In this document: in pieces, positions 1-64,000 of the stretch
Position numbering within the stretch: the stretch's first letter is position 1
Layout of the letters: every line of letters starts with the position of its first letter
Assembly: GCA_963768055.1 (NCBI GenBank)
Contig: CAVYGN010000002.1
Span: forward strand, 1,760,001 to 1,824,000
DNA: 64,000 nucleotides
From: an uncultured Spirochaetota bacterium
Lineage (GTDB): Bacteria; Spirochaetota; Brevinematia; Brevinematales; JAOACQ01
Reading direction: 5' to 3'
Notes under the pieces: model-generated
Databases searched by the model: none
What the model was told of the DNA's origin: nothing
What the model saw: the letters and a program-made list of their open reading frames with translations, nothing else
Translations under genes and position numbers: made by a program

Positions 1-2
1 TA

Positions 3-458
3 ACATTCATTTTAAATATTTTAGTTAGCTATCAAGTATGGTTGCGTCTTATAGGTGGTTTGTTTCTATGTGTTTTGGGCATAAAAACACTATTATCAAA
101 ACCCGCAGAAAAAGAAGTGTCAACAAAAGGGAACAGTCTCATTGCCGCCTATAGCTCAATATTACTACTTACTCTTACAAATCCAACGACGATTTTTTCC
201 TTTTTGGCAGTATTTACGGGTTTAGGTTTGATTGGCACAAGTGGAAATTATTTATCAGCAGGAATCTTAGTGCTTGGAGTATTTATTGGTTCAGCGTTAT
301 GGTGGCTCATTCTAAGTAGCGGCATTAGTTTATTTCGAGAGAAATTTAATAATCGCGGATTGCTTTGGGTGAATAGAATTTCAGGTATAATAATTACATG
401 CTTTGGTTTGTTTGCGTTTATTAGCGTTTTCGCTCCGCTGTTCGGCCGACTGTTGTAA
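3..458 (+). CDS. LysE/RhtB family amino-acid exporter (5' truncated by window)
   Basis: Frame is open from the window start; LTLTNPTTI motif, GVFIGSALWW, VNRISG; hydrophobic TM segments. Confidence 0.88.
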   Translation, partial: TFILNILVSYQVWLRLIGGLFLCVLGIKTLLSKPAEKEVSTKGNSLIAAYSSILLLTLTNPTTIFSFLAVFTGLGLIGTSGNYLSAGILVLGVFIGSALWWLILSSGISLFREKFNNRGLLWVNRISGIIITCFGLFAFISVFAPLFGRLL

Positions 459-502
459 ATGATGCTTTATCAAAGCAGTAAGAAGGCTTTTGTGAGGTTT
501 AT

Positions 503-1174
503 ATGCGTATCAAAAACAAAAGCATCGACCTGATCATATTCGATATGGATGGTTTAATGTTTGATACAGAAAAATTAGCATGTGTTTCCTGGAAGCAAGC
601 ATTGACAAAATACGGATATAATTTCGATAATAAGGTTTTTTTGGAAACAGTGGGTTTAAATTCAAAAATGGCAAAAGAAGTATATATGAAATTTTATGGA
701 AACAATTTTCAGTTTGATAAAATCTTTTTAGAAAGAAAGGATATTTTTGATAATATTGTCGAGAGCAAAGGAGTTCCTGTTAAAGAAGGATTATTAGAAC
801 TGATAAAATATTTGGATTCTAAAAAAATAAAAAAAGCTGTTGCAACTTCAACGAGTAAGACCAGAACTGAAATTCTATTATCAAAAGCTAATATGAAAGA
901 ATACTTTGATTCAATTATATGTGGTGATGAAATAAAAAATGGAAAGCCTGACCCTGAAATATTCCTGAAAGCAGCAGACAAATTAAATATCAATGTTTAT
1001 AATTGCATAGTTTTAGAAGATTCAGAAAATGGAATTAATGCGGCTTATAACGCCAATATGATTCCAATTATGGTTCCGGATATAAAGGAACCGAGCAATG
1101 AAATAAGAGATAAGGCTTATAGAATATTTAAAAGCTTAAGAGATGTAAAATATTATTTTGAAAACACAAATTAA
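503..1174 (+). CDS. HAD-IA family phosphatase/hydrolase
   Basis: FDMDGL motif I, ATST motif II, KPDPEIF, LEDSENG; GAGG RBS. Confidence 0.93.
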   Translation: MRIKNKSIDLIIFDMDGLMFDTEKLACVSWKQALTKYGYNFDNKVFLETVGLNSKMAKEVYMKFYGNNFQFDKIFLERKDIFDNIVESKGVPVKEGLLELIKYLDSKKIKKAVATSTSKTRTEILLSKANMKEYFDSIICGDEIKNGKPDPEIFLKAADKLNINVYNCIVLEDSENGINAAYNANMIPIMVPDIKEPSNEIRDKAYRIFKSLRDVKYYFENTN

Positions 1175-1228
1175 ACTATTTTAGTTGACTAAAAATAGAG
1201 TATAAAGCGGCGGAGAAAGGAATCAAGT

Positions 1229-1837
1229 ATGAAAGCAAATGTTATTTTAGCACATCCATATTCAAAAAGTTTCAATCATGCGATTTTTCAAACTGTTTGT
1301 TCAAAACTTGTAAATTTAAATTTATCAGTATTTAAACATGATTTGTATGAAGAACAATTTAATCCGATATTAACATCGGAGGAGCTTGGTTCTGATAAAT
1401 CGACTGATAATCTTGTAAATCAATACCTTCGGGAATTGCTGGATTCTGATATTCTGTTTTTTATTCATCCGAATTGGTGGGGGCAACCTCCTGCAATACT
1501 AAAAGGTTATATTGATAGGGTTATTCGTCCGCCGTATACATTTGATTTCCCTCCCGGTGATTCAGGAGGCGGTTTGCCAGCAGGTAAATTAAAAGGGAAA
1601 TACGGTGTTGTTTTAAATACATCAAATACAGACAAAATGAGAGAAGAAAATTATTTTTGCGATCCATTGGAAAATATATGGATAAAATGCATATTTGGAT
1701 TCTGCGGTATAGAGAAATATTACAGAAAAATGTTTGGTATTATTTCTGATAGTGATTATGAGAAAAGAAAAATATGGCTTTCCGAAATCGAAGAAATTGT
1801 TGAAAATGTTATAAATGATTTTAAGGATGTCGGTTAG
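1229..1837 (+). CDS. NAD(P)H-dependent quinone oxidoreductase (flavodoxin-like fold)
   Basis: AHPYSKSFN, DLYEEQFNP, HPNWWGQPPAILKGYIDRV. Confidence 0.9.
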   Translation: MKANVILAHPYSKSFNHAIFQTVCSKLVNLNLSVFKHDLYEEQFNPILTSEELGSDKSTDNLVNQYLRELLDSDILFFIHPNWWGQPPAILKGYIDRVIRPPYTFDFPPGDSGGGLPAGKLKGKYGVVLNTSNTDKMREENYFCDPLENIWIKCIFGFCGIEKYYRKMFGIISDSDYEKRKIWLSEIEEIVENVINDFKDVG

Positions 1838-1963
1838 AATTTGAGAATGTCGCCGTCCGGAATTTCCGGGACGGGAGCGGTTAAAACAACGCCAAAAAGT
1901 GGCTTTTACGGCAGTGACCAGACTCCTGTTTTTTACAAATGGGCGGTAAGGGTAGAATTAAAT

Positions 1964-2497
1964 ATGAAAGAATCCGGTATAATAATTTACACGATAGGGC
2001 ATTCCTCAAGGTCTTTAGACGAGTTTGTAGAGTTGCTGAAAATAAATAATATCTGTAGAGTTGTAGATATAAGGACAATTCCCGGTTCACGGCACAACCC
2101 TCAATTTAACAGGGAAGTATTTTCGAAAAGTATAAGAAACCGCCATTTTTATTATTCATATATGAAAGCTCTTGGCGGACTGAGAAGGCCTTTAAAAGAT
2201 TCCATTAATACCCAATGGAAAAATTCTTCTTTCCGCGGTTTTGCCGACTATATGCAGACTGCAGAGTTTGCTGAAGCTCTGGATCGGTTAATGAAAATTT
2301 CTTCGGGAAAAAGAACGGCAATTATGTGCGCGGAAGCTGTACCCTGGCGCTGCCATCGTTCGCTCATTGCCGATGCCCTGACAATACATCGTATTGAAGT
2401 GGAGCATATAATATCAAAAAAAAGCATAAAGAAGCATGTGATGACTCCGTTCGGGAAAATAGAACATGGCAGAATTTACTATCCCGAAGCCAGGTGA
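1964..2497 (+). CDS. DUF488 domain protein
   Basis: IYTIGHS, DIRTIPGSRHNPQFN, LGGLR, MCAEAVPWRCHRSLIAD; ATG 1964 preferred over TTG 1841. Confidence 0.9.
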   Translation: MKESGIIIYTIGHSSRSLDEFVELLKINNICRVVDIRTIPGSRHNPQFNREVFSKSIRNRHFYYSYMKALGGLRRPLKDSINTQWKNSSFRGFADYMQTAEFAEALDRLMKISSGKRTAIMCAEAVPWRCHRSLIADALTIHRIEVEHIISKKSIKKHVMTPFGKIEHGRIYYPEAR

Positions 2498-2511
2498 ATC
2501 CGGAGCGGGTA

Positions 2512-2634
2512 TTATCTCGGCGCTTCATCTTCAATTTCTATAGGCGCGACTGAAAAATAAACTGTCCCGCTGTCCTTGCCGATATTTCCGGTAAACAATT
2601 CCGGGATAAAGCTCACATATTCATCTTTCAGTAA
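2512..2634 (-). pseudogene. Detached C-terminal 40 codons of the IS-interrupted gene at 4299-5531
   Basis: Reads LLKDEYVSFIPELFTGNIGKDSGTVYFSVAPIEIEDEAPR*; joins in frame to ...GQTVTIK once the IS and one TTTAA copy are removed. Confidence 0.85.
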
Positions 2635-2745
2635 TTTAACCCACATTTCCCAGATGAAATTTTGTTTTCTTAGAGAAAACATGGCATAATCATATATCAG
2701 GATAGGAATTAGATTACTAAAAAACCTTCATAACTGGAGGATTCA

Positions 2746-4083
2746 ATGGGTGAAAGCCAAAATCAGGCATTACGAGTCGATTTTGATAAGAGTCTAAGGC
2801 TTGAATTTCATGGTTCAACCATTACTTCTGATGCCGGACTACTTGCTTATCGTGAACTTGATGACGCATTGGGATTGACAGACATTGCGGCAAAGTGCCT
2901 GAAAGATATCAGATTTGGAAAGAACAAACAGCATAGTATTGCAGCACAATTGCGGCAATCCGTATTCAGCAGGCTTGCGGGATATGAAGACACAAATGAT
3001 GCGGAACGTCTTTCCGTTGATCCTGCCATGAGGCAGGTTGTCGGGGGAAGAGCTCTTATTCATACGGCTGCGTCAACGAGCCAGATGGGAAGGTTTGAAA
3101 CTGAAGTTCTAACTCTTCCGGATAACATCAAAGCCCTTATGAATCTTTCCGGGCAATGGATTGACAGGTTAAGGGATCAGGTTCCCATGAGAAATCTTGT
3201 TCTCGATATGGACAGCTCTGTGAGTGAAACATATGGAAGACAGGATGGGACTGCATATAATGGACACTTTGGATGTACTTGTTACCACCCCCTTTTTTGC
3301 TTCAACCAGTTTGGCGATGTCGAGTTTGCCCTTCTTCGGGAAGGTAATGTACACAGCGCTGATAACTGGAAAAAAGTATTAGATCCAATTGTTGCCCGTT
3401 ACCGTAATAGAAAATTTCCTCATTACTTCAGAGGGGATGCCGGCTTTGCCAAACCCGAGATTTACGAGTACCTGGAATCAGAACATTTCAAGTATGCCAT
3501 TCGCTTACCAGCCAATGATATTTTATACAGTGAAATCGGACATCTCCTTACAAGGCCGGTAGGACGGCCGTCATATACACCTGTTGTCTGGTACCATGAA
3601 TTCCTGTATAAAGCGGCATCCTGGGCTCGTGATCGCAGGATAATAGCAAAGGTGGAATGGCACCAGGGAGAACTCTTTCCCAGGGTCGGTTTTATCGTTA
3701 CAAATCTAAGGGCTAAAAAGAAGAAAGTAGTCCATTTTTACAATATGAGGGGAACAGCGGAACAATGCATTAAAGAGGGTAAGAATGCTGTAAAGTGGAC
3801 AAGGCTCTCCTGTCATGATTTTATCGATAATCATGTCCGGCTCCAGTTATTTGTCCTTGCCTACAATCTTGGAAACTTCTTCCGGCATTCAGCTTTACCC
3901 AGAGTAATGAAACACTGGACCATGACGACACTCAGGGAAAAGCTAATAAAAATCGGTGCAAAGGTTGTCAGCCATGCTCGCTATGTGGTTTTCCAGATGG
4001 CGGAAGTCGCCGTCCCGAAAGGGCTGTTTGCCGTTATCCTTGATAGATTACATAGATTAAGGCTACTGTTTGGCGTTGGTTAA
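2746..4083 (+). CDS. IS1380-family DDE transposase
   Basis: [59 protein letters not shown]; intact ORF. Confidence 0.95.
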
Positions 4084-4218
4084 TACTATTTATTTGATAT
4101 CGGATTTTTCAAGGGGTTACTGTCGCCTTTTTGTTTAAAGGTTAGCAGAACATCGCCTGAAATCTGATTTTATGTTATTATCGAATGAATTTTATATAAA
4201 GAAACCTGGATTTTAATG

Positions 4219-4247
4219 TTGACAAAGTTATTTTACGGAATCATAAT
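4219..4247 (+). promoter_or_regulatory. Outward-facing sigma70-type promoter near the IS right end
   Basis: TTGACA-17 nt-CATAAT inside the IS, pointing out through IRR. Confidence 0.65.
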
Positions 4248-4298
4248 AAATCAATCCATTAAATGGGAGAGTTTGGGGTGTCATTTGGGAAATATCGG

Positions 4299-5531
4299 TT
4301 TAATGGTAACAGTCTGCCCCTTCGTCTTTTCTTCGGCCTTTTTTCCTGATTTTTCGGCTTCGCTGCTGCCGATACGGTAATCGTATTTCTGAGGAAAGCG
4401 ATCCACTAATACTGCAGGCCTGTTTGTATAGATGCAGGTCCTTGTTACATACCCGGAATAATCGAAAACATAATAGGCTCCCCTGTTAAATTCAAATTTA
4501 TATGTGCCGGATTTTTTTGCCGTATAAATTATTCCGGCCCCGGAAGTGGCGACATCCACTGCTATTTCTTCAGGTGATTGTCTATTATCGACGGACTTAT
4601 CCGCCCCGTTTTTAAAAACGACTACCTTTGTAGTCCCTTCTTTTATAACAATATTTGTGGTTTCGCTGTTTTTCAAAGCAATCCTGTTCTCTTTCCCTGC
4701 TTCCACATCGGGTATTATCAATTCACCGGAACCGTCGGTTTTCCCGATTATTTTCCCGTTAAGGTAAACATCGGCGCCGCTTTCCATGGCCTCTATTATC
4801 AATACTCCGGAAGGGTTGAAATTCAGCTCGTTCGTTACCCCGCTCTTCATCTCTAGTATCTTTCTTAAAACTTCATCTTCGGATTTTTCCTGTTTCAAAC
4901 TGATATCGATCGACTGTCCCGATATGAATTTGTCAAAGTATCCGTCCCTATTGTCGACAGTTTTCACGAAAGAGCCGTTAATAAATAACCTGTACTTTGT
5001 ACCAATCGGCTTGATATTTAGCCTGAAATATCCGAGCGATATGGTCTTCCCGATCAGCAAGCCCGATACGTCAAGTATCATTTTGTCGATTGTAGTAAAT
5101 ATTTCAAGCCCGGAGTCTCCTTTGTACACTCTTGTGAATAGCAACTGGCCGTTAATTACATTGTAAACATATACGTTGATCGTTATTTTACCGCTTTGAT
5201 CGTTAACAAGGTAATCGCCGGTGATCACCTGTTCCGAAGAAAACTGCTGGGCTATATTTATAGCCTTTCCGATGTTCAATTCCTTCATTTCCCAGAACCC
5301 GCCGCCTCTGGCCGATTCCTCTATGTCTTTGTAAGGAGTTACCTTTTTTGATATTTTCGAAAGAAAGGTGGAAAGGGATTTGACCATCATTATGTTGATA
5401 TTGCTCTGGTTCGGCTTACCCCTGTTAATGAATCCCGCCACTGTCACGGATTTCATCTGGAAGTCTTCCGGCCTTATTAATCCCTGGGAAGCGAATAAGA
5501 TCAACAGGATTACAAATACCTTTTTTGGCAT
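4299..5531 (-). pseudogene. Secreted protein (signal peptide, TolB-N/CsgG-like N domain, PEGA-like domain), truncated by IS1380
   Basis: Hydrophobic N-terminus; QVITGDY..KITINVYVYNVING; GADVYLNGKIIGKT (PEGA-like). The last 5 residues and stop of the track ORF (to 4281) come from IRR. Confidence 0.75.
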
Positions 5532-5982
5532 GCTTTTTACCCTCCGATATCAGGGAATATTTTATGTAACTGTCAGGTGTTTGTCAAATCAAATTAGCGG
5601 GGAAACGTTCCAATAATTCCCGGCGGAATAACTTTATATCAAACAGAACATCCGGACAAACTCATCGATGATATTCAATGGTACCGGCCGGAATTAGTTA
5701 TAGGGTGGAATACTTGAACTATCTGTCTTTTTTCTTCAAAAGAGGATCGTTTTCCGCAATGAATTTTCTGATGTTGTCGGCATGTGCAATCTCAATGTTT
5801 ATTATTTTGATAAGCCGAGTCAGTCATTGCCGCAGAATCAGTGAAATTTTGAAAAATGCACCGATTAGGGGGTAAAATAATAAGACGGGCCGGCCTGATG
5901 TTGAAAAATCAAGGATCCTGGGTCAAAGACTGCTTTTGTCCCGCTTGTATGTTAAAATATTATAATTTTAGGAGAGCCAAAC

Positions 5983-6807
5983 ATGCCTCAATCGACAGGC
6001 CTCGTTCTTTCAGGCGGCGGTTTAAAGGGAGCGTACCAGGCCGGAGCCTGGAAAGCGTTATGCGAGCATCGGATCGATAAACAAATATCGGTCATATCGG
6101 GATGTTCGATAGGGGTTTTAAACGCTTTGCTGTTCCTTTCCGTACCGCCCGAGAAAATTATCGATGTCTGGCTTGGCTTGAAAAAGGATGACGTCTTACA
6201 GGATAATAAACATCTTGAAAATTTTAAAAAACTCGGCAAACCTGGTATCGATCTCATGAATATACTTGCAGTTCTTGGTATCCAGGCAGTGAATCTGTTT
6301 TTATTCGGGGCGTTCAGCAGGGCAAAGCATTTGGAAATTCTTGAAGAAATCGTCAACTGGGACATTCTTAAAAATAAAAGGGTGAAGGTTTTTGCTTCCT
6401 GCTCCAGAATAATAAGCCCAATAAAACTTGAACCGGAATATTTTGAGCTTAATTTAAGTGATAAAGAAAATACGATAAAAACGGTTATGGCGTCATCGGC
6501 GATACCGGTGGTTTTCCCCGTCCAGTTATTCAACGGCTCTTTTTATTATGACGGGGGTTTGACGGATAATGTCCCCGTCAGTCCTCTGGATAATGAGGCA
6601 TGCAGCGACATTATTGTTATCCATCTTTCGGGACGGAATAAAATTAAAACGGGGGATAATATCAAAAACCCTGTCGCTCATATTTTTCCTTCCAGGCCGC
6701 TGGGACAGGCTCTGGAATTTAATAAAAATAATATAAAAAGCAATATTGAGCTGGGATACCGGGATATGAAAATGAGATTGACAAATGGAAAATATTTGTT
6801 AGAATGA
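5983..6807 (+). CDS. Patatin-like phospholipase
   Basis: GLVLSGGGLKGAYQAG, GCSIG nucleophile elbow, ASSAIP, DGG catalytic Asp; AGGAG RBS. Confidence 0.93.
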   Translation: MPQSTGLVLSGGGLKGAYQAGAWKALCEHRIDKQISVISGCSIGVLNALLFLSVPPEKIIDVWLGLKKDDVLQDNKHLENFKKLGKPGIDLMNILAVLGIQAVNLFLFGAFSRAKHLEILEEIVNWDILKNKRVKVFASCSRIISPIKLEPEYFELNLSDKENTIKTVMASSAIPVVFPVQLFNGSFYYDGGLTDNVPVSPLDNEACSDIIVIHLSGRNKIKTGDNIKNPVAHIFPSRPLGQALEFNKNNIKSNIELGYRDMKMRLTNGKYLLE

Positions 6808-6823
6808 TAAAAGGGGGATTAAT

Positions 6824-7930
6824 ATGCCGGATGAAGTTTTAAAAGGCAGGGAAATAATCACAAGTGAAAATGTGCAGGAAAAGTTTGAAGAAAAAATTAA
6901 TGAAGAAAAAAGAAATTCAAAAAAAGCCAACGTTTTAGTTTGCGGCTATACGGGATCGGGAAAAACAAGCCTATTGCAAATTATTTTTGGAAAAGAAACA
7001 GTCCCTGATTCCGCGATCGGACATGGTTCATCAACAACTGCAGATTATATACCGTATGAAAATGCAAAAGTAAAAATATGGGATTCCGAAGGATTCAGTT
7101 TCGGTAATGCAGAAGAAAAGTTTTTGGAAAAAACCAGATCCTTTATCAGGAATTTGCAGGATGATATTGATATAGATAATCATGTTCATATAGTCTGGTA
7201 TACAATTCAAGGCTGCATGGCAAGAGTTACAGAATATGATTTGGATCTGATAAGGAAAATTTTCAAAAATGTAATAGTTATTATTACAAAAAAAGATATA
7301 ACAAAAGAAAAACAGATGGATGATATTTTAAATAATCCCCGGACCGGGCTGATTACACATGACATACAAATGGATCGAATTCTTGCTGTTGATGAAACCG
7401 ACAGGGAATCAATTAAAAAACTTATCGATTTAACATATAATTTACTGCCGGCGGCATATCGAGACGCATTTATTGCGGCGCAAATGATCGATTTAGAAAA
7501 AAAAAATAACCTGGCCCGGGTTATTATTCATTCTTCCTCGGGAGCCGCTGCCCTTGCCGGAGGAATAAACCCCCTTCCAATTTCTGATGCCGCATTGATA
7601 ACGCCGATTCAACTTGGATTAGTGGCTTCCTTAAGCGCCTTATACGGATTTTCGAATCAATTGACCAGAAAAATGTTCCTGCCCTTGCTTGCACAAGGAA
7701 TAGGGATGTTTACTGCAACCAGCCTTGTTAAGTTATTCCCTGTAATTGGAGAAATTATTCAAGCATCCGTTGCAGGGGCATTGACCGAGGCGATCGGGTT
7801 CGTAGTAAACGATCATTTGATTAAATGTTTTAATGCAAGGGCTAACGAAGAGCCTCTGCCGGATTTCCTGTTTAATTACAATGAAATTATGAGCATTTTT
7901 GAAGAATTCTTAAAAGCGGCTAAAAAATAA
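6824..7930 (+). CDS. P-loop GTPase with C-terminal DUF697/YcjF-like hydrophobic domain
   Basis: G1 GYTGSGKT, G3 DSEG, G4 TKKD; C-terminal AAALAGGINPLPISDAALITPIQ. Confidence 0.82.
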   Translation: MPDEVLKGREIITSENVQEKFEEKINEEKRNSKKANVLVCGYTGSGKTSLLQIIFGKETVPDSAIGHGSSTTADYIPYENAKVKIWDSEGFSFGNAEEKFLEKTRSFIRNLQDDIDIDNHVHIVWYTIQGCMARVTEYDLDLIRKIFKNVIVIITKKDITKEKQMDDILNNPRTGLITHDIQMDRILAVDETDRESIKKLIDLTYNLLPAAYRDAFIAAQMIDLEKKNNLARVIIHSSSGAAALAGGINPLPISDAALITPIQLGLVASLSALYGFSNQLTRKMFLPLLAQGIGMFTATSLVKLFPVIGEIIQASVAGALTEAIGFVVNDHLIKCFNARANEEPLPDFLFNYNEIMSIFEEFLKAAKK

Positions 7931-7937
7931 ACACTGA

Positions 7938-9608
7938 TCATATCAGCATATCCTTTAACCCTGAAAGCCGCACGGTCCTGTTGCATAAAGCCTTGAAGAA
8001 TGCCGTTTCGTCGCCCCATACCTCCGCTTCCTGTTTTGCTCGCGTAAGGGCGGTATATACCAGTTCTCTTGTAAGGATCCTTTCCCGGTCTTCATGGTCT
8101 TCCGGCAGGGGAGGAAGAATGAGGACTACCCTGTCGAATTCCGCCCCCTGCGATTTATGGATAGTCAGGGCGTAGGCGCTTTCCGAATCGGGCAGGACCT
8201 GGGGCGTAAATGAACGCGGCACTGCTTCTCCGCCCGAATCCGGCGGGAAAAATACCCCGAAGGAGCCGCCGAGTTTCCTCACGACGCCGAGATCGCCGTT
8301 GAAAAGCCCTAGCTCCCTTGAATTCTCCGTTACCAGGAGCGGCCTGTTCTCATACTGGCCCTGTTCGATTTCCCCGATCTTTCCCAGGCCTTTCAATGCG
8401 TCCCTTACAAGGGAGTTAAGGCCCTCCGTCCCGAACGGCGTCCGCCTGTAAGGCGTCAGGATTATAAACTTTTCGAGGGCTTCAAGGGCAGATATCTCGT
8501 CACCCGAAGCGCAGAGGGGGTAGAAACCGGCGCATCTCTTTTGAATTCCTTCGGCAAGGTCTTTCCTGTCTGCCAGGCGGCTGAAGGATAGACCGTAATT
8601 CCCGCTTTTCAATATATCGAGGGCCTCCTGCCCGCTGCCGTTGTTTACAGCGCGGGCTAAATCGGCAAGGCCCGGATTTTCCTTAACCCTGAAATTTTCG
8701 GTGAGGACGGCGATATTGGACCTTTTTAAAGCCTCGCTGTCGCATATATCGGCAAAGGCCTTCCCTTCTTCAACCGAGGCCAGCTGGTCCTTGTCCCCGA
8801 TGAGTATTATTCTGCACCTTTCCGGAAGGGCCGCGAGCAGCCTGTACATAAGCGGTAAACTGCACATCGATGCTTCGTCAAGCACAAGGACATCGCAGTC
8901 AAGGGGTTCTTCAGGGCCGTAGCGGAACATTACGGGGCCCGGCCGCCATTTAAGAAGACGGTGGACGGTTTCAACGGTATCCGGAATAAATTCGAATACT
9001 TTTTTATAAATCTCAGGTATTTTAAGGGATTGCGAGGCTTTTAATAGGGAAATGCCAAGCCTGGCCGCAGCTTTGCCTGTCGGCGCCGCCATTTTAATCT
9101 TCAGGGGATTTTCAGCAAGTAATTGGAGAAGAACAAGGACCTTGAAGACTGTTGTTGTCTTTCCGGTCCCGGGCCCCCCGGTAACAACCGCGAAGTTCGT
9201 ACCGCAGCATAACTCCGCGGCTCTTCTTTGGCCGTCATTTCCCTGGTTCTCCCGGCTGAATAGTATATCCAAATATTCATCCAATTTTTTCCTGTCGGGA
9301 TTAACATTTACAAGCCTTGATCTAACCGCATCTGCCACTCCCTTCTGCATGACCCAGTGCCTGTTCAGATAAAGAAGCCCCTGCGCGTCGATAACAAAGG
9401 GCCTGTGATCGCCCGGCCTGCCGCATACCCTGGAAGCAAGCAATTTCTCCGGTTCCGGCGCTCTGACGCATATATGGCTTTCCTCCAGAGAGCTGCATAG
9501 TTCACTGCAGGCCCTGGCGATAATATCCTTATTATCCGGGTCGAATCCGGAGAGAAACGAGGCGAGCCTGTCTGCAGCGACGTTTGCTTGGATCTTATCC
9601 GGGCTCAT
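7938..9608 (-). CDS. recD: Exodeoxyribonuclease V alpha subunit
   Basis: TGGPGTGKTT, AAPTGKAAARL, TVHRLL, DEASM, GDKDQLASVE, LFNGD, TIHKSQGAEF, YTALTRA. Confidence 0.95.
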   Translation of the reverse strand: MSPDKIQANVAADRLASFLSGFDPDNKDIIARACSELCSSLEESHICVRAPEPEKLLASRVCGRPGDHRPFVIDAQGLLYLNRHWVMQKGVADAVRSRLVNVNPDRKKLDEYLDILFSRENQGNDGQRRAAELCCGTNFAVVTGGPGTGKTTTVFKVLVLLQLLAENPLKIKMAAPTGKAAARLGISLLKASQSLKIPEIYKKVFEFIPDTVETVHRLLKWRPGPVMFRYGPEEPLDCDVLVLDEASMCSLPLMYRLLAALPERCRIILIGDKDQLASVEEGKAFADICDSEALKRSNIAVLTENFRVKENPGLADLARAVNNGSGQEALDILKSGNYGLSFSRLADRKDLAEGIQKRCAGFYPLCASGDEISALEALEKFIILTPYRRTPFGTEGLNSLVRDALKGLGKIGEIEQGQYENRPLLVTENSRELGLFNGDLGVVRKLGGSFGVFFPPDSGGEAVPRSFTPQVLPDSESAYALTIHKSQGAEFDRVVLILPPLPEDHEDRERILTRELVYTALTRAKQEAEVWGDETAFFKALCNRTVRLSGLKDMLI

Positions 9609-12600
9609 TTGTCCTCCTTCGATAATACGTCGGATAGTTCTGTAATAAAGTCCATGTCAGGGTGGTCCTCGAATATTCCCTGTGCAGGCCCGTCGATACC
9701 GCGCAGAAATACATAGAATACCCCGCCGAAATTCACGGCGGTATTTTGATTACCATACTCCTTTAGATACTTCAATAGCGCAACCATATAGATATGATAC
9801 TGGAAAAAATACGCATGGCCGTTAACTGCCCGTGTAAGGCATTCAAGGTCATAACCCCGGGGATTTTCAGCCAGAGTGTTGGACTTCCAGTCGACAATAT
9901 AATATTTACCGCCAGCCTCCGCAACAAGGTCCATCTTTCCGTTCATCCAGCCCAGCAGTTCCCTGTCATGCAGACGATTCATGATATTCTTCATTTCGAG
10001 GGTTATCCTGCCGGAATCCGAATAAAGCCGCCTTATATCTTTGCTTTTTTTCCCGGAAAGGGGGAACCAGAACTCCATTTCCTGCGTCATCTTTACCTGG
10101 GGAATATCCCTGAATGCGACTCCCCCGCACGGGGAAAGGTTTATTGTCTTTTCCACAAGGCTAAGTACTTTATCCCCGTAATCTTCGTATTTCCAGCCGA
10201 AAGCCCTGAATTTTTCCTTGACAACTTCCCTGATATTTGTTCTATCCCATTTGCCGCCTGCAAGAGTCGATTCGAGAATGGAATGAAGGAGTGTGCCTGT
10301 TTCCTCTCCCCGGGGAATGTCGTCTTCGTTATAGGGGATAGGGTAGTAATCTTCAGCCAGTCCCCTTGAAAGCGATGTATAACTGTTTTGAGATAGGGAT
10401 AAAGCCTTCCGGGATTTTTCAGGTTTTACTATCCGCTTTTCAGTTTCAGTCTTTTCGGGCGTTAATAAGTTTTCATTTACGGCCCGGATGACCATATCCC
10501 TGCCGATAACATCCTTAAATTTATCCTCAATAGTTTCTATGACACTATCCCGGGTGCTTTCTTTTGTAATATTCAACATCTCCAATAGTGCAGAACCTCT
10601 ATGCTGACCGGCTGATCTTCCTATAAACAAATAACATAAATCCTCCGCCCGCGTGACCGCAACATACAACAGATGAGAATTTTCAACCCCGGCTTCTTTT
10701 TTTTCCCTGGCCTTCCTGCTTTTATCCAGATCAGGCGTTATATCAAAAACCGGTATGTTATTATCATCATGATATCTGACGCCGAATTTTTTATTGGGTG
10801 TATGGTAATACCATAGAAAAGGCACGAATACAATCGGATACTGCAGGCCCTTGCTGTTATGGATCGTGGCGATCTTTACAGCCTTGCGATCCGAATCCAG
10901 GCGGATTTCATCCTCCGAACCGTTAATTAAGATAAGAGAGAACCAGTTCAACAAAACTTCGGGACTGCCTGCTAACCTGTTGTCGGCTTCCTGGAGCCTT
11001 TCAACGAGGTGGAAAATATTAGTCAATCGCCTTTCTCCGTCCGAATATCCTGCCAGGCGTTTCTTCATATCATTGTAATTCAGTAGTTTCAAAATCATCG
11101 GCATAAACCCATGGTCTGTCCATAGGGCCTTGAGTTCGACGAAGGAAGAGATGCATTCGCTCCATATAGCGGTATTTTTATTTATATTATCGATCTCATC
11201 GGCTGCATATCCCATTGTTTCTGTAGCCAGAGCCGATCTTACTTTATTGCTGTCCGAATATTCGTGGATGCCCGACAGTATCGAATAAAGGTCTTTGGCC
11301 TCTGTTGTTTCATACAGCCTGTCTTTTTTCATTGTTATCGCGGGTATGCCTGCACTGGAAAGGGAATTTCTAACCATATTCCCTTCATTGTTGGTCCGGA
11401 CAAGGACAGCAATTTCAGAAGCTTCCGCATCATGGGCTAAGATGGATTTGATTTCATCGACCAGTTTGGCAAGGCACCATTGCCTTAGGGTTTCAATGTT
11501 ATCCCTGTTATAATCCCCGTCATAGACAAGTAAACGGAAGGCCCCGGGTTCCCCCGGTTTATCCAATCCGGGGCTTACTTTTAGGTCCGAAAACTCTTTA
11601 GTGCCGATTAATCTGAAGAATGCATTAAACGCGTTTACAAGGCCTTCCGAAGACCTGAAATTTTTATTTAGCGAATACTTTTCCAAACAACTTTCAGCAG
11701 CCTTGTAATAGGATTCAATATCCGCGTTCCGGAAGCTGAAGATAGACTGTTTCGGATCACCTACAAAAAATACCGGGTTATCCGTTCCGTTATATATCCT
11801 TGAAAATATCTCGTATTGAACGGGGTCCGTATCCTGGAATTCATCGATAATCACAGCCGGGCAGGAAGTCCGAAGGCGCGATACAAGAGCCCCGTTATGA
11901 TCCGATTTAAGGGCTTCATTTAATTCCTCAATAAGCCCCTGGTATCCTACCATGTTTTTTAAAAGCGCCTGCCTCTTTGTCATTTGCCGGAATAGCATAT
12001 GCAAATCCCTCAAAAAAGAGATTTCATCGGTTTCAGGATCTATTTTATCCGGATCTATAGCCAATATCACCCGGTCATTGCCATAATCTTTCGTTGTTTG
12101 AATAAATTCAGTGCTGTCCGTAAAATATCCGGCATAATCGCCCTGTAATTCTGCGAGATATTCTTCCGGCCTGACATACACCTTCCTCCTTAAAAGGTCG
12201 GCGCAGCATTCCTGAGTCATTCCGGCATAATCAGTCTCTATGCTGATAATTCCCGTCATTCCGGTTTTGAATGGATTTTCACGCAGAGCCCGGAGGCAAT
12301 AAGCATGTATAGTCGATATTCGGGCCCTGTCAAACTCGGCTATAGCCTTTTCCACCCTCTCCAGCGCTTTTTCTTTACTTATCGTTGCTGAAAGTTTTTT
12401 CCAGAACCTGTCCAGGTTCATGTCGGCGCCGGCATTTTCCCGGCCCAGCAATATAGTTTTGAAATCTGTCAGGGCTTTTAAAATCCGGCGCTGGAGCTGG
12501 GCCACCGCCGCTTCGGTAAAGGATACCGTTACGATCTGGTCAGGCATAAGACCTTTTCTGATGATAAGATGAAGATAGAGAAATGTTATCGTATAAGTTT

Positions 12601-12682
12601 TACCTGTGCCTGCGCTTGCCTCGATAAGGCGTGTCCCGGCCAGGTCCAGAGAAATATCCGTTACGTCAAAGTTCCTGATCAC
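9605..12682 (-). CDS. recB: Exodeoxyribonuclease V beta subunit
   Basis: IEASAGTGKTY, STIHAYC, IDEFQDTD, VGDPKQSIFSFR, TIHNSKGLQY, YVAVTRA, nuclease GKMD..IVDWKS; GTG start 12682 preferred. Confidence 0.93.
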   Translation of the reverse strand: MIRNFDVTDISLDLAGTRLIEASAGTGKTYTITFLYLHLIIRKGLMPDQIVTVSFTEAAVAQLQRRILKALTDFKTILLGRENAGADMNLDRFWKKLSATISKEKALERVEKAIAEFDRARISTIHAYCLRALRENPFKTGMTGIISIETDYAGMTQECCADLLRRKVYVRPEEYLAELQGDYAGYFTDSTEFIQTTKDYGNDRVILAIDPDKIDPETDEISFLRDLHMLFRQMTKRQALLKNMVGYQGLIEELNEALKSDHNGALVSRLRTSCPAVIIDEFQDTDPVQYEIFSRIYNGTDNPVFFVGDPKQSIFSFRNADIESYYKAAESCLEKYSLNKNFRSSEGLVNAFNAFFRLIGTKEFSDLKVSPGLDKPGEPGAFRLLVYDGDYNRDNIETLRQWCLAKLVDEIKSILAHDAEASEIAVLVRTNNEGNMVRNSLSSAGIPAITMKKDRLYETTEAKDLYSILSGIHEYSDSNKVRSALATETMGYAADEIDNINKNTAIWSECISSFVELKALWTDHGFMPMILKLLNYNDMKKRLAGYSDGERRLTNIFHLVERLQEADNRLAGSPEVLLNWFSLILINGSEDEIRLDSDRKAVKIATIHNSKGLQYPIVFVPFLWYYHTPNKKFGVRYHDDNNIPVFDITPDLDKSRKAREKKEAGVENSHLLYVAVTRAEDLCYLFIGRSAGQHRGSALLEMLNITKESTRDSVIETIEDKFKDVIGRDMVIRAVNENLLTPEKTETEKRIVKPEKSRKALSLSQNSYTSLSRGLAEDYYPIPYNEDDIPRGEETGTLLHSILESTLAGGKWDRTNIREVVKEKFRAFGWKYEDYGDKVLSLVEKTINLSPCGGVAFRDIPQVKMTQEMEFWFPLSGKKSKDIRRLYSDSGRITLEMKNIMNRLHDRELLGWMNGKMDLVAEAGGKYYIVDWKSNTLAENPRGYDLECLTRAVNGHAYFFQYHIYMVALLKYLKEYGNQNTAVNFGGVFYVFLRGIDGPAQGIFEDHPDMDFITELSDVLSKEDK

Positions 12683-15600
12683 CTGTGCGCTCCTTCTCTT
12701 CAAGAACCTCTTTCTTGTCAAAAAGAGGCTTGAGTACTTCCTCATACCAGTCTCTGAATTCGGTGCATTCAAGCGCTTCGCTTGATGAAGAAAAGCATCG
12801 GGCTACCCTGGGATCGTTCATATCCGAACCATAATCATTATATCCGGGTTCAAACTTTCTCCGGGCGCATTCAAGGGCCGCTTCCCGGTCGCCTTCATTT
12901 TCTTTCATTCTCTCCGCGTATTCCAGAGAACTTTTACTGAAAAGACAGGCCGGTTTAAGAAGGCCCTTTTTATAATAAGAAATGAGATTTTCCAATTCGT
13001 GTTTAGCTTCTGCGGCAGATTCCATAGGGTTCAATTTTAAACCTTCTCCCCTGAACACCGCCATACTTATTATCCTCTCATCGAGATTGATAATTAAATG
13101 ATCTATCCAGATCGAGAAAAGATCCCTCATTTTAATATTGGCGGGCCTGTAATATAATAGCTTATCCGGCGCTTTTTTAATATTCAGGTTTCCGATAAGC
13201 CGTGCGCCGTTAAGGCTCAGATCTATGTTCCTGCTGTGGATCAGGCACTGCTTGTAGAAAGGCGCCATTGCCTTTACCCTGTCGGCAAAATCCCGGGCTT
13301 TCGAAATGATTTTTTTTAATTCGATCTCGCCGATCCTGCCCGGAGGGAATTCGCCGGATTTTAACCTGACATCCCTTTCCCTTGTAAAAAGTTCTTCTTC
13401 GGTTTTTCCGTTTAGCAGGTCTTCGATCAAATCTTTCTGGAGAAGGAAGGATTCCAGATGGCTGACTCCGAAGGGTTCAAAATCTTCAAATTCTTCTTCT
13501 GGATTCCCGGCCCTGATCTTTAAAATATTTTCGAACAAATATTCCTGGGGATTGTCGTAAAAGCTTTTCAGATCGTCCAGGGCGAGCTCTTTCAGATCGC
13601 TGATTATATCAGGAGGAAGAACCTGCCTGAAAAAACGCGGGTATTCATCACCAGACCTGCCGGAAGCTAACACTTCGGCCGTATGAAAGGATGTTTCAGA
13701 AAAACTTTTCAGGCCGGAGCCGGGTTCAAAATACATCGGATCGAAAGAATGAAGCCGGTGTTTGAATATTTTTCTCCTATCGCCGGTGACATTTTCAAGC
13801 AGTTCGTCTATACACACGGAGGGAGGGATTTCGCTGTTATCTTTCATGTTCTGCCCGGTATATGTCACTATGAAAGCCTTCTCTGAATTATTAAAAGCCT
13901 CAATAAAGCCTTCTCTGTCATCGAGCCGCTGGGATCTGTCATGAGGCCGGGGTTTTCCCATCAGGTCAATGTCTGATATGGGGTCCATGCGGGGAAAAGC
14001 CCCGAATGCCATTCCCATAAAACCTGTCAACTTGGCCGGTATGCCCCGGCCGTTGGCGGGACTGCAGAAAGTTATTCCCCCGATCAGCGAAGACCTGCCG
14101 GGCCTGGATAGAGACAACCCTGATGAGACTGACTCAAAAATTATTTCGGATGAAACTTCCATTTCGCCCCTATATTCGCAAAGTTCGTTGATGATTGCCC
14201 TGAGATTACCGACATCCGTTTCTTCATCCTCATCCTGCCGGGGATCGTAAATGAACAGGTCGACAAGGTCCATCAAGGTTTCACGCCATGAGCTTATAGT
14301 CATCTTTACAGACATTTTTTCCCTGAATAGTATTGCCCTGTCAATGAACAGGTCGAACTTTGCAAGCGATTCCAGGTCGGATTCCTCAATATTGCCGGCA
14401 GGCAGAACCTCTTCAAAGATCTGTTTTCTTTTATCGCTCTGCGCTTCGGGCAGGAACACATAGGCCAGGAATAACCTTTTCAATCCCTCGCGCCAGGAAT
14501 TTTCCTCGAACGCGGGAACATTGAACCGTTCGGCGCGGTCTTTCCCGTCAACCCCCCATGCGATGCGTGATTGTCTTACCCACTCCCTGACTTTTATAAG
14601 GTCTTCATTGCTTGCTCCGAAACAGCGCATCACGGGTTCGTGTTCGAAAAGCCCGAGCATTTCCGATGCGGTAAACCGAATATCCGGAAGCCGCAGTAAT
14701 GTAAGGAAAGAAGAATAAACGGGCGATTGCCTTGAAGTAGTCCGGCCGGATATCATGTAATCGAGGGGATTGTCGCCCTCGCTTCCGAAAACAGCGCTGA
14801 TATATGGCGCATAGGCTTCGAGGTCAGGCACATTTATTATGACATCATCAAGGAGAATATCCTTATCTTTATCGAAGATCTCCAATAACTGGTCCTTCAG
14901 CGCTTCAGCTTCACGGAGCATACTGTGGCAGGAATGGATAAATACGGAAGGCTGTTTTTTACCGCTATTCGATCGCAGTTCTTCTTTTAATTCGCCTGTA
15001 AGTTCCGAACCCCGGCCAGGGCTGCCGAGCCCTATGTCGTAGAAATATATCTCGCAATGTTTCTTGAGAAAAGTTATGAGATCCCGGTGGAAGGGGGTCA
15101 TCAACCGGACGCCGAAGATAAAAATCGATCCCGGAAGTTTTTTAACCATCCTTCCCGATTCTAGTTTCGAAATCAGGTTAGCCTTGTGAATCTTCCCTTT
15201 CATAACCGTGCGCCAGAGTTCGGGCTGCCAGGGATGTTCTACAGCGGCGCTGTCAATTCCGGCTTCCCAATCCAATACCATTTCTCTTCGAAATACTGCA
15301 TACTGGTCAAAGAGGTCGGCAACCATCCTGGATAACCTGAAAAGCCGGAGGTCATATAGTATCTGCCTGTCCTTTTCATCTACTTCAGCCGGCGAAAGAT
15401 GGTCTTTGACTTCCTTGAATGACGTTTTTTCGAGCTGGCTTCCAATGGAGTCCATGATTTCCCATACAAGGAGACTTGAATTTTCTGAGAGCGCCGGACT
15501 ATTTTCACCGAGAAACGCTTCTATCGCCAGGGTCGTCAGCCTGTCGGGGAATTTCATTTCAAGATTAGCTGAAATTCCATTTTTTTCGGCGACACGGAGG

Positions 15601-15743
15601 GATATCCATTTCATCATTGTGAGAGTTGGGCTGACGATAAGGGTGCGTTCAAGAGGCGCTTCCCCGGTATGTTCCTTAATTCTCTCCGAGAGATGGGCAA
15701 TAAGGCTATCGGCCGAATCGCCTGAAATGATTTTCAATGGCAT
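12666..15743 (-). CDS. recC: Exodeoxyribonuclease V gamma subunit
   Basis: ADLFDQYAVFR, WQPELWR, HSCHSMLREAE, YAPYISAVF, IAWG, PPSVCIDEL; recC-recB-recD order. Confidence 0.92.
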   Translation of the reverse strand: MPLKIISGDSADSLIAHLSERIKEHTGEAPLERTLIVSPTLTMMKWISLRVAEKNGISANLEMKFPDRLTTLAIEAFLGENSPALSENSSLLVWEIMDSIGSQLEKTSFKEVKDHLSPAEVDEKDRQILYDLRLFRLSRMVADLFDQYAVFRREMVLDWEAGIDSAAVEHPWQPELWRTVMKGKIHKANLISKLESGRMVKKLPGSIFIFGVRLMTPFHRDLITFLKKHCEIYFYDIGLGSPGRGSELTGELKEELRSNSGKKQPSVFIHSCHSMLREAEALKDQLLEIFDKDKDILLDDVIINVPDLEAYAPYISAVFGSEGDNPLDYMISGRTTSRQSPVYSSFLTLLRLPDIRFTASEMLGLFEHEPVMRCFGASNEDLIKVREWVRQSRIAWGVDGKDRAERFNVPAFEENSWREGLKRLFLAYVFLPEAQSDKRKQIFEEVLPAGNIEESDLESLAKFDLFIDRAILFREKMSVKMTISSWRETLMDLVDLFIYDPRQDEDEETDVGNLRAIINELCEYRGEMEVSSEIIFESVSSGLSLSRPGRSSLIGGITFCSPANGRGIPAKLTGFMGMAFGAFPRMDPISDIDLMGKPRPHDRSQRLDDREGFIEAFNNSEKAFIVTYTGQNMKDNSEIPPSVCIDELLENVTGDRRKIFKHRLHSFDPMYFEPGSGLKSFSETSFHTAEVLASGRSGDEYPRFFRQVLPPDIISDLKELALDDLKSFYDNPQEYLFENILKIRAGNPEEEFEDFEPFGVSHLESFLLQKDLIEDLLNGKTEEELFTRERDVRLKSGEFPPGRIGEIELKKIISKARDFADRVKAMAPFYKQCLIHSRNIDLSLNGARLIGNLNIKKAPDKLLYYRPANIKMRDLFSIWIDHLIINLDERIISMAVFRGEGLKLNPMESAAEAKHELENLISYYKKGLLKPACLFSKSSLEYAERMKENEGDREAALECARRKFEPGYNDYGSDMNDPRVARCFSSSSEALECTEFRDWYEEVLKPLFDKKEVLEEKERTGDQEL

Positions 15744-15758
15744 TGGCGTCTCCCACTG

Positions 15759-16877
15759 TCATTTCGGCAATGAGACATCGCAGTAATATGAGTAATCCCC
15801 TCCTGATGGGGCTGATACCGGTTCGCTTTTTTGCGTTTTAAAATCATAATAATAAAATTCGGTGTTTTTTTCATATGTTTGGACAGAATAAATTAAACCC
15901 ATGCTATCACCCGTCATGGAAGGGTATATTGGGACATCCGAGGAAGATTTTGAAGTATACAGCAACTTTTCATTTGAAACGGCAAGATTGGCAATGTCTA
16001 TTTCGGCGGTAGCGATAGATTTTTTTCCATAATAGATTATAAATTCTTCCCCTTTCGACCAGGTATTAAAAGGCATCTCATAAAAGGGTTTATGCCAGTA
16101 AGAATATTCCAGTTCGTAACTGAGCCGGTTTTCGTCCTTCGACAGGGTCAAGTGAAAGGGAAAACCCTCCAGTTTGCCCCGGAAACGAAGCTGCTCGTAT
16201 TTCCCGTTTTTGCCGGGATCGGGGGTCAAAACGAACATATAGGGCGGAAGGTAATATCCGTCCTTTTCAGGGCTTGACGAGAACAGGTAGGCGAATATGT
16301 TTTCAGCGTTCCTGTCGCTGAATATTATTATCCTCCCGTCCCTGAGGCATGTAAATCCTGTTTCATTACGCGAACTGTCGCTTATAAGAATTTCATCGCC
16401 GGGCTTTGCACCTACCGCTGTGCGGTAAATATACCATCTCCATTTGGAGTAATCGAAGCGGTTGAATATTATAAAATTCGAACCCTCCCGTGACCATGTA
16501 GGGCTGAAATCGTTAAATTTGTCCCCTGTAAGCTCCTGTAATCCTGTTCCATCGGGGTGTATTATACATATATAAGAGCTTGAGCCGTCCGATGTTTTTT
16601 TCGATAATCTGGAAAATAAGATCCATTTTCCATCGGGGGACCAGGACAGTTCCATATCGTAACCCCCGGTGATCTTTTTTTCCATTGTTTTTCCCGGTGT
16701 CACCGTATTGATGAAAATACTTCCGTTAAGGGTATATGCCCCATGAAAATCGGTAATATCCATGATCGTATTGGTAATCTGGTTATTGAAAGGAGGGGCC
16801 GAGGTATAATTTTGATGTCTCGCATGGACCAGGCTGAAAAACGATGCAAGCAGGATTAAGATTATACCCAACCGCAT
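15759..16877 (-). CDS. Secreted TolB-like (PD40) beta-propeller protein
   Basis: Signal peptide MRLGIILILLASFFSLVHA; SWSPDGKWILFS, PDGTGLQELT, SPTWSREG. Confidence 0.75.
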   Translation of the reverse strand: MRLGIILILLASFFSLVHARHQNYTSAPPFNNQITNTIMDITDFHGAYTLNGSIFINTVTPGKTMEKKITGGYDMELSWSPDGKWILFSRLSKKTSDGSSSYICIIHPDGTGLQELTGDKFNDFSPTWSREGSNFIIFNRFDYSKWRWYIYRTAVGAKPGDEILISDSSRNETGFTCLRDGRIIIFSDRNAENIFAYLFSSSPEKDGYYLPPYMFVLTPDPGKNGKYEQLRFRGKLEGFPFHLTLSKDENRLSYELEYSYWHKPFYEMPFNTWSKGEEFIIYYGKKSIATAEIDIANLAVSNEKLLYTSKSSSDVPIYPSMTGDSMGLIYSVQTYEKNTEFYYYDFKTQKSEPVSAPSGGDYSYYCDVSLPK

Positions 16878-17113
16878 TGTAACTCCAGAAAATAACATCT
16901 ATAATTCCTTAAATTCTAATATAAAATCAGGGATTATTCAATAGGAATTTCAGCTTATATAATAAATTCGTGTGAATTATGCCATGTTATAACAATTAAT
17001 TCCAATTTTATTGGATTAATCTCATTTATTCTTTATAATAAAAAACAAAATGAATTCTCCGGGGTAAACGCCCTCCAAATTTTACATTCCCCCGGCGGAA
17101 AACCGGATTACAA

Positions 17114-18067
17114 ATGGGTTATTATATCTTCATTTTATATTTAATTTCCTATTCAACGGGTTTTGCCTCTCTGACCCTTTTGATTTTACTCTATATAAGG
17201 CATAAAACCGGGTCGATACTTTATTATATTATTTATCTGATAGTTTTTACCGGCACCCTGGTCCTGAATAATATCGAATTTTACAGGGTTTCCATTCTTT
17301 TCAAATACGACACTTACTCTAGCATCTGGGTGAAACTGATTTACAATCTCCTTTTCGGGGCCTTGTTCTATATTGTTCCCCTTTACAACCATAAATTCCT
17401 TAACCTTGCGTTTCACCTCTTTCATAAATTAATTTTTGGCGCGCTTTTCCTCTTCTCTATAATTATTGCGTTTATACCCTATTTATACGAGGGGATCAGG
17501 CGCGGCCAGGCAATGATATTAAGTTTTAAGATTACTGTATTTATAGCTATAGCGATAATATTGTATTGTATAATCCTATCCATATCCGGCATCAGGAAAA
17601 CCAGCGTCGAGGAAAAAAAAGCTGTAATCCGGTTTTTCCTTATTTACAATGCCCTTTATTTCCTGGTTCTCATGTTCGAATATTACTGGAATTTTAATTT
17701 TCAGAACAGGATAAGGCCTATCTCCTTCGGCAATCTTTTTTATTTCGTACTTAACCTTATTACCGTTTTATTCATTTCAAGGAACTTTTTCATCCCGCAG
17801 GCAAAAGTATCCCTTGACGACATACCGGACGGGATCCTCAGGAAGTTTAAGCTTACGCCAAGGGAAAAGGAGATAATAATAATGATATCGAAAGGCCTTA
17901 CGCATAAGATGATAGCTTCCGAATTGGGAATAGCCACGCTGACCGTCAAAAACCATATTTATAATATCTATCAAAAAACCAAGGCAGTCAGTAAGATCGA
18001 CCTTGTCAATAAAATAAACCTTGGAAATCCGGTCGTGGAATCGAAATTCAATTCCATTTTTTCATAG
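17114..18067 (+). CDS. Membrane-anchored LuxR-family transcriptional regulator
   Basis: About 7 hydrophobic helices, then LTPREKEII..GLTHKMIASELGIATLTVKNHIYNIYQK HTH. Confidence 0.9.
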   Translation: MGYYIFILYLISYSTGFASLTLLILLYIRHKTGSILYYIIYLIVFTGTLVLNNIEFYRVSILFKYDTYSSIWVKLIYNLLFGALFYIVPLYNHKFLNLAFHLFHKLIFGALFLFSIIIAFIPYLYEGIRRGQAMILSFKITVFIAIAIILYCIILSISGIRKTSVEEKKAVIRFFLIYNALYFLVLMFEYYWNFNFQNRIRPISFGNLFYFVLNLITVLFISRNFFIPQAKVSLDDIPDGILRKFKLTPREKEIIIMISKGLTHKMIASELGIATLTVKNHIYNIYQKTKAVSKIDLVNKINLGNPVVESKFNSIFS

Positions 18068-18129
18068 TTCATGGGCTTTAAAGCCAGTTCATACCGCTTT
18101 TTCCCGGCCTCATGAGACAAATGGCTCAC

Positions 18130-18158
18130 TTGTAAAAAAAATCGGGATAGTCTATAAT
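18130..18158 (+). promoter_or_regulatory. Putative sigma70 promoter for the ankyrin-ExbBD-ABC operon
   Basis: TTGTAA-17 nt-TATAAT. Confidence 0.5.
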
Positions 18159-18251
18159 TCCCATTGAAATCGTATCATTATCAGTTTAAACTATATTGAA
18201 TTTTAAACAACCGGACTCGCTTATTTTTCAATAACTGCAAAGGGGTAATTC

Positions 18252-20462
18252 ATGAAACAAATTCTTCAGGCATCTTTAATTTTGTTTTTGGTTTTTTTTA
18301 TACCTCATATAATTTTCGGGGACGCGGCGGATGAGTTTTTCGATGCAATCGCGGTCAATGACCTGCCGTCAGTTATAAACTATCTGCAGGCCGGCGGGGA
18401 CCCCAATGTGAGGGATGAATACGGCACTACTCCGTTAATGCTTGCGGCTAAGACAGGTAATTACGACGCGGCCTGCCTGATCCTCCATGACTTTTCCTCG
18501 CCGGGGGTTGTTGCTTTAAAGAGATATGACCAGGTAAAGGCGTATCTTAAGTCGATAGAAAGGGGGCCTAAGTCTGATGTAAACATCAGGAATAATGACG
18601 GTATGACCGCCTTGATGGCTGCCGCTTTAAGCGGGAACCTCCAGATGGTAAGCCTTATTGTAAAAGCGAAGGCCGATATAAACGCTACCAATAACGACGG
18701 AATAACGGCCCTGATGGGCGCCGCGATTACCGGGGACCCCGATATTGTAAAGCTTCTGATCGAAAAGAGAGCCGGGGTGAATATCAAGAACAGGGACGGT
18801 TACACGGCCTTAATATTGGCAGCCGAGAACGACAGGTCCGACTTTGTCAGATTAGAGGTAAAGACAATAAAAGAGGCGAAAATAAAGCAGGACCTTGAAA
18901 AAGTCGCATTGATCCATGCCGCGCACAACAGGCATTCTGATGTAATAAAGATCCTGATCGAAGCAAAGGCCGACATCAACGCCAGGGATAAAAAGAACGA
19001 GACTGTATTGATGAAGGCCGCCCGGGACGGCCATGCCGATATAGTAAAACTTCTTGTCGATAACGGCGCCAATGTAAACGCGAAAGACGACGGGGGCGGA
19101 ACAGCCTTCATGGGCGCAGCCGAAAGCGGACAACCCGAAGCAGTGCGGATCCTCCTTGAAGCTAAAGCCGATGTAAATGCCAAAGATAAAACAGGAAAGA
19201 CAGCCTTAAACAGGGCGGCTGAAAAGGGTCAGTCCGATATCGTCAGGATGCTTCTTCTCGGCAAAGCCGATATAAATCTTAAAAATAATGAAGGCATGAC
19301 GCCGCTTATGCTTTCGGTTTCAAACGGGCGGACGGAAGCCGCCAAAACCCTTCTTGAATCAAAAGCCGATTGCAACGCAAGGGATAACGGGGGCTCGACC
19401 GCCCTGATACTTGCCGCATACTTCGGCAGGGCGGATATGGCAAAACTCTTGATAGATTCCGGCGCCGATATCAACAGGAAAAACAACGACGGGACGACAG
19501 CCCTGATGATTGCTGCCTCAAAGGGTTACGCCGACATCTTAAAACTCCTTATTAGCGCCGGCGGCGATTTTAATGCCAGGGACAACGACGGCATTTCGGC
19601 TTCAACAGCAGCGGCGTCTAAAGGCGACACCGAGATACTCAAGATCCTTGCCGGTTCCGGGGCGAATATAAACTCAGCCGACAGCGACGGTATGACCGCA
19701 TTAATGGCCGCGGCGTTGAAGGGAAATACCGACATTATGAAAATAATTATAGACGCGGGGGCCGACGTAAATGCCAGGGATAAAAAAGGCATGACAGCGC
19801 TGATAGGGGCGGCATACAAGGGGAAAACCGAGGCCGTTAAAATGCTTTTGGACTATAAAGCGAAGGTAAACATAAAGACGATTCAGGGATCTACCGCCCT
19901 TCTTGGAGCTGCTCAAGGCAATGAAAGCGACACGGTCAAGATTCTTATCGATTCCGGGGCGGATGTGAATCTGCAGGACAATGACGGAACGACCCCGCTG
20001 ATGGATGCGGCTTCAGGAGGAAATGAAGAAGTGATAAAGCGCCTTATCGACGCGAAAGCGGATGTGAACGCAAGCGACAAGTTCGGGCAAACCGCATTGA
20101 TCGAAGCGGTAAGGAATAATCATGACGGGGCCGTCAGGATCCTTATCGAGGCTAAAGCCGATGTAAACGCCAGGGACAGCGATAATCAGAGTTCTCTGAT
20201 GCATGCAGCATATAACGGTAACGAGGATATAGTAAAAATCCTTATAGATTCAAAAGCCGACGTAAATTCTAAGGACGTAGACGGCCAGACTGCCCTGATG
20301 CTTGCGGCCTATCAGGGGCGCGGAGAAGTCATAAAGATTTTGATCGATTCAAAGGCGGACGTTAACGCCAGGGACATGCATGGCCAGTCGGCTTTGATGT
20401 TTGCTCTGAATAAACAGAACAGCGAAATAATTAATTTATTGAAAGAAGCCGGAGCTAAATAA
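18252..20462 (+). CDS. Secreted ankyrin-repeat protein (about 20 repeats)
   Basis: Signal-like N-terminus; tandem 33-aa G-x-TALMxAA...LIxAxADVN repeats. Confidence 0.95.
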   Translation: MKQILQASLILFLVFFIPHIIFGDAADEFFDAIAVNDLPSVINYLQAGGDPNVRDEYGTTPLMLAAKTGNYDAACLILHDFSSPGVVALKRYDQVKAYLKSIERGPKSDVNIRNNDGMTALMAAALSGNLQMVSLIVKAKADINATNNDGITALMGAAITGDPDIVKLLIEKRAGVNIKNRDGYTALILAAENDRSDFVRLEVKTIKEAKIKQDLEKVALIHAAHNRHSDVIKILIEAKADINARDKKNETVLMKAARDGHADIVKLLVDNGANVNAKDDGGGTAFMGAAESGQPEAVRILLEAKADVNAKDKTGKTALNRAAEKGQSDIVRMLLLGKADINLKNNEGMTPLMLSVSNGRTEAAKTLLESKADCNARDNGGSTALILAAYFGRADMAKLLIDSGADINRKNNDGTTALMIAASKGYADILKLLISAGGDFNARDNDGISASTAAASKGDTEILKILAGSGANINSADSDGMTALMAAALKGNTDIMKIIIDAGADVNARDKKGMTALIGAAYKGKTEAVKMLLDYKAKVNIKTIQGSTALLGAAQGNESDTVKILIDSGADVNLQDNDGTTPLMDAASGGNEEVIKRLIDAKADVNASDKFGQTALIEAVRNNHDGAVRILIEAKADVNARDSDNQSSLMHAAYNGNEDIVKILIDSKADVNSKDVDGQTALMLAAYQGRGEVIKILIDSKADVNARDMHGQSALMFALNKQNSEIINLLKEAGAK

Positions 20463-20475
20463 AGGGGGACCGTTT

Positions 20476-23439
20476 ATGATGACAGTGATAAAATGCGTGC
20501 CGTATATTTGTTCATTTATCATACATGCAATGTTATTCGCCCTGCTTTATAATTCTTTTACAGGCGGAATTGGGCGGGAACAAAGCGGTAATGACATTAA
20601 GATCAGCAGGAAAGAAGCAGGGATGTTTAAACAAATATCACAGCCTAACAGTGCTTGTAGCGACGAACAAAAGAACAAAATTGAAAACGAATATAATAAA
20701 AAATACAGGGATGCTTACAGCAAAATAAACGATATAATGAAAGAAAACGGATCCAATACTAATTTCCGCATCGATGACTTTGTCAACGATATCAATAAAA
20801 GCCAGAAAACGATCGACTCGCAGTTCTCGGAATATACCAGGAAAATGATAGATGAAGATATTACGAACGGCATTTTGAAAAATACTTCAGAATATATAAA
20901 GAAAATGATAAACGAAGATATAAAAAGGGATTTAATGGCTTTGAAAGATAAAAGTAAAAACAACAAAAATTCCGACCGCTCTAAATCATTCAGGGAGCTT
21001 GCCGAAATCAACAGGGAGGCCGTCAATGCAACATTGAAAAAGTTTGACGAGTCCCTTTTGAATAAATACAAAGAAAAACTCGAAGCCGATATAAAGCAAA
21101 AATATTCCGGGATATCCCTTTTACCTGAAAACAGGAAAGAATTGAAAAAAATTATCGATGAAAGCGCCGAATACTTAAAATCGAAAATGTTAAAGGAAGT
21201 CGCGAAACTGGATATTTTTAAGGAAGAATTAAAAAACAACAATGAAAATAACATCCCCGATCTTAATACAAAAATCGGGAATGATATTGCAATTGAAAAT
21301 AATACGATTAATAAATTGGAAAAAATGATGGACCGCCTTGTGGAAAAAAGCGATGAACTTGATTCGAATCCGGATGGCAAGAATCTTGATGATTATAAAA
21401 AAGAATTGTCGGATATAAGAAATGAAATTAAAGGACAGCTGGGTGAGCTCCTGGATAAGGCTGATTCCCTTAGTTTAAAGGAAACCGCTCAAAGCATGAT
21501 GTCTGAAATAGATAAAAACGAGTTTAAAACTGCAAACAAGGACCAGTTGAAAGATGCATATAAAAAAAGTTTAGACGAAACAGTTGAAAATATTTCAATT
21601 CTTAATTTTATAGCCTCTCATTACAGCGATCAACCGGCCGCCTGGGAAGGGGTTTCAAACAATGATAGAAATCCGAAGCATGAAAATAATTTAAAAGATA
21701 AAACCGTGCTGGATAATAATCTTAAAAATAAGATCGATAAATCGGCTGAAATATCTGTCGATATAATCTCGAATTCCATTGAAAAAGAGATGAAAAAAAA
21801 TGTAAGTACTTACAACGCCCAATTCAGTTTAGATCAAGTTGAAAACAGCAGGACTTATGCTTTCGGGATTCACCCGGGGGATTATTATAAGGATGAAGAT
21901 TCAGTACGGAAAGACGATTCAAAGCCGGTAAATCAGACGATTGAAAACGGGACTCCGGGAGCATCCGGGTCTCCCATTTATGCCGACCTCAACAGGAAAG
22001 TAGAAAAATATGGGGATGGGGGCGGATTTAAAGAAATCGGTTTAGGGCCCGGGCACAATGACAAAAGGGAAGGCGATGAAAGGTTTACGAGAAAATTCAC
22101 TGCTGCTGATACCGGGATGGGTTTCAGGGTCAGGGACCTTATAGAATTCATGAAAAAATTCGGTAGCAGGTCCAGGGCATTAAATTTAAATTTCGAGTAT
22201 TCAGCGGCCCGTGGAGAAGCCACGGAGGCAACGCCGGTATCGTACAGCTACCCTAAATATGTATATATATCCGAAGAACAGAAATCGCAGATCGAAGAAT
22301 TAATGAAAAATAATGAGGATGAAAATAATAAAAAAGAAATGAGTTTATACAGCAGCTTCCCGGCTTACGCCCGTATCCCATATCAGCCCCATGAATTAAA
22401 GATCGACGGTGACCTCTCGGAGTGGGGCGAGCTCGATAACCCGGTACAGATGCAGTATGCTTCGGACAACGGCCATGATAAACTGACAAACGGCGTAAAA
22501 TTGTACATGCGCTGGAACGAATCCGGATTTTATTTTGCCTATAAGTCGGACAATACGAACAGGATAAATTTGCCCGACGAGATAGAAGACGATTATGACA
22601 GGGCGACCTATGACGTGACCCAGGACAAATGCGACGGCGACACGTTCGAATTCTGGATCGACCAGGCGGATAACCAGGAGCCGACTGCCTGGGAAAGCAC
22701 CTTTATAAGGCTTTTTACGTTCAGCCCCTTTGCCGCTCCCGGCCTTTATATCGATTATTTCCGCCAGTATGAGCATAGGCAGATAGAGGATAATTATCAT
22801 GTAAGGATCACGAACAGGCAGACTCCTACGGGTTATATAGTCGAGGCTTTTTTAAGCAAGGATGTCCTTCCGAAAAATGTGGCCCTTCATCCTAAAAAGC
22901 AGTTTGTATGCAACTTTTCAATAAACCAGGGATCAGATTGGGGCCCGTATTCGTCCCAGTGGTCTGCATCCAGGGCTATCGACAGCAGGGTCAGGCCTAA
23001 TACCTGGGGATGCATTGAGCTGATGGGTTATAAGCCTGAAATCGAGGTAAAGGATTATAACCAGGAGGGCCCTGGGGGGAAGGGGTCTGAATTTATATTC
23101 CCGGGCCAGGCTGTGAAAATTTATATAAAGGACCCTGAAAGGATATTCGATTCGAGCAGCCGCGAGATGATCCCCGCATATGTCGGGATCATAGGAAACG
23201 ATAATAAAAAAAAGATCAATCTTATTGAAACGGAGAAAGGTTCGGGTCTCTTTTATGCAAGCATAAATACAAAATCCTTTGAAAACTCGACAATGGCAGA
23301 CGCACTCCTTGTTAGGCCCGGCGATATTTTATTTGTAGAATACAGAAAATACAATGAATCTTCCACTGACGAGGCTTTCAATCAGAAATATTTCCTGTAC
23401 CTTCCGGTAGTAAATTCGTTTTATTCGACAATGAAATAA
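20476..23439 (+). CDS. 987-aa membrane-anchored protein: TonB/TolA-type TM anchor, long helical region, CBM9-like domain
   Basis: N-terminal TM containing SFIIH (SxxxH); K/E/N-rich helical region to about aa 440; KIDGDLSEW..LYMRWNESGFYFA..GDTFEFWID..GYIVEAFL (CBM9/DOMON-like); directly upstream of exbB/exbD. Confidence 0.6.
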   Translation: MMTVIKCVPYICSFIIHAMLFALLYNSFTGGIGREQSGNDIKISRKEAGMFKQISQPNSACSDEQKNKIENEYNKKYRDAYSKINDIMKENGSNTNFRIDDFVNDINKSQKTIDSQFSEYTRKMIDEDITNGILKNTSEYIKKMINEDIKRDLMALKDKSKNNKNSDRSKSFRELAEINREAVNATLKKFDESLLNKYKEKLEADIKQKYSGISLLPENRKELKKIIDESAEYLKSKMLKEVAKLDIFKEELKNNNENNIPDLNTKIGNDIAIENNTINKLEKMMDRLVEKSDELDSNPDGKNLDDYKKELSDIRNEIKGQLGELLDKADSLSLKETAQSMMSEIDKNEFKTANKDQLKDAYKKSLDETVENISILNFIASHYSDQPAAWEGVSNNDRNPKHENNLKDKTVLDNNLKNKIDKSAEISVDIISNSIEKEMKKNVSTYNAQFSLDQVENSRTYAFGIHPGDYYKDEDSVRKDDSKPVNQTIENGTPGASGSPIYADLNRKVEKYGDGGGFKEIGLGPGHNDKREGDERFTRKFTAADTGMGFRVRDLIEFMKKFGSRSRALNLNFEYSAARGEATEATPVSYSYPKYVYISEEQKSQIEELMKNNEDENNKKEMSLYSSFPAYARIPYQPHELKIDGDLSEWGELDNPVQMQYASDNGHDKLTNGVKLYMRWNESGFYFAYKSDNTNRINLPDEIEDDYDRATYDVTQDKCDGDTFEFWIDQADNQEPTAWESTFIRLFTFSPFAAPGLYIDYFRQYEHRQIEDNYHVRITNRQTPTGYIVEAFLSKDVLPKNVALHPKKQFVCNFSINQGSDWGPYSSQWSASRAIDSRVRPNTWGCIELMGYKPEIEVKDYNQEGPGGKGSEFIFPGQAVKIYIKDPERIFDSSSREMIPAYVGIIGNDNKKKINLIETEKGSGLFYASINTKSFENSTMADALLVRPGDILFVEYRKYNESSTDEAFNQKYFLYLPVVNSFYSTMK

Positions 23440-23471
23440 AGGGCCGAAAGGTCCTGTAAAGGAGGAATTAT

Positions 23472-24107
23472 ATGAGCTATACCGAGATTTATTCGCCTGT
23501 TCTATACCCCATGTGGCTGATGTCGTTTATTCTGGTGGCTCTTGTTATCGACAGGCTCTGGTTCCTGAGGAAAAGAAGTATTTTCGACAAAAATATGATC
23601 AAAGACGTCCAGAAGCATGCGTTGCTTCTTGAGTTCGATAAGGCCCGGGAAAGGGCTGAAAGTTCCAAAAGCTTGCTGGGAAAGGCATGGAGCAAGGGCT
23701 TTCGGGAGTTTCTTAGCGGAGGGACAAATCTTATGGACGCTCTTTCCGAATCTACTTATTTAATGATGTCTCCTCTAAAAAGAAACATTACCGCGATCGG
23801 CACAGTTGCTTCGATAGCCCCTCTGTTCGGACTCCTCGGTACCCTCATCGGGCTCATAATAATCTTTTCACAGCTTGGGGGAGCCGGGGCCGATGAAAAA
23901 AAGCAGCTTGCCGTCGGAATAGGTCATGCCCTCTATTCTACTATCGGCGGACTTGCCGTAGCTATACCGGGAATAATATTTTACCGTTATTTTAAATCGA
24001 AGCTTTCCAGGTATTCGGAAAACGCGGAATACGAGATCGACCTGATCAAGCATAACTATATGATTTCAAAAAATATTAAAGCCGCTAAGTCAGAACAGGA
24101 AGGATAA
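23472..24107 (+). CDS. exbB: MotA/TolQ/ExbB proton channel protein
   Basis: APLFGLLGTLIG and ALYSTIGGLAVAIP; AGGAGG RBS. Confidence 0.92.
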   Translation: MSYTEIYSPVLYPMWLMSFILVALVIDRLWFLRKRSIFDKNMIKDVQKHALLLEFDKARERAESSKSLLGKAWSKGFREFLSGGTNLMDALSESTYLMMSPLKRNITAIGTVASIAPLFGLLGTLIGLIIIFSQLGGAGADEKKQLAVGIGHALYSTIGGLAVAIPGIIFYRYFKSKLSRYSENAEYEIDLIKHNYMISKNIKAAKSEQEG

Positions 24108-24111
24108 AGGT

Positions 24112-24552
24112 ATGAGAAGGATCATTAGTTTTGACGATGATGAAGAATTATTGAATCTCATCCCCCTTATAGACTGCCTGTTTATTCTGATTATATTCCT
24201 TGTAACCGCGCTGACTTTTAAAGAGCAGATATTCAAACCCGATGAAAAGAAAATGTACGGCATAGAACTGCCTCAATCAAAAAAGAATGAAACCATAAAT
24301 GTTGACGATCCCCTCATTATCTATGTCAAGTCGAACGGCGATTATTTTATCGAAGAAAAAAAATACGATGAGGATTCCATCGACGCCTTTTTCACGCTGA
24401 AGGGAAAAAGTGAAAACAAGGTCGTTATATATGGGGATAAAAAATGCCCGTATGAAAAGATCGTCTATCTAACCGAAATTGCGAGATCTCATGGGATCAA
24501 TTACATAGCCTTTTATGTTATGGAGAAAACGGCCCAGGAAGCTGTAAATTGA
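24112..24552 (+). CDS. exbD: ExbD/TolR family protein
   Basis: NLIPLIDCLFILIIF (conserved TM Asp), IELP, VVIYGDK. Confidence 0.92.
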   Translation: MRRIISFDDDEELLNLIPLIDCLFILIIFLVTALTFKEQIFKPDEKKMYGIELPQSKKNETINVDDPLIIYVKSNGDYFIEEKKYDEDSIDAFFTLKGKSENKVVIYGDKKCPYEKIVYLTEIARSHGINYIAFYVMEKTAQEAVN

Positions 24553-25469
24553 ATTGCGGGCCGGCGGTATGTTTTGACGACGTATCGTGCAAAATCTCCA
24601 GGAATACCGTGCTCAGCCATATAAATCTCAATATTAGTTATGGCAGCATTCAAGGCATTCTGGGCCCGAACGGCGCCGGTAAAACAACCCTTCTATCTAT
24701 AGTACTGGGCTTAAGGCGCCATACCGGAGGAAGAGCAACCGTATTGGGTGAAAAACTGCCCGGGGGAGGAAACGGTTTACTGAGGCGGATTGGAGCGGTT
24801 CTTCAGGAAACCGCTCTCTATGAAGAACTGACAGCCTATGAGAACCTTCTTTTTTCCGCTTCTCTTTACGGAATTTCCAATCCTAAAAAGAGAATTTTAG
24901 AGGTCCAGGAACTTCTTGGACTTTCTGATTGGTCCGGTAAAACCGTAAACGCTCTTTCCGGAGGCATCCGGCGCAGAGTCGCCATAGCCAGGTCGCTTCT
25001 GCATAAACCCGATTTGCTAGTGATTGATGAACCTACGCTGGGTGTAGACGCCGAAGCAAGGCATGACATCTGGTCTCATTTGAGACTGTTAAGAAAAGAG
25101 GGAACAACGATACTGGCGGCCACAAATTATATCGATGAAGCCCTGGCAATATGCGATATAGTTTCGGTCATAAGGTCGGGCTCTCTTATTGTTACTGAAA
25201 AACCCGGAATATTAATCGAACGTGCAGGGCGTTGCCTTGATATAGAATGTAAAGCGGAGAATTCCGCGGAAATAATGTCATTGCTTGAAAAAACCGAAGG
25301 GATTGTTCGGATGGAAAAGACGCCTATCGGTTTGACGATATTTATGAACGGCATTTCAAAGCCGGAAAAGCTTATCATGGATGTTATGAATTCAGTTAAA
25401 ATAAACTCCTTTCGAATCAGGCCACCGGATCTTGCTGAGGTTTTCAGCGCGCTGGAAAGCAATTTATGA
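24549..25469 (+). CDS. ABC-2 exporter ATP-binding subunit
   Basis: GPNGAGKT, LSGG, IDEPT; H-loop appears as TN; overlaps the exbD stop. Confidence 0.93.
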   Translation: MNCGPAVCFDDVSCKISRNTVLSHINLNISYGSIQGILGPNGAGKTTLLSIVLGLRRHTGGRATVLGEKLPGGGNGLLRRIGAVLQETALYEELTAYENLLFSASLYGISNPKKRILEVQELLGLSDWSGKTVNALSGGIRRRVAIARSLLHKPDLLVIDEPTLGVDAEARHDIWSHLRLLRKEGTTILAATNYIDEALAICDIVSVIRSGSLIVTEKPGILIERAGRCLDIECKAENSAEIMSLLEKTEGIVRMEKTPIGLTIFMNGISKPEKLIMDVMNSVKINSFRIRPPDLAEVFSALESNL

Positions 25470-26572
25470 AGATTATGTTAAACGCACTTCTTGGCGCCCT
25501 TCGGGCCGAGATTGCTCAAATGGGGCGTTCGAAGCTTCTCCTGGTATTGACCGCCATGCAATCTGTGATTTTTATATTGCTTTTGAGTATCTTCGGACTT
25601 ACCGGGAGCAGGGCCCCTACGGCGGTGGTCGATAAGGACGGCGGAAAGTATTCCGGGGCTTTTATCGATTGCCTGAAAAGGGCCCATAATTCTTTTTCAA
25701 TAAGATTAATGGATGAGAAAACGGCCGAAGCGGAAGTATCACGAGGGGATCTGGTATCGATGATAAAGATACCCCGTGATTTTTCACAAGAGATCGCGTT
25801 GTACAAAAATGTATTTATCGATGTCACTATTGATAATGTCGACGTTGATATGACGGAGGATATTCAGAGGGCGATACCCTCTGCAATAGTTAAATTTTCG
25901 GACACAGTCAAACTTCCCGGGATAAGGGTCAGGGTCAGTGAAGATGATTTAATAGATCATGACACTGATTTTATCCCTTATCTTGCCGTCAGTGCGCTGG
26001 CGCTGGCTGCGTTTGTCGTAGCCGGAATTTTGGGCGCCTCTGCGGTTTCACGCGAATTCGAGGCCGGGACAATAAAACTTCTTAAGTTAGCGCCTGTTCC
26101 GCCGCTTGTAACAATAATCGGCCGTATAATCGCCGCCGGCCTTTACTCTTTAACCGTACTGATTATTAGTGTGGGTGTAATTGTCATAGGGTACGGCATC
26201 AAACCAGCACATCCCGTCGAACTATCATTTGCACTTGTAATCTGCGTTATTATTTTCGGATGCGCAGGCGCAGCTCTGGGAGCTGTTTTCAAACGGACGC
26301 TTACGTCCGCTTCTCTTATTTTCGGGCTTGCTCTTCCGTTTTATATTGACAGCGGAGCTCTGGAACCAGAACGTTTTGACGGCAACGCCATCTGGGCGCT
26401 GGCCCATTTATCGCCGGTTTATTATGCGGTAGGAATTCTGGAACATGCCTTTCATGGTTTCCTGGTGACGCCGGAGTCTGTTTTTGTCGATTTTATCGCT
26501 CTCGGCATATGGGCAATCGTCTTGCTCATTATCACGGCAAAGATCATGAAAAGGAAAATATTATTATGGTAA
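25466..26572 (+). CDS. ABC-2 type permease
   Basis: AVVDKD extracytoplasmic domain, SREFEAGTIKLL, six TMs; ATGA coupling. Confidence 0.88.
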   Translation: MKIMLNALLGALRAEIAQMGRSKLLLVLTAMQSVIFILLLSIFGLTGSRAPTAVVDKDGGKYSGAFIDCLKRAHNSFSIRLMDEKTAEAEVSRGDLVSMIKIPRDFSQEIALYKNVFIDVTIDNVDVDMTEDIQRAIPSAIVKFSDTVKLPGIRVRVSEDDLIDHDTDFIPYLAVSALALAAFVVAGILGASAVSREFEAGTIKLLKLAPVPPLVTIIGRIIAAGLYSLTVLIISVGVIVIGYGIKPAHPVELSFALVICVIIFGCAGAALGAVFKRTLTSASLIFGLALPFYIDSGALEPERFDGNAIWALAHLSPVYYAVGILEHAFHGFLVTPESVFVDFIALGIWAIVLLIITAKIMKRKILLW

Positions 26573-27696
26573 GAGGAATATGGATTATTTCCATTCTTGA
26601 CCTTCGGATCTGGATGAGAATGCCCCTGGCAATAGTCAGCGCCCTTGTTCCTCCATTCGGGATGGTACTTCTCCTGATTGTGTTAGCCCTGTCGGTAGGA
26701 AAACAGCCTGTCGCTCTTGTGGTTTCTTCCAGCGGTCCTTTTGCCCGGAGGATGGCTAAAATTATTGAAAAAGACACCGAGGCTTATCTTCTTGCCGTAA
26801 CGGACACAATAAGCGCGTCAAAAATGCTTGCGGGCCAGGAAGTCGCGGCTGTGATAACGATTCCGCTCGATTTCGATTCCACGCTGGCCAGTGGAAGCGC
26901 AAGGGTCAATCTGAAAATAAACAATATCGATATTGATTTTTCCGATGACATAAGGCGCTCAGTAGACCGTTCTGTCGCTCAGTTTGACGCTCCAGGACTT
27001 GGCTTAGGTGAAAACGAAAATGAAAATGAAAATATAGATATGCCGAATCCTTATCTAATTCATGTCGCTGAAGATAATCTCAGGACAACTAATGTCGATT
27101 TTTTAAGATACCAGGTTATACCCGCCCTGGTGCTCCTCGTCCTAAGCATAGGGCTGACGGGGACAGCTCTTATGTGCGCTCTGGACAGGGAAAGGGGTAC
27201 CGGCCGTTATCTTATTATTGCGCCAGCCTCATCGTGGTCCTTTATTTCAGGAAGGATATTGGGAGGATTATTAGCGGCTATGGCCGTCCTTGTACCTTCG
27301 GTTGCGGTTTGCATCCTGACCGGCATTGTATCTGTTCCTATGGGACACTGGCCGGCCCTGGTCTTTCTTTTTTTAGCGACAGGTCTGTGCTCTTCCGGAT
27401 TGGGAACGCTCGTCGGCAGCCTGTTGAATGGTTCGCGCCTTGCCGCAATGGCATCATCGACAATAGCAACTTTCATGTTCTTCCTTGGCGGCGGGTTTAC
27501 AACGATTGCTTTTCTGCCGAACTGGCTGAGAAATTTAAGCTCATTTATACCTTTCCGTTACTCGATTGAAGGATTGAGGCAGATCCTGTTCTACCCGGGT
27601 CTTGAAGGGGTTGCATTGGACCTGGCTGTACTAGCCGGAAGCGCCCTCCTGTCAGTATTCGCCGGAGCAGTTCTTTTTCGAAGGTCGATTTTTTAA
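26566..27696 (+). CDS. ABC-2 type permease
   Basis: DRERGT motif, FLGGGF..LPNWL..P; ATG 26566 preferred. Confidence 0.88.
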   Translation: MVRGIWIISILDLRIWMRMPLAIVSALVPPFGMVLLLIVLALSVGKQPVALVVSSSGPFARRMAKIIEKDTEAYLLAVTDTISASKMLAGQEVAAVITIPLDFDSTLASGSARVNLKINNIDIDFSDDIRRSVDRSVAQFDAPGLGLGENENENENIDMPNPYLIHVAEDNLRTTNVDFLRYQVIPALVLLVLSIGLTGTALMCALDRERGTGRYLIIAPASSWSFISGRILGGLLAAMAVLVPSVAVCILTGIVSVPMGHWPALVFLFLATGLCSSGLGTLVGSLLNGSRLAAMASSTIATFMFFLGGGFTTIAFLPNWLRNLSSFIPFRYSIEGLRQILFYPGLEGVALDLAVLAGSALLSVFAGAVLFRRSIF

Positions 27697-27705
27697 ATAA
27701 TCCTC

Positions 27706-27751
27706 TTGACAAAATAGATATATCATGATATTATATATCATATCGATATAT
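27706..27751 (+). promoter_or_regulatory. sigma70 promoter overlapped by a palindromic operator (likely PadR autoregulation)
   Basis: TTGACA(27706)-17-TATTAT(27729) with TG extension; palindromes ATATCATGATAT (27720-27731) and ATATATC-N5-GATATAT (27733-27751). Confidence 0.75.
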
Positions 27752-27762
27752 AAAGGACTGAT

Positions 27763-28299
27763 ATGTTAATTCCATGTATCCTTGGTTTTTTAAACATTAT
27801 GCCGATGACGGGCTACGAGATCAAAGCCTTTATGGAAAACAGCACCCGCTATTTCATGTTCGCAAGTTTCGGAAGCATATATCCCGCCCTGCGGAGGCTG
27901 GAGAAAATGAAACAGATCGAGTCTGCTCAAGAAATTTATAACGGCAGGCTTAAAATTATCTATTCAATTACCAAAGCGGGGAAAAAAGAATTTATGAAAT
28001 GGCTTTCTTCCGTTTGGACCTTTGATAAAGGCATGGAGGAAATGCTTCTGCGTATTTTTTTTGCGGGTTTTCTTCCGAAGGAAGAAATCAAAAATAAATT
28101 TATGGAATTGAAGGAATCCATTGAAAAGAAGCGCCTTGAATTATGCGAACTTGAAAAAGATATGCCGGAAGATCATATAAATTCATTTGAGCATTCCACT
28201 CTCGTTTACGGCAAGGATTTTTATAATTTTACTAAAAACTGGATCGAGAAAAATATGAATAGCTTGAAAATGAGAGATAATAAAGGAGAGAGCATATGA
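27763..28299 (+). CDS. PadR family transcriptional regulator
   Basis: ILGFL..PMTGYEIK, GSIYPALRRLE, YSITKAG. Confidence 0.93.
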   Translation: MLIPCILGFLNIMPMTGYEIKAFMENSTRYFMFASFGSIYPALRRLEKMKQIESAQEIYNGRLKIIYSITKAGKKEFMKWLSSVWTFDKGMEEMLLRIFFAGFLPKEEIKNKFMELKESIEKKRLELCELEKDMPEDHINSFEHSTLVYGKDFYNFTKNWIEKNMNSLKMRDNKGESI

Positions 28300-28856
28300 A
28301 AGCCGTCATTATATCCGACAAAGATTTCCAGACTGAGCTTTATATGAAACTGGAAGGGCAGGTTACAAGTTTTTTAAAAAGCAGGGGTTTTGAAACAGAA
28401 ATAATAAAAATCGGCAGGGCTGAGCTCAAGTTTTGCATGGGCTGCTTCGGCTGCTGGGTTAAAAAACCGGGAGAATGTATCATTAACGATATGATGGGCC
28501 GGATTAACCGCAGTTTCGTTAATAGCGATGCAGTTCTGTATCTCAGTCCTCTGGTATTCGGCCAGTTTAGCGCGAATATTAAAAACGCTATAGATAGATG
28601 GCTTCCGAATATGCGGCCTTTTTTCATTACAAGGCCCGACCGTTCGACTATTCATCCGGCAAGATACAAATTAAACCCGAAAGTTATTATGATAGGTTAT
28701 GGCGAGAATCTTTCAGATGAAGACGAACAGCTTTTCAGCGACATTTCAAAAAAGCACAGGAGCAATGTCGAAGTCCTGATCTATAAAAATCCGTTTAATA
28801 ACATTACTGAAGAATTGAACGGCATAAAACTTGAAAAAACCGGGGGATATTTATGA
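28296..28856 (+). CDS. Flavodoxin/iron-sulfur flavoprotein family protein
   Basis: CMGCFGCWVKKPGECIIND, SPLVFG, KNAIDR. Confidence 0.85.
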   Translation: MKAVIISDKDFQTELYMKLEGQVTSFLKSRGFETEIIKIGRAELKFCMGCFGCWVKKPGECIINDMMGRINRSFVNSDAVLYLSPLVFGQFSANIKNAIDRWLPNMRPFFITRPDRSTIHPARYKLNPKVIMIGYGENLSDEDEQLFSDISKKHRSNVEVLIYKNPFNNITEELNGIKLEKTGGYL

Positions 28857-29527
28857 AAAAAATAGTTTTACTCGAAGCCAGCCCTAAAGTCAATGAAGAA
28901 TCCGTCTCAAAATTTCTTATTGAGATGGCGGGTAAATATATTGATGATTCAAGCGCGGAGAAGACTTTTATAAGCGTCAGGGAAAGTTTGTCAAAGAACA
29001 CTTTGGACGAAGACTTTGAGTCTATTTTAAAAGCCGATGCTTTGATCATTGTTTTTCCGCTTTATATTTTTTGCATGCCCGGAATTTTAACGCGTTATTT
29101 ACAGGATTATTATCAGTTTTTTATTGAACATGGCGGATTTTCAAACAGAACAAGGGTATATTCAATTGTCAACTGCGGATTCCCGGAACCCGAAATAAAC
29201 CTTGAGGCGGTAAGGGTGATCAGAAGCTTCAGTCAGCATATCAACGCCCTTTTCCGTTTCGGTATAATGATAGGCGGCGGGGGGATGCTGCTTGGGCAGA
29301 TCGATGCGCCGTTTATGAAAGCGACAAGAGAAAAGCTTATCGACGGCTTTTCGAGAATATCGAAAGATATTCAAACCGATAATATTGAAAATATGGAGAA
29401 TATTCAAATTAAAATGAATTTTCCACGATGGCTTTACTTTTTTATGGGCGATTGGGAGTGGTTCGGGCTGGCTCACAAGAACGGGCTGCGCAGGAAAGAC
29501 CTATATAGAAAACCGTATTTAACATAA
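28853..29527 (+). CDS. Flavodoxin-like NAD(P)H-dependent oxidoreductase
   Basis: ASPK, FPLYIFCMPG, NCGFPE. Confidence 0.8.
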   Translation: MKKIVLLEASPKVNEESVSKFLIEMAGKYIDDSSAEKTFISVRESLSKNTLDEDFESILKADALIIVFPLYIFCMPGILTRYLQDYYQFFIEHGGFSNRTRVYSIVNCGFPEPEINLEAVRVIRSFSQHINALFRFGIMIGGGGMLLGQIDAPFMKATREKLIDGFSRISKDIQTDNIENMENIQIKMNFPRWLYFFMGDWEWFGLAHKNGLRRKDLYRKPYLT

Positions 29528-29547
29528 AATCTCATTTTTTCTAAGAG

Positions 29548-29859
29548 ATGACGATGGATAAGCAATATTCGCTTTACATACTCCGCTGCAGCGATAATAC
29601 ATATTATACAGGAATGACTTCATGCCTGGAAAAAAGGATTGAAAGGCATAACTCGACGGGAAAAAATACCTGGTCTAAATACACCAGGCAGCGCCGGCCT
29701 GTGGAATTGGTGTTTTCTATAAATGGGATATCAAGCATAAGAGCCGCGTATTTAGGAGAAAACTATATAAAGTCGTTAAAGAGGCCAAGAAAGGAATTGC
29801 TGATAAACGGGGATGAAAAAGCAATCTGTTTATTGAATGAAGTTATAAAAGAGGGTTGA
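29548..29859 (+). CDS. Small GIY-YIG nuclease family protein
   Basis: YILRCSDNTYYTGMT, RIERHN, KYTRQRRPVELV, E..IKSL. Confidence 0.9.
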   Translation: MTMDKQYSLYILRCSDNTYYTGMTSCLEKRIERHNSTGKNTWSKYTRQRRPVELVFSINGISSIRAAYLGENYIKSLKRPRKELLINGDEKAICLLNEVIKEG

Positions 29860-29868
29860 AAAAAGTTT

Positions 29869-30299
29869 ATGAAATTAACAGAAAATTGCTACGCGGTAAC
29901 AGGCCTGTATTATGAAACTCCCTGGAATGTAAATGCAGGCTTCATTGTCGGCGGAAAAAAGACTTTGGTAATAGATTCCGGCAGCAATGCAATTTCGGCT
30001 CAAACTGTTTACGGTTACGCGAATATCGCCGGGCCTGGAAACGAGTTAGTCCTAATAAACACTGAAAGGCAGGCGACTGCATCCTGCCCGATTATATCCC
30101 CAATCTTGAAGAGGGAAATATTACCGATTGGCGGACATGGCTAGAATCTCTTGACAGAATTAATAATCTGGATATAGAGATAATTGTTCCGGGTCATGGC
30201 AATATCGTATCGGGAAAAGAAAATATCAAATTTGAAATTAAAAGAATAAAAGATATTATTTATACCGCGGTTAAAAATAATAAGGCTCCGACAATCTAA
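29869..30299 (+). pseudogene. MBL-fold metallo-hydrolase with internal deletion and frameshift
   Basis: N part (VNAG, VIDSG, INTE) joins at about 30070 to a C part in another frame (AGDC, W..SLD, VPGHG); the HxHxDH core is absent. Confidence 0.85.
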
Positions 30300-30316
30300 T
30301 AAATGAACGGATTAGA

Positions 30317-30388
30317 TTCACACGGAGTCACGGTGCGGGAGTCGAAATGACGAGAGACAAAGCCCTCTGTGTCTCTGTTTCTGTGTAA
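30317..30388. repeat. Imperfect REP-like inverted repeat between convergent genes
   Basis: TTCACACGGAGTCACGG ... CTCTGTGTCTCTGTTTCTGTGTAA; single copy in the window. Confidence 0.3.
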
Positions 30389-30460
30389 AAATTCTTAGTG
30401 ACTTTTGCTGTGAGATATAATCTCTTCTATAATTTAGTTAAGAATATGTCTATTTCCATC

Positions 30461-31165
30461 TTATTTTTTAAGCAATCTCAGTATGCCGTCGATAAAGGTG
30501 AGCGGGTGCGGAGGACATCCGGGTATATAAAGATCGATTTTGTTGCGATCGAAAAAATCTCTTTTTAATGCTGGTGAAGATGCGAAAATACCTCCGCTGA
30601 TTGCGCAAGTCCCGACGGCTATGATGATCCTGGGTTCAGGAACGGCTTTTAGCGTATCATCCAGGGCGGCGGACATATTTTCAGAAACAGGCCCTGTTAT
30701 GACAATCCCGTCGGCATGCCTGGGAGAAGCCGTGAATTCAATTCCATATCGTCCCATGTCGAAATTAGCGTTTGAACAGGCGGCAAGTTCCATCTCGCAG
30801 CCGTTGCAGCCTCCGGCCGAAACCTGCCTGAGTTTTAAGGAATTCCCGAAAATGCGTTTTATTTCTTTTCCGGAATCGGCCGATGCTGATGAGAAAGCGA
30901 ATTTATGTTCGCTGTTAAAACGTATTGATTTTTCAGGGCATTCCCTTTCGCAATCTCCGCAAAATACGCATTTTCCAAGGTCGATCCTAAGCGGGGCGAG
31001 TCCGATAGCGCCGGTAGGACAGACCTCTTCACAGATGCCGCACCTGCTGCAATTTTTATTATTTACAACCGGAAGGCCCCGGAATTTCTTGTCGATATGC
31101 GCCTTTCCCGGATCAGGAATATATTGACGGCCTTGATTCATTTTAATCCGAATAATATCAAACAT
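30461..31165 (-). CDS. Ehr/hydrogenase-4 small subunit (2x[4Fe-4S] ferredoxin fused to NuoB/HyfI-like domain)
   Basis: CSRCGICEEVCP, CVFCGDCERECP, GGCNGCE, SPRHAD, GTCA, PGCPP. Confidence 0.9.
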   Translation of the reverse strand: MFDIIRIKMNQGRQYIPDPGKAHIDKKFRGLPVVNNKNCSRCGICEEVCPTGAIGLAPLRIDLGKCVFCGDCERECPEKSIRFNSEHKFAFSSASADSGKEIKRIFGNSLKLRQVSAGGCNGCEMELAACSNANFDMGRYGIEFTASPRHADGIVITGPVSENMSAALDDTLKAVPEPRIIIAVGTCAISGGIFASSPALKRDFFDRNKIDLYIPGCPPHPLTFIDGILRLLKK

Positions 31166-31183
31166 TACTAACCCCTTCCCCAA

Positions 31184-32674
31184 TCATAGATCGAACCCGC
31201 AGTAGCTTAAATTAAAGCTCTTGTTGCAAAGCGGAAAATCCGAGATAGCGCCGTTTCTCATCGCCAGCGCAAGCCCATACCAGTTATTGAATGACGGGTC
31301 TTTGATTTTATAACGGAGAAAATTTCCGTCTTTGCCGGTTATCAACGAATGGGATACTTCTCCCCTCCAACCCTCGGTAAGCGATACTACAAGGCTGTCA
31401 GGTTTTATTTTTCTCACGGCAGTTTTGAGAGGTTTATATCCCGGAATGTTGTCAAGCTGTTCGATTATGTACTGGATGGACTGTTTAATCTCTACATAGC
31501 GAATATATGCCCTTGCGAATACGTCGCCGCTATTAAGGGTTATTTTATGAAACGGGAAATTCCGGTAAATTCCATAGGGATGGTCGGTCCGCACATCTAC
31601 CGGGACTCCCGATGCCCTTGCTGCCAGTCCTACCATGCCGATATCCCTGGCGATATCTTCAGATAGAACCCCTGTCTGCTCGAATCTGGATAAAACACCG
31701 GCGGAGGAAAACATGGCTTCAGCCATTAATCCTGTGTTCCTGTATATATCTTTCAGATTTTTTCTGATAACGGCCGTCGATTCCATATCAAGGTCAAAAA
31801 GGACCCCGCCCGGTCTGATAAACCCTCTTCCGAAACGGCTTCCACAAAGAGCCAGGGTAGTGTTTATTGCAAGCGTCCTTATCGTGCCGAAAAATGAGCT
31901 GCCCATAAGATACGCAACATCGTTTGCCAGGGCGGAAAGATCTCCGAGATGAACGGCTATTCTTTCAAGCTCAAGCGCGATAGCTCGGATAGACTGGGAT
32001 CTGAGAGAAATATCAATATTTTCCAATTCTTCCAGGGCTCTTGCGCAAACTGTCGTATGTGCGATTACCGAGTCTCCCGCTATCGATTCGGCGATATGAG
32101 GGAAAAAACGGGTGTTTTTTCCCAGAAAAAGCTTTTCTACTCCGCGGTGCTGGTAGCCAAGCTGGATCTCCAGGTGGTAGAGGTTTTCTCCATGGCAGGA
32201 AAAACGGAAATGGCCCGGTTCGATGATGCCGGCATGCACAGGGCCTACCGCTACCTCATGGATCTCATCGCCTTCGATTTTAAAAAAAGGATAATTTTCC
32301 ATTGTTTGAGTTTTATCAAACCTGTCCGAAGAATACCTCACCGGCTTCAGCCATGGATGGCCCTCAGGTTTAATTCCAAATTCTTCAAAAAATTCCCTCT
32401 CGAACATATGTAAAGAGGGCATTTCAGGCGTAATAGCCGGATATGATCTTTCACTTTTGAACATTGCCGAAGATACAAGCAGCCTGGAGTTTTCATCATC
32501 CGCCAGGACTGTAAAAAGAAGGACCCCTTCGCGCTTTTTCAGGCCGAAGAAAGCCACAACTCTTTTATAGTTCCTGCATTCCTTTATTATTTCACTCCTC
32601 AAAGCTTGAATGTCCAGAACCGGTATTTCATCCAGATTCAAGACCCGGCTGTTTCTCGTTATTGCCCAGTTCAT
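31184..32674 (-). CDS. Ehr/HyfG-like large subunit (NuoC+D-like) lacking NiFe-binding cysteines
   Basis: FERE, VGPVHAGIIEPGHFRF, YQHRGVE, LERIAVH, EGWRGE, DPSF; AESIAGD replaces RxCGxC; ends CNKSFNLSYCGFDL. Confidence 0.9.
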   Translation of the reverse strand: MNWAITRNSRVLNLDEIPVLDIQALRSEIIKECRNYKRVVAFFGLKKREGVLLFTVLADDENSRLLVSSAMFKSERSYPAITPEMPSLHMFEREFFEEFGIKPEGHPWLKPVRYSSDRFDKTQTMENYPFFKIEGDEIHEVAVGPVHAGIIEPGHFRFSCHGENLYHLEIQLGYQHRGVEKLFLGKNTRFFPHIAESIAGDSVIAHTTVCARALEELENIDISLRSQSIRAIALELERIAVHLGDLSALANDVAYLMGSSFFGTIRTLAINTTLALCGSRFGRGFIRPGGVLFDLDMESTAVIRKNLKDIYRNTGLMAEAMFSSAGVLSRFEQTGVLSEDIARDIGMVGLAARASGVPVDVRTDHPYGIYRNFPFHKITLNSGDVFARAYIRYVEIKQSIQYIIEQLDNIPGYKPLKTAVRKIKPDSLVVSLTEGWRGEVSHSLITGKDGNFLRYKIKDPSFNNWYGLALAMRNGAISDFPLCNKSFNLSYCGFDL

Positions 32675-34080
32675 TTCAGGCCGTCCGCCGCATTCGTTAT
32701 GATCCGGAATATGTAATCAGGAAGCCCCAGGCCCATTGAGAAAAGAAGGGACAGCATGATCGCCTGCGGAATAATATTTAGAAATCTATTGTGTGAAGGG
32801 GAGATCTTATGTTCCGGTTTTCCCCAGCTCATTTTAAAAACAGCGGTTCCCATCCCGGCAATAGTAACTGTAATTAAAAGAAAGAATAAAATAACCATTA
32901 CAGGCTGTCCGTTTCCGATCATTGCCTTCACAATGGCAAACTCGCTGAAAAATATCGGAGAAGGCGGTATTCCGGCTATGCCGATAAATGAAAGTATCCA
33001 GAACCAGCCGGTTGCCGTATCGTTTTTTAAAAGGCCTGAGACGCCGTCTGTTTTTTTAGTGCCGAAGCTATGAAGAATATTTCCGGAGGTTAAAAAGAGC
33101 GAAACCTTGGAAAGAGAATGAAATACGATCTGCAGGAAAGCGGCCAAAACAGCGCTTCCGCCGATACCCAGGGCAATAGAAATTATGCCCATATTTTCAA
33201 TGGAAGAATAGGCCAGCATCCTTTTATAATTTTTCATCCTTACTATATAAACGGCGCTAACAAGCAGAGACAGGAATCCCATGCCGATCAGAAGTATTTT
33301 TGCAAAGCCGTCCTGTCCAGCCTGGATCATCAGCTTGTAAACCCGGATAATCCCCAGCAGCGCGGTGTTCAGAAGAGTGCCTGAAAGCATAGCCGATACA
33401 GGGGACGGCGCTTCCGAATGAGCGTCGGGAAGCCAGGCATGCATTGGGGCCAGGCCGGTTTTTGTCCCGAGACCGACTAAGATGAAAATAAATGAAAGTT
33501 TAAGCCAGAACGGGTTGATCAGCTTTGCGTTTTGATAGAGATCGGTAAAAAAGAGCGAATTTATGCTGCCCATCCCCAGGGACAGGAAAATGATCCCGAC
33601 AAAGGCCAGGGATATACCGATGGAGCAGATGAATATGTATTTCCAGGCTGCTTCGAGCGAAGCATCGGTCTTGCTGAAATAGATAAGGTAAGAGCTTGTC
33701 AGGGTCGTAGCCTCCACGAACACCCATAACAGGCCCAGGTGGGTTGCCAGTATCACACAGGTCATTGAAAAAACAAATAGAAGAAAGAAAACGGTATAAT
33801 AAGTATGGCTCTTTTTCGGAGCCTCGCTGCGCCTCAGGTAACCGATATTGTAGATTGAAACACAAAAATAAAGTACGGCAAGTATCATCATAAAAAGAAT
33901 ATTGATCTCATCAACCTGAAGATAGGGGGTAAATTGCCCGGGCTTTAAAAGGAGAAGAATCGTAATAAAAATGTAAATAATGGAGTATCCCAGATTGGCG
34001 AACGCATTGATCGATCTTGATTGAATGAGAAAGAGCAGAAGCCCCAATACAAGCGGGAAAATTAAAAGCGTTTCAATCAT
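32671..34080 (-). CDS. hyfF: Hydrogenase-4 component F-like antiporter subunit
   Basis: WVFVEATTL, LEAAWKY, GTKTGLAPMHAWLPDAHSEAP, KRMLAYSSIENMG. Confidence 0.88.
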   Translation of the reverse strand: MIETLLIFPLVLGLLLFLIQSRSINAFANLGYSIIYIFITILLLLKPGQFTPYLQVDEINILFMMILAVLYFCVSIYNIGYLRRSEAPKKSHTYYTVFFLLFVFSMTCVILATHLGLLWVFVEATTLTSSYLIYFSKTDASLEAAWKYIFICSIGISLAFVGIIFLSLGMGSINSLFFTDLYQNAKLINPFWLKLSFIFILVGLGTKTGLAPMHAWLPDAHSEAPSPVSAMLSGTLLNTALLGIIRVYKLMIQAGQDGFAKILLIGMGFLSLLVSAVYIVRMKNYKRMLAYSSIENMGIISIALGIGGSAVLAAFLQIVFHSLSKVSLFLTSGNILHSFGTKKTDGVSGLLKNDTATGWFWILSFIGIAGIPPSPIFFSEFAIVKAMIGNGQPVMVILFFLLITVTIAGMGTAVFKMSWGKPEHKISPSHNRFLNIIPQAIMLSLLFSMGLGLPDYIFRIITNAADGLK

Positions 34081-34082
34081 AG

Positions 34083-34718
34083 TTAGTCCTTTAAATCTGT
34101 TAACGTGTCTATATGGTCCCGATTGTAGCGGATTTGTATTTTATTTACAAAGAGGCCTAACAGATAGATGCAGATAAATATGTCCAGAAGCACCCCCATA
34201 TTTACTATCAGCGGCATTTCCTTTGCAATGGACAGCGAGAGAAGGAATATGCCGTTTTCCAGCATCATATATCCCATTACATGAGTAACTATCTTTTTCC
34301 TGGTCATAATAATGAAGAGCGCTGAGATAATAAATGAGATCGATATTCCGAAATAAAGCGGCCTGATATTATTTCCGTTTTTCATCGACCAGTAGGAGAT
34401 GAAAAATCCGAAAGCAAAAATAATACTTACTATCAGTACGGAATAAAAACCGGGCAGATAGGGCTCAACTTCCTTCAAAATCGAGTTTTTTCTTACTATG
34501 CGGACCAGGATAATCGGGATGATAATAGTTTTGAATATGATAGTCTCTAAAGAAAGAAATAAAAAAGTGACCTGCTCGATCCTTCCGAAATCTGCCAGTA
34601 TCATTAAAAACAGGATTATTCCCTGTACGGCCAGAGCTTTGATATAACCCTCTATACGGCTGGTCGCCGCTGTAAAAAGAAGGGTTACGCCGAATAGAAC
34701 GAGTAGAAAATTTATCAT
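34083..34718 (-). CDS. hyfE: Hydrogenase-4 component E-like membrane subunit
   Basis: LAVQG, GYMMLENGIF, P..VNMGVLLD; ATG 34718 couples with the hyfC stop. Confidence 0.85.
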   Translation of the reverse strand: MINFLLVLFGVTLLFTAATSRIEGYIKALAVQGIILFLMILADFGRIEQVTFLFLSLETIIFKTIIIPIILVRIVRKNSILKEVEPYLPGFYSVLIVSIIFAFGFFISYWSMKNGNNIRPLYFGISISFIISALFIIMTRKKIVTHVMGYMMLENGIFLLSLSIAKEMPLIVNMGVLLDIFICIYLLGLFVNKIQIRYNRDHIDTLTDLKD

Positions 34719-35638
34719 GGCCTGACTCCGAAAGAGAAAAATGCAGTCAAGGATAATATAATTAACGCGAGAGATGTCATCAGCAGAATAAATTGCGGTA
34801 CCTTGGACATCCTGAGCCTGGCTATAAAAGACTCCAGGCAACCTATGAGTACGGCGCTTATCATTTGCACTGCGGTAAATAACAAAATGTAATAAAAAAG
34901 AGGCAGGTTCACGGGAATAATAAGGGCCTCAATAAGTGAAGTAATAACAACCATTTTCATTCCCGATCCGTAATTGATAAGGGCCAAGTCGGGCCCTGAA
35001 TTGTCCAGGACCATTACTTCATGGATCATAGTAAGTTCGAGATGGGTGTTCGGGTCGTCTACAGGCACTCTTGAGCCTTCGGTAATGAGCATAATAAATA
35101 ATGCGGCTATTATCAGGGCCATTATCAATGTTATCAAACTGTTATGCAGATAGGGAAGGGAGAGTATCTTTTCAAAAGATATGCTTCCCGAAAGCATCGC
35201 CAGCGATGCCATGATTATGAAGAAAGCCGGTTCGATAAAGCTGGTAAAAGCCGCCTCGCGGCTCGCGCCCATTCCCTCGAAGCTTGAACCGGTATCCATT
35301 GCGCCCAGGATGCTTAAAAACTTGCCGGTTGCCAGGATATAGGCAAACAATATGAAGTCGCCGTCGAAGGGCAGGACAGAAGAACTTAATGTAATCGGAA
35401 CCAGCAGACCTGCGAACAGGATTGAAGCGAACGTGACGGATGGCGCTATCTGAAAAATAATTGAAGTGGAAAACCCGATTACTTCGCCCTTTTTCAATAA
35501 TTTAAAAAAATCAAAGAACGGCTGAATTACCGGGGCCCCCTTCCTTCCCGTCCAGAAGGCCTTGGTTTTATTAATAATACCGAGATATAAAAAGGGCATA
35601 GTTAAAAGGAATATGATATTTATTATTTTTACCGTCAT
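34715..35638 (-). CDS. hyfC: Hydrogenase-4 component C (NuoH-like)
   Basis: GRKGAPVIQPFFD, DTGSSFEGMGASRE, RVPVDDPNTHLELTMIHE. Confidence 0.9.
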   Translation of the reverse strand: MTVKIINIIFLLTMPFLYLGIINKTKAFWTGRKGAPVIQPFFDFFKLLKKGEVIGFSTSIIFQIAPSVTFASILFAGLLVPITLSSSVLPFDGDFILFAYILATGKFLSILGAMDTGSSFEGMGASREAAFTSFIEPAFFIIMASLAMLSGSISFEKILSLPYLHNSLITLIMALIIAALFIMLITEGSRVPVDDPNTHLELTMIHEVMVLDNSGPDLALINYGSGMKMVVITSLIEALIIPVNLPLFYYILLFTAVQMISAVLIGCLESFIARLRMSKVPQFILLMTSLALIILSLTAFFSFGVRP

Positions 35639-37624
35639 TTGTAGCTGCCTATAGTCAGGAGTATTGTTATGATGAGAAAGATTAGGCCGTAAAGAATGTA
35701 CAGCTGGGTGTTTCCGTTCTGGATCCATGAAAACAATTCGAGGAATTTTAAGACTCCTTTAACGGCCGGCCTTATGATATTTTGAGTTACCCAATCACGG
35801 CTCTCCGATTGAAAGTCCGAAGTTACGGGAAAAAGCCCGGAAGGCTTTTTTAATTTTTCTTCAATACCGGCTAAGGGCTTCATCAGCGCCAGGAACGGCT
35901 GGGCAAAGGAGGATGAAGTATACTGCATCCGGGAGTTACCCGCCTGATAACCGCAGTTCCAGGTTTTAAAATACCTTACGGATTTCCCCGCCAGAAGTAT
36001 ACGCCTGAAGACGATTATTATTATTGATATCGATATAAAAACCATGCAGCCTGCCGAGATTCTGCCGAGGATAAGTATAATTCCTTCGGAAGATAACACA
36101 GGCTGCGCCCCCTGCGTAAGCGCCATTACAGGTTTTTCCACCATATTGAAGACATATTGTGGAAATATCCCGATTATTAAACAGAACAGGGATAATAAAG
36201 CCATCGGGATCAGTAAAGTCATTTCACTCTCCCGGGCTTTTTCGGCATGAAAGCTTCTGGGCAAGCCCAGGAAAACTGTACCCGAAACCTTTGTAAAGCA
36301 TAACAGGGCCATTGTTCCGACAAAAGCTAATGAGGCTATGGTAAGGACTAAGACGGTAAAGATAACCGCGCCTCCTGTTTTAAGCCCTGAAAGCATCCCT
36401 GAATAAATCAGAAATTCGCTTATAAAACCGTTAAAGGGCGGGAGTCCGCAGATTGCGGCGGAACCGATGATAAAAAACAGGGCTGTAAAGGGCATTTTTT
36501 TAATCAGTCCCCCCATTTCTTCGATATTCCGGGTATGGGTTTTCATATATACGGAACCTGCACCGAAAAACAGCAGCTCTTTGAAGATCGAATGGTTGAG
36601 AATATGGAGCAGCCCCCCGCCGAAACCAAGGAATGCCATCATGGCGTTGCCGTAAGAAAGTCCGAGCATGCCGGTCCCTATTCCTATTCCGATAATACCT
36701 ATATTTTCAACACTGTGATAGGCAAGAAGCTTTTTTATGTCATGCTGGGCTATTGCGTAGATCACTCCGAAGAGCGCTGAAAGGGCGGATATTATGATGA
36801 CAAAGTATGAAAGACCGGGAGAAGGCGTTCCTATTCAAGGTAAGTATCCTGAGAATGCCGTATATTCCGGTTTTGATCATGATACCCGACATAATTCCGG
36901 ATACGTTACTTGGCGCGGCCGGATGCGCCCTGGGAAGCCATGAATGAAACGGCATAAAGCCGGCTTTTGTCCCGAAGCCGGCGAAAAACAAAATAAAAAT
37001 TAAATTTGCTGTTTCCTTATTTTTTTCAAAAAAGGATTTGAAAGAATTAAAATTATAATCACCGGATTGGAGCGAGGCGATAATAAATCCGGCGATGATG
37101 AATACTGTGCCGATATGCATAGCTATGAGATAATTAATGCCGGCCCGGAATACTTCTTCTTTTTCATTCTCAAAAACCACAAGGAAAAATGACGATAGCG
37201 ACATAATTTCCCATAGTATTAGAAAAAATAATGCGTTCTGGACGACAAAGAGCATAAGCATGGACGAGATCAAAATGCTCAATAAGAAGAAAAAGGAGGT
37301 TGTCGTCATTTTCCGGCCGAAATAAATCTTCATATATCCGGTGGAGTAGAAGGCCCCCAGGGAACCCATAATAGAAATTATAATGATAAAAAAGGCGGAA
37401 AGGGGATCGATAATAAAACTTACACTGCCGATCGGCTGATTCAGCGTATAATCAAATAAAAGGCTGCCGTTTCCGGACAGAACCCGGACCGATGGAAACA
37501 GGAGTAAAACCGTTCCGGCAGCGAAAAATATCGTTAATATCCAGCCTTTGAATTTCTCCGGGATTAGCGTTGTTAATAAACCTCCGGCCAGAATCAGGCC
37601 GATACCATAAAAAAAACAATCCAT
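35635..37624 (-). pseudogene. hyfB: Hydrogenase-4 component B-like antiporter subunit, split by a +1 frameshift at about 36835
   Basis: 5' ORF has WEIMS, KAG..PFHSWLP.AHPAAP, KTGIYG; 3' ORF has KKLLAYHSVENIG, NHSIFK, PPFNGFISE. Removing one A in TTG-A-ATA restores LTLIGTPSPGLSYF (662 aa). Could be a sequencing error. Confidence 0.85.
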
Positions 37625-37630
37625 TTCCTT

Positions 37631-38305
37631 CTATTTTTTCAACCATTCCTGTTCTTTCAATTCGATATATCTGATGATAATTTCCCTGCCGTTTTGTTCC
37701 TTCAATAACTTAATACATTCTTCCTGCCGGCAGAGAAAGGATATTTTCGATAGGATTTCAAGGTGCCTTTTCGGATTGGCGCTCAAAACAATAAACAGCG
37801 TACTTACAAATTCATTGTCAATCGCTCCGTAATCGATGGGATTTTTAAGAAAGCAAACTGTAACGCTTTCATGTTCGATATCGGCAAGTATCGGATTCCT
37901 CGGATGGGGTATTGCAATACCTTTTCCTATAGCCGTCGGCATCATTTCTTCTCTTTCCAGAAGCGAGTAAATTAGCGCTTCCTTTGTAGTTTCGGGAGGT
38001 ATCGGCATAATATCCGCGGCGCTCTTGATGGTCTCGGTTACGGTCTTCCCTTCGATCCCGTAAAATATTCCCCCTCTTTTCAAAAGCCCTGAAATCGATA
38101 CGGGAAGCCTGGTGAGGTTCATTTCAAGTATTTTATGCGATACGTTAAGGTTGTTCGTTAGTACCCATTCTTTGATTTCAGCCATATTGAAGCGGTATTC
38201 ATGATTTATCTGGTATGCCGGAAGCTTTCGTTCCGCTATCCATTGTAATACGGTTTTTTCCGTAACCTCCAGAAGTTCGACAATGTCCTTTATTTTCAAT
38301 TCCAT
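37631..38305 (-). CDS. Excisionase-like HTH fused to a PTS EIIA(Ntr/Fru)-like domain
   Basis: LLEVTEKTVLQWI..LPAYQI..YRF; LLEREEMMPTAIGKGIAIPHPR phospho-His motif; HLEILSKI. Confidence 0.9.
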   Translation of the reverse strand: MELKIKDIVELLEVTEKTVLQWIAERKLPAYQINHEYRFNMAEIKEWVLTNNLNVSHKILEMNLTRLPVSISGLLKRGGIFYGIEGKTVTETIKSAADIMPIPPETTKEALIYSLLEREEMMPTAIGKGIAIPHPRNPILADIEHESVTVCFLKNPIDYGAIDNEFVSTLFIVLSANPKRHLEILSKISFLCRQEECIKLLKEQNGREIIIRYIELKEQEWLKK

Positions 38306-38406
38306 TCCGTTCCCTTGGATTAATGTTTCACAGAATAAATAGGCGTTTATTTTAACATAAAATCATGGAATTTTCAAAAAAAGCCATTGTATCGATTATC
38401 TATAGT

Positions 38407-39390
38407 TTAAACTCCGGATTGCAACGGTTTATTCCCCAGGACGGCTTCGATCCTTTCTTCCACTTCAGGGGTGAGTTTGGGTACGGTCTCAAGGGATTTA
38501 ATATTCTCGATCACCTGGCCGGGACTGCTCGCTCCTGTAATAACCGTGCTTATATTTTTATTTTTCACGCACCAGGCAATCGCCAGTTGGGCCAATGTGC
38601 AGCTTAAATCCGACACGATAGGTATGAGCTTCCTGACTTTTTCGATCCTTTCCGGGTTAAGCTCCCTATCCCTGAGCCACTCGTACCCCGGAAGGCCCAG
38701 ACGGCTTCCAGCAGGAATTCCATCATTGTACTTGCCTGTAAGAATTCCTGAATCCAGCGGGCTCCATGTCGTCAGGCCCAGGCCGATTTCCTTATAAAGC
38801 CTTAAAAATTCCCTCTCGACTTTTTCACGGGTGAACATATTATACTGGGGCTGTTCCATCCGCGGCTTATGCAGATGATGAGAGTCGGCGATCATATAAG
38901 CCTGCATTATCTGATCAGCGCTCCATTCGGAAGTGCCCCAGTAAAGGGCCTTTCCCTGTGAGATTATATCATGCATCGCCCATACTGTTTCTTCTACGGG
39001 AGTTTCCGGGTCAGGCCTGTGGCAGAAGATGAGGTCTACGTAATCCAGTTGAAGGCGTTTAAGCGATCCGTCAATAGCCTGCATCAGGTATTTTCTATTA
39101 AGGGTGAAACTTTCATTAGGACCTTTGTTCAATCCCCAGAAAAACTTTGTCGAAATGGAATAGCTGACCCTCCGCCAGCCTAGTTTCTTAAGAGTGTTCC
39201 CCATTATTATCTCGGACTGACCTAAGGCGTAAGCTTCCGCGTTATCGAAGAAATTGACGCCCGCGTCATATGCCGCCTTCATAATAGCGATCGATTTCCC
39301 CTCGTCGACCTGCGTTCCGTATGTTACCCAAGAACCGAGAGACAACTCGCTCAATTTAAGTCCCGAGCTTCCAAGATGTCTGTAATTCAT
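38407..39390 (-). CDS. Aldo/keto reductase (Kv-beta-like)
   Basis: [40 protein letters not shown]. Confidence 0.93.
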
Positions 39391-39477
39391 ATATTGTTCC
39401 TTCCAATCGTTATTTCTATAAAAATAATCATTTTGGATTGTGTTTTCAATTAATTCAGGAACTTATATCTAAAAATG

Positions 39478-39506
39478 TTGACTTGACCGGCGTCCTCAGA
39501 TAGAAT
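39478..39506 (+). promoter_or_regulatory. sigma70 promoter for the FecR lipoprotein gene
   Basis: TTGACT-17 nt-TAGAAT, followed by GAGGAGG RBS. Confidence 0.6.
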
Positions 39507-39536
39507 TTTCCTGAAACCTTAGAGGAGGTTAAAATC

Positions 39537-40232
39537 ATGAAAAAGACGTGTATATTTATAGTATTTCTATTAATTCTGGCTGTTTTCAGCTGTTCAAAAA
39601 AAGTAAGTACTGAAAGTTTTTCTGGAAAGATACTTTTGACCGCCGGTAGTGTTTTAGTTAATGACACTCCGGCAAGCGTGGACTCTGATGTCCCGGCGGA
39701 TTCCACCATTACAACCGGAAAGGATTCCATCTGTGAAATCGTTTTTAACGGGAAAAACATCATTCATATACTCGAAAACAGCTCCATAAAACTGAATATG
39801 CTCCAGGAGCAGAAAGGAATAAAAATCAAATCGGGGGGCCTGGAAGCTGTTGTCAAAAACCTCGGCTATGCAAAAGACGGACTGCCCCCTTTTAAAGTCG
39901 AGACGGAGACGGCGGTCGCGGCTGTCCGCGGCACCACCTTTTATGTCAGGGCCATCGATAGTTCAAATACAGTAGTATGCGCCTGCAACGGTGTTGTTGC
40001 GCTGGGGAACCCGGGCCAGACTAATTTAGAGACTGTAGAATCCCGCCATCATACCGGTTTTGTCTTTATTTCAGGTACAAACGGCCTCAGTTTCAGGGAA
40101 GTAAAACTTAAGTATAAAAATGATGCCGAATTGAAAAAGATTGTCGGCCATAACAACAGGGATATGGAGGAACTGGCCGCAAAAATCGGGGTAAAAATCG
40201 ATTGGCGGCATGTCGACAGGGCCGTCCGGTAG
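39537..40232 (+). CDS. FecR-domain lipoprotein
   Basis: Lipobox LAVFS-C; ITTGKDS, ENSSI, VETETAVAAVRGTTF. Confidence 0.85.
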   Translation: MKKTCIFIVFLLILAVFSCSKKVSTESFSGKILLTAGSVLVNDTPASVDSDVPADSTITTGKDSICEIVFNGKNIIHILENSSIKLNMLQEQKGIKIKSGGLEAVVKNLGYAKDGLPPFKVETETAVAAVRGTTFYVRAIDSSNTVVCACNGVVALGNPGQTNLETVESRHHTGFVFISGTNGLSFREVKLKYKNDAELKKIVGHNNRDMEELAAKIGVKIDWRHVDRAVR

Positions 40233-40262
40233 GACGGTCCGGTAAGACAGCAATCCGGAGTT

Positions 40263-41297
40263 TTATTGGGAATTATATTTTTCAGTATATTCTTTCCAGA
40301 ATAATTGATTTTGTTTCAGTAATTTTGGAATGTCCAGATTATAAGGGCATCTGCCGACGCATTTTCCGCACTCTGTACATTTATCAACCTGCATAATCTG
40401 ATCGTTAACCATTGAAAATGCCCTTTCAAACGGCATTCTTTTAATGAATGAATTGACCACCAATACTGTGCTGATCTTAATATCTTCGGGGCAGGGCTGG
40501 CAATAATCGCACCTGTGACACCAGACGCCGCCGGATTCTTTGCGTATTCTTTCGATTTCTTCTTTTTCCGATTTTGAAAGCGGAATCATCTTATCAACTA
40601 TGTCGGATATTTCTTTCATTTCGCCGATTTTTTCAATTCCGGGGTCCGGGACAATGCCGTCGAACTGCAAAAGATATTTAAAACAGAGATTTGCATCGTT
40701 CAAAAGTCCGCCTCCCAACGGCTTCATTGCAATAATTCCCAGGTTCATTTTTTTTGCAAGGGGTATTACTTCTTCTTCAGCCTGCCTGTCTATAAAATTA
40801 TACGGGATCTGAATCGAATAGAATTTATCGGTCATCAGCATTTTTTTTGCAATACTCATCGTATGGGAGCTGAATCCTTCGAATCTGACTTTACCCTGTT
40901 TTACGGCAAGCGACAGCCCTTCATAAGCTCCGTCTTTTGCCATTACAGCGTTAAATTTTTCTTCAGAGCTTACGCCATGAAGCTGATAAATATCTATATA
41001 ATCGGTTTTGAGTCTTTTCAAAGAATTATCGATATGTTCCAAAATGGTTTTTTTATCGCCTGCCGCAGACTTTGTTGCAATTACAAGTTCGTGCCTTGGA
41101 ATTCCATTAATTGCAATTCCTATTTTTTCCTCGCTGTCGGAATAGCCTTTCGCAGTATCGATGAAATTTATACCTAAATTCAAAGATTCTTTAATTACTT
41201 CGACGGCTAGGGGTACTGGGAGACGCATGATCGGAATTCCTCCGAATGCAACTCTGCTGACCATTAATCCTGTTTTACCGAATGCTATTTTTTTCAT
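40263..41297 (-). CDS. Aldo/keto reductase with C-terminal 4Fe-4S dicluster
   Basis: FGGIP, FIDTAKGY, SLKRLKTDYID, AMKPLGGG, CHRCDYCQPCP, CTECGKCVGRCP. Confidence 0.92.
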   Translation of the reverse strand: MKKIAFGKTGLMVSRVAFGGIPIMRLPVPLAVEVIKESLNLGINFIDTAKGYSDSEEKIGIAINGIPRHELVIATKSAAGDKKTILEHIDNSLKRLKTDYIDIYQLHGVSSEEKFNAVMAKDGAYEGLSLAVKQGKVRFEGFSSHTMSIAKKMLMTDKFYSIQIPYNFIDRQAEEEVIPLAKKMNLGIIAMKPLGGGLLNDANLCFKYLLQFDGIVPDPGIEKIGEMKEISDIVDKMIPLSKSEKEEIERIRKESGGVWCHRCDYCQPCPEDIKISTVLVVNSFIKRMPFERAFSMVNDQIMQVDKCTECGKCVGRCPYNLDIPKLLKQNQLFWKEYTEKYNSQ

Positions 41298-41375
41298 AAT
41301 GCCTTTCTAATACAATTATTTCAAACCTTGATAAGGATATTTAAATCCTGAATTTAAGTCAAATCGGTAAGTTGC

Positions 41376-42368
41376 TTAATTTTTTTCAACCCTCGCACCC
41401 TGAACAATCAGCGGCTTATAAATTGCCGAAGCCCCGGATTCGTAAAGGGCGCTTTCCAGCGGCGAAATATCTTCCCCGGGCCAGAGGGCTATTATCGTAC
41501 CGCCGCTGCCCGCTCCTGCAAGCTTCGCCCCAAGGGCCCCGGCTTTAAGAGAAGCGGAAATCAGCCGTTCGTTCGGTTCGCCCGAACCTCCCAGCAAACG
41601 CTGGATTTTGTGATTTTCATTCATCAGATCCCCTAAAAGCGGCCAGTCTTTTAAAATAAGCGCCTTTTTTCCCTGCCTGGCAAGGTCCGCGATCTTTTTA
41701 TATCCTTCCACAACGTCGGCCTCGCCATTCAGCCAGCGTTCCGCGATGGGCCTGTGAACATTGCCTGAAATTCGTTTCACTCCGGTATGAGCAAGGATAA
41801 AGGGCAGATCTTTTACAAAACCTGCAAGCGGTTCGACCGAAGCGTAATTTTTATCATCTGTAATGCCTGAAAAATATTTCCCCCTGAATTCCATATAATT
41901 CAGGCCCCCGAAAACGTTCATATAGGCATCCTGAAACCCGCAGACGATTTTGAGGTGATTAAATTCTATATAACGTACCTTCTCAGCAAGCTCGTAAGAA
42001 TTCGGATATATTCCCCGCCAGGCAAGAAGCGCCTGAAGTATGGCAGTAAGAAGGGCGGTGGAACCGGCCATGCCGCTTTGAACTGGGATCACGCTTCCGA
42101 ATCGGATCCGGCAGCATAATTCCGGCAATTCCATGAAATCGAGGACCGCGCGCACTATATCGAAAGAATCGTTCCGTAAACGTATATCATCCGGACCGGC
42201 TACTTTAATTTCCCTGCCTCCCGTTTCCATTACAAGGCCCTGTTCGGGCGTCAGGGCTGCAAAGGCGAGCATTCCTATCGAACAGGAAAGGACCGCTCCT
42301 CCGTACATATCCGATGGATTTCCGATAATAGCCGCCCTTCCCGGCGCGGTTGCAGTCAGCCCGGTCAT
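41376..42368 (-). CDS. GHMP sugar kinase, glucuronokinase-like
   Basis: GRAAIIGNPSD, IPVQSGMAGS, CGFQD, AKLAGAGSGG. Confidence 0.8.
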   Translation of the reverse strand: MTGLTATAPGRAAIIGNPSDMYGGAVLSCSIGMLAFAALTPEQGLVMETGGREIKVAGPDDIRLRNDSFDIVRAVLDFMELPELCCRIRFGSVIPVQSGMAGSTALLTAILQALLAWRGIYPNSYELAEKVRYIEFNHLKIVCGFQDAYMNVFGGLNYMEFRGKYFSGITDDKNYASVEPLAGFVKDLPFILAHTGVKRISGNVHRPIAERWLNGEADVVEGYKKIADLARQGKKALILKDWPLLGDLMNENHKIQRLLGGSGEPNERLISASLKAGALGAKLAGAGSGGTIIALWPGEDISPLESALYESGASAIYKPLIVQGARVEKN

Positions 42369-43243
42369 ATCTTTCCGGCCAGGTCTTTTATATATTTGCG
42401 GACGGAGTTTCCGTACCGGGAGTCGGAAAGTGAAAAATCGATAAAAGCCCGGAAATAGCTCTCAAAGTTGCCTATGTCGTAGCGTCTCTGATTTGCTGAA
42501 AGAGGCCAGGCGTAAACCGGCCTTCCCATGCCGATAAGCAGCCTTATCGCATCTGTCAACTGTATTTCGCCGTTCCTGCCGGGCCTGGATTTTTTCAGGG
42601 CCTCAAAGATATGCGGGCTGAAAACATACCTTGCGGCAACTGCGAGGCAGCCCGGTGAGTTTTCCGGAGAAGGTTTTTCGACAATATCGGCCATAACAGC
42701 CGCTCTGCCGGAGCCTGGCGGGCCTTTATGCCCGATATCGGCAATACCGTAACGAAAGGTCTCGGCGGGTGAAACCTCTTCGACGGCTATAGTCGCAGAA
42801 GCTCCCGATTCCCTGTGGAACTTCAACATTTCAGGAAGCAATTCCTCATTATCTTTTGCATCGATGATGCTGTCTCCCAGTGCAACGGCAAAATCTTCAC
42901 CTCCTGTGAAATCTTCACACAGAGATACGGCATGTCCCAGACCCCTTGGAATGTCCTGGCGCGTGTAAAAAAAACGCAATTTACCTTCAAGGAATTTAAA
43001 ATCCTTCAACGCTTCGCCGCTTAATGAATTGTCAATGTCCAGATGGTCTTCGATCGCCCTTTTTTGCCTGCAGGTAACTGTCATTACCTGGGTTATTTCC
43101 GCCCTCAGCAGTTCTTCAGCCACATAATGTATTACAGGTTTTCGTCCGACCGGCAGCATCTCCTTCGGCAGGGCTTTGGTAAGGGGTAAAAGCCTTGTTC
43201 CCAATCCTGCAGCCGGTATGACCGCCTTTACGATCGGAATCAT
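42365..43243 (-). CDS. UTP--sugar-1-phosphate uridylyltransferase (GalU-like)
   Basis: KAVIPAAGLGTRLLPLTKALPKEMLP, RGLGHA, LGD, VEKP, GEIQLTDA. Confidence 0.9.
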   Translation of the reverse strand: MIPIVKAVIPAAGLGTRLLPLTKALPKEMLPVGRKPVIHYVAEELLRAEITQVMTVTCRQKRAIEDHLDIDNSLSGEALKDFKFLEGKLRFFYTRQDIPRGLGHAVSLCEDFTGGEDFAVALGDSIIDAKDNEELLPEMLKFHRESGASATIAVEEVSPAETFRYGIADIGHKGPPGSGRAAVMADIVEKPSPENSPGCLAVAARYVFSPHIFEALKKSRPGRNGEIQLTDAIRLLIGMGRPVYAWPLSANQRRYDIGNFESYFRAFIDFSLSDSRYGNSVRKYIKDLAGKI

Positions 43244-43266
43244 TTTTCCCTCCTTGAAGAAACTAT

Positions 43267-45039
43267 CTAACGGTAATGATAAAAATTTTGAAGTTCATAG
43301 AAAGCCAGTTTTCTTTTCTTTTTATCGGCGGACAATAATCCCTTAATATTATAAAAATTCTGAATCGGATGCAGACGGCGGGGGCACCGGAAATCGTAAA
43401 GAATCCATGGGGAGAGGCCCTTTACGCTTTTAATTTTCGCTATCACGGCAAGCTGGTTTTTATAAACGTCAAGCTGGCAATCCTCGGTGTAGATATCTTC
43501 TGATGAACCTCTTTCCCCAGCCCGGGCGTCCGCCCCGAATTCGGAAATAATTACCGGCTTGGACGGCCTGCTGTTTCTGAATATCGTTGAAAGTTTATTA
43601 AAATCCCTCTCGTACCACCCGTAATATTCATTTATACCTATGACATCCAGGTGCTCCGCTATACGGTCGGCTATCTTTAAATTTTCATGGTCTACAAGAC
43701 AGGCTGCGGATACAAGCCTTGAAGGATCGATTTCCCTCGCCTTTTGAACCAGTCCGGCCATGAATCTGTAACGGGGATCGGTATCCGGGTTTTCATTGCC
43801 CACAGACCAGAAAATTACGCTTGCCCTGTTTCTATCCCTCTTGATCAATTCCGTAAGCTGGTTGATAGCATCGCGGTATGTTCCGGGATTGGAAAAATCG
43901 ATAGCCCAATAAACCGGTATTTCTTCCCACAGCATGATGCCCATTTTATCTGCGAGTTCTGCAGTTCTTTCGGTATGGGGATAATGGGCCAGCCGGATAT
44001 AGTTGCAGTTCAATTCCTTTGCAAGCGATATATTTTCTATAATCTCGTCGTCGGACATGGCTTTTCCGTTTTGAATGCTTTCCTCATGGCAGCTTATTCC
44101 CTTAAGAAAGACAGGTTTGCCGTTCAACAGGATTTCATTCCCGTTCGTTCTGATCTCGCGGAAGCCTATACTGTCCCCGACCGAGTCATTAGCATAGGAT
44201 AAAGCCACATCGTAGAGCTTCGGTTTTTCAGGAGACCATAATTCAGGGGCAGCCTTGAAAAGGGCTTCTCCCCTGCCGCCTTTGACAGCGATCGGAACGT
44301 GGAGGGAAAGCCCGGGTATATCAAGAACGGCTTTACCGTTTTGCACCTCGCCGGCCACGGCCATGAAGGCCCTGATTAATTTAAAATCGCTATTAGGGAC
44401 CAGGCTCAGACTGAATTCACTTATAAAAGTTTCAGGAAGCCTGATTAATTCGACGTCGCGATAAATCCCGCCGTAATTGAACCAGTCCATATTCTCGCAT
44501 GGAACATTCGTTCTTTTACGGGTGTTATTGGCCACGATTAGAATCCTGTTGGTATTTTGAAGAAAATCGGTCGCTTCAGCATAAAAAGGGGTTGAGCCGC
44601 CTAAATGCAACCCGACGAATTTGCGGTTAAGGAAAATCTTGGCTTCGTAATTGACAGCTCCGAATTTGAGAAAGACCCTTTTCTCTGCGTGACGCCTGTA
44701 ATTGAAAGTCCTGGTATATATAGCGCTTCCTTCGTATAAGAAAAAGCGTTCGCCAAGCATATTCCAGCATGAAGGCACAAAAATAGTTTCCCACTGTTCA
44801 AAGCTGAAGTCAAGAGGGAGCGGCCGGCCCTCGTCATCAAAATAACTTTCCTCGTACCACCTGGAACGGATGCAGTTGTCGTATTGATCTATCCCGAAGT
44901 TCCACCAGCCGTTGAGGGATTCTTTTTCCCTGCCGCGGTCGAAGATCATCTCGTCGCTTTTAATAAGTTTTTTTAAGAAGGGAGCATTGTAATCGATATC
45001 ATGTATATTGGAAAAGAAATCATCCTTCTGAAGCGCCAT
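43267..45039 (-). CDS. GH2 beta-glucuronidase-like glycoside hydrolase
   Basis: DWFNYGGIYRDV, RLAHYPH, WSVGNE (acid/base), ISEFG (nucleophile), YYGWY, N-x-K-G (NIKG) motif. Confidence 0.9.
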   Translation of the reverse strand: MALQKDDFFSNIHDIDYNAPFLKKLIKSDEMIFDRGREKESLNGWWNFGIDQYDNCIRSRWYEESYFDDEGRPLPLDFSFEQWETIFVPSCWNMLGERFFLYEGSAIYTRTFNYRRHAEKRVFLKFGAVNYEAKIFLNRKFVGLHLGGSTPFYAEATDFLQNTNRILIVANNTRKRTNVPCENMDWFNYGGIYRDVELIRLPETFISEFSLSLVPNSDFKLIRAFMAVAGEVQNGKAVLDIPGLSLHVPIAVKGGRGEALFKAAPELWSPEKPKLYDVALSYANDSVGDSIGFREIRTNGNEILLNGKPVFLKGISCHEESIQNGKAMSDDEIIENISLAKELNCNYIRLAHYPHTERTAELADKMGIMLWEEIPVYWAIDFSNPGTYRDAINQLTELIKRDRNRASVIFWSVGNENPDTDPRYRFMAGLVQKAREIDPSRLVSAACLVDHENLKIADRIAEHLDVIGINEYYGWYERDFNKLSTIFRNSRPSKPVIISEFGADARAGERGSSEDIYTEDCQLDVYKNQLAVIAKIKSVKGLSPWILYDFRCPRRLHPIQNFYNIKGLLSADKKKRKLAFYELQNFYHYR

Positions 45040-45247
45040 TTTTGTCCCCTGAATTCAAAATACGGCGTTAAAGTATAAATTCTTATCCAATTATTTTCAA
45101 TACAAATTTTATAATTCTCTCAAAGCTTCAACAGGCGATATTCTTCTTGCCCGCCTTGCAGTGACAGCAGTATAGCCGTCCCCCGTCTGTCATATTTTGA
45201 TTAAAGTCAGTTATAACCTTAGAATATAAACCGATGCTGGAGGCATA

Positions 45248-45994
45248 TTGATGCTGGATTATCTTTTTCCCGACCTTAAAAGAAGATCGGGACTGAAGGA
45301 AATCATGGACGGGGATTCGGCGGATATGAAAAAACTATTAAAGACTGTCAGTCAATTCGGATTATTGAATTTTCTCTTTACAGCGTCCAGAAGGCTCATA
45401 AGGAAAAATTTTTTCAATGTTATGAAACTGTCTCCGGAAGTTGAATATACTATGCTCGATATAGGCGCCGGGGGATGCGATATTGATAAATGGGCTGTGA
45501 ATGAAGCCCGGCGGTCAGGCTTCAAACTTCGGGTAACCGCACTCGATAACGATGGGCGGATATTGCCGGCGGTGCGCCTGGCGCTTAAAGATTATCCGGA
45601 GATCAGGATCGTTCAAGCCTCAGCGTTTGATTTAAACGATAATGATAAATATGATTTCATATTTTCAAATCATTTTCTGCATCATCTTGAATGGGACGGC
45701 ATAGGGAAAATAATCCGCTATGCCATGTCGGCGGCCAGGATTGGGTTTTTATTCAATGATATCAAAAGGACAATGAGCGCTTACATATTTTATACGATTT
45801 TTACCGCGATTTTTATACATGGGAGCCTTGCTTATTACGACGGGCGCCTTTCAATACGCAGGGGTTTCCTGAAAGAGGAATTGCGGGTATTTCTGGATCA
45901 ATTACCGCGCCGGCAAAACGGCCTTGACATTGAATTAGCGGAAACCTTTCCCTCAAGGATATATATAACAGGAACAGCGGGTTTACCAGGGTGA
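45248..45994 (+). CDS. SAM-dependent methyltransferase
   Basis: EIMD, LDIGAGGCD, SNHFLHH, ND, DGRLSIRRGF. Confidence 0.85.
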   Translation: MMLDYLFPDLKRRSGLKEIMDGDSADMKKLLKTVSQFGLLNFLFTASRRLIRKNFFNVMKLSPEVEYTMLDIGAGGCDIDKWAVNEARRSGFKLRVTALDNDGRILPAVRLALKDYPEIRIVQASAFDLNDNDKYDFIFSNHFLHHLEWDGIGKIIRYAMSAARIGFLFNDIKRTMSAYIFYTIFTAIFIHGSLAYYDGRLSIRRGFLKEELRVFLDQLPRRQNGLDIELAETFPSRIYITGTAGLPG

Positions 45995-46050
45995 CACTGG
46001 TTAAACAATTGATAATTATGGATGAATCCGTGGTATAATAATATAATTAA

Positions 46051-46223
46051 GGGCGGTTCCAAAAACTAGATTTTTAAAAAATAATCGTAATAATGAATCT
46101 AATAATTCCGCCCAATAGTGCCCTGGTGCCTGGCCCCAGGACAGGCCACTTGTCCCCGTAAGGGTTTATCCCCGTCAGGGGGGCTACCTTGCTGCCCCAA
46201 GGGGGCAGTTATTAGAAGTGCCC
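46051..46223. mobile_element. MITE-like non-autonomous element (173 bp)
   Basis: Terminal IRs GGGCGGTTCCAAAAACT / AGTTATTAGAAGTGCCC (13/17); TTAA on both flanks (46047-46050, 46224-46227); GC-rich internal hairpins. Confidence 0.6.
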
Positions 46224-46266
46224 TTAACATGTAGAAGTTAAATAAAAAGATATTCTACAGAACGAA

Positions 46267-46293
46267 GTGACATATTTTGAAGTTTCATGTGTT
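46267..46293 (+). promoter_or_regulatory. Putative ECF promoter (autoregulatory)
   Basis: GTGACA-N15-TGTGTT; same layout as 49740-49766. Confidence 0.6.
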
Positions 46294-46313
46294 CAATATA
46301 TTAACAAGAGGTC

Positions 46314-46802
46314 TTGATGCAGAAAACCGACGTCGAGGAATATTATAAAAAGTATGGCCCTATGGTGCTGAGGAGATGCAGGTGGCTTCTCAAAGACGAG
46401 GAAAGGGCGCTTGATGCTATGCAGGATGTGTTTGTTCTTCTACTGAGAAATCTGGACAGGCTTAAAGGCGAATATCCGTCAAGCCTTTTATACAAAATGG
46501 CGACCAATGTCTGCCTGAACCTGATCCGGGACAGCAGGAAAATAGCCGAATCAAGGGATGAGGAAGTTTTGAATTCGATCGCATCGGCCGGCGATCAGTT
46601 TTCCGGGATAGTTGAGAGCGACATATTAAACAGGCTTTTTGACGGCGAGAAAGAATCGACAAGGGCCATTGCCGTATATCACTACATAGACAGGCTGACG
46701 CTGGAGGAAACTGCGAAGGAGACAGGTCTTTCTGTTTCAGGGGTGCGGAAGCGTTTGAAAAGGCTCCGAGAAAAAGCCGACATTCAGGAGAAATTATTAT
46801 GA
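46314..46802 (+). CDS. ECF RNA polymerase sigma factor
   Basis: ALDAMQDVF, LYKMATNVCLN (region 2), LTLEETAKETGLSVSGVRKRL (region 4). Confidence 0.92.
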   Translation: MMQKTDVEEYYKKYGPMVLRRCRWLLKDEERALDAMQDVFVLLLRNLDRLKGEYPSSLLYKMATNVCLNLIRDSRKIAESRDEEVLNSIASAGDQFSGIVESDILNRLFDGEKESTRAIAVYHYIDRLTLEETAKETGLSVSGVRKRLKRLREKADIQEKLL

Positions 46803-47593
46803 AAGAGAATAATATATCGGATCTTAAGCTTGAAAGATATTTTCTAGGCGAATTGCCTTCCCGGGAGCTCAATAAAATAAAGTCCTTATTGGAGACGGAC
46901 CAAGCCCTTTCAGAACGTCTCGATAACCTTAGAAAATCCAACGAGGATATACTAAGCCTTTATAAATCTTCGGAAATAGCGGAGAGGATCCAACGCCGCC
47001 TGAGGGCCTCGGAGGCAGAGGCCTACACCCGGGGAAAATCGGGAAAAAAAGCCGGTATGTTCAGGCGTTATAAATTTTTAATGCCCGCCCTGTCTGCCGC
47101 AGTACTGGCGGCCGTAATGATTCCGATCGTTATTCTGTATATAGGAAATGGGAATGATTACCGTGTCAAGGGGCAGGCTTCCCTCCTGATATACAGGAAA
47201 ACCGCATCCGGCGGAGAACTGCTGAAAAACAGCGATAATGCAAGGAAAGGCGACCTTCTCCAGCTCGGATATACTGCCGGGAGGGAAAGATACGGAGCGA
47301 TATTTTCCATAGACGGCAGAGGCAATCTTACATGGCATTTTCCTTTAAATGTCAGTAACGATACCCGGCTTGAACAGGGGCGAAGGGCATTGCTGCCGGA
47401 ATCTTATGAACTCGATAATGCGCCGGAATTCGAACGCTTCTTTTTTGTTATGTCGGATAAGAAAATAAACCTGAGCGATGTTATCCTTAACGCAGGTATT
47501 CTGGCCGGGGACCCCGGCAGCTCCGGAGTAAAAAGCCTTGAACTTTTTAAGAATTATCAGGTGATTGTAATAACATTATTGAAGAGGGATTAA
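46799..47593 (+). CDS. Putative anti-sigma factor (ActD-like; single TM, DUF4384-like periplasmic domain)
   Basis: ISDLKLERYFLGEL N-terminus, central TM, RVKG motif, GDLLQLGY, FSIDGRG, SYELDNAPEFERFF; ATGA-coupled to the sigma gene. Confidence 0.72.
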   Translation: MKENNISDLKLERYFLGELPSRELNKIKSLLETDQALSERLDNLRKSNEDILSLYKSSEIAERIQRRLRASEAEAYTRGKSGKKAGMFRRYKFLMPALSAAVLAAVMIPIVILYIGNGNDYRVKGQASLLIYRKTASGGELLKNSDNARKGDLLQLGYTAGRERYGAIFSIDGRGNLTWHFPLNVSNDTRLEQGRRALLPESYELDNAPEFERFFFVMSDKKINLSDVILNAGILAGDPGSSGVKSLELFKNYQVIVITLLKRD

Positions 47594-47596
47594 AAG

Positions 47597-49726
47597 ATGA
47601 AAATCCGGATTTGTTTTGCAGTCCTTTTTATAAACATGATTATTTTTATGCATGCTTACAGCTTTCAGGAGAATGGTACGCCCCTGCGGAGGTTCGGCTT
47701 TTTTATTGGTGAGAATGACGGCGGCCATGACCTGGAACCCTTACGCTATGCAGTGCGCGATGCCGAGTCGGTTTCCCGCCTGTTCATGGAAATGGGTGGT
47801 ATAAAACAGCAGGACAATATATTCCTAGTAGAGCCGTCACTGGAAGAAATCCAGGGTAAGCTGAAAACTCTTAAGACGAAGCTTGGATCGCTACGAAGCA
47901 AATATTCCAGGCTGGAGCTGATTTTTTATTATTCAGGCCATTCCGATGAAGAAGGCTTACTGGTCTCGAAAGATAAATTTTCATATAAAGATTTAAAAGA
48001 TGCAATCAGAGACATGCCTGTCGATATGCGTATTGTTATACTGGATTCATGTTCTTCAGGAGCGCTCACAAAGCTTAAGGGAGGAACCAGGCAGCAGGCG
48101 TTTTTAATGGACAATTCGATAAAGATGGAAGGTTATGCGATCATGACCTCAAGCTCTTCAGATGAAGCCTCCCAGGAGTCCGACAGCCTGAAGGGCTCAT
48201 ATTTTACCTATGCTCTGATATCAGGACTCAGGGGGGCTGCCGATACGGGGGGAAATAAAACGGTTACCCTTAATCAGGCCTATCAGTATGCTTACAGGGA
48301 GACCCTTGCGAAAACGGAAAAAACTCTCGGGGGGGCCCAGCACCCGAGCTACGATATACGTATGAACGGTTCCGGAGATGTCGTATTGACCGACCTCCGG
48401 CGGACGACAGCCTCTCTGAAACTTGCGCCGGACATTTCCGGCAGGCTTAATATCCGTGATGATTCCGGCATCCTCGTGGCGGAGATAAACAAAGTCGAAG
48501 GCAGCACTGTCGAACTGGGGATGGAACCGGGTCCCTATAAAATCAATGTTGAAATCGGCAGGAAGGACTACCAGGGTGAAATAACGATTAATGAAAACGA
48601 AAGCGCCGTTTTTTCAAAAGATTTACTGGCTGAGGTAAGTACGGAAAAGACAACAATGCGCGGAAATGAAAATTCTGCCGATCAAACGAATAAGCCTTCT
48701 GAAAATTATATTACGATCCCGTTCTCTTTGACCGTTTTACCATTGTTAAATACTACATCAAATAAAACAATCATCAATCTGGAGCTGAATATCGGCGCAG
48801 GGTACTGCGACAGGCTCGAGGGGACAGCTATCGGGTTTGTTAATATCACAGGAGAGAATGCAAAATACCTGGACTTATCCCTGACCAGTTTGACTTTTCA
48901 TGATTTTACCGGATTTGAAGCCTCTCTTCTGGCCTTCACAGGCCATGATTTTAAAGGCGCACAGTTATCGCTGGTTAATATAGTAATGAATGATTTCGAT
49001 TCGTTTCAGTCGGGGCTTGCCAATATAGACGGAAGAGACTTTCATGGCGTTCAATTAGGACTTGTTAATATCGATGGAAATAATTTCAACGGTTTCCAGG
49101 CAGGCCTGGTTAATATTATAGGGAACAGTTTTTCAGGCTTCCAGGCCGGATTGGCTAACCTTGACATTTATTCATTTAACGGCCCGGAGATCGGGCTTCT
49201 TAATATAAATACTGAAGTGAGCGGCTTGCAGCTCGGGCTTATCAACTTTTCCACCGGGCTGAACGGCGAAGCGATAGGGCTGATCAGTGTCGTTTTATCT
49301 AACGGTCAGACGCATCTAGAAGCCTGGGCGGATGAAACGGGATTTTTAAACATAGCCTTGATCAACGGCTCCAGGACAGTTTACAATATTTATACGATAG
49401 GCATCGATACGGCAGGGACATACTGGACATACGGGCTTGGATTGGGTTTACATATACCGGCCGATCCTTTCTATATAAACGTTGAAATTATAGACTCCAG
49501 CGTCAGCCATATCGCCGCATGGGACGGCAATAATACTCTCGGAAGGTTCAGGGTATATGCGGGTTTCAGTATTTTCGAACATCTGTCAGTGATAGCGGGC
49601 GTCTCGCTGAACTACTACAGGAATTGGAATGGAAATTCGGCCTATGTTCCCTCCTTTAATATAAGCAAGAGTTTTGCGGACGGCGGCATATTGTGGCCCG
49701 GAATTTTCGCCGGACTGCAATTTTAA
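47597..49726 (+). CDS. Secreted caspase-family (C14) protease fused to 15-aa surface repeats and a putative beta-barrel
   Basis: Signal peptide; LRYAVRDA; YYSGHS and ILDSCSSG (His/Cys dyad); SYFTYALISGLRGAAD; GxQxGLxN repeats; terminal FAGLQF. Confidence 0.88.
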   Translation: MKIRICFAVLFINMIIFMHAYSFQENGTPLRRFGFFIGENDGGHDLEPLRYAVRDAESVSRLFMEMGGIKQQDNIFLVEPSLEEIQGKLKTLKTKLGSLRSKYSRLELIFYYSGHSDEEGLLVSKDKFSYKDLKDAIRDMPVDMRIVILDSCSSGALTKLKGGTRQQAFLMDNSIKMEGYAIMTSSSSDEASQESDSLKGSYFTYALISGLRGAADTGGNKTVTLNQAYQYAYRETLAKTEKTLGGAQHPSYDIRMNGSGDVVLTDLRRTTASLKLAPDISGRLNIRDDSGILVAEINKVEGSTVELGMEPGPYKINVEIGRKDYQGEITINENESAVFSKDLLAEVSTEKTTMRGNENSADQTNKPSENYITIPFSLTVLPLLNTTSNKTIINLELNIGAGYCDRLEGTAIGFVNITGENAKYLDLSLTSLTFHDFTGFEASLLAFTGHDFKGAQLSLVNIVMNDFDSFQSGLANIDGRDFHGVQLGLVNIDGNNFNGFQAGLVNIIGNSFSGFQAGLANLDIYSFNGPEIGLLNINTEVSGLQLGLINFSTGLNGEAIGLISVVLSNGQTHLEAWADETGFLNIALINGSRTVYNIYTIGIDTAGTYWTYGLGLGLHIPADPFYINVEIIDSSVSHIAAWDGNNTLGRFRVYAGFSIFEHLSVIAGVSLNYYRNWNGNSAYVPSFNISKSFADGGILWPGIFAGLQF

Positions 49727-49739
49727 CATCCCACCAAAA

Positions 49740-49766
49740 GTAACACATTCTCCTCTTTCCCGTGTT
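49740..49766 (+). promoter_or_regulatory. Putative ECF promoter for the caspase-less paralog
   Basis: GTAACA-N15-CGTGTT (AAC/CGT ECF hallmarks), followed by AACAAGA as in the copy upstream of sigma. Confidence 0.65.
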
Positions 49767-49790
49767 TAAATATTATAAACAAGAAGGAGA

Positions 49791-50951
49791 ATGAGTATGA
49801 AACTAATTCAATCGTTAATTGTTGCGGTTTGTCTTTTATCGGCGGGCCTGATGTATGCTGGGGAAGAAAATAACAGCCAGACAAACTACGTCGTTGTTCC
49901 CTTCAGCGTGACGATTTTCCCGATATGGGGAACCGGAATGAAGACTATCGACGATGCCCAGATTAATATCGGCGCCGGTTATTGCGATATGCTCGAGGGC
50001 CTGTCCATGGGCTTTGTCAACATAGTAGGAGAGGATGCAGTGGGCCTCGACTGCTCTCTTGTGGGGATTACAGGCCATAATTTCAACGGCGTGCAGTGCT
50101 CCCTTGTGACTTATACCGGGAATGACTTTTCCGGAGGACAATTCAGCCTGGTGAATATCGTTTCCGGAAATTTCTCGAAGGCGCAGTCAGGGCTGGTTAA
50201 TATTGTTGGAGGGAATTTTGAAGGATTCCAGGCCGGGCTTATGGATATTGTTGCGGGAGATTTTAAAGGCTTCCAGGCAGGCCTTGCAAATGTCAATCTG
50301 GGAAATTTCAACGGTTTCCAGGCAGGACTGGTTAATATTATGGGAGACGGATTTTCGGGTTTTCAGACCGGATTGGCCAATCTTGACATTTCATCTTTTA
50401 ACGGGCCGGAGATCGGACTTTTAAATATTAACATGGAAACGAGCGGCTTCCAGTTCGGGCTTATCAACTTTTCAAAGGGGCTGGACGGCGAAGCTATAGG
50501 GCTCATCAGTATCGTTTTAAGCAATGGACAAACCCATGGGCAGATCTACGTGGATGAAAACGGTTTCGGAAATATAGCGCTGATAAACGGTTCCAGGACA
50601 ATTTATAATATTTATACAGTCGGAATCGATCAAACCGGTACGTACTGGACGTATGGGCTCGGCCTGGGTTTGCATATACCTCTCGATCCTTTTTATATAA
50701 ATATGGAAATTATAGGCTCCAGCGTCAGTCATATTTCGGCATGGGACGGGAACAATACCCTCGGAAGATTCAGGGTTTATGCCGGATTCAGCATATTCGA
50801 ACACCTATCCATGATAGCAGGCCTTTCTCTGAACTACTACAGGAGCTGGAATGGAAATCCTGCGTATGTTTCCCCATTCTATAACTTAACTAAGACTCTT
50901 GCGAACGGCGACACATTATGGCCCGGGATTTTCGCGGGCGTAATGTTTTAA
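49791..50951 (+). CDS. Secreted surface-repeat (LA_2272-like) putative outer-membrane protein; paralog of the caspase C-terminal half
   Basis: Signal peptide, about 12 GFQAGLxN-type repeats, terminal FAGVMF; AAGGAG RBS. Confidence 0.82.
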   Translation: MSMKLIQSLIVAVCLLSAGLMYAGEENNSQTNYVVVPFSVTIFPIWGTGMKTIDDAQINIGAGYCDMLEGLSMGFVNIVGEDAVGLDCSLVGITGHNFNGVQCSLVTYTGNDFSGGQFSLVNIVSGNFSKAQSGLVNIVGGNFEGFQAGLMDIVAGDFKGFQAGLANVNLGNFNGFQAGLVNIMGDGFSGFQTGLANLDISSFNGPEIGLLNINMETSGFQFGLINFSKGLDGEAIGLISIVLSNGQTHGQIYVDENGFGNIALINGSRTIYNIYTVGIDQTGTYWTYGLGLGLHIPLDPFYINMEIIGSSVSHISAWDGNNTLGRFRVYAGFSIFEHLSMIAGLSLNYYRSWNGNPAYVSPFYNLTKTLANGDTLWPGIFAGVMF

Positions 50952-50981
50952 AATAACCTTCTGTATAGCCTCCATTCACAC

Positions 50982-51011
50982 GCCCAGCCCCTATAAAAGG
51001 GGCTGGGCTTT
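50982..51011 (+). terminator. Intrinsic terminator
   Basis: Perfect 11-bp stem GCCCAGCCCCT/AGGGGCTGGGC, 5-nt loop, then TTT. Confidence 0.8.
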
Positions 51012-51163
51012 AAATTTTGATGAATCTGCCTCTTCAAGTTAAAATAATAAAGGGATTTTAATTTATATCCGGAAGTAATTATGCAGAGATTCGTTTATAA
51101 GGGTTTTCAATGCGGAACAGCAATCTCCGGGTCCGTATCTCCAAGGGGAAAGAGGGGGCGAAT

Positions 51164-51970
51164 TTGAATATAGATTACGTACATGGCTATAATGAAAGGG
51201 AATCCGTCCGCCTGGAAGATCAGGCGAATTTCCTGAACAAGCTTCTTCACCATGATTCGATTTTTCCGAAAGATTCGATAGTTCTTGAAGCCGGCTGCGG
51301 CGTCGGGGCCCAGACAAAAATTGTCGCTCCAAAAAACCCGGATTCGAAATTCATTTCTATCGATATTTCAGAAACATCGCTGGCAAAAGCCGAATCGCTC
51401 ATAAAATCGCTTAATATTGAAAATGTGGAATTTCAAACCGGGGATATTTTCGATCTAAAATTTGATGACGGATTCTTCGATCATGTTTTTGTTTGCTTTG
51501 TCCTGGAACATCTTCCAAATCCGATCGATGCGTTAAAATCATTGAAGAGGGTGATAAAAAAAGGAGGAACGATTACTTTAATAGAAGGGGATCATGGCTC
51601 CGCTTATTTTTATCCCTACAGCCGGTATGCGCAGGAAGCAATAAATGCGCAGATAGAATTACAGGCGAAAAACGGCGGGAATGCATTGATCGGCAGACAG
51701 ATTTATCCATTGCTTTTATACTCAAATTTCAGGAATTGCAATGTGTCTCCGAGAACCGTATATGTCGATTCAAGTAAACCTGATTTTGTTGAAGGCTTTA
51801 CCAAAAATACATTTACGGCTATGATTGAAGGGATAAGAGATAAAGCTATATCCTCTTCAATAATTGATGAATTATCTTTTGAAAGGGGAATTAGAGATCT
51901 TCATAGAACAACCGAAATTGACGGGGTTTTTTGTTATACTTTTTTTAAGGGCGTCGGCTGCAATTTATAA
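51164..51970 (+). CDS. Class I SAM-dependent methyltransferase
   Basis: YVHGY, RLEDQA, LEAGCGVG, CFVLEHL, IEGDHGS; TTG 51164 preferred. Confidence 0.9.
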   Translation: MNIDYVHGYNERESVRLEDQANFLNKLLHHDSIFPKDSIVLEAGCGVGAQTKIVAPKNPDSKFISIDISETSLAKAESLIKSLNIENVEFQTGDIFDLKFDDGFFDHVFVCFVLEHLPNPIDALKSLKRVIKKGGTITLIEGDHGSAYFYPYSRYAQEAINAQIELQAKNGGNALIGRQIYPLLLYSNFRNCNVSPRTVYVDSSKPDFVEGFTKNTFTAMIEGIRDKAISSSIIDELSFERGIRDLHRTTEIDGVFCYTFFKGVGCNL

Positions 51971-51990
51971 TTAATTAATGGAGGTTTAAA

Positions 51991-52893
51991 TTGGGTATTA
52001 TGGCGAAAAATATAGAGACCAAAAAGAAATTTATTGAAAAACTTTACCAGTCGGGTGAAGAAAGAATGATCCATCTGCTTACCAATCAGTTTGAGTTAGT
52101 GGATGAAATGATCGGGATAACCGAGGGCGAAGATAGTGTGAAATTTGGATGGTTTTACCGCCTTATCATTAATCTCCTGACCAGCCTTGAAATGGATGAA
52201 GAAGAAGCCAGGAGCCATTATTTTAAAATTCTGGAAAACAAATATTACCTTTCAGAAAAGATGGGGAGGGACATCGGGATACGCGTAGCGGCGCTGGATT
52301 ATTTTCAAAACATTATTAAATCCCTGAAAAACCCGAAGATAATGGAGATCGCTTTTTTTGAACAAATTCTTAAACTTAGCAAAGAAGATCCGAAAACCGG
52401 ATGCTATAATTCCAAATTCATTTCCGAATTTGTCATTAAAGAACTAAAAAGAGCTAAAAGGCATAAATTGAAACTATCCCTGATCATGATCGATCTTGAC
52501 GACTTTAAGGATGTAAATGATAAATTGGGACATTTAGGAGGAGATAAAGTACTGAAGGAATTCAGCCATATCCTGTCAAACTCTGTCAGGGATGAAGATA
52601 TTATCGCCCGTTTTGGAGGAGATGAATTTATGATCGTACTGCCGCAAACAGGCCGTACAGGGGGCCGTAGCCTGGCTGAAAGAATAATTTCAAAATGCAA
52701 GGACTATTTCCATGATAAAAAAGATATTACCAATAAGATCGATATTACATTTTCCTGCGGTATTGCCACCTATCCCTATGATGCCCTGGATTATGAAGGC
52801 CTTGTAAAAGTAGCCGACAATGCCCTTTACAGCGCGAAACATCTAGGTAAAAACAGGATCTTTTATAATCCGGATAAGGAGGAACCGGCATAA
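51991..52893 (+). CDS. Diguanylate cyclase (GGDEF)
   Basis: DPKTG, IDLDDFKDVND..GH..GD, I-site RDED, RFGGDEF, ADNALYSAK. Confidence 0.93.
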   Translation: MGIMAKNIETKKKFIEKLYQSGEERMIHLLTNQFELVDEMIGITEGEDSVKFGWFYRLIINLLTSLEMDEEEARSHYFKILENKYYLSEKMGRDIGIRVAALDYFQNIIKSLKNPKIMEIAFFEQILKLSKEDPKTGCYNSKFISEFVIKELKRAKRHKLKLSLIMIDLDDFKDVNDKLGHLGGDKVLKEFSHILSNSVRDEDIIARFGGDEFMIVLPQTGRTGGRSLAERIISKCKDYFHDKKDITNKIDITFSCGIATYPYDALDYEGLVKVADNALYSAKHLGKNRIFYNPDKEEPA

Positions 52894-52903
52894 CTGATTC
52901 TCA

Positions 52904-53668
52904 ATGCGGCCGTTGGAGGAATTAATGACTAAAAAGCCTGATTATGGAATCGATGCTCCAAAAGTAATCGCTAACCTCACTATAGCCTTTGTTTCGATAA
53001 TATTAATCCAAATTGCAGCAGATGTCTTCATCCTCAAAGAGATCTCCCCCGCTTATATTATTATAAATCTGGTTTTAATAATTTCAGGATTAAGTTTTCT
53101 AATAACAATTATCAAAATGTTTTTAAGCAGCCTGGTTTACAAGATAAAAAACAGGGATATTGTATTGAACAAATTAGAAATTAAAGGTAATGAGAGAGTT
53201 TTAGATGTCGGATGCGGTTTGGGATTATATCTGATAGGGGCTGCAAAAAGATTATCAACAGGTCATATTACCGGAATTGATATCTGGCAGGCGGAGGACC
53301 TTTCAAAGAATAATAAAAGCAATACTGAAAAAAACATTAAAATTGAGAGCGTTGCAGGTAAAATCGACTTAATAACGGCGGATATGAGGGAAATGCCTTT
53401 TAAGGATGATTCTTTTGATATTCTGGTGAGCAGTTTCGCTATCCATAATCTTTATTCTGAAGTTGAAAGGAAAAAAGCCTTGCTGGAAATCATCAGGGTT
53501 GTTAAAAGCTCCGGTAAGATTTGTTTAATCGATTTTAGATATATCGACGAGTATAAAAATATCCTTGAACAACATGGCGCAAAAAAAATTATAATAGACA
53601 GGGCTAAAATGGTTTTTCCAGGCACAAAAGTATTATATGCGATAAATGTTAATAAATCTATCGAATGA
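52904..53668 (+). CDS. Membrane-associated class I SAM methyltransferase
   Basis: YGIDAP, two TMs, LDVGCGLG, GIDIW, ADMREMPF, AIHN. Confidence 0.9.
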   Translation: MRPLEELMTKKPDYGIDAPKVIANLTIAFVSIILIQIAADVFILKEISPAYIIINLVLIISGLSFLITIIKMFLSSLVYKIKNRDIVLNKLEIKGNERVLDVGCGLGLYLIGAAKRLSTGHITGIDIWQAEDLSKNNKSNTEKNIKIESVAGKIDLITADMREMPFKDDSFDILVSSFAIHNLYSEVERKKALLEIIRVVKSSGKICLIDFRYIDEYKNILEQHGAKKIIIDRAKMVFPGTKVLYAINVNKSIE

Positions 53669-53740
53669 ATTCATCAAAACCAGTGCGGGGGTGATCGGGA
53701 TTGTTTTCCCTGTGCTTGCAGAAAGCCGTCAGCGGCTGAA

Positions 53741-53769
53741 TTGACTTTTATCTCTATATTATCTAAATT
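53741..53769 (+). promoter_or_regulatory. Putative sigma70 promoter for the doxX-quinone operon
   Basis: TTGACT-17 nt-TAAATT. Confidence 0.4.
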
Positions 53770-53839
53770 AAATTGCTTATTAATATTTTTTTTCAATAGT
53801 AAAAGCAGGCCCTAATAATATAATTTAGAAGGAGGTTTT

Positions 53840-54232
53840 ATGAAGCCTTTTCTAGGGAAATTAGAGCCTTATATCTATTCCATTTTCAGGATCATAATAG
53901 GTTTCCTATTTTTTTGGCATGGCTCTATGAAATTGATCGGATTCCCATCGATGAGCGGGGGAATGCCTGCGTTTTTACTGTATACCAGCGGTTCAATCGA
54001 ATTTTTCGGGGGACTACTGATGATGTTCGGGCTTTTTGTCCCTATTATAGCTTTTATTGCATGCGGTGAAATGGCCTTCGCTTACTTTATGGCACACGCC
54101 CCTCACGCTTTACTTCCTATAATCAATCATGGCGAACCTGCAGTCTTATTCTGCTTTTCTTTTCTCTATATTTCGGCTAAGGGTTCGGGATTATGGAGTT
54201 TAGACACGCTGATTTTCAAAAGAAAAAAGTGA
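53840..54232 (+). CDS. DoxX family membrane protein
   Basis: RIIIGFLFFWHGSMKL, EFFGG, GEMAFAYFMAH, NHGE, GSGLWSLD. Confidence 0.92.
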   Translation: MKPFLGKLEPYIYSIFRIIIGFLFFWHGSMKLIGFPSMSGGMPAFLLYTSGSIEFFGGLLMMFGLFVPIIAFIACGEMAFAYFMAHAPHALLPIINHGEPAVLFCFSFLYISAKGSGLWSLDTLIFKRKK

Positions 54233-54263
54233 ATACGGGATAGTTCACAGGAAACGATAACAA

Positions 54264-55265
54264 ATGATAATTCAGGAATTTTACGAACAATATTGGGGCC
54301 GCATAGAAAATCGCTGTATGTCTATTTTAAATCAGGGGAACCCGCCCCCTTCGGTCAAAGAAATCGTTCTTTACAACTTTAAAAATCCCGGAAAACGCCT
54401 GAGACCTTATCTTTCTATGGGTTTATCGCTTTGTTTTAACCCGCGGATCGATGAAAGGGACCTTGATTTCGCGGCTTCTGTTGAACTCCTTCATAATGCA
54501 TCATTGATCCATGACGATCTTGAAGACCAGGATTTTTTGAGGCGCGGGGAGTTGAACATCTGGAAAAAGTTTTCACCGGTGCAGGCTATTAACACGGGAG
54601 ACCTTTTTTTCACAAAAGCGATTGAAATTATGCTTGTTTCGGAAATATCAGGGAATATCAAATTGGAATTAATAAGGAGGACTATAAAAGCGATAAATGA
54701 ACTTATTCATGGACAAATGCTAGAAATTTCGTTTCAGAACACTATAGATATGACCTGGAAGGATTGGGAAGATATTGCGGCTAAAAAAACCGGGGCATTA
54801 TTCCGATTAATATTCGAGGGCGTATTTCTTATTTCCGGGTTGAATATCAGTGATTATGCCGATGGATTCAGCAGTATTGGAAGATTGGTCGGAAATCTTT
54901 ACCAGATGCGTGATGATCTTCTGGATGCAATAGGCTTAAAAGAAGGCAGGCGTCAGGGCAGCGATATCCTGGAAGGGAAAATGACATGCCTGTCCATTAA
55001 AGCTATGGAAAAGGGCGATGAAAATTCCCGGTTGATCAGGGAAGCCCTTTTAAACCCGGGCCAGGAAGATCAGGAATCCCGGATCAACAGGTTAATAGAC
55101 ATGTATGAGGGCCAGGGAATTACCTTTGAATTATTACAGCAGTTTTCTATCCTTCTGGAAGAGTGCCGGAATCATCCGATAACAATTAATTTTCCCCGGA
55201 TAAAACCCGCTTTTAACGATTTCCTGGATCTGCTGGCAATAAAAGATAGAAAGGCAGAAGTATGA
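54264..55265 (+). CDS. Polyprenyl diphosphate synthase
   Basis: GKRLRP, ELLHNASLIHDDLED, RRG, GQ, KT, YQMRDDLLD. Confidence 0.93.
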   Translation: MIIQEFYEQYWGRIENRCMSILNQGNPPPSVKEIVLYNFKNPGKRLRPYLSMGLSLCFNPRIDERDLDFAASVELLHNASLIHDDLEDQDFLRRGELNIWKKFSPVQAINTGDLFFTKAIEIMLVSEISGNIKLELIRRTIKAINELIHGQMLEISFQNTIDMTWKDWEDIAAKKTGALFRLIFEGVFLISGLNISDYADGFSSIGRLVGNLYQMRDDLLDAIGLKEGRRQGSDILEGKMTCLSIKAMEKGDENSRLIREALLNPGQEDQESRINRLIDMYEGQGITFELLQQFSILLEECRNHPITINFPRIKPAFNDFLDLLAIKDRKAEV

Positions 55266-56173
55266 TTAATATTAAAGATCTTATGCTTGCGGTAAGATTG
55301 CCTTTTCTGACGGCCAGCGTTTTTCCGGTGATACTTTCAATAGTCTGGTGCGCCCTCGATGCAGGAAAATTTAATATATGGTATGCATTGTTATCTATAT
55401 TAGGAGTAATTTTAGTCCTTTTCGGAGCAAATACTATTAACGATTATTCCGACTGGAATTTTTCAGACGCATCGAATCCTAATTCAAGTCCTTTCAATGG
55501 CGGGACCCGGAGCAAAATTGAGAACAGGGTCCCCAGAGGCCTTTTTCTCGTGATTGCATTGGTTTGCGCTGCCATCCTTGCCTTGATTGCTTTGGCTTTT
55601 ATAACAACGGGCCGGTTTTTTGTTTTATATTTTTCCCTTGCAGGTTTACTTTTTGGATATCTATATTCCTCTCCGCCGTTTAGACTGCATTCGAAGGGAT
55701 TAGGCGAACTCGTTATATTCCTGGCCTATGGCCCGATTTTAAGCGCGGCAGTATGCTACGTGATGACCGGTCTTATTAGCCCTCAGCATTTTTTTATCGG
55801 CTTGCCGGCGGGAATTTCAACCGTTTCAATTTTATGGATCAATCAGTTTCCAGATTATAATCCGGATAAGGACGCGGGTAAGAAAAACCTCACTGTAAGG
55901 CTCGGATTAAAAGCATCCAGGTATTTTTATGTATTTTTGATTTTTTCGGTTTACCTGTCGGTTGCCTTTTTAATATATTTTCATCTTTATCCGATCTGGA
56001 CGGGAATGGTAATCGTTCTCATTCCGGGAAGCATAAAAGCAATCGGAATTCTATTTAAAAATTATCAGGATCCGAAAAAACTTCTTCCCGCTCAGGGTTT
56101 CACGATCCGGTTTCAGTTGTTGATTGTTTTACTTATAACAATCGGTTTGATCATGGGGCACTGGATTTATTAA
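55262..56173 (+). CDS. menA: UbiA-family prenyltransferase, MenA-like (DHNA prenyltransferase)
   Basis: RLPFLTAS, NTINDYSD, PFNGG, YSSPP..GLGE, NQFPDYNPD..GKKNLTVRLG. Confidence 0.8.
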   Translation: MINIKDLMLAVRLPFLTASVFPVILSIVWCALDAGKFNIWYALLSILGVILVLFGANTINDYSDWNFSDASNPNSSPFNGGTRSKIENRVPRGLFLVIALVCAAILALIALAFITTGRFFVLYFSLAGLLFGYLYSSPPFRLHSKGLGELVIFLAYGPILSAAVCYVMTGLISPQHFFIGLPAGISTVSILWINQFPDYNPDKDAGKKNLTVRLGLKASRYFYVFLIFSVYLSVAFLIYFHLYPIWTGMVIVLIPGSIKAIGILFKNYQDPKKLLPAQGFTIRFQLLIVLLITIGLIMGHWIY

Positions 56174-56195
56174 ATATTTTGATAAGGATGGGATT

Positions 56196-57344
56196 ATGAA
56201 AATTATTATTGTCGGAGCAGGATTCGCCGGGATCGAATGCGCTAAAAAACTTGGCCCTTTAAAAGGGCATGAAGTAACCTTATTCAATAAGACCGACCAC
56301 ACAACGATGATTCCCTCCCTGCCGGATGTGGCTGGAGGCCGGGTCGATAAAAAATATGTCATTGAAAAAATCGTTAATCTTATCCCGAAAAACATCCTGT
56401 TTAAAGTCGAGACAATCACTTCCATCGATCTGGACATAAAGGAAGTTCGTTCGGCAAAAAATATTTATAAGTATGATTTATTAGTCCTTGCTGAAGGCGC
56501 GGAAGTCAACTATTACGGGTTCAATCAGAATCTGGACAAAGTATATACGCTTGAGAACGTTGAAGACGCCTTGAAAATAAACCGGGAAATCTTAAAAAAA
56601 GCGGAGAACGGCAAACTGAAGAATGTGGTTATCTCCGGTTCGGGTTTTACGGGCCTTGAGGTGGGAGCCAATCTGCATACGGCATTAAAAGCTTATCCTG
56701 AAATCAGCATTCGGTTTATAGAAAAAACAGATACGATTCTCTCGCCGCAGGAACCGGTTTTCGCAGCCTATTTGAAAAAAGAATTCGAAAAATTAGGGTT
56801 TCACTTTCATATGAAAGACATTATTAAGAATTTTGACGGTAATAAAGTTGTCCTTGGAAGCGGCTTGGAATTTGAGCAGGCTGTCTTAATCTGGACCAGC
56901 GGACTTAAGAGGGCAGTTAACATTACCGGCAGTATAAAAGAATTGCCTAACGGCAGGCTTATCGTCAATGAGGATTTGAGACTCCCCGATTATGGCGATG
57001 TTTTCGCGATCGGGGATTGTTCCGCTTTTCAATACAAAGGCAAATACCTCAGGATGGGAGTGGATTTCGCTGATAAGATGGGTTCTCTTACCGGGGAAAA
57101 TATAAAAAGGCATGTCCTGGGAATTCCGTTAAAAAATTACAAACCTTTTGATCTGGGCTGGATACTGCCGGTAAATTATACAAGCGCCGGCGTTCTTTTA
57201 ATAATCAGGATAAAAGGGAGAATCGGTATCCTGATGCATTTTATGATAATAGCGTTGAAAAATTACAACCTTACCAATTTTTTCGCTTATCTAGGTTATG
57301 CAATCAAATTCTTTTTTACCGGAAAGTTTTATAGAAAAGGATAA
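56196..57344 (+). CDS. Type II NADH dehydrogenase-like FAD oxidoreductase
   Basis: GAGFAG, YDLLVLAEG, GSGFTGLE, IWTSG, FAIGD; hydrophobic C-terminus. Confidence 0.82.
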   Translation: MKIIIVGAGFAGIECAKKLGPLKGHEVTLFNKTDHTTMIPSLPDVAGGRVDKKYVIEKIVNLIPKNILFKVETITSIDLDIKEVRSAKNIYKYDLLVLAEGAEVNYYGFNQNLDKVYTLENVEDALKINREILKKAENGKLKNVVISGSGFTGLEVGANLHTALKAYPEISIRFIEKTDTILSPQEPVFAAYLKKEFEKLGFHFHMKDIIKNFDGNKVVLGSGLEFEQAVLIWTSGLKRAVNITGSIKELPNGRLIVNEDLRLPDYGDVFAIGDCSAFQYKGKYLRMGVDFADKMGSLTGENIKRHVLGIPLKNYKPFDLGWILPVNYTSAGVLLIIRIKGRIGILMHFMIIALKNYNLTNFFAYLGYAIKFFFTGKFYRKG

Positions 57345-57391
57345 TTGGTGACCAGAGAAGGCTACCTGAATGCGGAAAAGTAGTCTCTGCT

Positions 57392-58771
57392 TCATTCCTT
57401 TATGTATTTTGAAAGAAATTCCAGCAGCCCTTTCAAATCGATACTTTTTGAATAAGCGTCAAGCCTGGAAATAAAAGGCTCCGATTCGGGATGATCGGGC
57501 CCGGCATCTTTAATATATTTACGGATGCCCATAATATCGCCGGATTTTGCAAGGCGGTATAACATTTTAAGGGCATCATGGGCTGGAGGGGTAAGCTTGC
57601 CGGCCGGCGGGGCCTTTTCAAACGAACTGCCGCCGCTTAAAGTACCGGGTGTTGTCAATTCATTGTTTTGAATATCAAAAACAAGGTCAAACCAGAAAGT
57701 GCTGCCTTTTCCCTGCTTGCTTTTCACAAAGAGGTCGCCCCCCTGCATTTTCACAAGATTCCTGCTGATCGAAAGGCCTAAACCGGTTCCTTTGGATTTA
57801 CCCGTACTGTTATTCAGCTGATGGAACGAATTGAAGATATTCTCCAGTTCGTTTGAGGGAATTCCAATCCCGCTGTCTTCGATCTCAAAGCGAATTTTAA
57901 TCCGGTTAGGTTCCTCCATCGGCACCGTTTTAAGGTTGAAATTAACATAGCCTTTCTGCGTAAATTTTACAGCGTTTGACAGGAGGTTTAAAAGAATCTG
58001 CCTCAGCTTTGTTTCGTCTCCGATCACTTTTATGGGTAATTTTGAAGCGGAGCTGAATCGAAATAAAATATTTTTTTCATTCGATTGAATACTGATGGTT
58101 TTAGAAATATTTTCAAGGAATTCGGGAAAATTAAATTGCTTTTTTTCAATTTCCATCTTGCCGGCTTCGATTTTCGATAAATCAAGCAAATCGTTGATCA
58201 ATGCCAATAATTGCCTGCCGCTTTTTCCCATGACTTCAAGGTAATCGAGCTGCTGATCCGTCAGATCCCCCCCTTTTTGAAAAATCTGGATATAACCTAA
58301 AATCGAGTTGAGCGGAGTCCGGAGTTCATGGCTAACATTGGCCAGAAATTCGCTTTTGGCCTGGTTAGCCTTCAATAATTCGTTGTTTTTCTCGATCAAT
58401 CTCAAATATAAATTGATTTTGTTGATAAACTGGTCTTCCTGTATAGGCTTCGTAATATAATCCACCGCGCCGATCCTGTACCCCATGTTCTCGAATGAAT
58501 CTGTTTTGTATTCCGCGGTTAAGAAAATAATAGGGATGTTTTCAGTTTTCTTCCTTTGTTTTATCAATGTTGCGGTTTCAAAACCGTTCATTTCCGGCAT
58601 TTGTACATCGAGAATGATCAGGTCGACCTCCATTTTTAAAAGCTTCAGGAGCGCATCTTTCCCGGAATTAGACTCTATTATATTGCAATTGAGGTGGGTA
58701 TTTAAAATGGTTTTTAAAGTCAACAGATTGTTTGCATTATCGTCAACGATAAGGATATTGGCGCTGATCAT
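57392..58771 (-). CDS. Receiver-histidine kinase hybrid
   Basis: ILIVDD, LDVQMP, KP; FLANVSHELRTPL; NLLSNAVKF, DSGIG, GTGLGL. Confidence 0.94.
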   Translation of the reverse strand: MISANILIVDDNANNLLTLKTILNTHLNCNIIESNSGKDALLKLLKMEVDLIILDVQMPEMNGFETATLIKQRKKTENIPIIFLTAEYKTDSFENMGYRIGAVDYITKPIQEDQFINKINLYLRLIEKNNELLKANQAKSEFLANVSHELRTPLNSILGYIQIFQKGGDLTDQQLDYLEVMGKSGRQLLALINDLLDLSKIEAGKMEIEKKQFNFPEFLENISKTISIQSNEKNILFRFSSASKLPIKVIGDETKLRQILLNLLSNAVKFTQKGYVNFNLKTVPMEEPNRIKIRFEIEDSGIGIPSNELENIFNSFHQLNNSTGKSKGTGLGLSISRNLVKMQGGDLFVKSKQGKGSTFWFDLVFDIQNNELTTPGTLSGGSSFEKAPPAGKLTPPAHDALKMLYRLAKSGDIMGIRKYIKDAGPDHPESEPFISRLDAYSKSIDLKGLLEFLSKYIKE

Positions 58772-58786
58772 CCGGATATTTCCCTT

Positions 58787-60484
58787 TTATTTTTTTATTT
58801 TCTTATAAATTTTAGCATTTTTATCATAAACTGAAAAATATTCCGTTCCCTTATTAATTGTAATATCCTCTTTATCCCCTAAAACAAGAAAACCGCATAT
58901 ATCTAAAGATTCCTGAAAAAGATTCAATACCTTTTTCTGCAGCTCATTATCAAAATAAATCAAAACATTCCTGCAAATGATAAGCTGAAATTCATTAAGG
59001 ATCCCGCTATTGACTATACTGTGCTGGAAGAAAAGGATATTATGCTTGAGATAATCCTTGATTTTTAAATAACCGGTTTTAATCTCGAAGTATTTTTCAA
59101 ATTGATTAGACCCCCCGGATAAAATATAATTGCTTTTAAAAAGATCGAAATTTTGTTTTGAATAAAGGCCGTTTTTAGCCTCTTCGATCACATAAGGGTT
59201 CATATCGGTTGCATAAATTTGCGTTTTATCAAGGATCCCCGATTCGTCAAGAAGTATTGCAAGCGAATAGGCTTCCATTCCTGTCGAACACCCCGCGCTC
59301 CATATTTTAATACGGCTGTAGGAATTTAAATAAGGGAATACTTTATCTTTTAATATCCTGAAGACTTCAGGATTCCTGAAAAAATCGGTTACATTTACCG
59401 TTAAATCCAATAAAAAGTCTTCGAAATGATCAGCATCCGAAAGGACCTCATCCCTTAAACCGCCTAATGTTGAAAGATTTTCCTTGATCATAAAAAGCCG
59501 GATCCTTCGTTTAATACTATCGATGCTGTAATTTTGAAAATCATATCTGTAAATATTAAATATTGATGATAAGAGCTGCCTTACTTCATCGTCATTTAAG
59601 GAAAATTTCTCCAGGTTATCTGATAAGAAAGAAACAATTTGCGGCATCTTAAGCACATAATCAGGATTTTTTGTTTCAATGCAATTCAATGGCAGATCCT
59701 TTGCCACGCATTCCTCAGGATCCTCGACAATAATCGTACTTTCGTTCTCTTTTAAATATCCAAGGGCCTTACAGCCGTCGCTCCCGTAACCGCTTAGTAT
59801 AATTGCCAATAATCCCTCACGGTATTCCGCGGAAAGAGACCTGAACAAGACCTCGATCGAGGGCCTCGCGTAATTAACCGGAGGATCTTTTGAAAGGATT
59901 ATCTTTTTTTCGACGGCCTCCATCTGATATCCCGACGGGGCTATATAAATGGTCTTATTTTTAATCACAGCGCCTTTCCGCGGCGTTGAAACCGAATATT
60001 CAGTTCTTGACTTGATGAGTTTTTCAAGAAGATTGGGGCTGTCTTCCAATACATGCTGTATTATAAATATCGAAATATCGCAAACCGGAAGATTCTCTAC
60101 AATCGTAAAGATTTTTTCCATGCTTTCAGCCGAACCTCCGATTGCGATAGCCCTTATATCTATATTCCCGCTTTTTTTAAGAGATTTTCGCGGTATGCAG
60201 GTATTTGCGATCCCTAACCCGATTAAATATGAACAAAGATACCTGTGAAGGATGAATATTTTAAGCGTCATAGGCGGATTGATATCGCAAAATCCGGCTA
60301 ATATTTCAATTATCTCGGCCGGGAGCATTTTTGCATCGAAAAAAGTGATCTGGACGGAATCTAAGCCTTTCCCGGGATTGCACAGAAGTTTTAAAAGCTC
60401 GGCCCTTTCTTTGTCGCTATCAGTGAATCCTGTAACAGAGATATGAAGGATATTTTTAATAGTATCTTTTTGAACCGCCATCAC
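58787..60484 (-). CDS. CheB methylesterase-CheR methyltransferase fusion
   Basis: AIGGSA, QH, RPSIEVLF, SGYGSDG (CheB); VTDFFRNP, KIWSAGCSTGMEAYS, ICRNVLIYF (CheR). Confidence 0.9.
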   Translation of the reverse strand: MMAVQKDTIKNILHISVTGFTDSDKERAELLKLLCNPGKGLDSVQITFFDAKMLPAEIIEILAGFCDINPPMTLKIFILHRYLCSYLIGLGIANTCIPRKSLKKSGNIDIRAIAIGGSAESMEKIFTIVENLPVCDISIFIIQHVLEDSPNLLEKLIKSRTEYSVSTPRKGAVIKNKTIYIAPSGYQMEAVEKKIILSKDPPVNYARPSIEVLFRSLSAEYREGLLAIILSGYGSDGCKALGYLKENESTIIVEDPEECVAKDLPLNCIETKNPDYVLKMPQIVSFLSDNLEKFSLNDDEVRQLLSSIFNIYRYDFQNYSIDSIKRRIRLFMIKENLSTLGGLRDEVLSDADHFEDFLLDLTVNVTDFFRNPEVFRILKDKVFPYLNSYSRIKIWSAGCSTGMEAYSLAILLDESGILDKTQIYATDMNPYVIEEAKNGLYSKQNFDLFKSNYILSGGSNQFEKYFEIKTGYLKIKDYLKHNILFFQHSIVNSGILNEFQLIICRNVLIYFDNELQKKVLNLFQESLDICGFLVLGDKEDITINKGTEYFSVYDKNAKIYKKIKK

Positions 60485-63400
60485 TCAGCCTGTTTTTCCC
60501 GTTTTTTTTCTATCCATGCGCCTATTAGGTGGATCAGCCCGTCGTAATCGATAGGTTTTGTAATATAATCATCCGCTCCGGCTTCCAGGCATTTTTCCCG
60601 GTCACCCGCAAGGGCTTTCGCGGTCAATGCGATAATGGGTATTTCTTTCATACGGCTATTTTTACGAATTTCCCTCGTGGTTTGATAACCGTCCATTTCA
60701 GGCATCATAATGTCCATTAAAACCAGGTCTACCTTTTGAGTATTAAGGAGTTTCAGCGCCTCTTTCCCATTTTGCGCATCCAGAATTTTCGCATTAAAAT
60801 CTTCCAGAGCGCTTGTCAGTACAAATACATTCTTAATATCGTCATCCACAATCAATATAGTTTTTTCTCTCAAATCCAGCCGTTCGGCGCCGCTTCCGGT
60901 ATTTATCCTCCTGCTATTTTGCGTGTTGCTTTCTTTTGCCCTGTTCAGGAAATAATCGGCTTCTTCCATAAGCCTGATGTCCGAATGAACTGTTTTAATT
61001 ATAATGCTTTCAGAATATTTTTTCAGGGTCTTTTCCTGATCCGCGGTCAGGTTTTTCCCCGTATAAATAAGAACGGGTAAATTCAATTTTTTTTCTTTTA
61101 TGATTTTGCAGATTTCAAAGCCGTTTCCCTCTTTTAAACCCAGATCGATTATAGCCAGGTTGAATTCGCTTTCATTAATTTTTTCCAGCGCTTCCTCCCG
61201 GGAAACCGCTTCGGATATTTGAGTGTTTCCTTTTGACAGGAGCTGATGCAAAGCTTTTCTCAAGACTTCGTTATCCTCCACTAATAATATTTTATTGATT
61301 TTGCTTTTCGATCCCGGCTTAGAGAGCATATTGTTTAAGGATAATTCAAATTTTTCTAAATTAACCGGTTTTTCAATATAATCGAAGGCACCGCTCCGGC
61401 TGTAATTCTCATCCTTGTCTTTTCCTGAAATGATCATCACGGGAATTTTTTCAAGCTCCCTTGTGCTTTTCAGATCCCTGAGGATATTAAACCCGTCGGT
61501 GTCGGGTAAAATCAAATCAAGCAATATGCCTTGCGGCCGGTATCTCTTTATCATTTCCATCCCGTCTTTTCCATTTAAAGCGAAAAGGACTTTAAGGTTT
61601 TTTTTATGAAGAACTTCAAGTAAATTTAATACAAATGACCGGTCGTCGTCTATAATCATAATAACCGTATCAAGAGGAGCAATATTGTCCCTGTCGTCTA
61701 AAATTAAATCTCCTGCGGTTTGAACATCGGCAGCCGCCCTCTCCTGTACTGGTTTAGAATTCTCTCTGCCGGCGTCTAAAATCGGGAACAAAATAGAAAA
61801 AGTGCTTCCGGATCCTTTCTCGCTATCGATTGTGATTTTTCCCCTGATCAGGGCGGCGAGCTCTCTGGCTATGGATAATCCGAGGCCTGTACCGCCGTAT
61901 TGCCTGGAAATTGATCCGTCGACCTGCTGGAACGCTTCAAATATTATTTCCTGCTTGTTTTTGGGAATTCCCTCCCCCGAATCGGTGACCGATACGCTGA
62001 ATGGATATTCCGGGGTGTCCCTTTTATCCAATATTAATTTTACCCCCCCCTTTTTTGTGAATTTAAACGCATTTGATAAAAAATTACGTACTATCTGCGA
62101 CAATTTGTCTTTATCGGTGACTAGAGAGCCTTTGATATTATCTTTGACAGCAAAATCCAGCTCCTTTTCTATTGCCAGGGGAGAAAACATACTCTTAAAT
62201 TCTTTAACGAATCCCCGTGAGTCGAAAGAAGAAACCTGAAGGGATATTTTACCGGATTCAATTTTCGACAGGTCTAAAATATCATTTATAAGACGCAACA
62301 ATTCGTTTCCAGATTGATAAATAACTTTTAATCTTTCAATGTCGGGAACGGAAAAAGTATTTTTCTCATTCCTGGAAAGGATACTTGACAATAGAATAAT
62401 GGAGTTAAGAGGGGTTCTGAGTTCATGCGACATATTTGCCAGGAACTGGGATTTATACTTGTTTGCCCCTTCCAGTTCTATTTTCGACCGCGATAATATT
62501 TCATTATTTTCTTTAAGCTGTTCAGCCCTGGTCTCAAGCTGTTCCTGTTGCTCTTTAAGTAAATCATTGGATTGCTGGAGTTCTTCGCTTTGCTGCTGGA
62601 GCTGCTGCTGCTGTTCTTCAAGCAATGAATTTGTCTGCTGGAGTTCCTCGCTCTGCTGCTGGAGCTGCTGCTGCTGTTCTTCAAGGGTTGTATTGACCGC
62701 CTGGATTTCAGCCGATTTTCTCTGCGCCTCTCCGGTCGCCTCTTCCGATATTTTTAAAAGTTCTTTGATTTTATTATTCTGCAGGGAAGAATATAAATAA
62801 TTAGCAATAATGCTATTAGACGAGGTTAAAAAATCGATGACGGCGGGGCTCATCGATTCAAAGGAAGCTATCTCTATGATTCCAAGGAGTTCATCTTCAA
62901 AAACTATTGGAAGAGTATAAGTATTCAAAGGAGATCCCGCCGATGTCCCGGTCGGAATGATAATTTCATTCTGCCGGATATTTTTCAGGAAGATGGGTTT
63001 TTTTTCAAGGGCGGCCTGGCCGACCACCCCTTCCCCTAATTTGTAACGATCCGAGAGATTGGATTTTTCCGTATACGCGTAAGATCCCTCCAGCATCAAC
63101 AAACCCGGTTCGGCGTTGTAAATATAGAAAACGCACATTCCCGCATTTACATATCTGCCTATAAAGCTTGAGGAAATATTACATATTCTTTCAGGCGAAA
63201 GGTTGCCGTACAATTCATGGGCAAGTTTATTCAACCCGTCTTTAAGCCAGAATTGCTCGTCATTAATATGTTTATTATTTTTAAGGCTTTCGGTCATAAT
63301 TTTCATGGCTATGCTTAAAGTGTCCTTTTCACTGCGGGGGACAATCATAATGCTGTAATCCCCGTTTGCCACCGCATTTGCCTGGAGGACCATGGTTTTT

Positions 63401-64000
63401 AAATATTCCGACATTTTCGAAAAGGCATTTTCGAGCATTCCGATCTCGTCTCCTGAAGCCGAACCCTTCTTTTCAACGGTTTCTAAATCGCCGTCCGCGA
63501 TGCGGTCAGAAGCCCTGATCAGGCCGCCGATCGGGATCGTGACGCTGCGGATAAACAAATAAGCTATGAAAGCCCCGGCCGTTACGCTTAGAATAAATAA
63601 TAATCCGATAAAAAATATTGTGGAATTTCTTATTTTAACGGAACCGTCGACAAGGGTTTCTACAAGATTTTCTTCATAGGAGGTTAATTTATCCATTTTC
63701 TCATTTATCAATTGGACCTGGCTGTTCCCTTTTGTTTTTGTAATGACAGCAGCCTCGGCATATTTCTTCTCCTTAACGTTTTGAATGACTTCGGCCCTGA
63801 TGGGTCTCCAGTCCAGGATCGCCTGGTAAGCCGATTCGTATAAAACTTTGTCCCCTAAAAAACCGGTTTTGATTATTTCGAATTCTTCTATAATCATATC
63901 TTCATGGGTATTCACATCGGATATGGCCCGATCCAGTTCATCAGAAGACCTGGAAAGCACTATGTCTTTCATGGAACGGTGCATGGCGAAAATATTGGCC
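60481..64000 (-). CDS. Hybrid sensor histidine kinase (periplasmic 4-helix sensor, TM, HAMP, GAF, HisKA-HATPase, 3 receivers); 5' truncated
   Basis: Frame is open to the window end; DEIGML, GEGVVGQAA, FLANMSHELRTPL, GGTGLGL, three receiver domains. Confidence 0.93.
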   Translation of the reverse strand, partial: ANIFAMHRSMKDIVLSRSSDELDRAISDVNTHEDMIIEEFEIIKTGFLGDKVLYESAYQAILDWRPIRAEVIQNVKEKKYAEAAVITKTKGNSQVQLINEKMDKLTSYEENLVETLVDGSVKIRNSTIFFIGLLFILSVTAGAFIAYLFIRSVTIPIGGLIRASDRIADGDLETVEKKGSASGDEIGMLENAFSKMSEYLKTMVLQANAVANGDYSIMIVPRSEKDTLSIAMKIMTESLKNNKHINDEQFWLKDGLNKLAHELYGNLSPERICNISSSFIGRYVNAGMCVFYIYNAEPGLLMLEGSYAYTEKSNLSDRYKLGEGVVGQAALEKKPIFLKNIRQNEIIIPTGTSAGSPLNTYTLPIVFEDELLGIIEIASFESMSPAVIDFLTSSNSIIANYLYSSLQNNKIKELLKISEEATGEAQRKSAEIQAVNTTLEEQQQQLQQQSEELQQTNSLLEEQQQQLQQQSEELQQSNDLLKEQQEQLETRAEQLKENNEILSRSKIELEGANKYKSQFLANMSHELRTPLNSIILLSSILSRNEKNTFSVPDIERLKVIYQSGNELLRLINDILDLSKIESGKISLQVSSFDSRGFVKEFKSMFSPLAIEKELDFAVKDNIKGSLVTDKDKLSQIVRNFLSNAFKFTKKGGVKLILDKRDTPEYPFSVSVTDSGEGIPKNKQEIIFEAFQQVDGSISRQYGGTGLGLSIARELAALIRGKITIDSEKGSGSTFSILFPILDAGRENSKPVQERAAADVQTAGDLILDDRDNIAPLDTVIMIIDDDRSFVLNLLEVLHKKNLKVLFALNGKDGMEMIKRYRPQGILLDLILPDTDGFNILRDLKSTRELEKIPVMIISGKDKDENYSRSGAFDYIEKPVNLEKFELSLNNMLSKPGSKSKINKILLVEDNEVLRKALHQLLSKGNTQISEAVSREEALEKINESEFNLAIIDLGLKEGNGFEICKIIKEKKLNLPVLIYTGKNLTADQEKTLKKYSESIIIKTVHSDIRLMEEADYFLNRAKESNTQNSRRINTGSGAERLDLREKTILIVDDDIKNVFVLTSALEDFNAKILDAQNGKEALKLLNTQKVDLVLMDIMMPEMDGYQTTREIRKNSRMKEIPIIALTAKALAGDREKCLEAGADDYITKPIDYDGLIHLIGAWIEKKREKQAE
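62573..62685. repeat. 63-bp-period duplication encoding LEEQQQQLQQQSEELQQ twice
   Basis: Near-identical units at 62573-62622 and 62636-62685, rich in CTG triplets. Confidence 0.85.

Follow-up and report, generated by a model that had tools for sequence, protein, structure and literature searches.

The closest described counterparts of the locus analyzed here are the vWA-headed, motor-driven force transducers covered in the main text of Williams-Jones et al. (2025, Mol Biol Evol, PMC12204202), in which a term search finds no mention of CBM9, lectins, ankyrin or spirochaetes. Two further points of reference bear on the comparison: the definition of the S-x3-H (SHLS-type) anchor motif, for which we follow the relevant part of PMC12905483, and the sugar clamp of CBM9, which the portion of PMC8280721 used here assigns to Trp71 and Trp175. 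No published description of an ExbBD arm with a CBM9 head was found, the vWA-headed transducers being the closest match, and the arm presented below is apparently an undescribed kind of envelope force transmitter.

The locus lies in a stretch of 64,000 nucleotides (the window) from an uncultured Spirochaetota bacterium of the Brevinematales. Its conserved core is a 987-aa protein together with ExbB and ExbD, and the locus as a whole is probably an assembly of three adjoining units (the arm with its ExbBD motor, a LuxR-PD40 pair and an ABC-2 exporter) and not one machine. A preliminary description had placed a closely spaced run of genes at 15759..27696, and the open reading frames are indeed found there:

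15759..16898, minus strand: secreted PD40 beta-propeller protein, 379 aa, with an N-terminal hydrophobic leader (one PD40 repeat, E 5.2e-7)
16937..16950, plus strand: 14-mer TTCAATAGGAATTT, candidate operator or promoter element between the PD40 and LuxR genes
17114..18067, plus strand: LuxR-type regulator of 317 aa, membrane-embedded through about 7 TM segments (C-terminal GerE HTH at residues 247-298, E 1.5e-14)
18155..18168, minus strand: second copy of the 14-mer (2 mismatches), located 84 nt ahead of the start of the ankyrin gene
18252..20462, plus strand: opening gene of the operon; ankyrin-repeat protein of 736 aa, secreted, with a leader (Ank_2, E 9e-197)
20476..23439, plus strand: candidate TonB/TolA-like force transducer, 987 aa, with one N-terminal TM segment
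20497..20559, plus strand: anchor helix of the 987-aa protein, about residues 8-28, Ser13-x3-His17-x6-Leu24
22363..23028, plus strand: CBM9-like/DOMON-like beta-sandwich, about residues 630-851
23026..23433, plus strand: C-terminal Ig-like beta-sandwich, about residues 851-986
23472..24107, plus strand: ExbB/TolQ-type motor subunit, 211 aa, 3 TM segments (PF01618, MotA_ExbB, E 3.1e-26)
24112..24552, plus strand: ExbD/TolR-type motor subunit, 146 aa (PF02472, ExbD, E 1.8e-17)
24549..25469, plus strand: ABC-2 exporter ATPase (ABC_tran; Pfam, NCBIfam)
25466..26572, plus strand: ABC-2 permease 1 (ABC2_membrane_3; Pfam, NCBIfam)
26509 (or 26566)..27696, plus strand: ABC-2 permease 2 (ABC2_membrane_3; Pfam, NCBIfam)

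From the ankyrin gene to the last permease, successive gaps measure 13, 32, 4, -4, -4 and -64 nt, the final value shrinking to about -7 nt with the internal ATG at 26566 as the start of the second permease. Whole-genome searches gave no match to TonB_C, to the TonB-dependent receptor barrel or to OmpA/Pal-type proteins inside the window, in agreement with the reported lack of receptor and Pal. The companion statement that canonical TonB is missing also holds for the window, but a TonB/TolA-type partner is present in the form of the 987-aa protein, and the suggestion that ExbBD serves a non-canonical anchored partner is thereby borne out.

The 987-aa protein, for which no family scores above cut-off in Pfam or NCBIfam, runs from a TM helix carrying S13-x3-H17, through a charged, Pro-poor domain II and a Gly-rich stretch, to a head composed of the CBM9-like and Ig-like domains. 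In the alignment S13 and H17 are invariant across close relatives; over 37 full-length relatives the conservation of H17 reaches at least 90%, S-x3-H is present in 33 and an N-terminal TM segment is detectable in 35, and an orphan arm paralogue of G020 retains the motif as well. The remainder of the SHLS motif is partly kept, with Leu at +7 from the His and the final Ser displaced by one position. Domain II spans 490-664 aa in the family (about 500 aa of spacer in the 987-aa protein) and is rich in K/E/D or A with about 2% Pro; being charged and Pro-poor, it is TolA-like and not TonB-like.

On the motor side, the solved chain nearest to the window ExbB is TolQ (8odt_A, E 2e-9). In the alignments its T124 and T157 correspond to T145 and T178 of TolQ, and ExbD D21 to D23 of TolR, so that the proton-path residues, which are essential according to the part of PMC12905483 that deals with them, are kept. 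Taken together, we infer that the core would operate as a proton-driven motor of the ExbB5-ExbD2 type with the 987-aa protein as its dedicated periplasmic force transducer. The single N-terminal helix with its Ser-x3-His motif should dock at the ExbB rim, and proton flow through ExbBD would pull or turn the arm, whose head would in turn exert force on a ligand located in the outer periplasm or outer membrane.

The association between arm and motor extends well beyond this genome. The window ExbB, which has a long branch and an unusual composition, falls in a 19-sequence clade (support 99/98), the other members of which are ExbBs adjoining CBM9 arms, and the TonB-linked ExbBs of the same genome lie outside it. 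An HMM search with the arm family retrieved 292 representative clusters with an E-value of 1e-3 or lower, 39 of them reaching 1e-30 or lower. An arm-family match was present in 72 of 74 metagenome loci; ExbB/ExbD lie within 1.3 kb and on the same strand as the arm gene in 36 of these 72, whereas 10 have at least 1.5 kb on each side of the arm gene and no ExbB/ExbD. As the other 26 are short of flank, the motor directly adjoins the arm in 36 of 46 informative loci, counts which are not independent, because near-duplicates are included, and which come from a scan biased to high-GC members, because its patterns were derived from these. Three of the 10 motor-less loci encode short CBM9-only proteins; in L008, by contrast, the arm is a close relative of full length, and no motor gene lies less than 3.5 kb from it. 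Among 18 loci sampled for Pfam searches, MotA_ExbB was confirmed in 9 and ExbD in 6, and no neighbours of arm genes other than ExbB and ExbD recur widely.

The fold of the head is well supported. An AF2 model built with 64 sequences (pLDDT 89.9, pTM 0.87) has CBM9 1i82_A as its best Foldseek match (E 1.4e-11, TM 0.76), and the independent aligner VIA superposes the two with Z 17.7 and an rmsd of 2.8 over 184/189 residues. At the sequence level the family profile matches 1i82 (E 2.6e-12), and Pfam CBM9_1 is matched by 29 of the 37 relatives. The Ig-like domain, recognizable by the signature DxDMN...ETGxxSGxF...GD..Y.D, resembles one of the same type in the S-layer protein of N. maritimus (8c8k; VIA Z 14.0; profile E 6.4e-13). 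The same Ig-like module is also found repeated 15-27 times within giant proteins (P0005-P0007, P0011).

Conservation of the sugar clamp is uneven. The column equivalent to W71 holds W/Y/F in 54 of the 64 sequences, and C or N in the four Brevinematales sequences; that equivalent to W175 holds W/F/Y in 40 of 64, and R or K in the same four Brevinematales sequences. Since most relatives keep the aromatic pair, a glycan is the probable ligand of their heads. In the window protein both positions are non-aromatic (C719 and R838), which makes the glycan binding proposed for it doubtful, and the loss of both aromatics in the Brevinematales genus implies that the target here may be a protein. These observations bear on a reading of the locus as a TonB-like nutrient system, in which the head would capture a poly- or oligosaccharide, or else contact an outer-membrane protein that handles glycans, with uptake powered by the motor. 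The CBM9 fold and the clamps of most relatives speak for it, as do distant loci with Laminin_G_3 (ConA-like) genes upstream (four) or GH123 glycosidase genes downstream (two), but these neighbours belong to a distant subclade in which several such loci lack an adjoining motor, and neither TonB-dependent receptor, SusD-like nor glycosidase genes occur in the locus studied here. With the clamp missing from the window head, we regard nutrient uptake as unlikely.

If the head of the Brevinematales arm does contact a protein, the likeliest-looking candidate would be the periplasmic ankyrin protein of 736 aa, whose gene lies 13 nt before that of the arm. This protein contains 17 Ank stretches by Pfam, and its collinear orthologues, of 740 aa (63% identical) and 738 aa (54%), are always encoded 13-16 nt upstream of the arm gene. 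The order Ank-arm-ExbB-ExbD is identical in three genomes of the genus, with proteins 46-87% identical and gaps of 13-16 (Ank-arm), 15-34 (arm-ExbB) and 3-5 nt (ExbB-ExbD); as all three carriers come from one genus, this shared order is weak evidence of function. Ankyrin genes directly precede the arm in 3/3 carriers, and 0/74 related loci outside the genus have an ankyrin gene at all. The expected co-conservation of ankyrin with exbBD thus stands within the Brevinematales genus, to which the linkage is confined, and fails beyond it: the ankyrin gene is a genus-specific accessory to the arm and motor.

The divergent PD40 and membrane LuxR genes constitute a recurrent pair of their own, with PD40 as an accessory outside the motor core. 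Seven members of the LuxR paralogue family in G000 carry the membrane part, a second paralogue there is adjoined by two PD40 paralogues, and additional LuxR-PD40 pairs occur without any motor elsewhere in G000 and in G020. PD40 orthologues are restricted to G020 (two copies) and G023, with none in G021 or G022, and orthologues of the membrane LuxR are 78% identical in L001 and 50% in L006; PD40 and LuxR-like genes occur in 0/74 related loci outside the genus. The propeller therefore goes with LuxR, contrary to its proposed membership of the ExbBD apparatus, and its designation as TolB-like is valid for the PD40 repeats only, the protein scoring 32.9 bits against the TolB equivalog model, the cut-off of which is 343.

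A Tol-Pal analogue, with the arm as a TolA substitute tethering or constricting the outer membrane and PD40 in the role of TolB, has to be weighed at this point. The solved chains nearest to the motor are TolQ and TolR, not ExbB and ExbD, the long, charged, Pro-poor domain II resembles gammaproteobacterial TolA as portrayed in the abstract of PMC12204202, and a PD40 propeller gene lies close by in a genome with no TolB match above the curated cut-off. This PD40 gene, however, accompanies LuxR paralogues and not motors, the window has no Pal/OmpA-type gene, and the arm head is not TolA domain III. Moreover, the arm system is missing from 2 of the 5 genus members and from 398 of the 401 Spirochaetota genomes searched, and G021 preserves a decayed remnant in which exbB is truncated and the LuxR gene interrupted by an IS66 transposase. 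The arm system is dispensable, a pattern unlike that of a core division function, and we judge a Tol-Pal analogue to be distinctly unlikely.

The same patchy occurrence, loss and IS-mediated decay within the genus would suit an anti-phage defence module like Zorya, where disturbance of the envelope is sensed by a 5:2 motor bearing a long arm. The ankyrin protein does match the PADLOC models PDC-M72A, Ankyrin and MzaA, but via its repeats only, and the arm, ExbB and ExbD have no PADLOC match. In addition, the motor is of the ExbB/ExbD type and not MotA/MotB-like as ZorAB, the operon contains no nuclease or other effector genes, and in distant loci the arm is surrounded by ordinary metabolic genes, all of which renders a defence role extremely improbable.

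With respect to regulation, and in support of the proposed LuxR control, the membrane LuxR gene beside the operon is retained, together with a conserved motif common to both promoter regions. The 14-mer has a single exact copy in the 3.69-Mb genome, and its site between PD40 and LuxR is kept in L001 (one mismatch) and L006 (two mismatches) amid otherwise diverged spacers. The second copy has the same orientation relative to its downstream gene as the PD40 copy, and exact copies occupy the equivalent place upstream of ankyrin in L001 (2376-2389) and L006 (5498-5511). At two mismatches the 14-mer is common (118 genome sites, 27 of them intergenic) and its window count is not above that of shuffled sequences (reached by 16/100), so it is placement alone, not count, that is telling. 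Its location upstream of both PD40 and the ankyrin operon suggests that the membrane LuxR controls both.

The ABC-2 exporter would be a separate operon joined end-on to exbD in this lineage. The initial interpretation had instead been a single apparatus driven by proton-motive force and ATP and comprising ankyrin, anchor protein, ExbBD and ABC-2 exporter, under LuxR control and with a TolB-like propeller. In favour of such an apparatus, both the window and G023 show frames that overlap or nearly touch all the way from ankyrin to the last permease, the ABC-2 and exbBD operons being fused in G023 as well, and the junction between exbD and the ATPase gene shows no strong terminator-like site; given their 4-nt overlap, these two genes are likely co-transcribed here. 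Variants of the 14-mer also lie just upstream of lone ABC operons in the same relative orientation (G021, L085:9883, two mismatches; G020, L086:3595, three mismatches) and hint at a shared regulon, although they are weak, post hoc matches. Against it, the ABC-2 operon is independent in two sister genomes: in G020 the orthologous operon lies about 9.8 kb off with genes of the opposite strand in between, the place after exbD being taken by an MFS gene, while G021, from which the arm and ankyrin genes have been lost, keeps the operon (63-66% identity) on a different contig from its exbBD remnant. An ABC-2 permease occurs in 0/74 distant loci and an ABC ATPase fragment in one. Hence, neither the exporter's place in a conserved machine nor the single export-coupled machine is borne out, PD40 and LuxR being likewise missing from the related loci outside the genus. 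Exporter and motor may still be functionally linked in this lineage, but we consider a single apparatus very unlikely.

The arm-ExbBD core is thus best compared with known systems on its own. Like TonB and TolA, the arm combines a single N-terminal TM helix bearing Ser-x3-His and Leu at +7 with a long periplasmic spacer and a globular head, and its gene adjoins genes of the exbB-exbD/tolQ-tolR type; the composition of the spacer resembles the helical domain II of TolA. Unlike them, it has no TonB_C or TolA C-terminal domain but a CBM9-like plus Ig-like sandwich of about 360 aa, its gene is placed before the motor genes, and partners of the TonB-dependent receptor, TolB or Pal kind are missing from the locus; the arm spacer of about 500 aa exceeds that of TonB several-fold in length. 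Family 9 CBMs, such as TmCBM9-2 of Thermotoga maritima xylanase 10A (1i82) and CkCBM9.3 (7nwn), share the fold of the arm head and, with most arm relatives, aromatics at both clamp positions, whereas the arm head is joined to a motor-coupled membrane anchor and not to a glycoside hydrolase, and in the window protein Trp71 and Trp175 are replaced by Cys and Arg. The vWA-headed transducers, as presented in the main text of PMC12204202, likewise combine a TolA/TonB-like anchor, SHLS-type His included, with a head unrelated to TonB or TolA, and their genes are syntenic with tolQR-like motor genes; both kinds have a repeat-protein gene near, TPR in their case and ankyrin in that of the CBM9 arm. 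They differ in the head, vWA there and CBM9-like plus Ig-like here, and in domain II, which spans about 100 residues in the vWA-headed proteins and about 500 in the arm described here.

All the ORFs named in the preliminary description lie at the coordinates given there, in a Brevinematales (Spirochaetota) genome of 3.69 Mb in two contigs, and their domain content agrees with Pfam and NCBIfam searches. The largest of them encodes a putative TonB/TolA-like transducer, here termed the arm, the C-terminal CBM9-like and Ig-like part of which is termed the head.

Features of the locus
15759-16898, minus strand: leader-bearing PD40 protein (Pfam, NCBIfam)
17114-18067: here called the membrane LuxR, 317 aa, with a GerE/LuxR HTH (Pfam) at the C-terminus and about seven hydrophobic segments
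18252-20462: leader-bearing ankyrin protein, 736 aa (Pfam)
20476-23439: arm, 987 aa, with one N-terminal TM segment and no Pfam or NCBIfam family over threshold
23472-24107: ExbB (PF01618)
24112-24552: ExbD (PF02472)
24549-27696: ABC ATPase and two ABC-2 permeases (ABC_tran, ABC2_membrane; Pfam)

Counted from the ankyrin gene, the gaps between consecutive genes are 13, 32, 4, -4, -4 and -64 nt, which bears out the close spacing noted before, and with 26566 as the start of the second permease the last of them would be about -7 nt. The reported lack of a TonB-dependent receptor, Pal or canonical TonB also holds, since in searches of the whole genome every match to TonB_C, to the TonB-dependent barrel or to OmpA/Pal-type models fell outside the window. 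The genome has five MotA/ExbB-family genes, two of which adjoin canonical ExbD and TonB genes elsewhere. Promoter-like sites (33, against 28.4 in shuffles, SD 6.7) and terminator-like sites (25, against 15.8, SD 3.9) are both near shuffle level. The sequencing runs listed for this DNA are seven DNA runs from two studies and no RNA run. The top-scoring promoter-like site in this region, at 27706-27734 (11 of 12, with TG), directly precedes a PadR-family regulator gene that is followed by two flavodoxin-like/FMN-reductase genes (27706-29527); these genes look like a separate unit, marking the downstream boundary of the cluster. The genes flanking the cluster on both sides are of housekeeping type, with a UvrD/PD-(D/E)XK helicase-nuclease and RecC upstream (minus strand, within 9605-15743) and, downstream (30461-32674, minus strand), genes of the energy-converting hydrogenase type, namely one for a complex-I-like subunit in which the 30-kDa and 49-kDa parts are fused and one for a 20-kDa subunit fused to a ferredoxin.

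A full-length word-indexed search returned only two relatives of the arm, 57% and 46% identical and belonging to the same genus. This set of three proteins is misleading, because a profile of the last 448 arm residues, scored against 1.84 billion representatives, matches 292 of them at E<=1e-3, a number that falls to 121 at E<=1e-10 and to 39 at E<=1e-30. Many of these relatives are 850-1300 aa long, with the matching part at the C-terminus, and the 37 sequences of one alignment (P0001-P0003 and 34 of the 37 relatives fetched) have a common build: an N-terminal TM helix, a spacer of 490-664 residues with about 2% Pro that is K/E/D-rich or, in high-GC members, Ala-rich, a Gly-rich stretch and a conserved C-terminal region. 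The N-terminal TM segment is detectable in 35 of the 37 and two sequences look N-terminally truncated; a Ser-x3-His motif is found in 33, the His being kept at 90% or more across the set and both S13 and H17 being invariant among close relatives. In the window arm the motif positions are S13, H17, L24 and S27, with Leu at His+7 and the last Ser at L+3 instead of L+4; the Leu and Ser positions are not conserved family-wide. Ser-x3-His makes up the first half of the SHLS motif, through which the helix of TonB or TolA contacts ExbB or TolQ in cryo-EM structures of TonB-ExbBD and TolAQR (PMC12905483, PMC12204202). A cluster look-up of ten relatives gave just "hypothetical protein" and raw TARA metagenome gene identifiers as names, and the ESM Atlas yielded weak leads for the head (0.80) and no match when searched with a distant relative.

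The motor genes encode the domains and key residues of ExbB/TolQ-ExbD/TolR proton motors, a class of 5:2 stoichiometry (PF01618, PF02472, the TM Asp and two pore Thr residues). D21 of ExbD aligns with TolR D23, and T124 and T157 of ExbB with TolQ T145 and T178, positions that are named essential in PMC12905483; to judge from these residues, the motor looks functional. Among solved chains, TolQ and TolR are closest to it, with ExbB and ExbD only slightly behind.

The association of arm and motor extends well beyond the window. A metagenome-contig scan that used patterns taken from 12 distant members gave 74 loci, a sampling biased to high GC, of which 72 contain an arm-family match. When all six-frame ORFs of these loci were searched with iterated local HMMs built from the window proteins, 34 ExbB ORFs, 38 ExbD ORFs and one ABC ATPase fragment were recovered, with no relatives of the ankyrin protein, PD40, the ABC-2 permeases or the membrane LuxR. 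Same-strand ExbB/ExbD lies within 1.3 kb of the arm gene in 36 of the 46 informative loci (55-74% GC for the motor-bearing ones), mostly in the order arm-ExbB-ExbD and, in one subclade, ExbB-ExbD-arm. The other 10 have no adjacent motor despite at least 1.5 kb on both sides, three of them encoding short CBM9-only proteins, one having an ExbB 2.8 kb off and one (L008) encoding a close full-length relative of the arm; 26 further loci are without flank. Pfam searches of 49 ORFs from 18 sampled loci identified MotA_ExbB in 9 of these loci and ExbD in 6, and when all neighbours were clustered, none apart from ExbB and ExbD recurred widely. In an ML tree of 33 ExbB sequences, the window ExbB falls inside a clade with 99/98 support, a placement that needs care because of its long branch and unusual composition; the 18 other ExbBs of this clade all adjoin CBM9-headed arms, and the TonB-linked ExbBs of the same genome fall outside it. 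In a distant subclade (L064, L073, L075 and L078; L052 and L068) the arm gene has glycan-related neighbours, either a 650-915-aa Laminin_G_3 (ConA-like)-ended protein upstream or a GH123 glycosidase downstream, and at several of these loci the arm gene has no motor next to it. Elsewhere in the window's genome is an odd ExbB paralogue that lacks a neighbouring ExbD (L082, G000:C2:1085001-1096000, at 2319-6577); it lies between genes for a 700-aa DUF4015 putative glycosyl hydrolase and for a 486-aa protein whose start is SurA_N-like.

The head could be modelled by AF2 from a 64-sequence alignment (residues 621-987; pLDDT 89.9, pTM 0.87), a run with only four sequences being unusable (pLDDT 39.5). 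In the model, residues 630-851 form a CBM9-type sandwich, for which the best Foldseek match is TmCBM9-2 (1i82_A; E 1.4e-11, target-normalised TM 0.76), followed by CkCBM9 (7nwn). VIA, an aligner independent of Foldseek, ranks 1i82_A (Z 17.7, rmsd 2.8, 184/189 residues) ahead of the haem-binding DOMON-like subunits 2ivf_C (Z 12.3) and 7b04_C (Z 11.8), and the family profile reaches 1i82 by sequence (E 2.6e-12). Pfam CBM9_1 (PF06452) is reached by 29 of the 37 relatives, with the window arm below threshold. Residues 851-986 form an Ig-like sandwich that matches a repeat unit of the S-layer protein of Nitrosopumilus maritimus (8c8k; fold Z 14.0, profile E 6.4e-13). This end domain has the signature DxDMN...ETG..SG.F...GD..Y.D, and giant proteins of 4788-7180 aa (P0005-P0007 and P0011) contain 15-27 copies of the module.

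PMC8280721 gives the sugar clamp of TmCBM9-2 as Trp71 and Trp175, and that of CkCBM9.3 as Tyr and Trp. The first clamp column is aromatic (W/Y/F) in 54 of the 64 aligned rows and the second (W/F/Y) in 40, and most relatives' heads therefore look able to bind sugar. The window arm has C719 and R838, both non-aromatic, at these positions, and the other three Brevinematales sequences have C/C/N at the first and K/R/K at the second, so that the heads of this genus look unable to bind sugar, at least canonically. A Tyr or Phe adjoins the second clamp position in three of the four Brevinematales sequences and could act as a substitute.

Among the genomes searched, the arm family occurs in 3 of 35 Brevinematales (1 of 12 genera, with two copies in the sister genome G020) and in 3 of 401 Spirochaetota (1 of 152 genera). 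This patchy range, together with the mostly high-GC relatives elsewhere, is consistent with acquisition of the family by this genus. The arm adjoins exbB/exbD in all three carriers, and the three short intergenic gaps within Ank-arm-ExbB-ExbD are preserved. The sister genome G023 repeats the whole gene order of the window at its locus L001; in G020 (locus L006) the order is LuxR on the minus strand, PD40 on the plus strand, Ank, arm, ExbB, ExbD and then an MFS gene. Identities to the window in L001 and L006 are, respectively, 87% and 74% for ExbB, 86% and 68% for ExbD, 78% and 50% for LuxR, 66% and 46% for PD40, 63% and 54% for Ank, and 57% and 46% for the arm. The second G020 copy is an orphan arm paralogue of 1002 aa that has no motor alongside and keeps S-x3-H; extra TonBs that share one ExbBD likewise keep Ser-x3-His. 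A further sister genome, G021, has no arm gene and retains an exbBD remnant without a neighbouring ankyrin gene.

L084 (G021:C2:1886000-1904000), about 6772-10120: decayed locus in G021

In this remnant exbD is intact in length (69% identity), exbB is cut to 140 codons (76%) and LuxR fragments are split by an IS66 transposase gene. Given this loss and decay, the motor module is dispensable.

The ABC genes encode an ABC_tran ATPase and ABC2_membrane permeases (Pfam), an exporter of the DrrAB/NodIJ/YbhFSR-like class, for which no substrate can be named because every NCBIfam equivalog match is below cut-off. In G020 the corresponding operon (57-64% identity) begins about 9.8 kb downstream of exbD, beyond the MFS gene, genes for a histidine kinase and a response regulator, and two metabolic genes on the opposite strand, and in G021 it is kept (63-66% identity) on another contig than the locus remnant. 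The exporter-coupled machine first envisaged thus gives way to a neighbouring ABC-2 transporter that is independent of the motor module, since it forms a separate operon in G020 and persists in the armless G021. The 4-nt overlap makes co-transcription of exbD and the ATPase gene likely in the window's genome, and a secondary link between transporter and motor is therefore conceivable there.

The propeller gene, formerly taken for a part of the machine, has a different associate: PD40 is always divergent from a paired membrane-LuxR gene, the two being inverted together in G020 as compared with the window, and such pairs also occur without a motor. One motorless pair is found in G020 (L083) and another in the window's genome at C2:1187611-1190807, where a second membrane-LuxR paralogue (E 6e-68 to that of the window) is divergent from two tandem PD40 paralogues. 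The pair looks like a recurrent sensor/regulator module. As to the label "TolB-like", the PD40 assignment stands and the TolB equivalog does not (TIGR02800, 32.9 bits against a cut-off of 343.15). PD40 orthologues were found only in arm carriers (twice in G020, and in G023), and none was found in G021 or in the sister genome G022 with the window PD40 as query. The multi-TM LuxR belongs to an expanded paralogue family in the genus, with 13-17 matches per genome in G020, G021 and G023, one in G022 and, in the window's genome, seven genes with the membrane part aligned.

Overall conservation is low in the spacer between PD40 and LuxR and in the one before the ankyrin gene (mean column identity 47-48%). 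In the window, L001 and L006 alike, each of the two contains the 14-mer TTCAATAGGAATTT, oriented the same way with respect to the gene downstream. The exact 14-mer has one copy in the genome, against 0.09 expected; the evidence for a shared cis element lies in conserved placement and not in count, because sites with 2 mismatches are common (118 in the genome, 27 of them intergenic) and the count in the window is not above shuffles. A copy with 2 mismatches lies between the two PD40 genes at C2:1187611-1190807, and another upstream of a MotAB-like pair at G000:C2:1445756-1447348; this pair, a 275-aa distant MotA/ExbB-family gene and an OmpA-domain gene after it, is divergent from a canonical exbB-exbD-tonB set. 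Weaker variants, immediately 5' of the second PD40 gene of G020 and of the separate ABC operons in G021 and G020, provide a lead only.

The core of the system is read here as an ExbBD-type proton motor and a TonB/TolA-like arm with a CBM9/Ig head. Proton flow would drive the motor, the Ser-x3-His helix would couple it to the arm, and the head would hand the force to a ligand in the outer periplasm or outer membrane. Parts, fold, motifs and synteny are demonstrated here, and the putative coupling, force transmission and target are drawn by analogy from the Ton, Tol and vWA-headed transducers. The ligand of the clamp-bearing relatives is probably a glycan, and in this genus it may be a protein, the ankyrin solenoid being the most obvious candidate. 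A more elaborate scheme, which we consider improbable, would have the clamp-less head re-aimed at a periplasmic ankyrin "spring" of about 20 repeats, pulled or gated by the motor, with a membrane-LuxR/shared-operator switch and with CBM9 as a third class of ExbBD head after TonB/TolA and vWA; if true, it would amount to a bacterial motor-ankyrin mechanical couple in the periplasm.

Ton and Tol are the textbook routes by which the outer envelope of Gram-negative bacteria receives energy from the inner membrane. This locus and its 292 relative clusters point to a further, widespread head type on a sugar-binding fold, unnamed by the sources and with no description found, and they provide a protein set for asking what else ExbBD-type motors power, with glycan handling, envelope remodelling and adhesion as candidates. 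The Brevinematales version, in which the clamp was lost and a putative ankyrin partner gained, constitutes a natural experiment that could show how arms switch targets.

Among candidate affiliations, an anti-phage defence module, Zorya included, was rejected, as PADLOC assigned no family to the arm, ExbB or ExbD; its matches on the ankyrin protein are at repeat level only. No papers pairing ExbD with CBM9 were found, and none of the listed titles and abstracts on ExbB/ExbD with ankyrin, or on ExbB/ExbD in Planctomycetes, describes such a system. Compared with Tol-Pal, the locus has no TolB equivalog or Pal, with no OmpA-family match in the window and no TolB (TIGR02800) over cut-off in the whole genome. 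With CBM9 the head shares fold and sequence relationship, but it is missing the aromatic sugar-clamp pair. With TonB and TolA the arm shares the N-terminal TM helix with Ser-x3-His and the adjacency of exbB/exbD, but it falls outside both families because their defining C-terminal domain (TonB_C or TolA domain III; Pfam, NCBIfam) is absent, its head being CBM9-like and Ig-like; it nevertheless most likely works as they do. According to the 2025 study PMC12204202, the anchor-and-motor chassis can also carry other heads; CBM9, lectin, ankyrin and spirochaetes are not mentioned in its main text. Its vWA-headed transducers, like the arm, have an SHLS-type anchor, tolQR-like synteny and a head unrelated to TonB/TolA, whereas the arm has no vWA domain (Pfam) and carries instead a head of CBM9-like and Ig-like fold.

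Follow-up and report, generated by a model that had tools for sequence, protein, structure and literature searches.

An exported caspase encoded with an ECF sigma factor and an anti-sigma-like protein: a so far undescribed variant of proposed proteolytic ECF signalling

The locus described here raises the question of why an exported caspase should be encoded in one unit with an ECF sigma factor and an anti-sigma-like protein, and whether this protease acts upon the sigma switch or is one of its products. Within the window (the whole 64-kb stretch of DNA that was analysed), ORF calls gave a four-gene unit; all features reported below lie on the + strand. The ECF sigma factor (nt 46314–46802, 162 aa; alternative start ATG at nt 46317) is followed by the anti-sigma-like protein (nt 46799–47593, 264 aa), the C14 caspase (nt 47597–49726, 709 aa) and a protease-less sister protein (nt 49791–50951, 386 aa). 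For the latter, the ATG at nt 49797, preceded by AAGGAG, is probably the better start and would give 384 aa. The first two ORFs overlap by 4 nt, a gap of 3 nt precedes the caspase ORF, and a spacer of 64 nt separates this from the sister. An intrinsic terminator-like hairpin with T tract (about nt 50982–51018; stem of 11 bp with 9 G-C pairs, then TTTAAATTTT) closes the unit. Every element of the arrangement proposed in an earlier note on this DNA (sigma factor, single-TM anti-sigma-like protein, signal-peptide caspase, sister and terminator) was thus found where that note had placed it, and its start coordinate, nt 46267, is base 1 of a conserved promoter-like motif. An Rfam scan of the whole 64-kb window gave no hits, and the GC-rich island 5' of the sigma promoter folds no better than its shuffles (z -1.35).

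The arrangement is not peculiar to this genome. Of 8,000 candidates that were scored, more than 2,500 proteins belong to the caspase family at E <= 0.001, and at least 581 loci were confirmed in contigs sampled at one genome per species, the best 80 of which were examined for gene order. Among these 80, the sigma factor takes its place directly upstream in the trio in 71, and the anti-sigma-like gene lies directly upstream of the caspase in 76; contig ends explain five of the nine sigma misses and three of the four anti-sigma misses. Any further gene family is shared by at most 8 of the same best 80 loci. Three Myxococcaceae loci have anti-sigma and caspase with no adjacent sigma, and in one locus the caspase stands alone. 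The trio that the earlier note mentions from other bacteria is a gene order strongly kept across phyla, and sequence and comparison show, as far as gene order and spacing can, that the sigma factor, the anti-sigma-like protein and the exported C14 caspase are transcribed as one unit and inherited together in several phyla. Culturable species are among those with the trio, for example Breznakiella homolactica and the myxobacterium Vulgatibacter incomptus.

The sigma factor has the features of the ECF (group IV) sigma-70 proteins, being small (162 aa) and having only regions 2 (Sigma70_r2, E 4.5e-11, residues 11–76) and 4 (r4_2, residues 117–154) in Pfam, with 75.1 bits to TIGR02937 against a cut-off of 42.9. 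Its 4-nt overlap with the following ORF and the conserved bipartite motif upstream suggest a co-transcribed cognate anti-sigma and an autoregulated promoter. This motif, GTGACA-N16-GTGTT (nt 46267–46293), is located 47 nt before the start of the sigma ORF and is proposed as an autoregulated ECF promoter; a second copy, GTAACA-N16-GTGTT (nt 49740–49766), lies in the 64-nt spacer before the sister. The combined pattern GTRACA-N16-GTGTT has exactly two matches in the 64 kb, these two, where 0.01 would be expected. Among relatives, 31 of 72 regions have a relaxed form ahead of the sigma gene, and the best word pair was present in 23 regions, against a shuffle maximum of 7; in 34 of the best 80 of at least 581 loci the motif is missing in its exact form. 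The motif also precedes sister genes in several other loci (L001, L038, L046, L048, L068 and the short-type loci). One promoter-like motif before both genes fits the autoinduction of the operon and the induction of the paralog that had been suggested beforehand. In the Casas-Pastor classification, anti-sigmas of group ECF25 may carry DUF4384, and the promoter of ECF25s1 and s2 is given as GGAAC / GTC; the window motif, GTGACA / GTGTT, differs from the ECF25 motif as quoted in the supplement of that work.

The middle protein consists of an N-terminal helix with the sequence LERYxLGEL, conserved in an alignment of 31 sequences, a single predicted TM helix (hydrophobic stretch at about residues 93–115, after K/R-rich residues), a linker, and a C-terminal domain that is DUF4384-like and predicted to be periplasmic. 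Residues 11–112 match NF052375 ('antisigma') with E 8.4e-5 and 22.7 bits, below the cut-off of 100, and DUF4384 is matched at E 1.9e-5 with 25.1 bits against a cut-off of 27. The zinc-binding anti-sigma (ZAS) motif H-x3-C-x2-C does not occur in residues 1–90, and the profile gave only chance-level matches to PDB sequences. In the ESM Atlas the periplasmic domain matched unnamed clusters, together with one DUF4384 cluster at 0.76. Two relatives go by 'hypothetical protein' or 'DUF4384 domain-containing protein' in public records, and the window's own protein has an entry without a name; 'ActD-like', the label used in the earlier note, was not found as a name for this protein, and as a lead it gave nothing relevant in the literature. 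The possibility that the beta-sandwich of the caspase is a copy of DUF4384 was rejected, as hhalign found the anti-sigma-like protein and the caspase protein to be without similarity (Prob 0.5).

The linker of this protein bears the motif R122-V-K124-G125 (nt 47162–47173), which has an invariant K124 and G125 and a nearly invariant R122 in 31 sequences, and in a larger set K-G is present in 77 of 77 and the Arg in 75, while the linker is otherwise variable. An invariant basic motif is present just where a site-1 cut would be expected. Fused anti-sigma-caspase proteins, or longer forms of the anti-sigma, were not found among the 8,000 candidates, which is weak evidence.

The head of the third protein is a C14 domain (residues ~30–270 by Pfam and alignment), with 48.6 bits to Peptidase_C14 (PF00656) over residues 36–253 against a cut-off of 21.4, and its model matches caspases in Foldseek at E ~1e-3 with target-normalised TM-scores of 0.5–0.6. 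The predicted catalytic dyad, H115 in SGHS (nt 47939–47941) and C152 in DSCS (nt 48050–48052), is invariant in an alignment of 20 relatives and intact in 81 of 81 caspases. Alignment with Arabidopsis metacaspase-4, a weak match (E 0.0066), pairs LRYAvsDA with LRGCVNDV, YSGHS with YSGHG and DSCsSG with DSCHSG, and retains the Asp of alpha1 as well as the one that stands two residues ahead of the Cys. These two positions are S1 residues in TbMCA2 (PMC4357240), and orthocaspases are described as cleaving after basic residues (PMC6426788); with the same acidic S1 residues as in metacaspase-4, a basic P1 specificity is expected here. Given the strictly kept dyad and the metacaspase-type S1 residues, the protease looks active, in accord with the earlier note, where the dyad was seen to be intact and the caspase was proposed to cleave.

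Shortly after the catalytic Cys the caspase has a loop, T158-K-L-K161-G-G (nt 48068–48085), with the family consensus T(75/81)-R(74/81)-x-K(81/81)-G(81/81)-G(80/81), so that a T-R-hydrophobic-K-G motif is common to this loop and to the juxtamembrane linker of the anti-sigma-like protein. This sharing was noticed post hoc, and the K-G motifs may have a structural role instead of being cut. The loop lies in a poorly predicted part of the AF2 model, residues 153–270 (pLDDT below 50), which makes its modelled geometry unreliable. Co-folding of the caspase head (residues 24–360) with the periplasmic part of the anti-sigma-like protein (residues 112–264) gave an ipSAE of 0.01 in two runs, which speaks neither for nor against binding.

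The remainder of the caspase protein may be regarded as a carrier. Residues 1–23 are signal-peptide-like, with a hydrophobic helix at 2–22, and the head is followed by a beta-sandwich (residues 272–347), 15-aa repeats (residues ~405–560) and a C-terminal beta domain ending WPGIFAGLQF. The 15-aa repeats noted earlier were borne out by a 45-nt tandem repeat and by a match to NF047436 (LA_2272_repeat), which scored 40.4 bits in the caspase and 34.3 bits in the sister against a cut-off of 25, placing both in that family. Both proteins end in Phe, as noted earlier; of 75 relatives that are not truncated, 38 likewise end in F, 12 in L and 9 in I. A signal peptide together with a C-terminal aromatic beta-signal is the pattern of outer-membrane barrels, and the AF2 model of the carrier is confident and all-beta. 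As to the beta-barrel of the earlier note, the top 50 Foldseek matches are all outer-membrane barrels, but their E-values lie between 5e-3 and 0.09 and no match reaches E <= 0.001, so that an outer-membrane barrel is a weakly supported prediction for the C-terminal module. For the repeats, AF2 and Foldseek suggest an antiparallel, barrel-like sheet, and the profile has a weak resemblance to designed pentapeptide-repeat solenoids (E 0.0018). Repeat numbers range from 4 to 18 per protein; of 120 proteins, 63 have an odd and 57 an even number (an approximate regex count), and caspase and sister differ by a clean indel of one repeat; these observations argue against each repeat being one strand of a closed barrel. 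From the beta-sandwich to the C-terminus the carrier aligns over 460 columns with Bacteroidota proteins (hhalign, Prob 100, E 1.2e-68) that carry STN, a periplasmic domain, plus CarbopepD_reg as their head. At the level of sequence, the carrier module of the caspase is thus shown to be homologous to carriers of STN signalling domains.

The sister protein has a signal-peptide-like N-terminus, the repeats and the C-terminal beta domain ending in Phe, and is 66% identical to residues 361–709 of the caspase (E 9e-169). Its AF2 model is all-beta (pLDDT 86), and the Foldseek list given above (top 50 all outer-membrane barrels, E 5e-3 or weaker) belongs with it. A caspase-less paralog is present, as had been claimed, and has its own promoter-like motif, but such a sister does not accompany every trio: it adjoins the caspase locus in 15 of the best 80 of at least 581 loci, besides the window.

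These features can be joined in a self-contained, autoregulated ECF module in which the caspase cuts the anti-sigma-like protein and so frees the sigma factor, a reading that in our estimate stands evenly poised. At rest, the cytoplasmic N-terminus of the anti-sigma-like protein would hold the sigma factor, while the caspase head would reside in the periplasm, tethered through the beta-sandwich and repeats to the outer-membrane-type C-terminal beta domain. Activation might involve self-cleavage of the caspase at its own T-R/K-x-K|G-G loop, 6–9 residues after the catalytic Cys. The active caspase would then cut the R-x-K-G motif after the invariant Lys, or after the Arg two residues earlier, just outside the inner membrane, and a site-2 protease of the RseP type, with its gene elsewhere in the genome, would clear away the short stub; a Pfam scan found no such gene among the 46 other ORFs of the window. 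The free sigma factor would transcribe its own operon from nt 46267–46293 and the sister gene from nt 49740–49766, and the sister, a protease-less copy of the carrier, would most likely act in feedback, as a partner of the form that bears the caspase, or compete with it. Nothing in the analysis spoke for the surface cue, or for a sensor exposed at the surface, in the earlier note. It counts against this reading that a head anchored in the outer membrane would have to reach a site beside the inner membrane, as do the dissimilarity of anti-sigma and caspase profiles, the few loci with a caspase but no adjacent sigma and the 34 loci that lack the exact motif.

A broader version, tentative and on balance doubtful, is that the carrier (beta-sandwich, 14–16-aa repeats and C-terminal beta domain) defines a hitherto unrecognised envelope family with exchangeable periplasmic heads, which signals to ECF anti-sigmas without a TonB-dependent receptor. 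An STN head would bind, while a caspase head would be a dedicated site-1 protease that uses one and the same T-R-x-K|G motif to cut first itself and then the anti-sigma; the sister, induced by sigma and repeatedly re-evolved, would titrate or partner the carrier and so set gain or shut-off.

The alternative that survives best, although we consider it unlikely, is that the caspase is an output: the sigma/anti-sigma pair would sense envelope stress through DUF4384 and induce the protease and the sister to act on other targets, for instance misfolded proteins of the envelope or proteins of the cell wall, or in self-destruction. The putative sigma-dependent promoters before caspase and sister are usual for ECF outputs, and the same motif precedes ExbB genes in four loci (L042, L053, L076, L074) and TonB-dependent receptor Plug genes in two (L054, L067), suggesting an envelope regulon, while L063 has a lone caspase with the motif. 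However, this leaves unexplained the tie of one anti-sigma type to the caspase in 76 of the 80 loci, the recurrence of the caspase's own T-R-x-K-G motif in the anti-sigma linker, and the STN signalling head on the homologous carrier. Binding without cleavage, as between FecA and FecR, seems quite improbable. Here the head or the carrier would bind DUF4384, with R-x-K-G as a pseudo-substrate that silences the protease, or the head would shield the anti-sigma, and a conformational change would expose the latter to a general site-1 protease. TonB-dependent transducers are indeed described as binding the anti-sigma at rest and shielding it against proteolysis (PMC11637429), and the carrier is homologous to STN-headed proteins, but pure binding would need neither the strict dyad (81/81) nor the S1 residues. 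Very unlikely is an autotransporter-like surface protease, in which the C-terminal beta domain would bring the N-terminal caspase out onto the cell surface, with the sigma/anti-sigma pair controlling no more than its expression: the layout of N-terminal enzyme and C-terminal beta domain ending in Phe would suit it, and threading in 2008 put LA2272 in the pertactin beta-helix fold (PMC2387172), but Pfam finds no Type Va autotransporter beta-domain in the caspase at E <= 0.1, the homologous carrier bears STN, and the partner domain of the anti-sigma is predicted to be periplasmic.

The preferred reading, proteolytic release of the sigma factor by the caspase, makes this locus a real and so far undescribed variant of ECF signalling, the proteolysis itself being proposed. 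No description of the sigma/anti-sigma/caspase trio was found in literature on ECF sigmas, DUF4384, orthocaspases or Myxococcus sigma factors and caspases, and the trio is absent from the examined part of the supplement of the ECF re-classification, the remainder of which may mention it. Bacterial caspase homologues are abundant, and few have a known substrate or trigger. This family offers a candidate substrate (the operon partner), a candidate cleavage motif and a transcriptional read-out, and its function is therefore directly testable.

The closest precedents are FecIRA, DdvA and craspase-Csx30-RpoE. FecI-FecR-FecA has the same order of sigma factor, inner-membrane anti-sigma and exported beta-rich protein, and anti-sigma proteolysis is described as part of FecIRA-type pathways (PMC11637429, PMC7186176). 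Two further points of likeness are that the window unit appears autoinduced and that its carrier is homologous to carriers of STN plus CarbopepD_reg, STN being the N-terminal signalling domain of the outer-membrane Fec transducer. The window unit differs in that its three proteins have no Plug, TonB-dependent receptor, STN or FecR domain: the head of its carrier is a protease, and its anti-sigma has DUF4384 instead of FecR. The occurrence of this carrier in STN-headed proteins as well suggests a broader class of envelope-signalling proteins that has no name as yet.

In the RseA-DegS-RseP pathway, the anti-sigma is cut first at site 1, in its periplasmic portion, and then at site 2, the same logic as is proposed here. 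Regulated intramembrane proteolysis of this kind is reviewed in PMC8999054; the proposed site-1 enzyme of the window would differ in being a dedicated, operon-encoded, caspase-fold cysteine protease rather than a serine protease. DdvS-DdvA of Myxococcus xanthus likewise combines an ECF sigma and a single-pass anti-sigma with a periplasmic caspase-fold domain, and this CHAT domain of DdvA is proposed to self-cleave, close to the membrane, before RseP acts (PMC11506125). As described there, however, DdvA is a TPR-CHAT fused to the anti-sigma, its active site is incomplete, and it controls CBASS/CRISPR, whereas the C14 caspase of the window is not fused to the anti-sigma but exported by itself, on a beta carrier. 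With the orthocaspases and metacaspases (C14B) it shares the YSGHS and DSCxSG motifs and the acidic S1 residues aligned above, but it differs from them in its signal peptide, beta-sandwich, LA_2272-type repeats, C-terminal beta domain and sigma/anti-sigma operon.

In craspase, a type III-E Cas7-11 with the TPR-CHAT protease Csx29 cleaves Csx30, which is bound to Csx31 and the ECF sigma RpoE; Csx30 is described as anti-sigma-like, and one group of its C-terminal domains is DUF4384 (bioRxiv 10.1101/2022.08.17.504292). There too a caspase-fold protease cuts an anti-sigma-like protein and alters ECF sigma activity, the cut being only proposed for the window. Craspase is cytoplasmic, RNA-triggered, CRISPR-linked and of the CHAT type, whereas the window enzyme is of the C14 type and no CRISPR or defence context was seen in the window (Pfam of the window ORFs; PADLOC with no relevant hits, and none to a defence system for caspase, anti-sigma or sister). 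If the preferred reading is true, the locus would be a periplasmic counterpart of craspase-Csx30-RpoE and its caspase a new class of site-1 protease in ECF regulated proteolysis.

The four closely spaced ORFs and the terminator that an earlier note had proposed from the sequence alone were all borne out by ORF and hairpin analysis. All lie on the forward strand. The first (nt 46314–46802) encodes an ECF sigma factor with Sigma70_r2 and r4_2 domains (TIGR02937, 75 bits vs a cut-off of 42.9), and overlaps by 4 nt an ORF for an anti-sigma-like protein (nt 46799–47593). The latter has an N-terminus weakly matching NF052375 (E = 8.4e-5) and a single hydrophobic span; its C-terminal domain is DUF4384-like (E = 1.9e-5, slightly below the Pfam cut-off). 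The third ORF (nt 47597–49726), which begins 3 nt further on, specifies an exported caspase with a complete Peptidase_C14 domain (48.6 bits vs a cut-off of 21.4) and LA_2272-type repeats (40.4 bits vs 25). Behind a 64-nt spacer lies the sister ORF (nt 49791–50951; the ATG at nt 49797, preceded by AAGGAG, is the preferable start), a protease-less copy of the C-terminal module of the caspase protein (66% identity to residues 361–709). It is followed by a strong terminator-like hairpin with a T tract (nt 50982–51008). Neighbouring genes in the window, which encode methyltransferases, a GGDEF protein and a glycosidase, have no relation to the operon, and no defence-system signature was found.

The full-length architecture of the caspase protein is common (2,553 proteins at E ≤ 0.001 among 8,000 scored candidates), with many homologues showing 35–40% identity over 95–100% of the query. 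Those with names are labelled 'caspase family protein' and nothing more specific, while two relatives of the middle protein are recorded as 'hypothetical' or 'DUF4384 domain-containing', and the window's own entry has no name. Scanning a single genome for each species gave at least 598 pattern matches, of which at least 581 were confirmed. In the best 80 loci, every ORF of at least 60 aa was searched with the window proteins, and profiles gave identical counts. These loci derive from Spirochaetota, Myxococcota, Eiseniibacteriota, Fermentibacteria, Goldiibacteriota, FCPU426, Aminicenantes and others, the closest among the matches listed being a Brevinematales MAG (63% identity). In the gene-neighbourhood check suggested earlier, the sigma gene is present in 71 and the anti-sigma gene in 76 of the best 80 loci, mostly on the same strand and immediately 5' of the caspase gene (exceptions include L009, and L040 with a divergent pair). 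Loci lacking the sigma gene comprise five at contig ends (L001, L010, L024, L055, L077), one with a caspase alone (L063), and three from Myxococcaceae with anti-sigma and caspase only (L051, L060, L070), where neither tblastn nor Pfam found a sigma gene. As any additional gene family is shared by at most 8 of the best 80 loci, the conserved unit is the trio.

An unbiased count of 5-mer/4-mer pairs in the regions upstream of 72 sigma genes ranked GTGAC...GTGT(T) first (23 regions, vs at most 7 in shuffles). A relaxed form of the motif occurs in 31 of the 72 regions, across several phyla and mostly 20–60 nt before the called start. The exact form, GTRACA-N16-GTGTT, has two matches in the 64-kb window, where 0.01 are expected: one before the sigma gene (nt 46267–46293) and one before the sister (nt 49740–49766), both on the forward strand. 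Across the best 80 loci there are 60 exact matches, in 46 loci. By ORF label, 21 of these precede sigma and 6 precede anti-sigma genes, but four of the six (L033, L050, L064, L073) are over-extended ORFs covering the sigma gene, and the two true cases (L060, L070) have no adjacent sigma. In the latter two the motif sits at, or barely within, the anti-sigma ORF as called; in L051 it is deeper within. Other exact matches lie before two caspase genes (those of L053 and of L063, where the caspase stands alone), sister genes, one DUF2807 gene and one cyclase gene. From its position and conservation, the motif is probably the sigma factor's own target. Its presence before ExbB/TolQ-family genes (L042, L053, L074, L076) and TonB-dependent receptor Plug genes (L054, L067) adjoining the trio in other phyla hints that the regulon may touch energy-coupled outer-membrane functions. 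Upstream of the putative sigma promoter, an AT-rich spacer is interrupted by about 100 nt of GC-rich sequence (nt 46110–46210) containing two CCCCGT(A/C)AGGG-like units. This island lacks an Rfam match, and its folding is no better than that of shuffled sequence (z = -1.35).

Protease-less copies of the cognate caspase's C-terminal module occur in 15 of the best 80 loci as well as in the window, at gene position +1, +2 or -3 and with 24–66% identity to that module. The motif is found at 15 of these 16 loci. The sister is an optional component of the system. The sisters do not form one clade in a tree built from 25 C-terminal modules, and well-supported branches force at least four changes; they therefore originated, or were homogenised, repeatedly, which argues for a functional tie between sister and carrier (the beta-sandwich, repeats and C-terminal beta domain). 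Taken together, the regulatory wiring, comprising the trio, predicted autoinduction and a putatively sigma-dependent sister, is well supported at the sequence level.

AF2 gives antiparallel beta models for the whole sister (mean pLDDT 86) and for residues 370–709 of the caspase protein (pLDDT about 90). All of the top 50 Foldseek matches to the sister model are outer-membrane barrels (among them OmpG, the OprF N-domain, NspA, OmpX, Opa60 and porins), and the caspase C-terminus fits the OMP pattern, with Phe as the last residue in 38 of 75 untruncated relatives. The C-terminal outer-membrane barrel of the earlier note is thus plausible: the all-beta model and the barrel-only matches favour it, but with E-values of 5e-3 to 0.09 it falls short of established. 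Many matches in the sister search were Bacteroidota proteins (including P0133, P0153, P0161, P0205 and P0235) in which the same repeat and C-terminal module follows N-terminal STN (PF07660; some score as FecR_C) and CarbopepD_reg (PF13715/PF13620) domains. Profile-profile alignment of these with the caspase protein extends over 460 columns, from the beta-sandwich to the last residue (E = 1.2e-68). In TonB-dependent transducers, STN is the signalling domain and contacts FecR-type regulators (cf. PMC7186176, PMC11637429). Of the indirect arguments that the carrier's head, here the caspase, is a periplasmic signalling device, this homology is the strongest. A subset of caspases (L021–L023, L027, L029, L035, L049, L055, L056, L058, L068, L071, L072, L075, L078) shares the head and beta-sandwich, whereas the C-terminal modules differ, being shorter and without a Pfam match; where untruncated these proteins are 513–664 aa long and end in GWF, GFHF or FQFGK. 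In ten of the 15 loci there is also a protease-less sister of that module.

The His/Cys dyad is indeed intact: H115 and C152 are invariant in the alignment, and the dyad is present in all 81 caspases (the best-80-locus set plus the window). Although the profile match to Arabidopsis metacaspase-4 is weak (E = 0.0066), the alpha1, His and Cys motifs align exactly, and the alpha1 Asp (D55) is retained, as is D150, two residues before the Cys. We take D55 and D150 to match Asp95 and Asp211 of TbMCA2, assuming the dyad numbering of that enzyme. The S1 pocket of TbMCA2 is described as containing Asp95, Asp211, Cys92 and Ser156 (PMC4357240), and orthocaspases as cleaving after basic residues (PMC6426788). 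In the anti-sigma linker between membrane span and folded domain, K124-G125 are the sole invariant residues among 31 aligned proteins, R122 being at least 90% conserved. The resulting R-x-K-G motif (K-G in 77/77, R in 75/77) is preceded by linker of variable length and sequence. Six to nine residues past the catalytic Cys, the caspases carry T-R-x-K-G-G (T 75, R 74, K 81, G 81 and G 80 of 81), in a loop within a region unmodelled by AF2. This likeness, spotted post hoc, suggests that the caspase motif may be a self-processing site and the anti-sigma motif the substrate site. The proteolytic step and its putative site are a specific, testable proposal.

Elsewhere in the window, an isolated 231-aa ORF with a FecR domain (nt 39537–40229) has no adjoining sigma gene. 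A single-strand cluster (nt 18252–27693) comprises, in this order, a gene for a 736-aa ankyrin-repeat protein, a 987-aa ORF without a Pfam match, and genes for ExbB/ExbD and an ABC-2 transporter. An apparently intact DDE_Tnp_1_4 transposase gene is present at nt 2746–4080 (E = 5e-131), and a reverse-strand ORF combining CheB methylesterase and CheR methyltransferase domains (nt 58790–60484) adjoins two hybrid histidine kinases.

The finding is real and widespread, and as a system it is undescribed. In the available portion of the ECF re-classification supplement, DUF4384 anti-sigmas occur in ECF25, and there is no mention of a caspase. Among described systems, those that come closest are FecIRA-type signalling, classical RseA-type proteolysis, craspase and DdvA. 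In craspase, Csx29 cleaves Csx30, one group of whose C-terminal domains is described as DUF4384; in DdvA, a periplasmic CHAT domain is reported to be fused within the protein.
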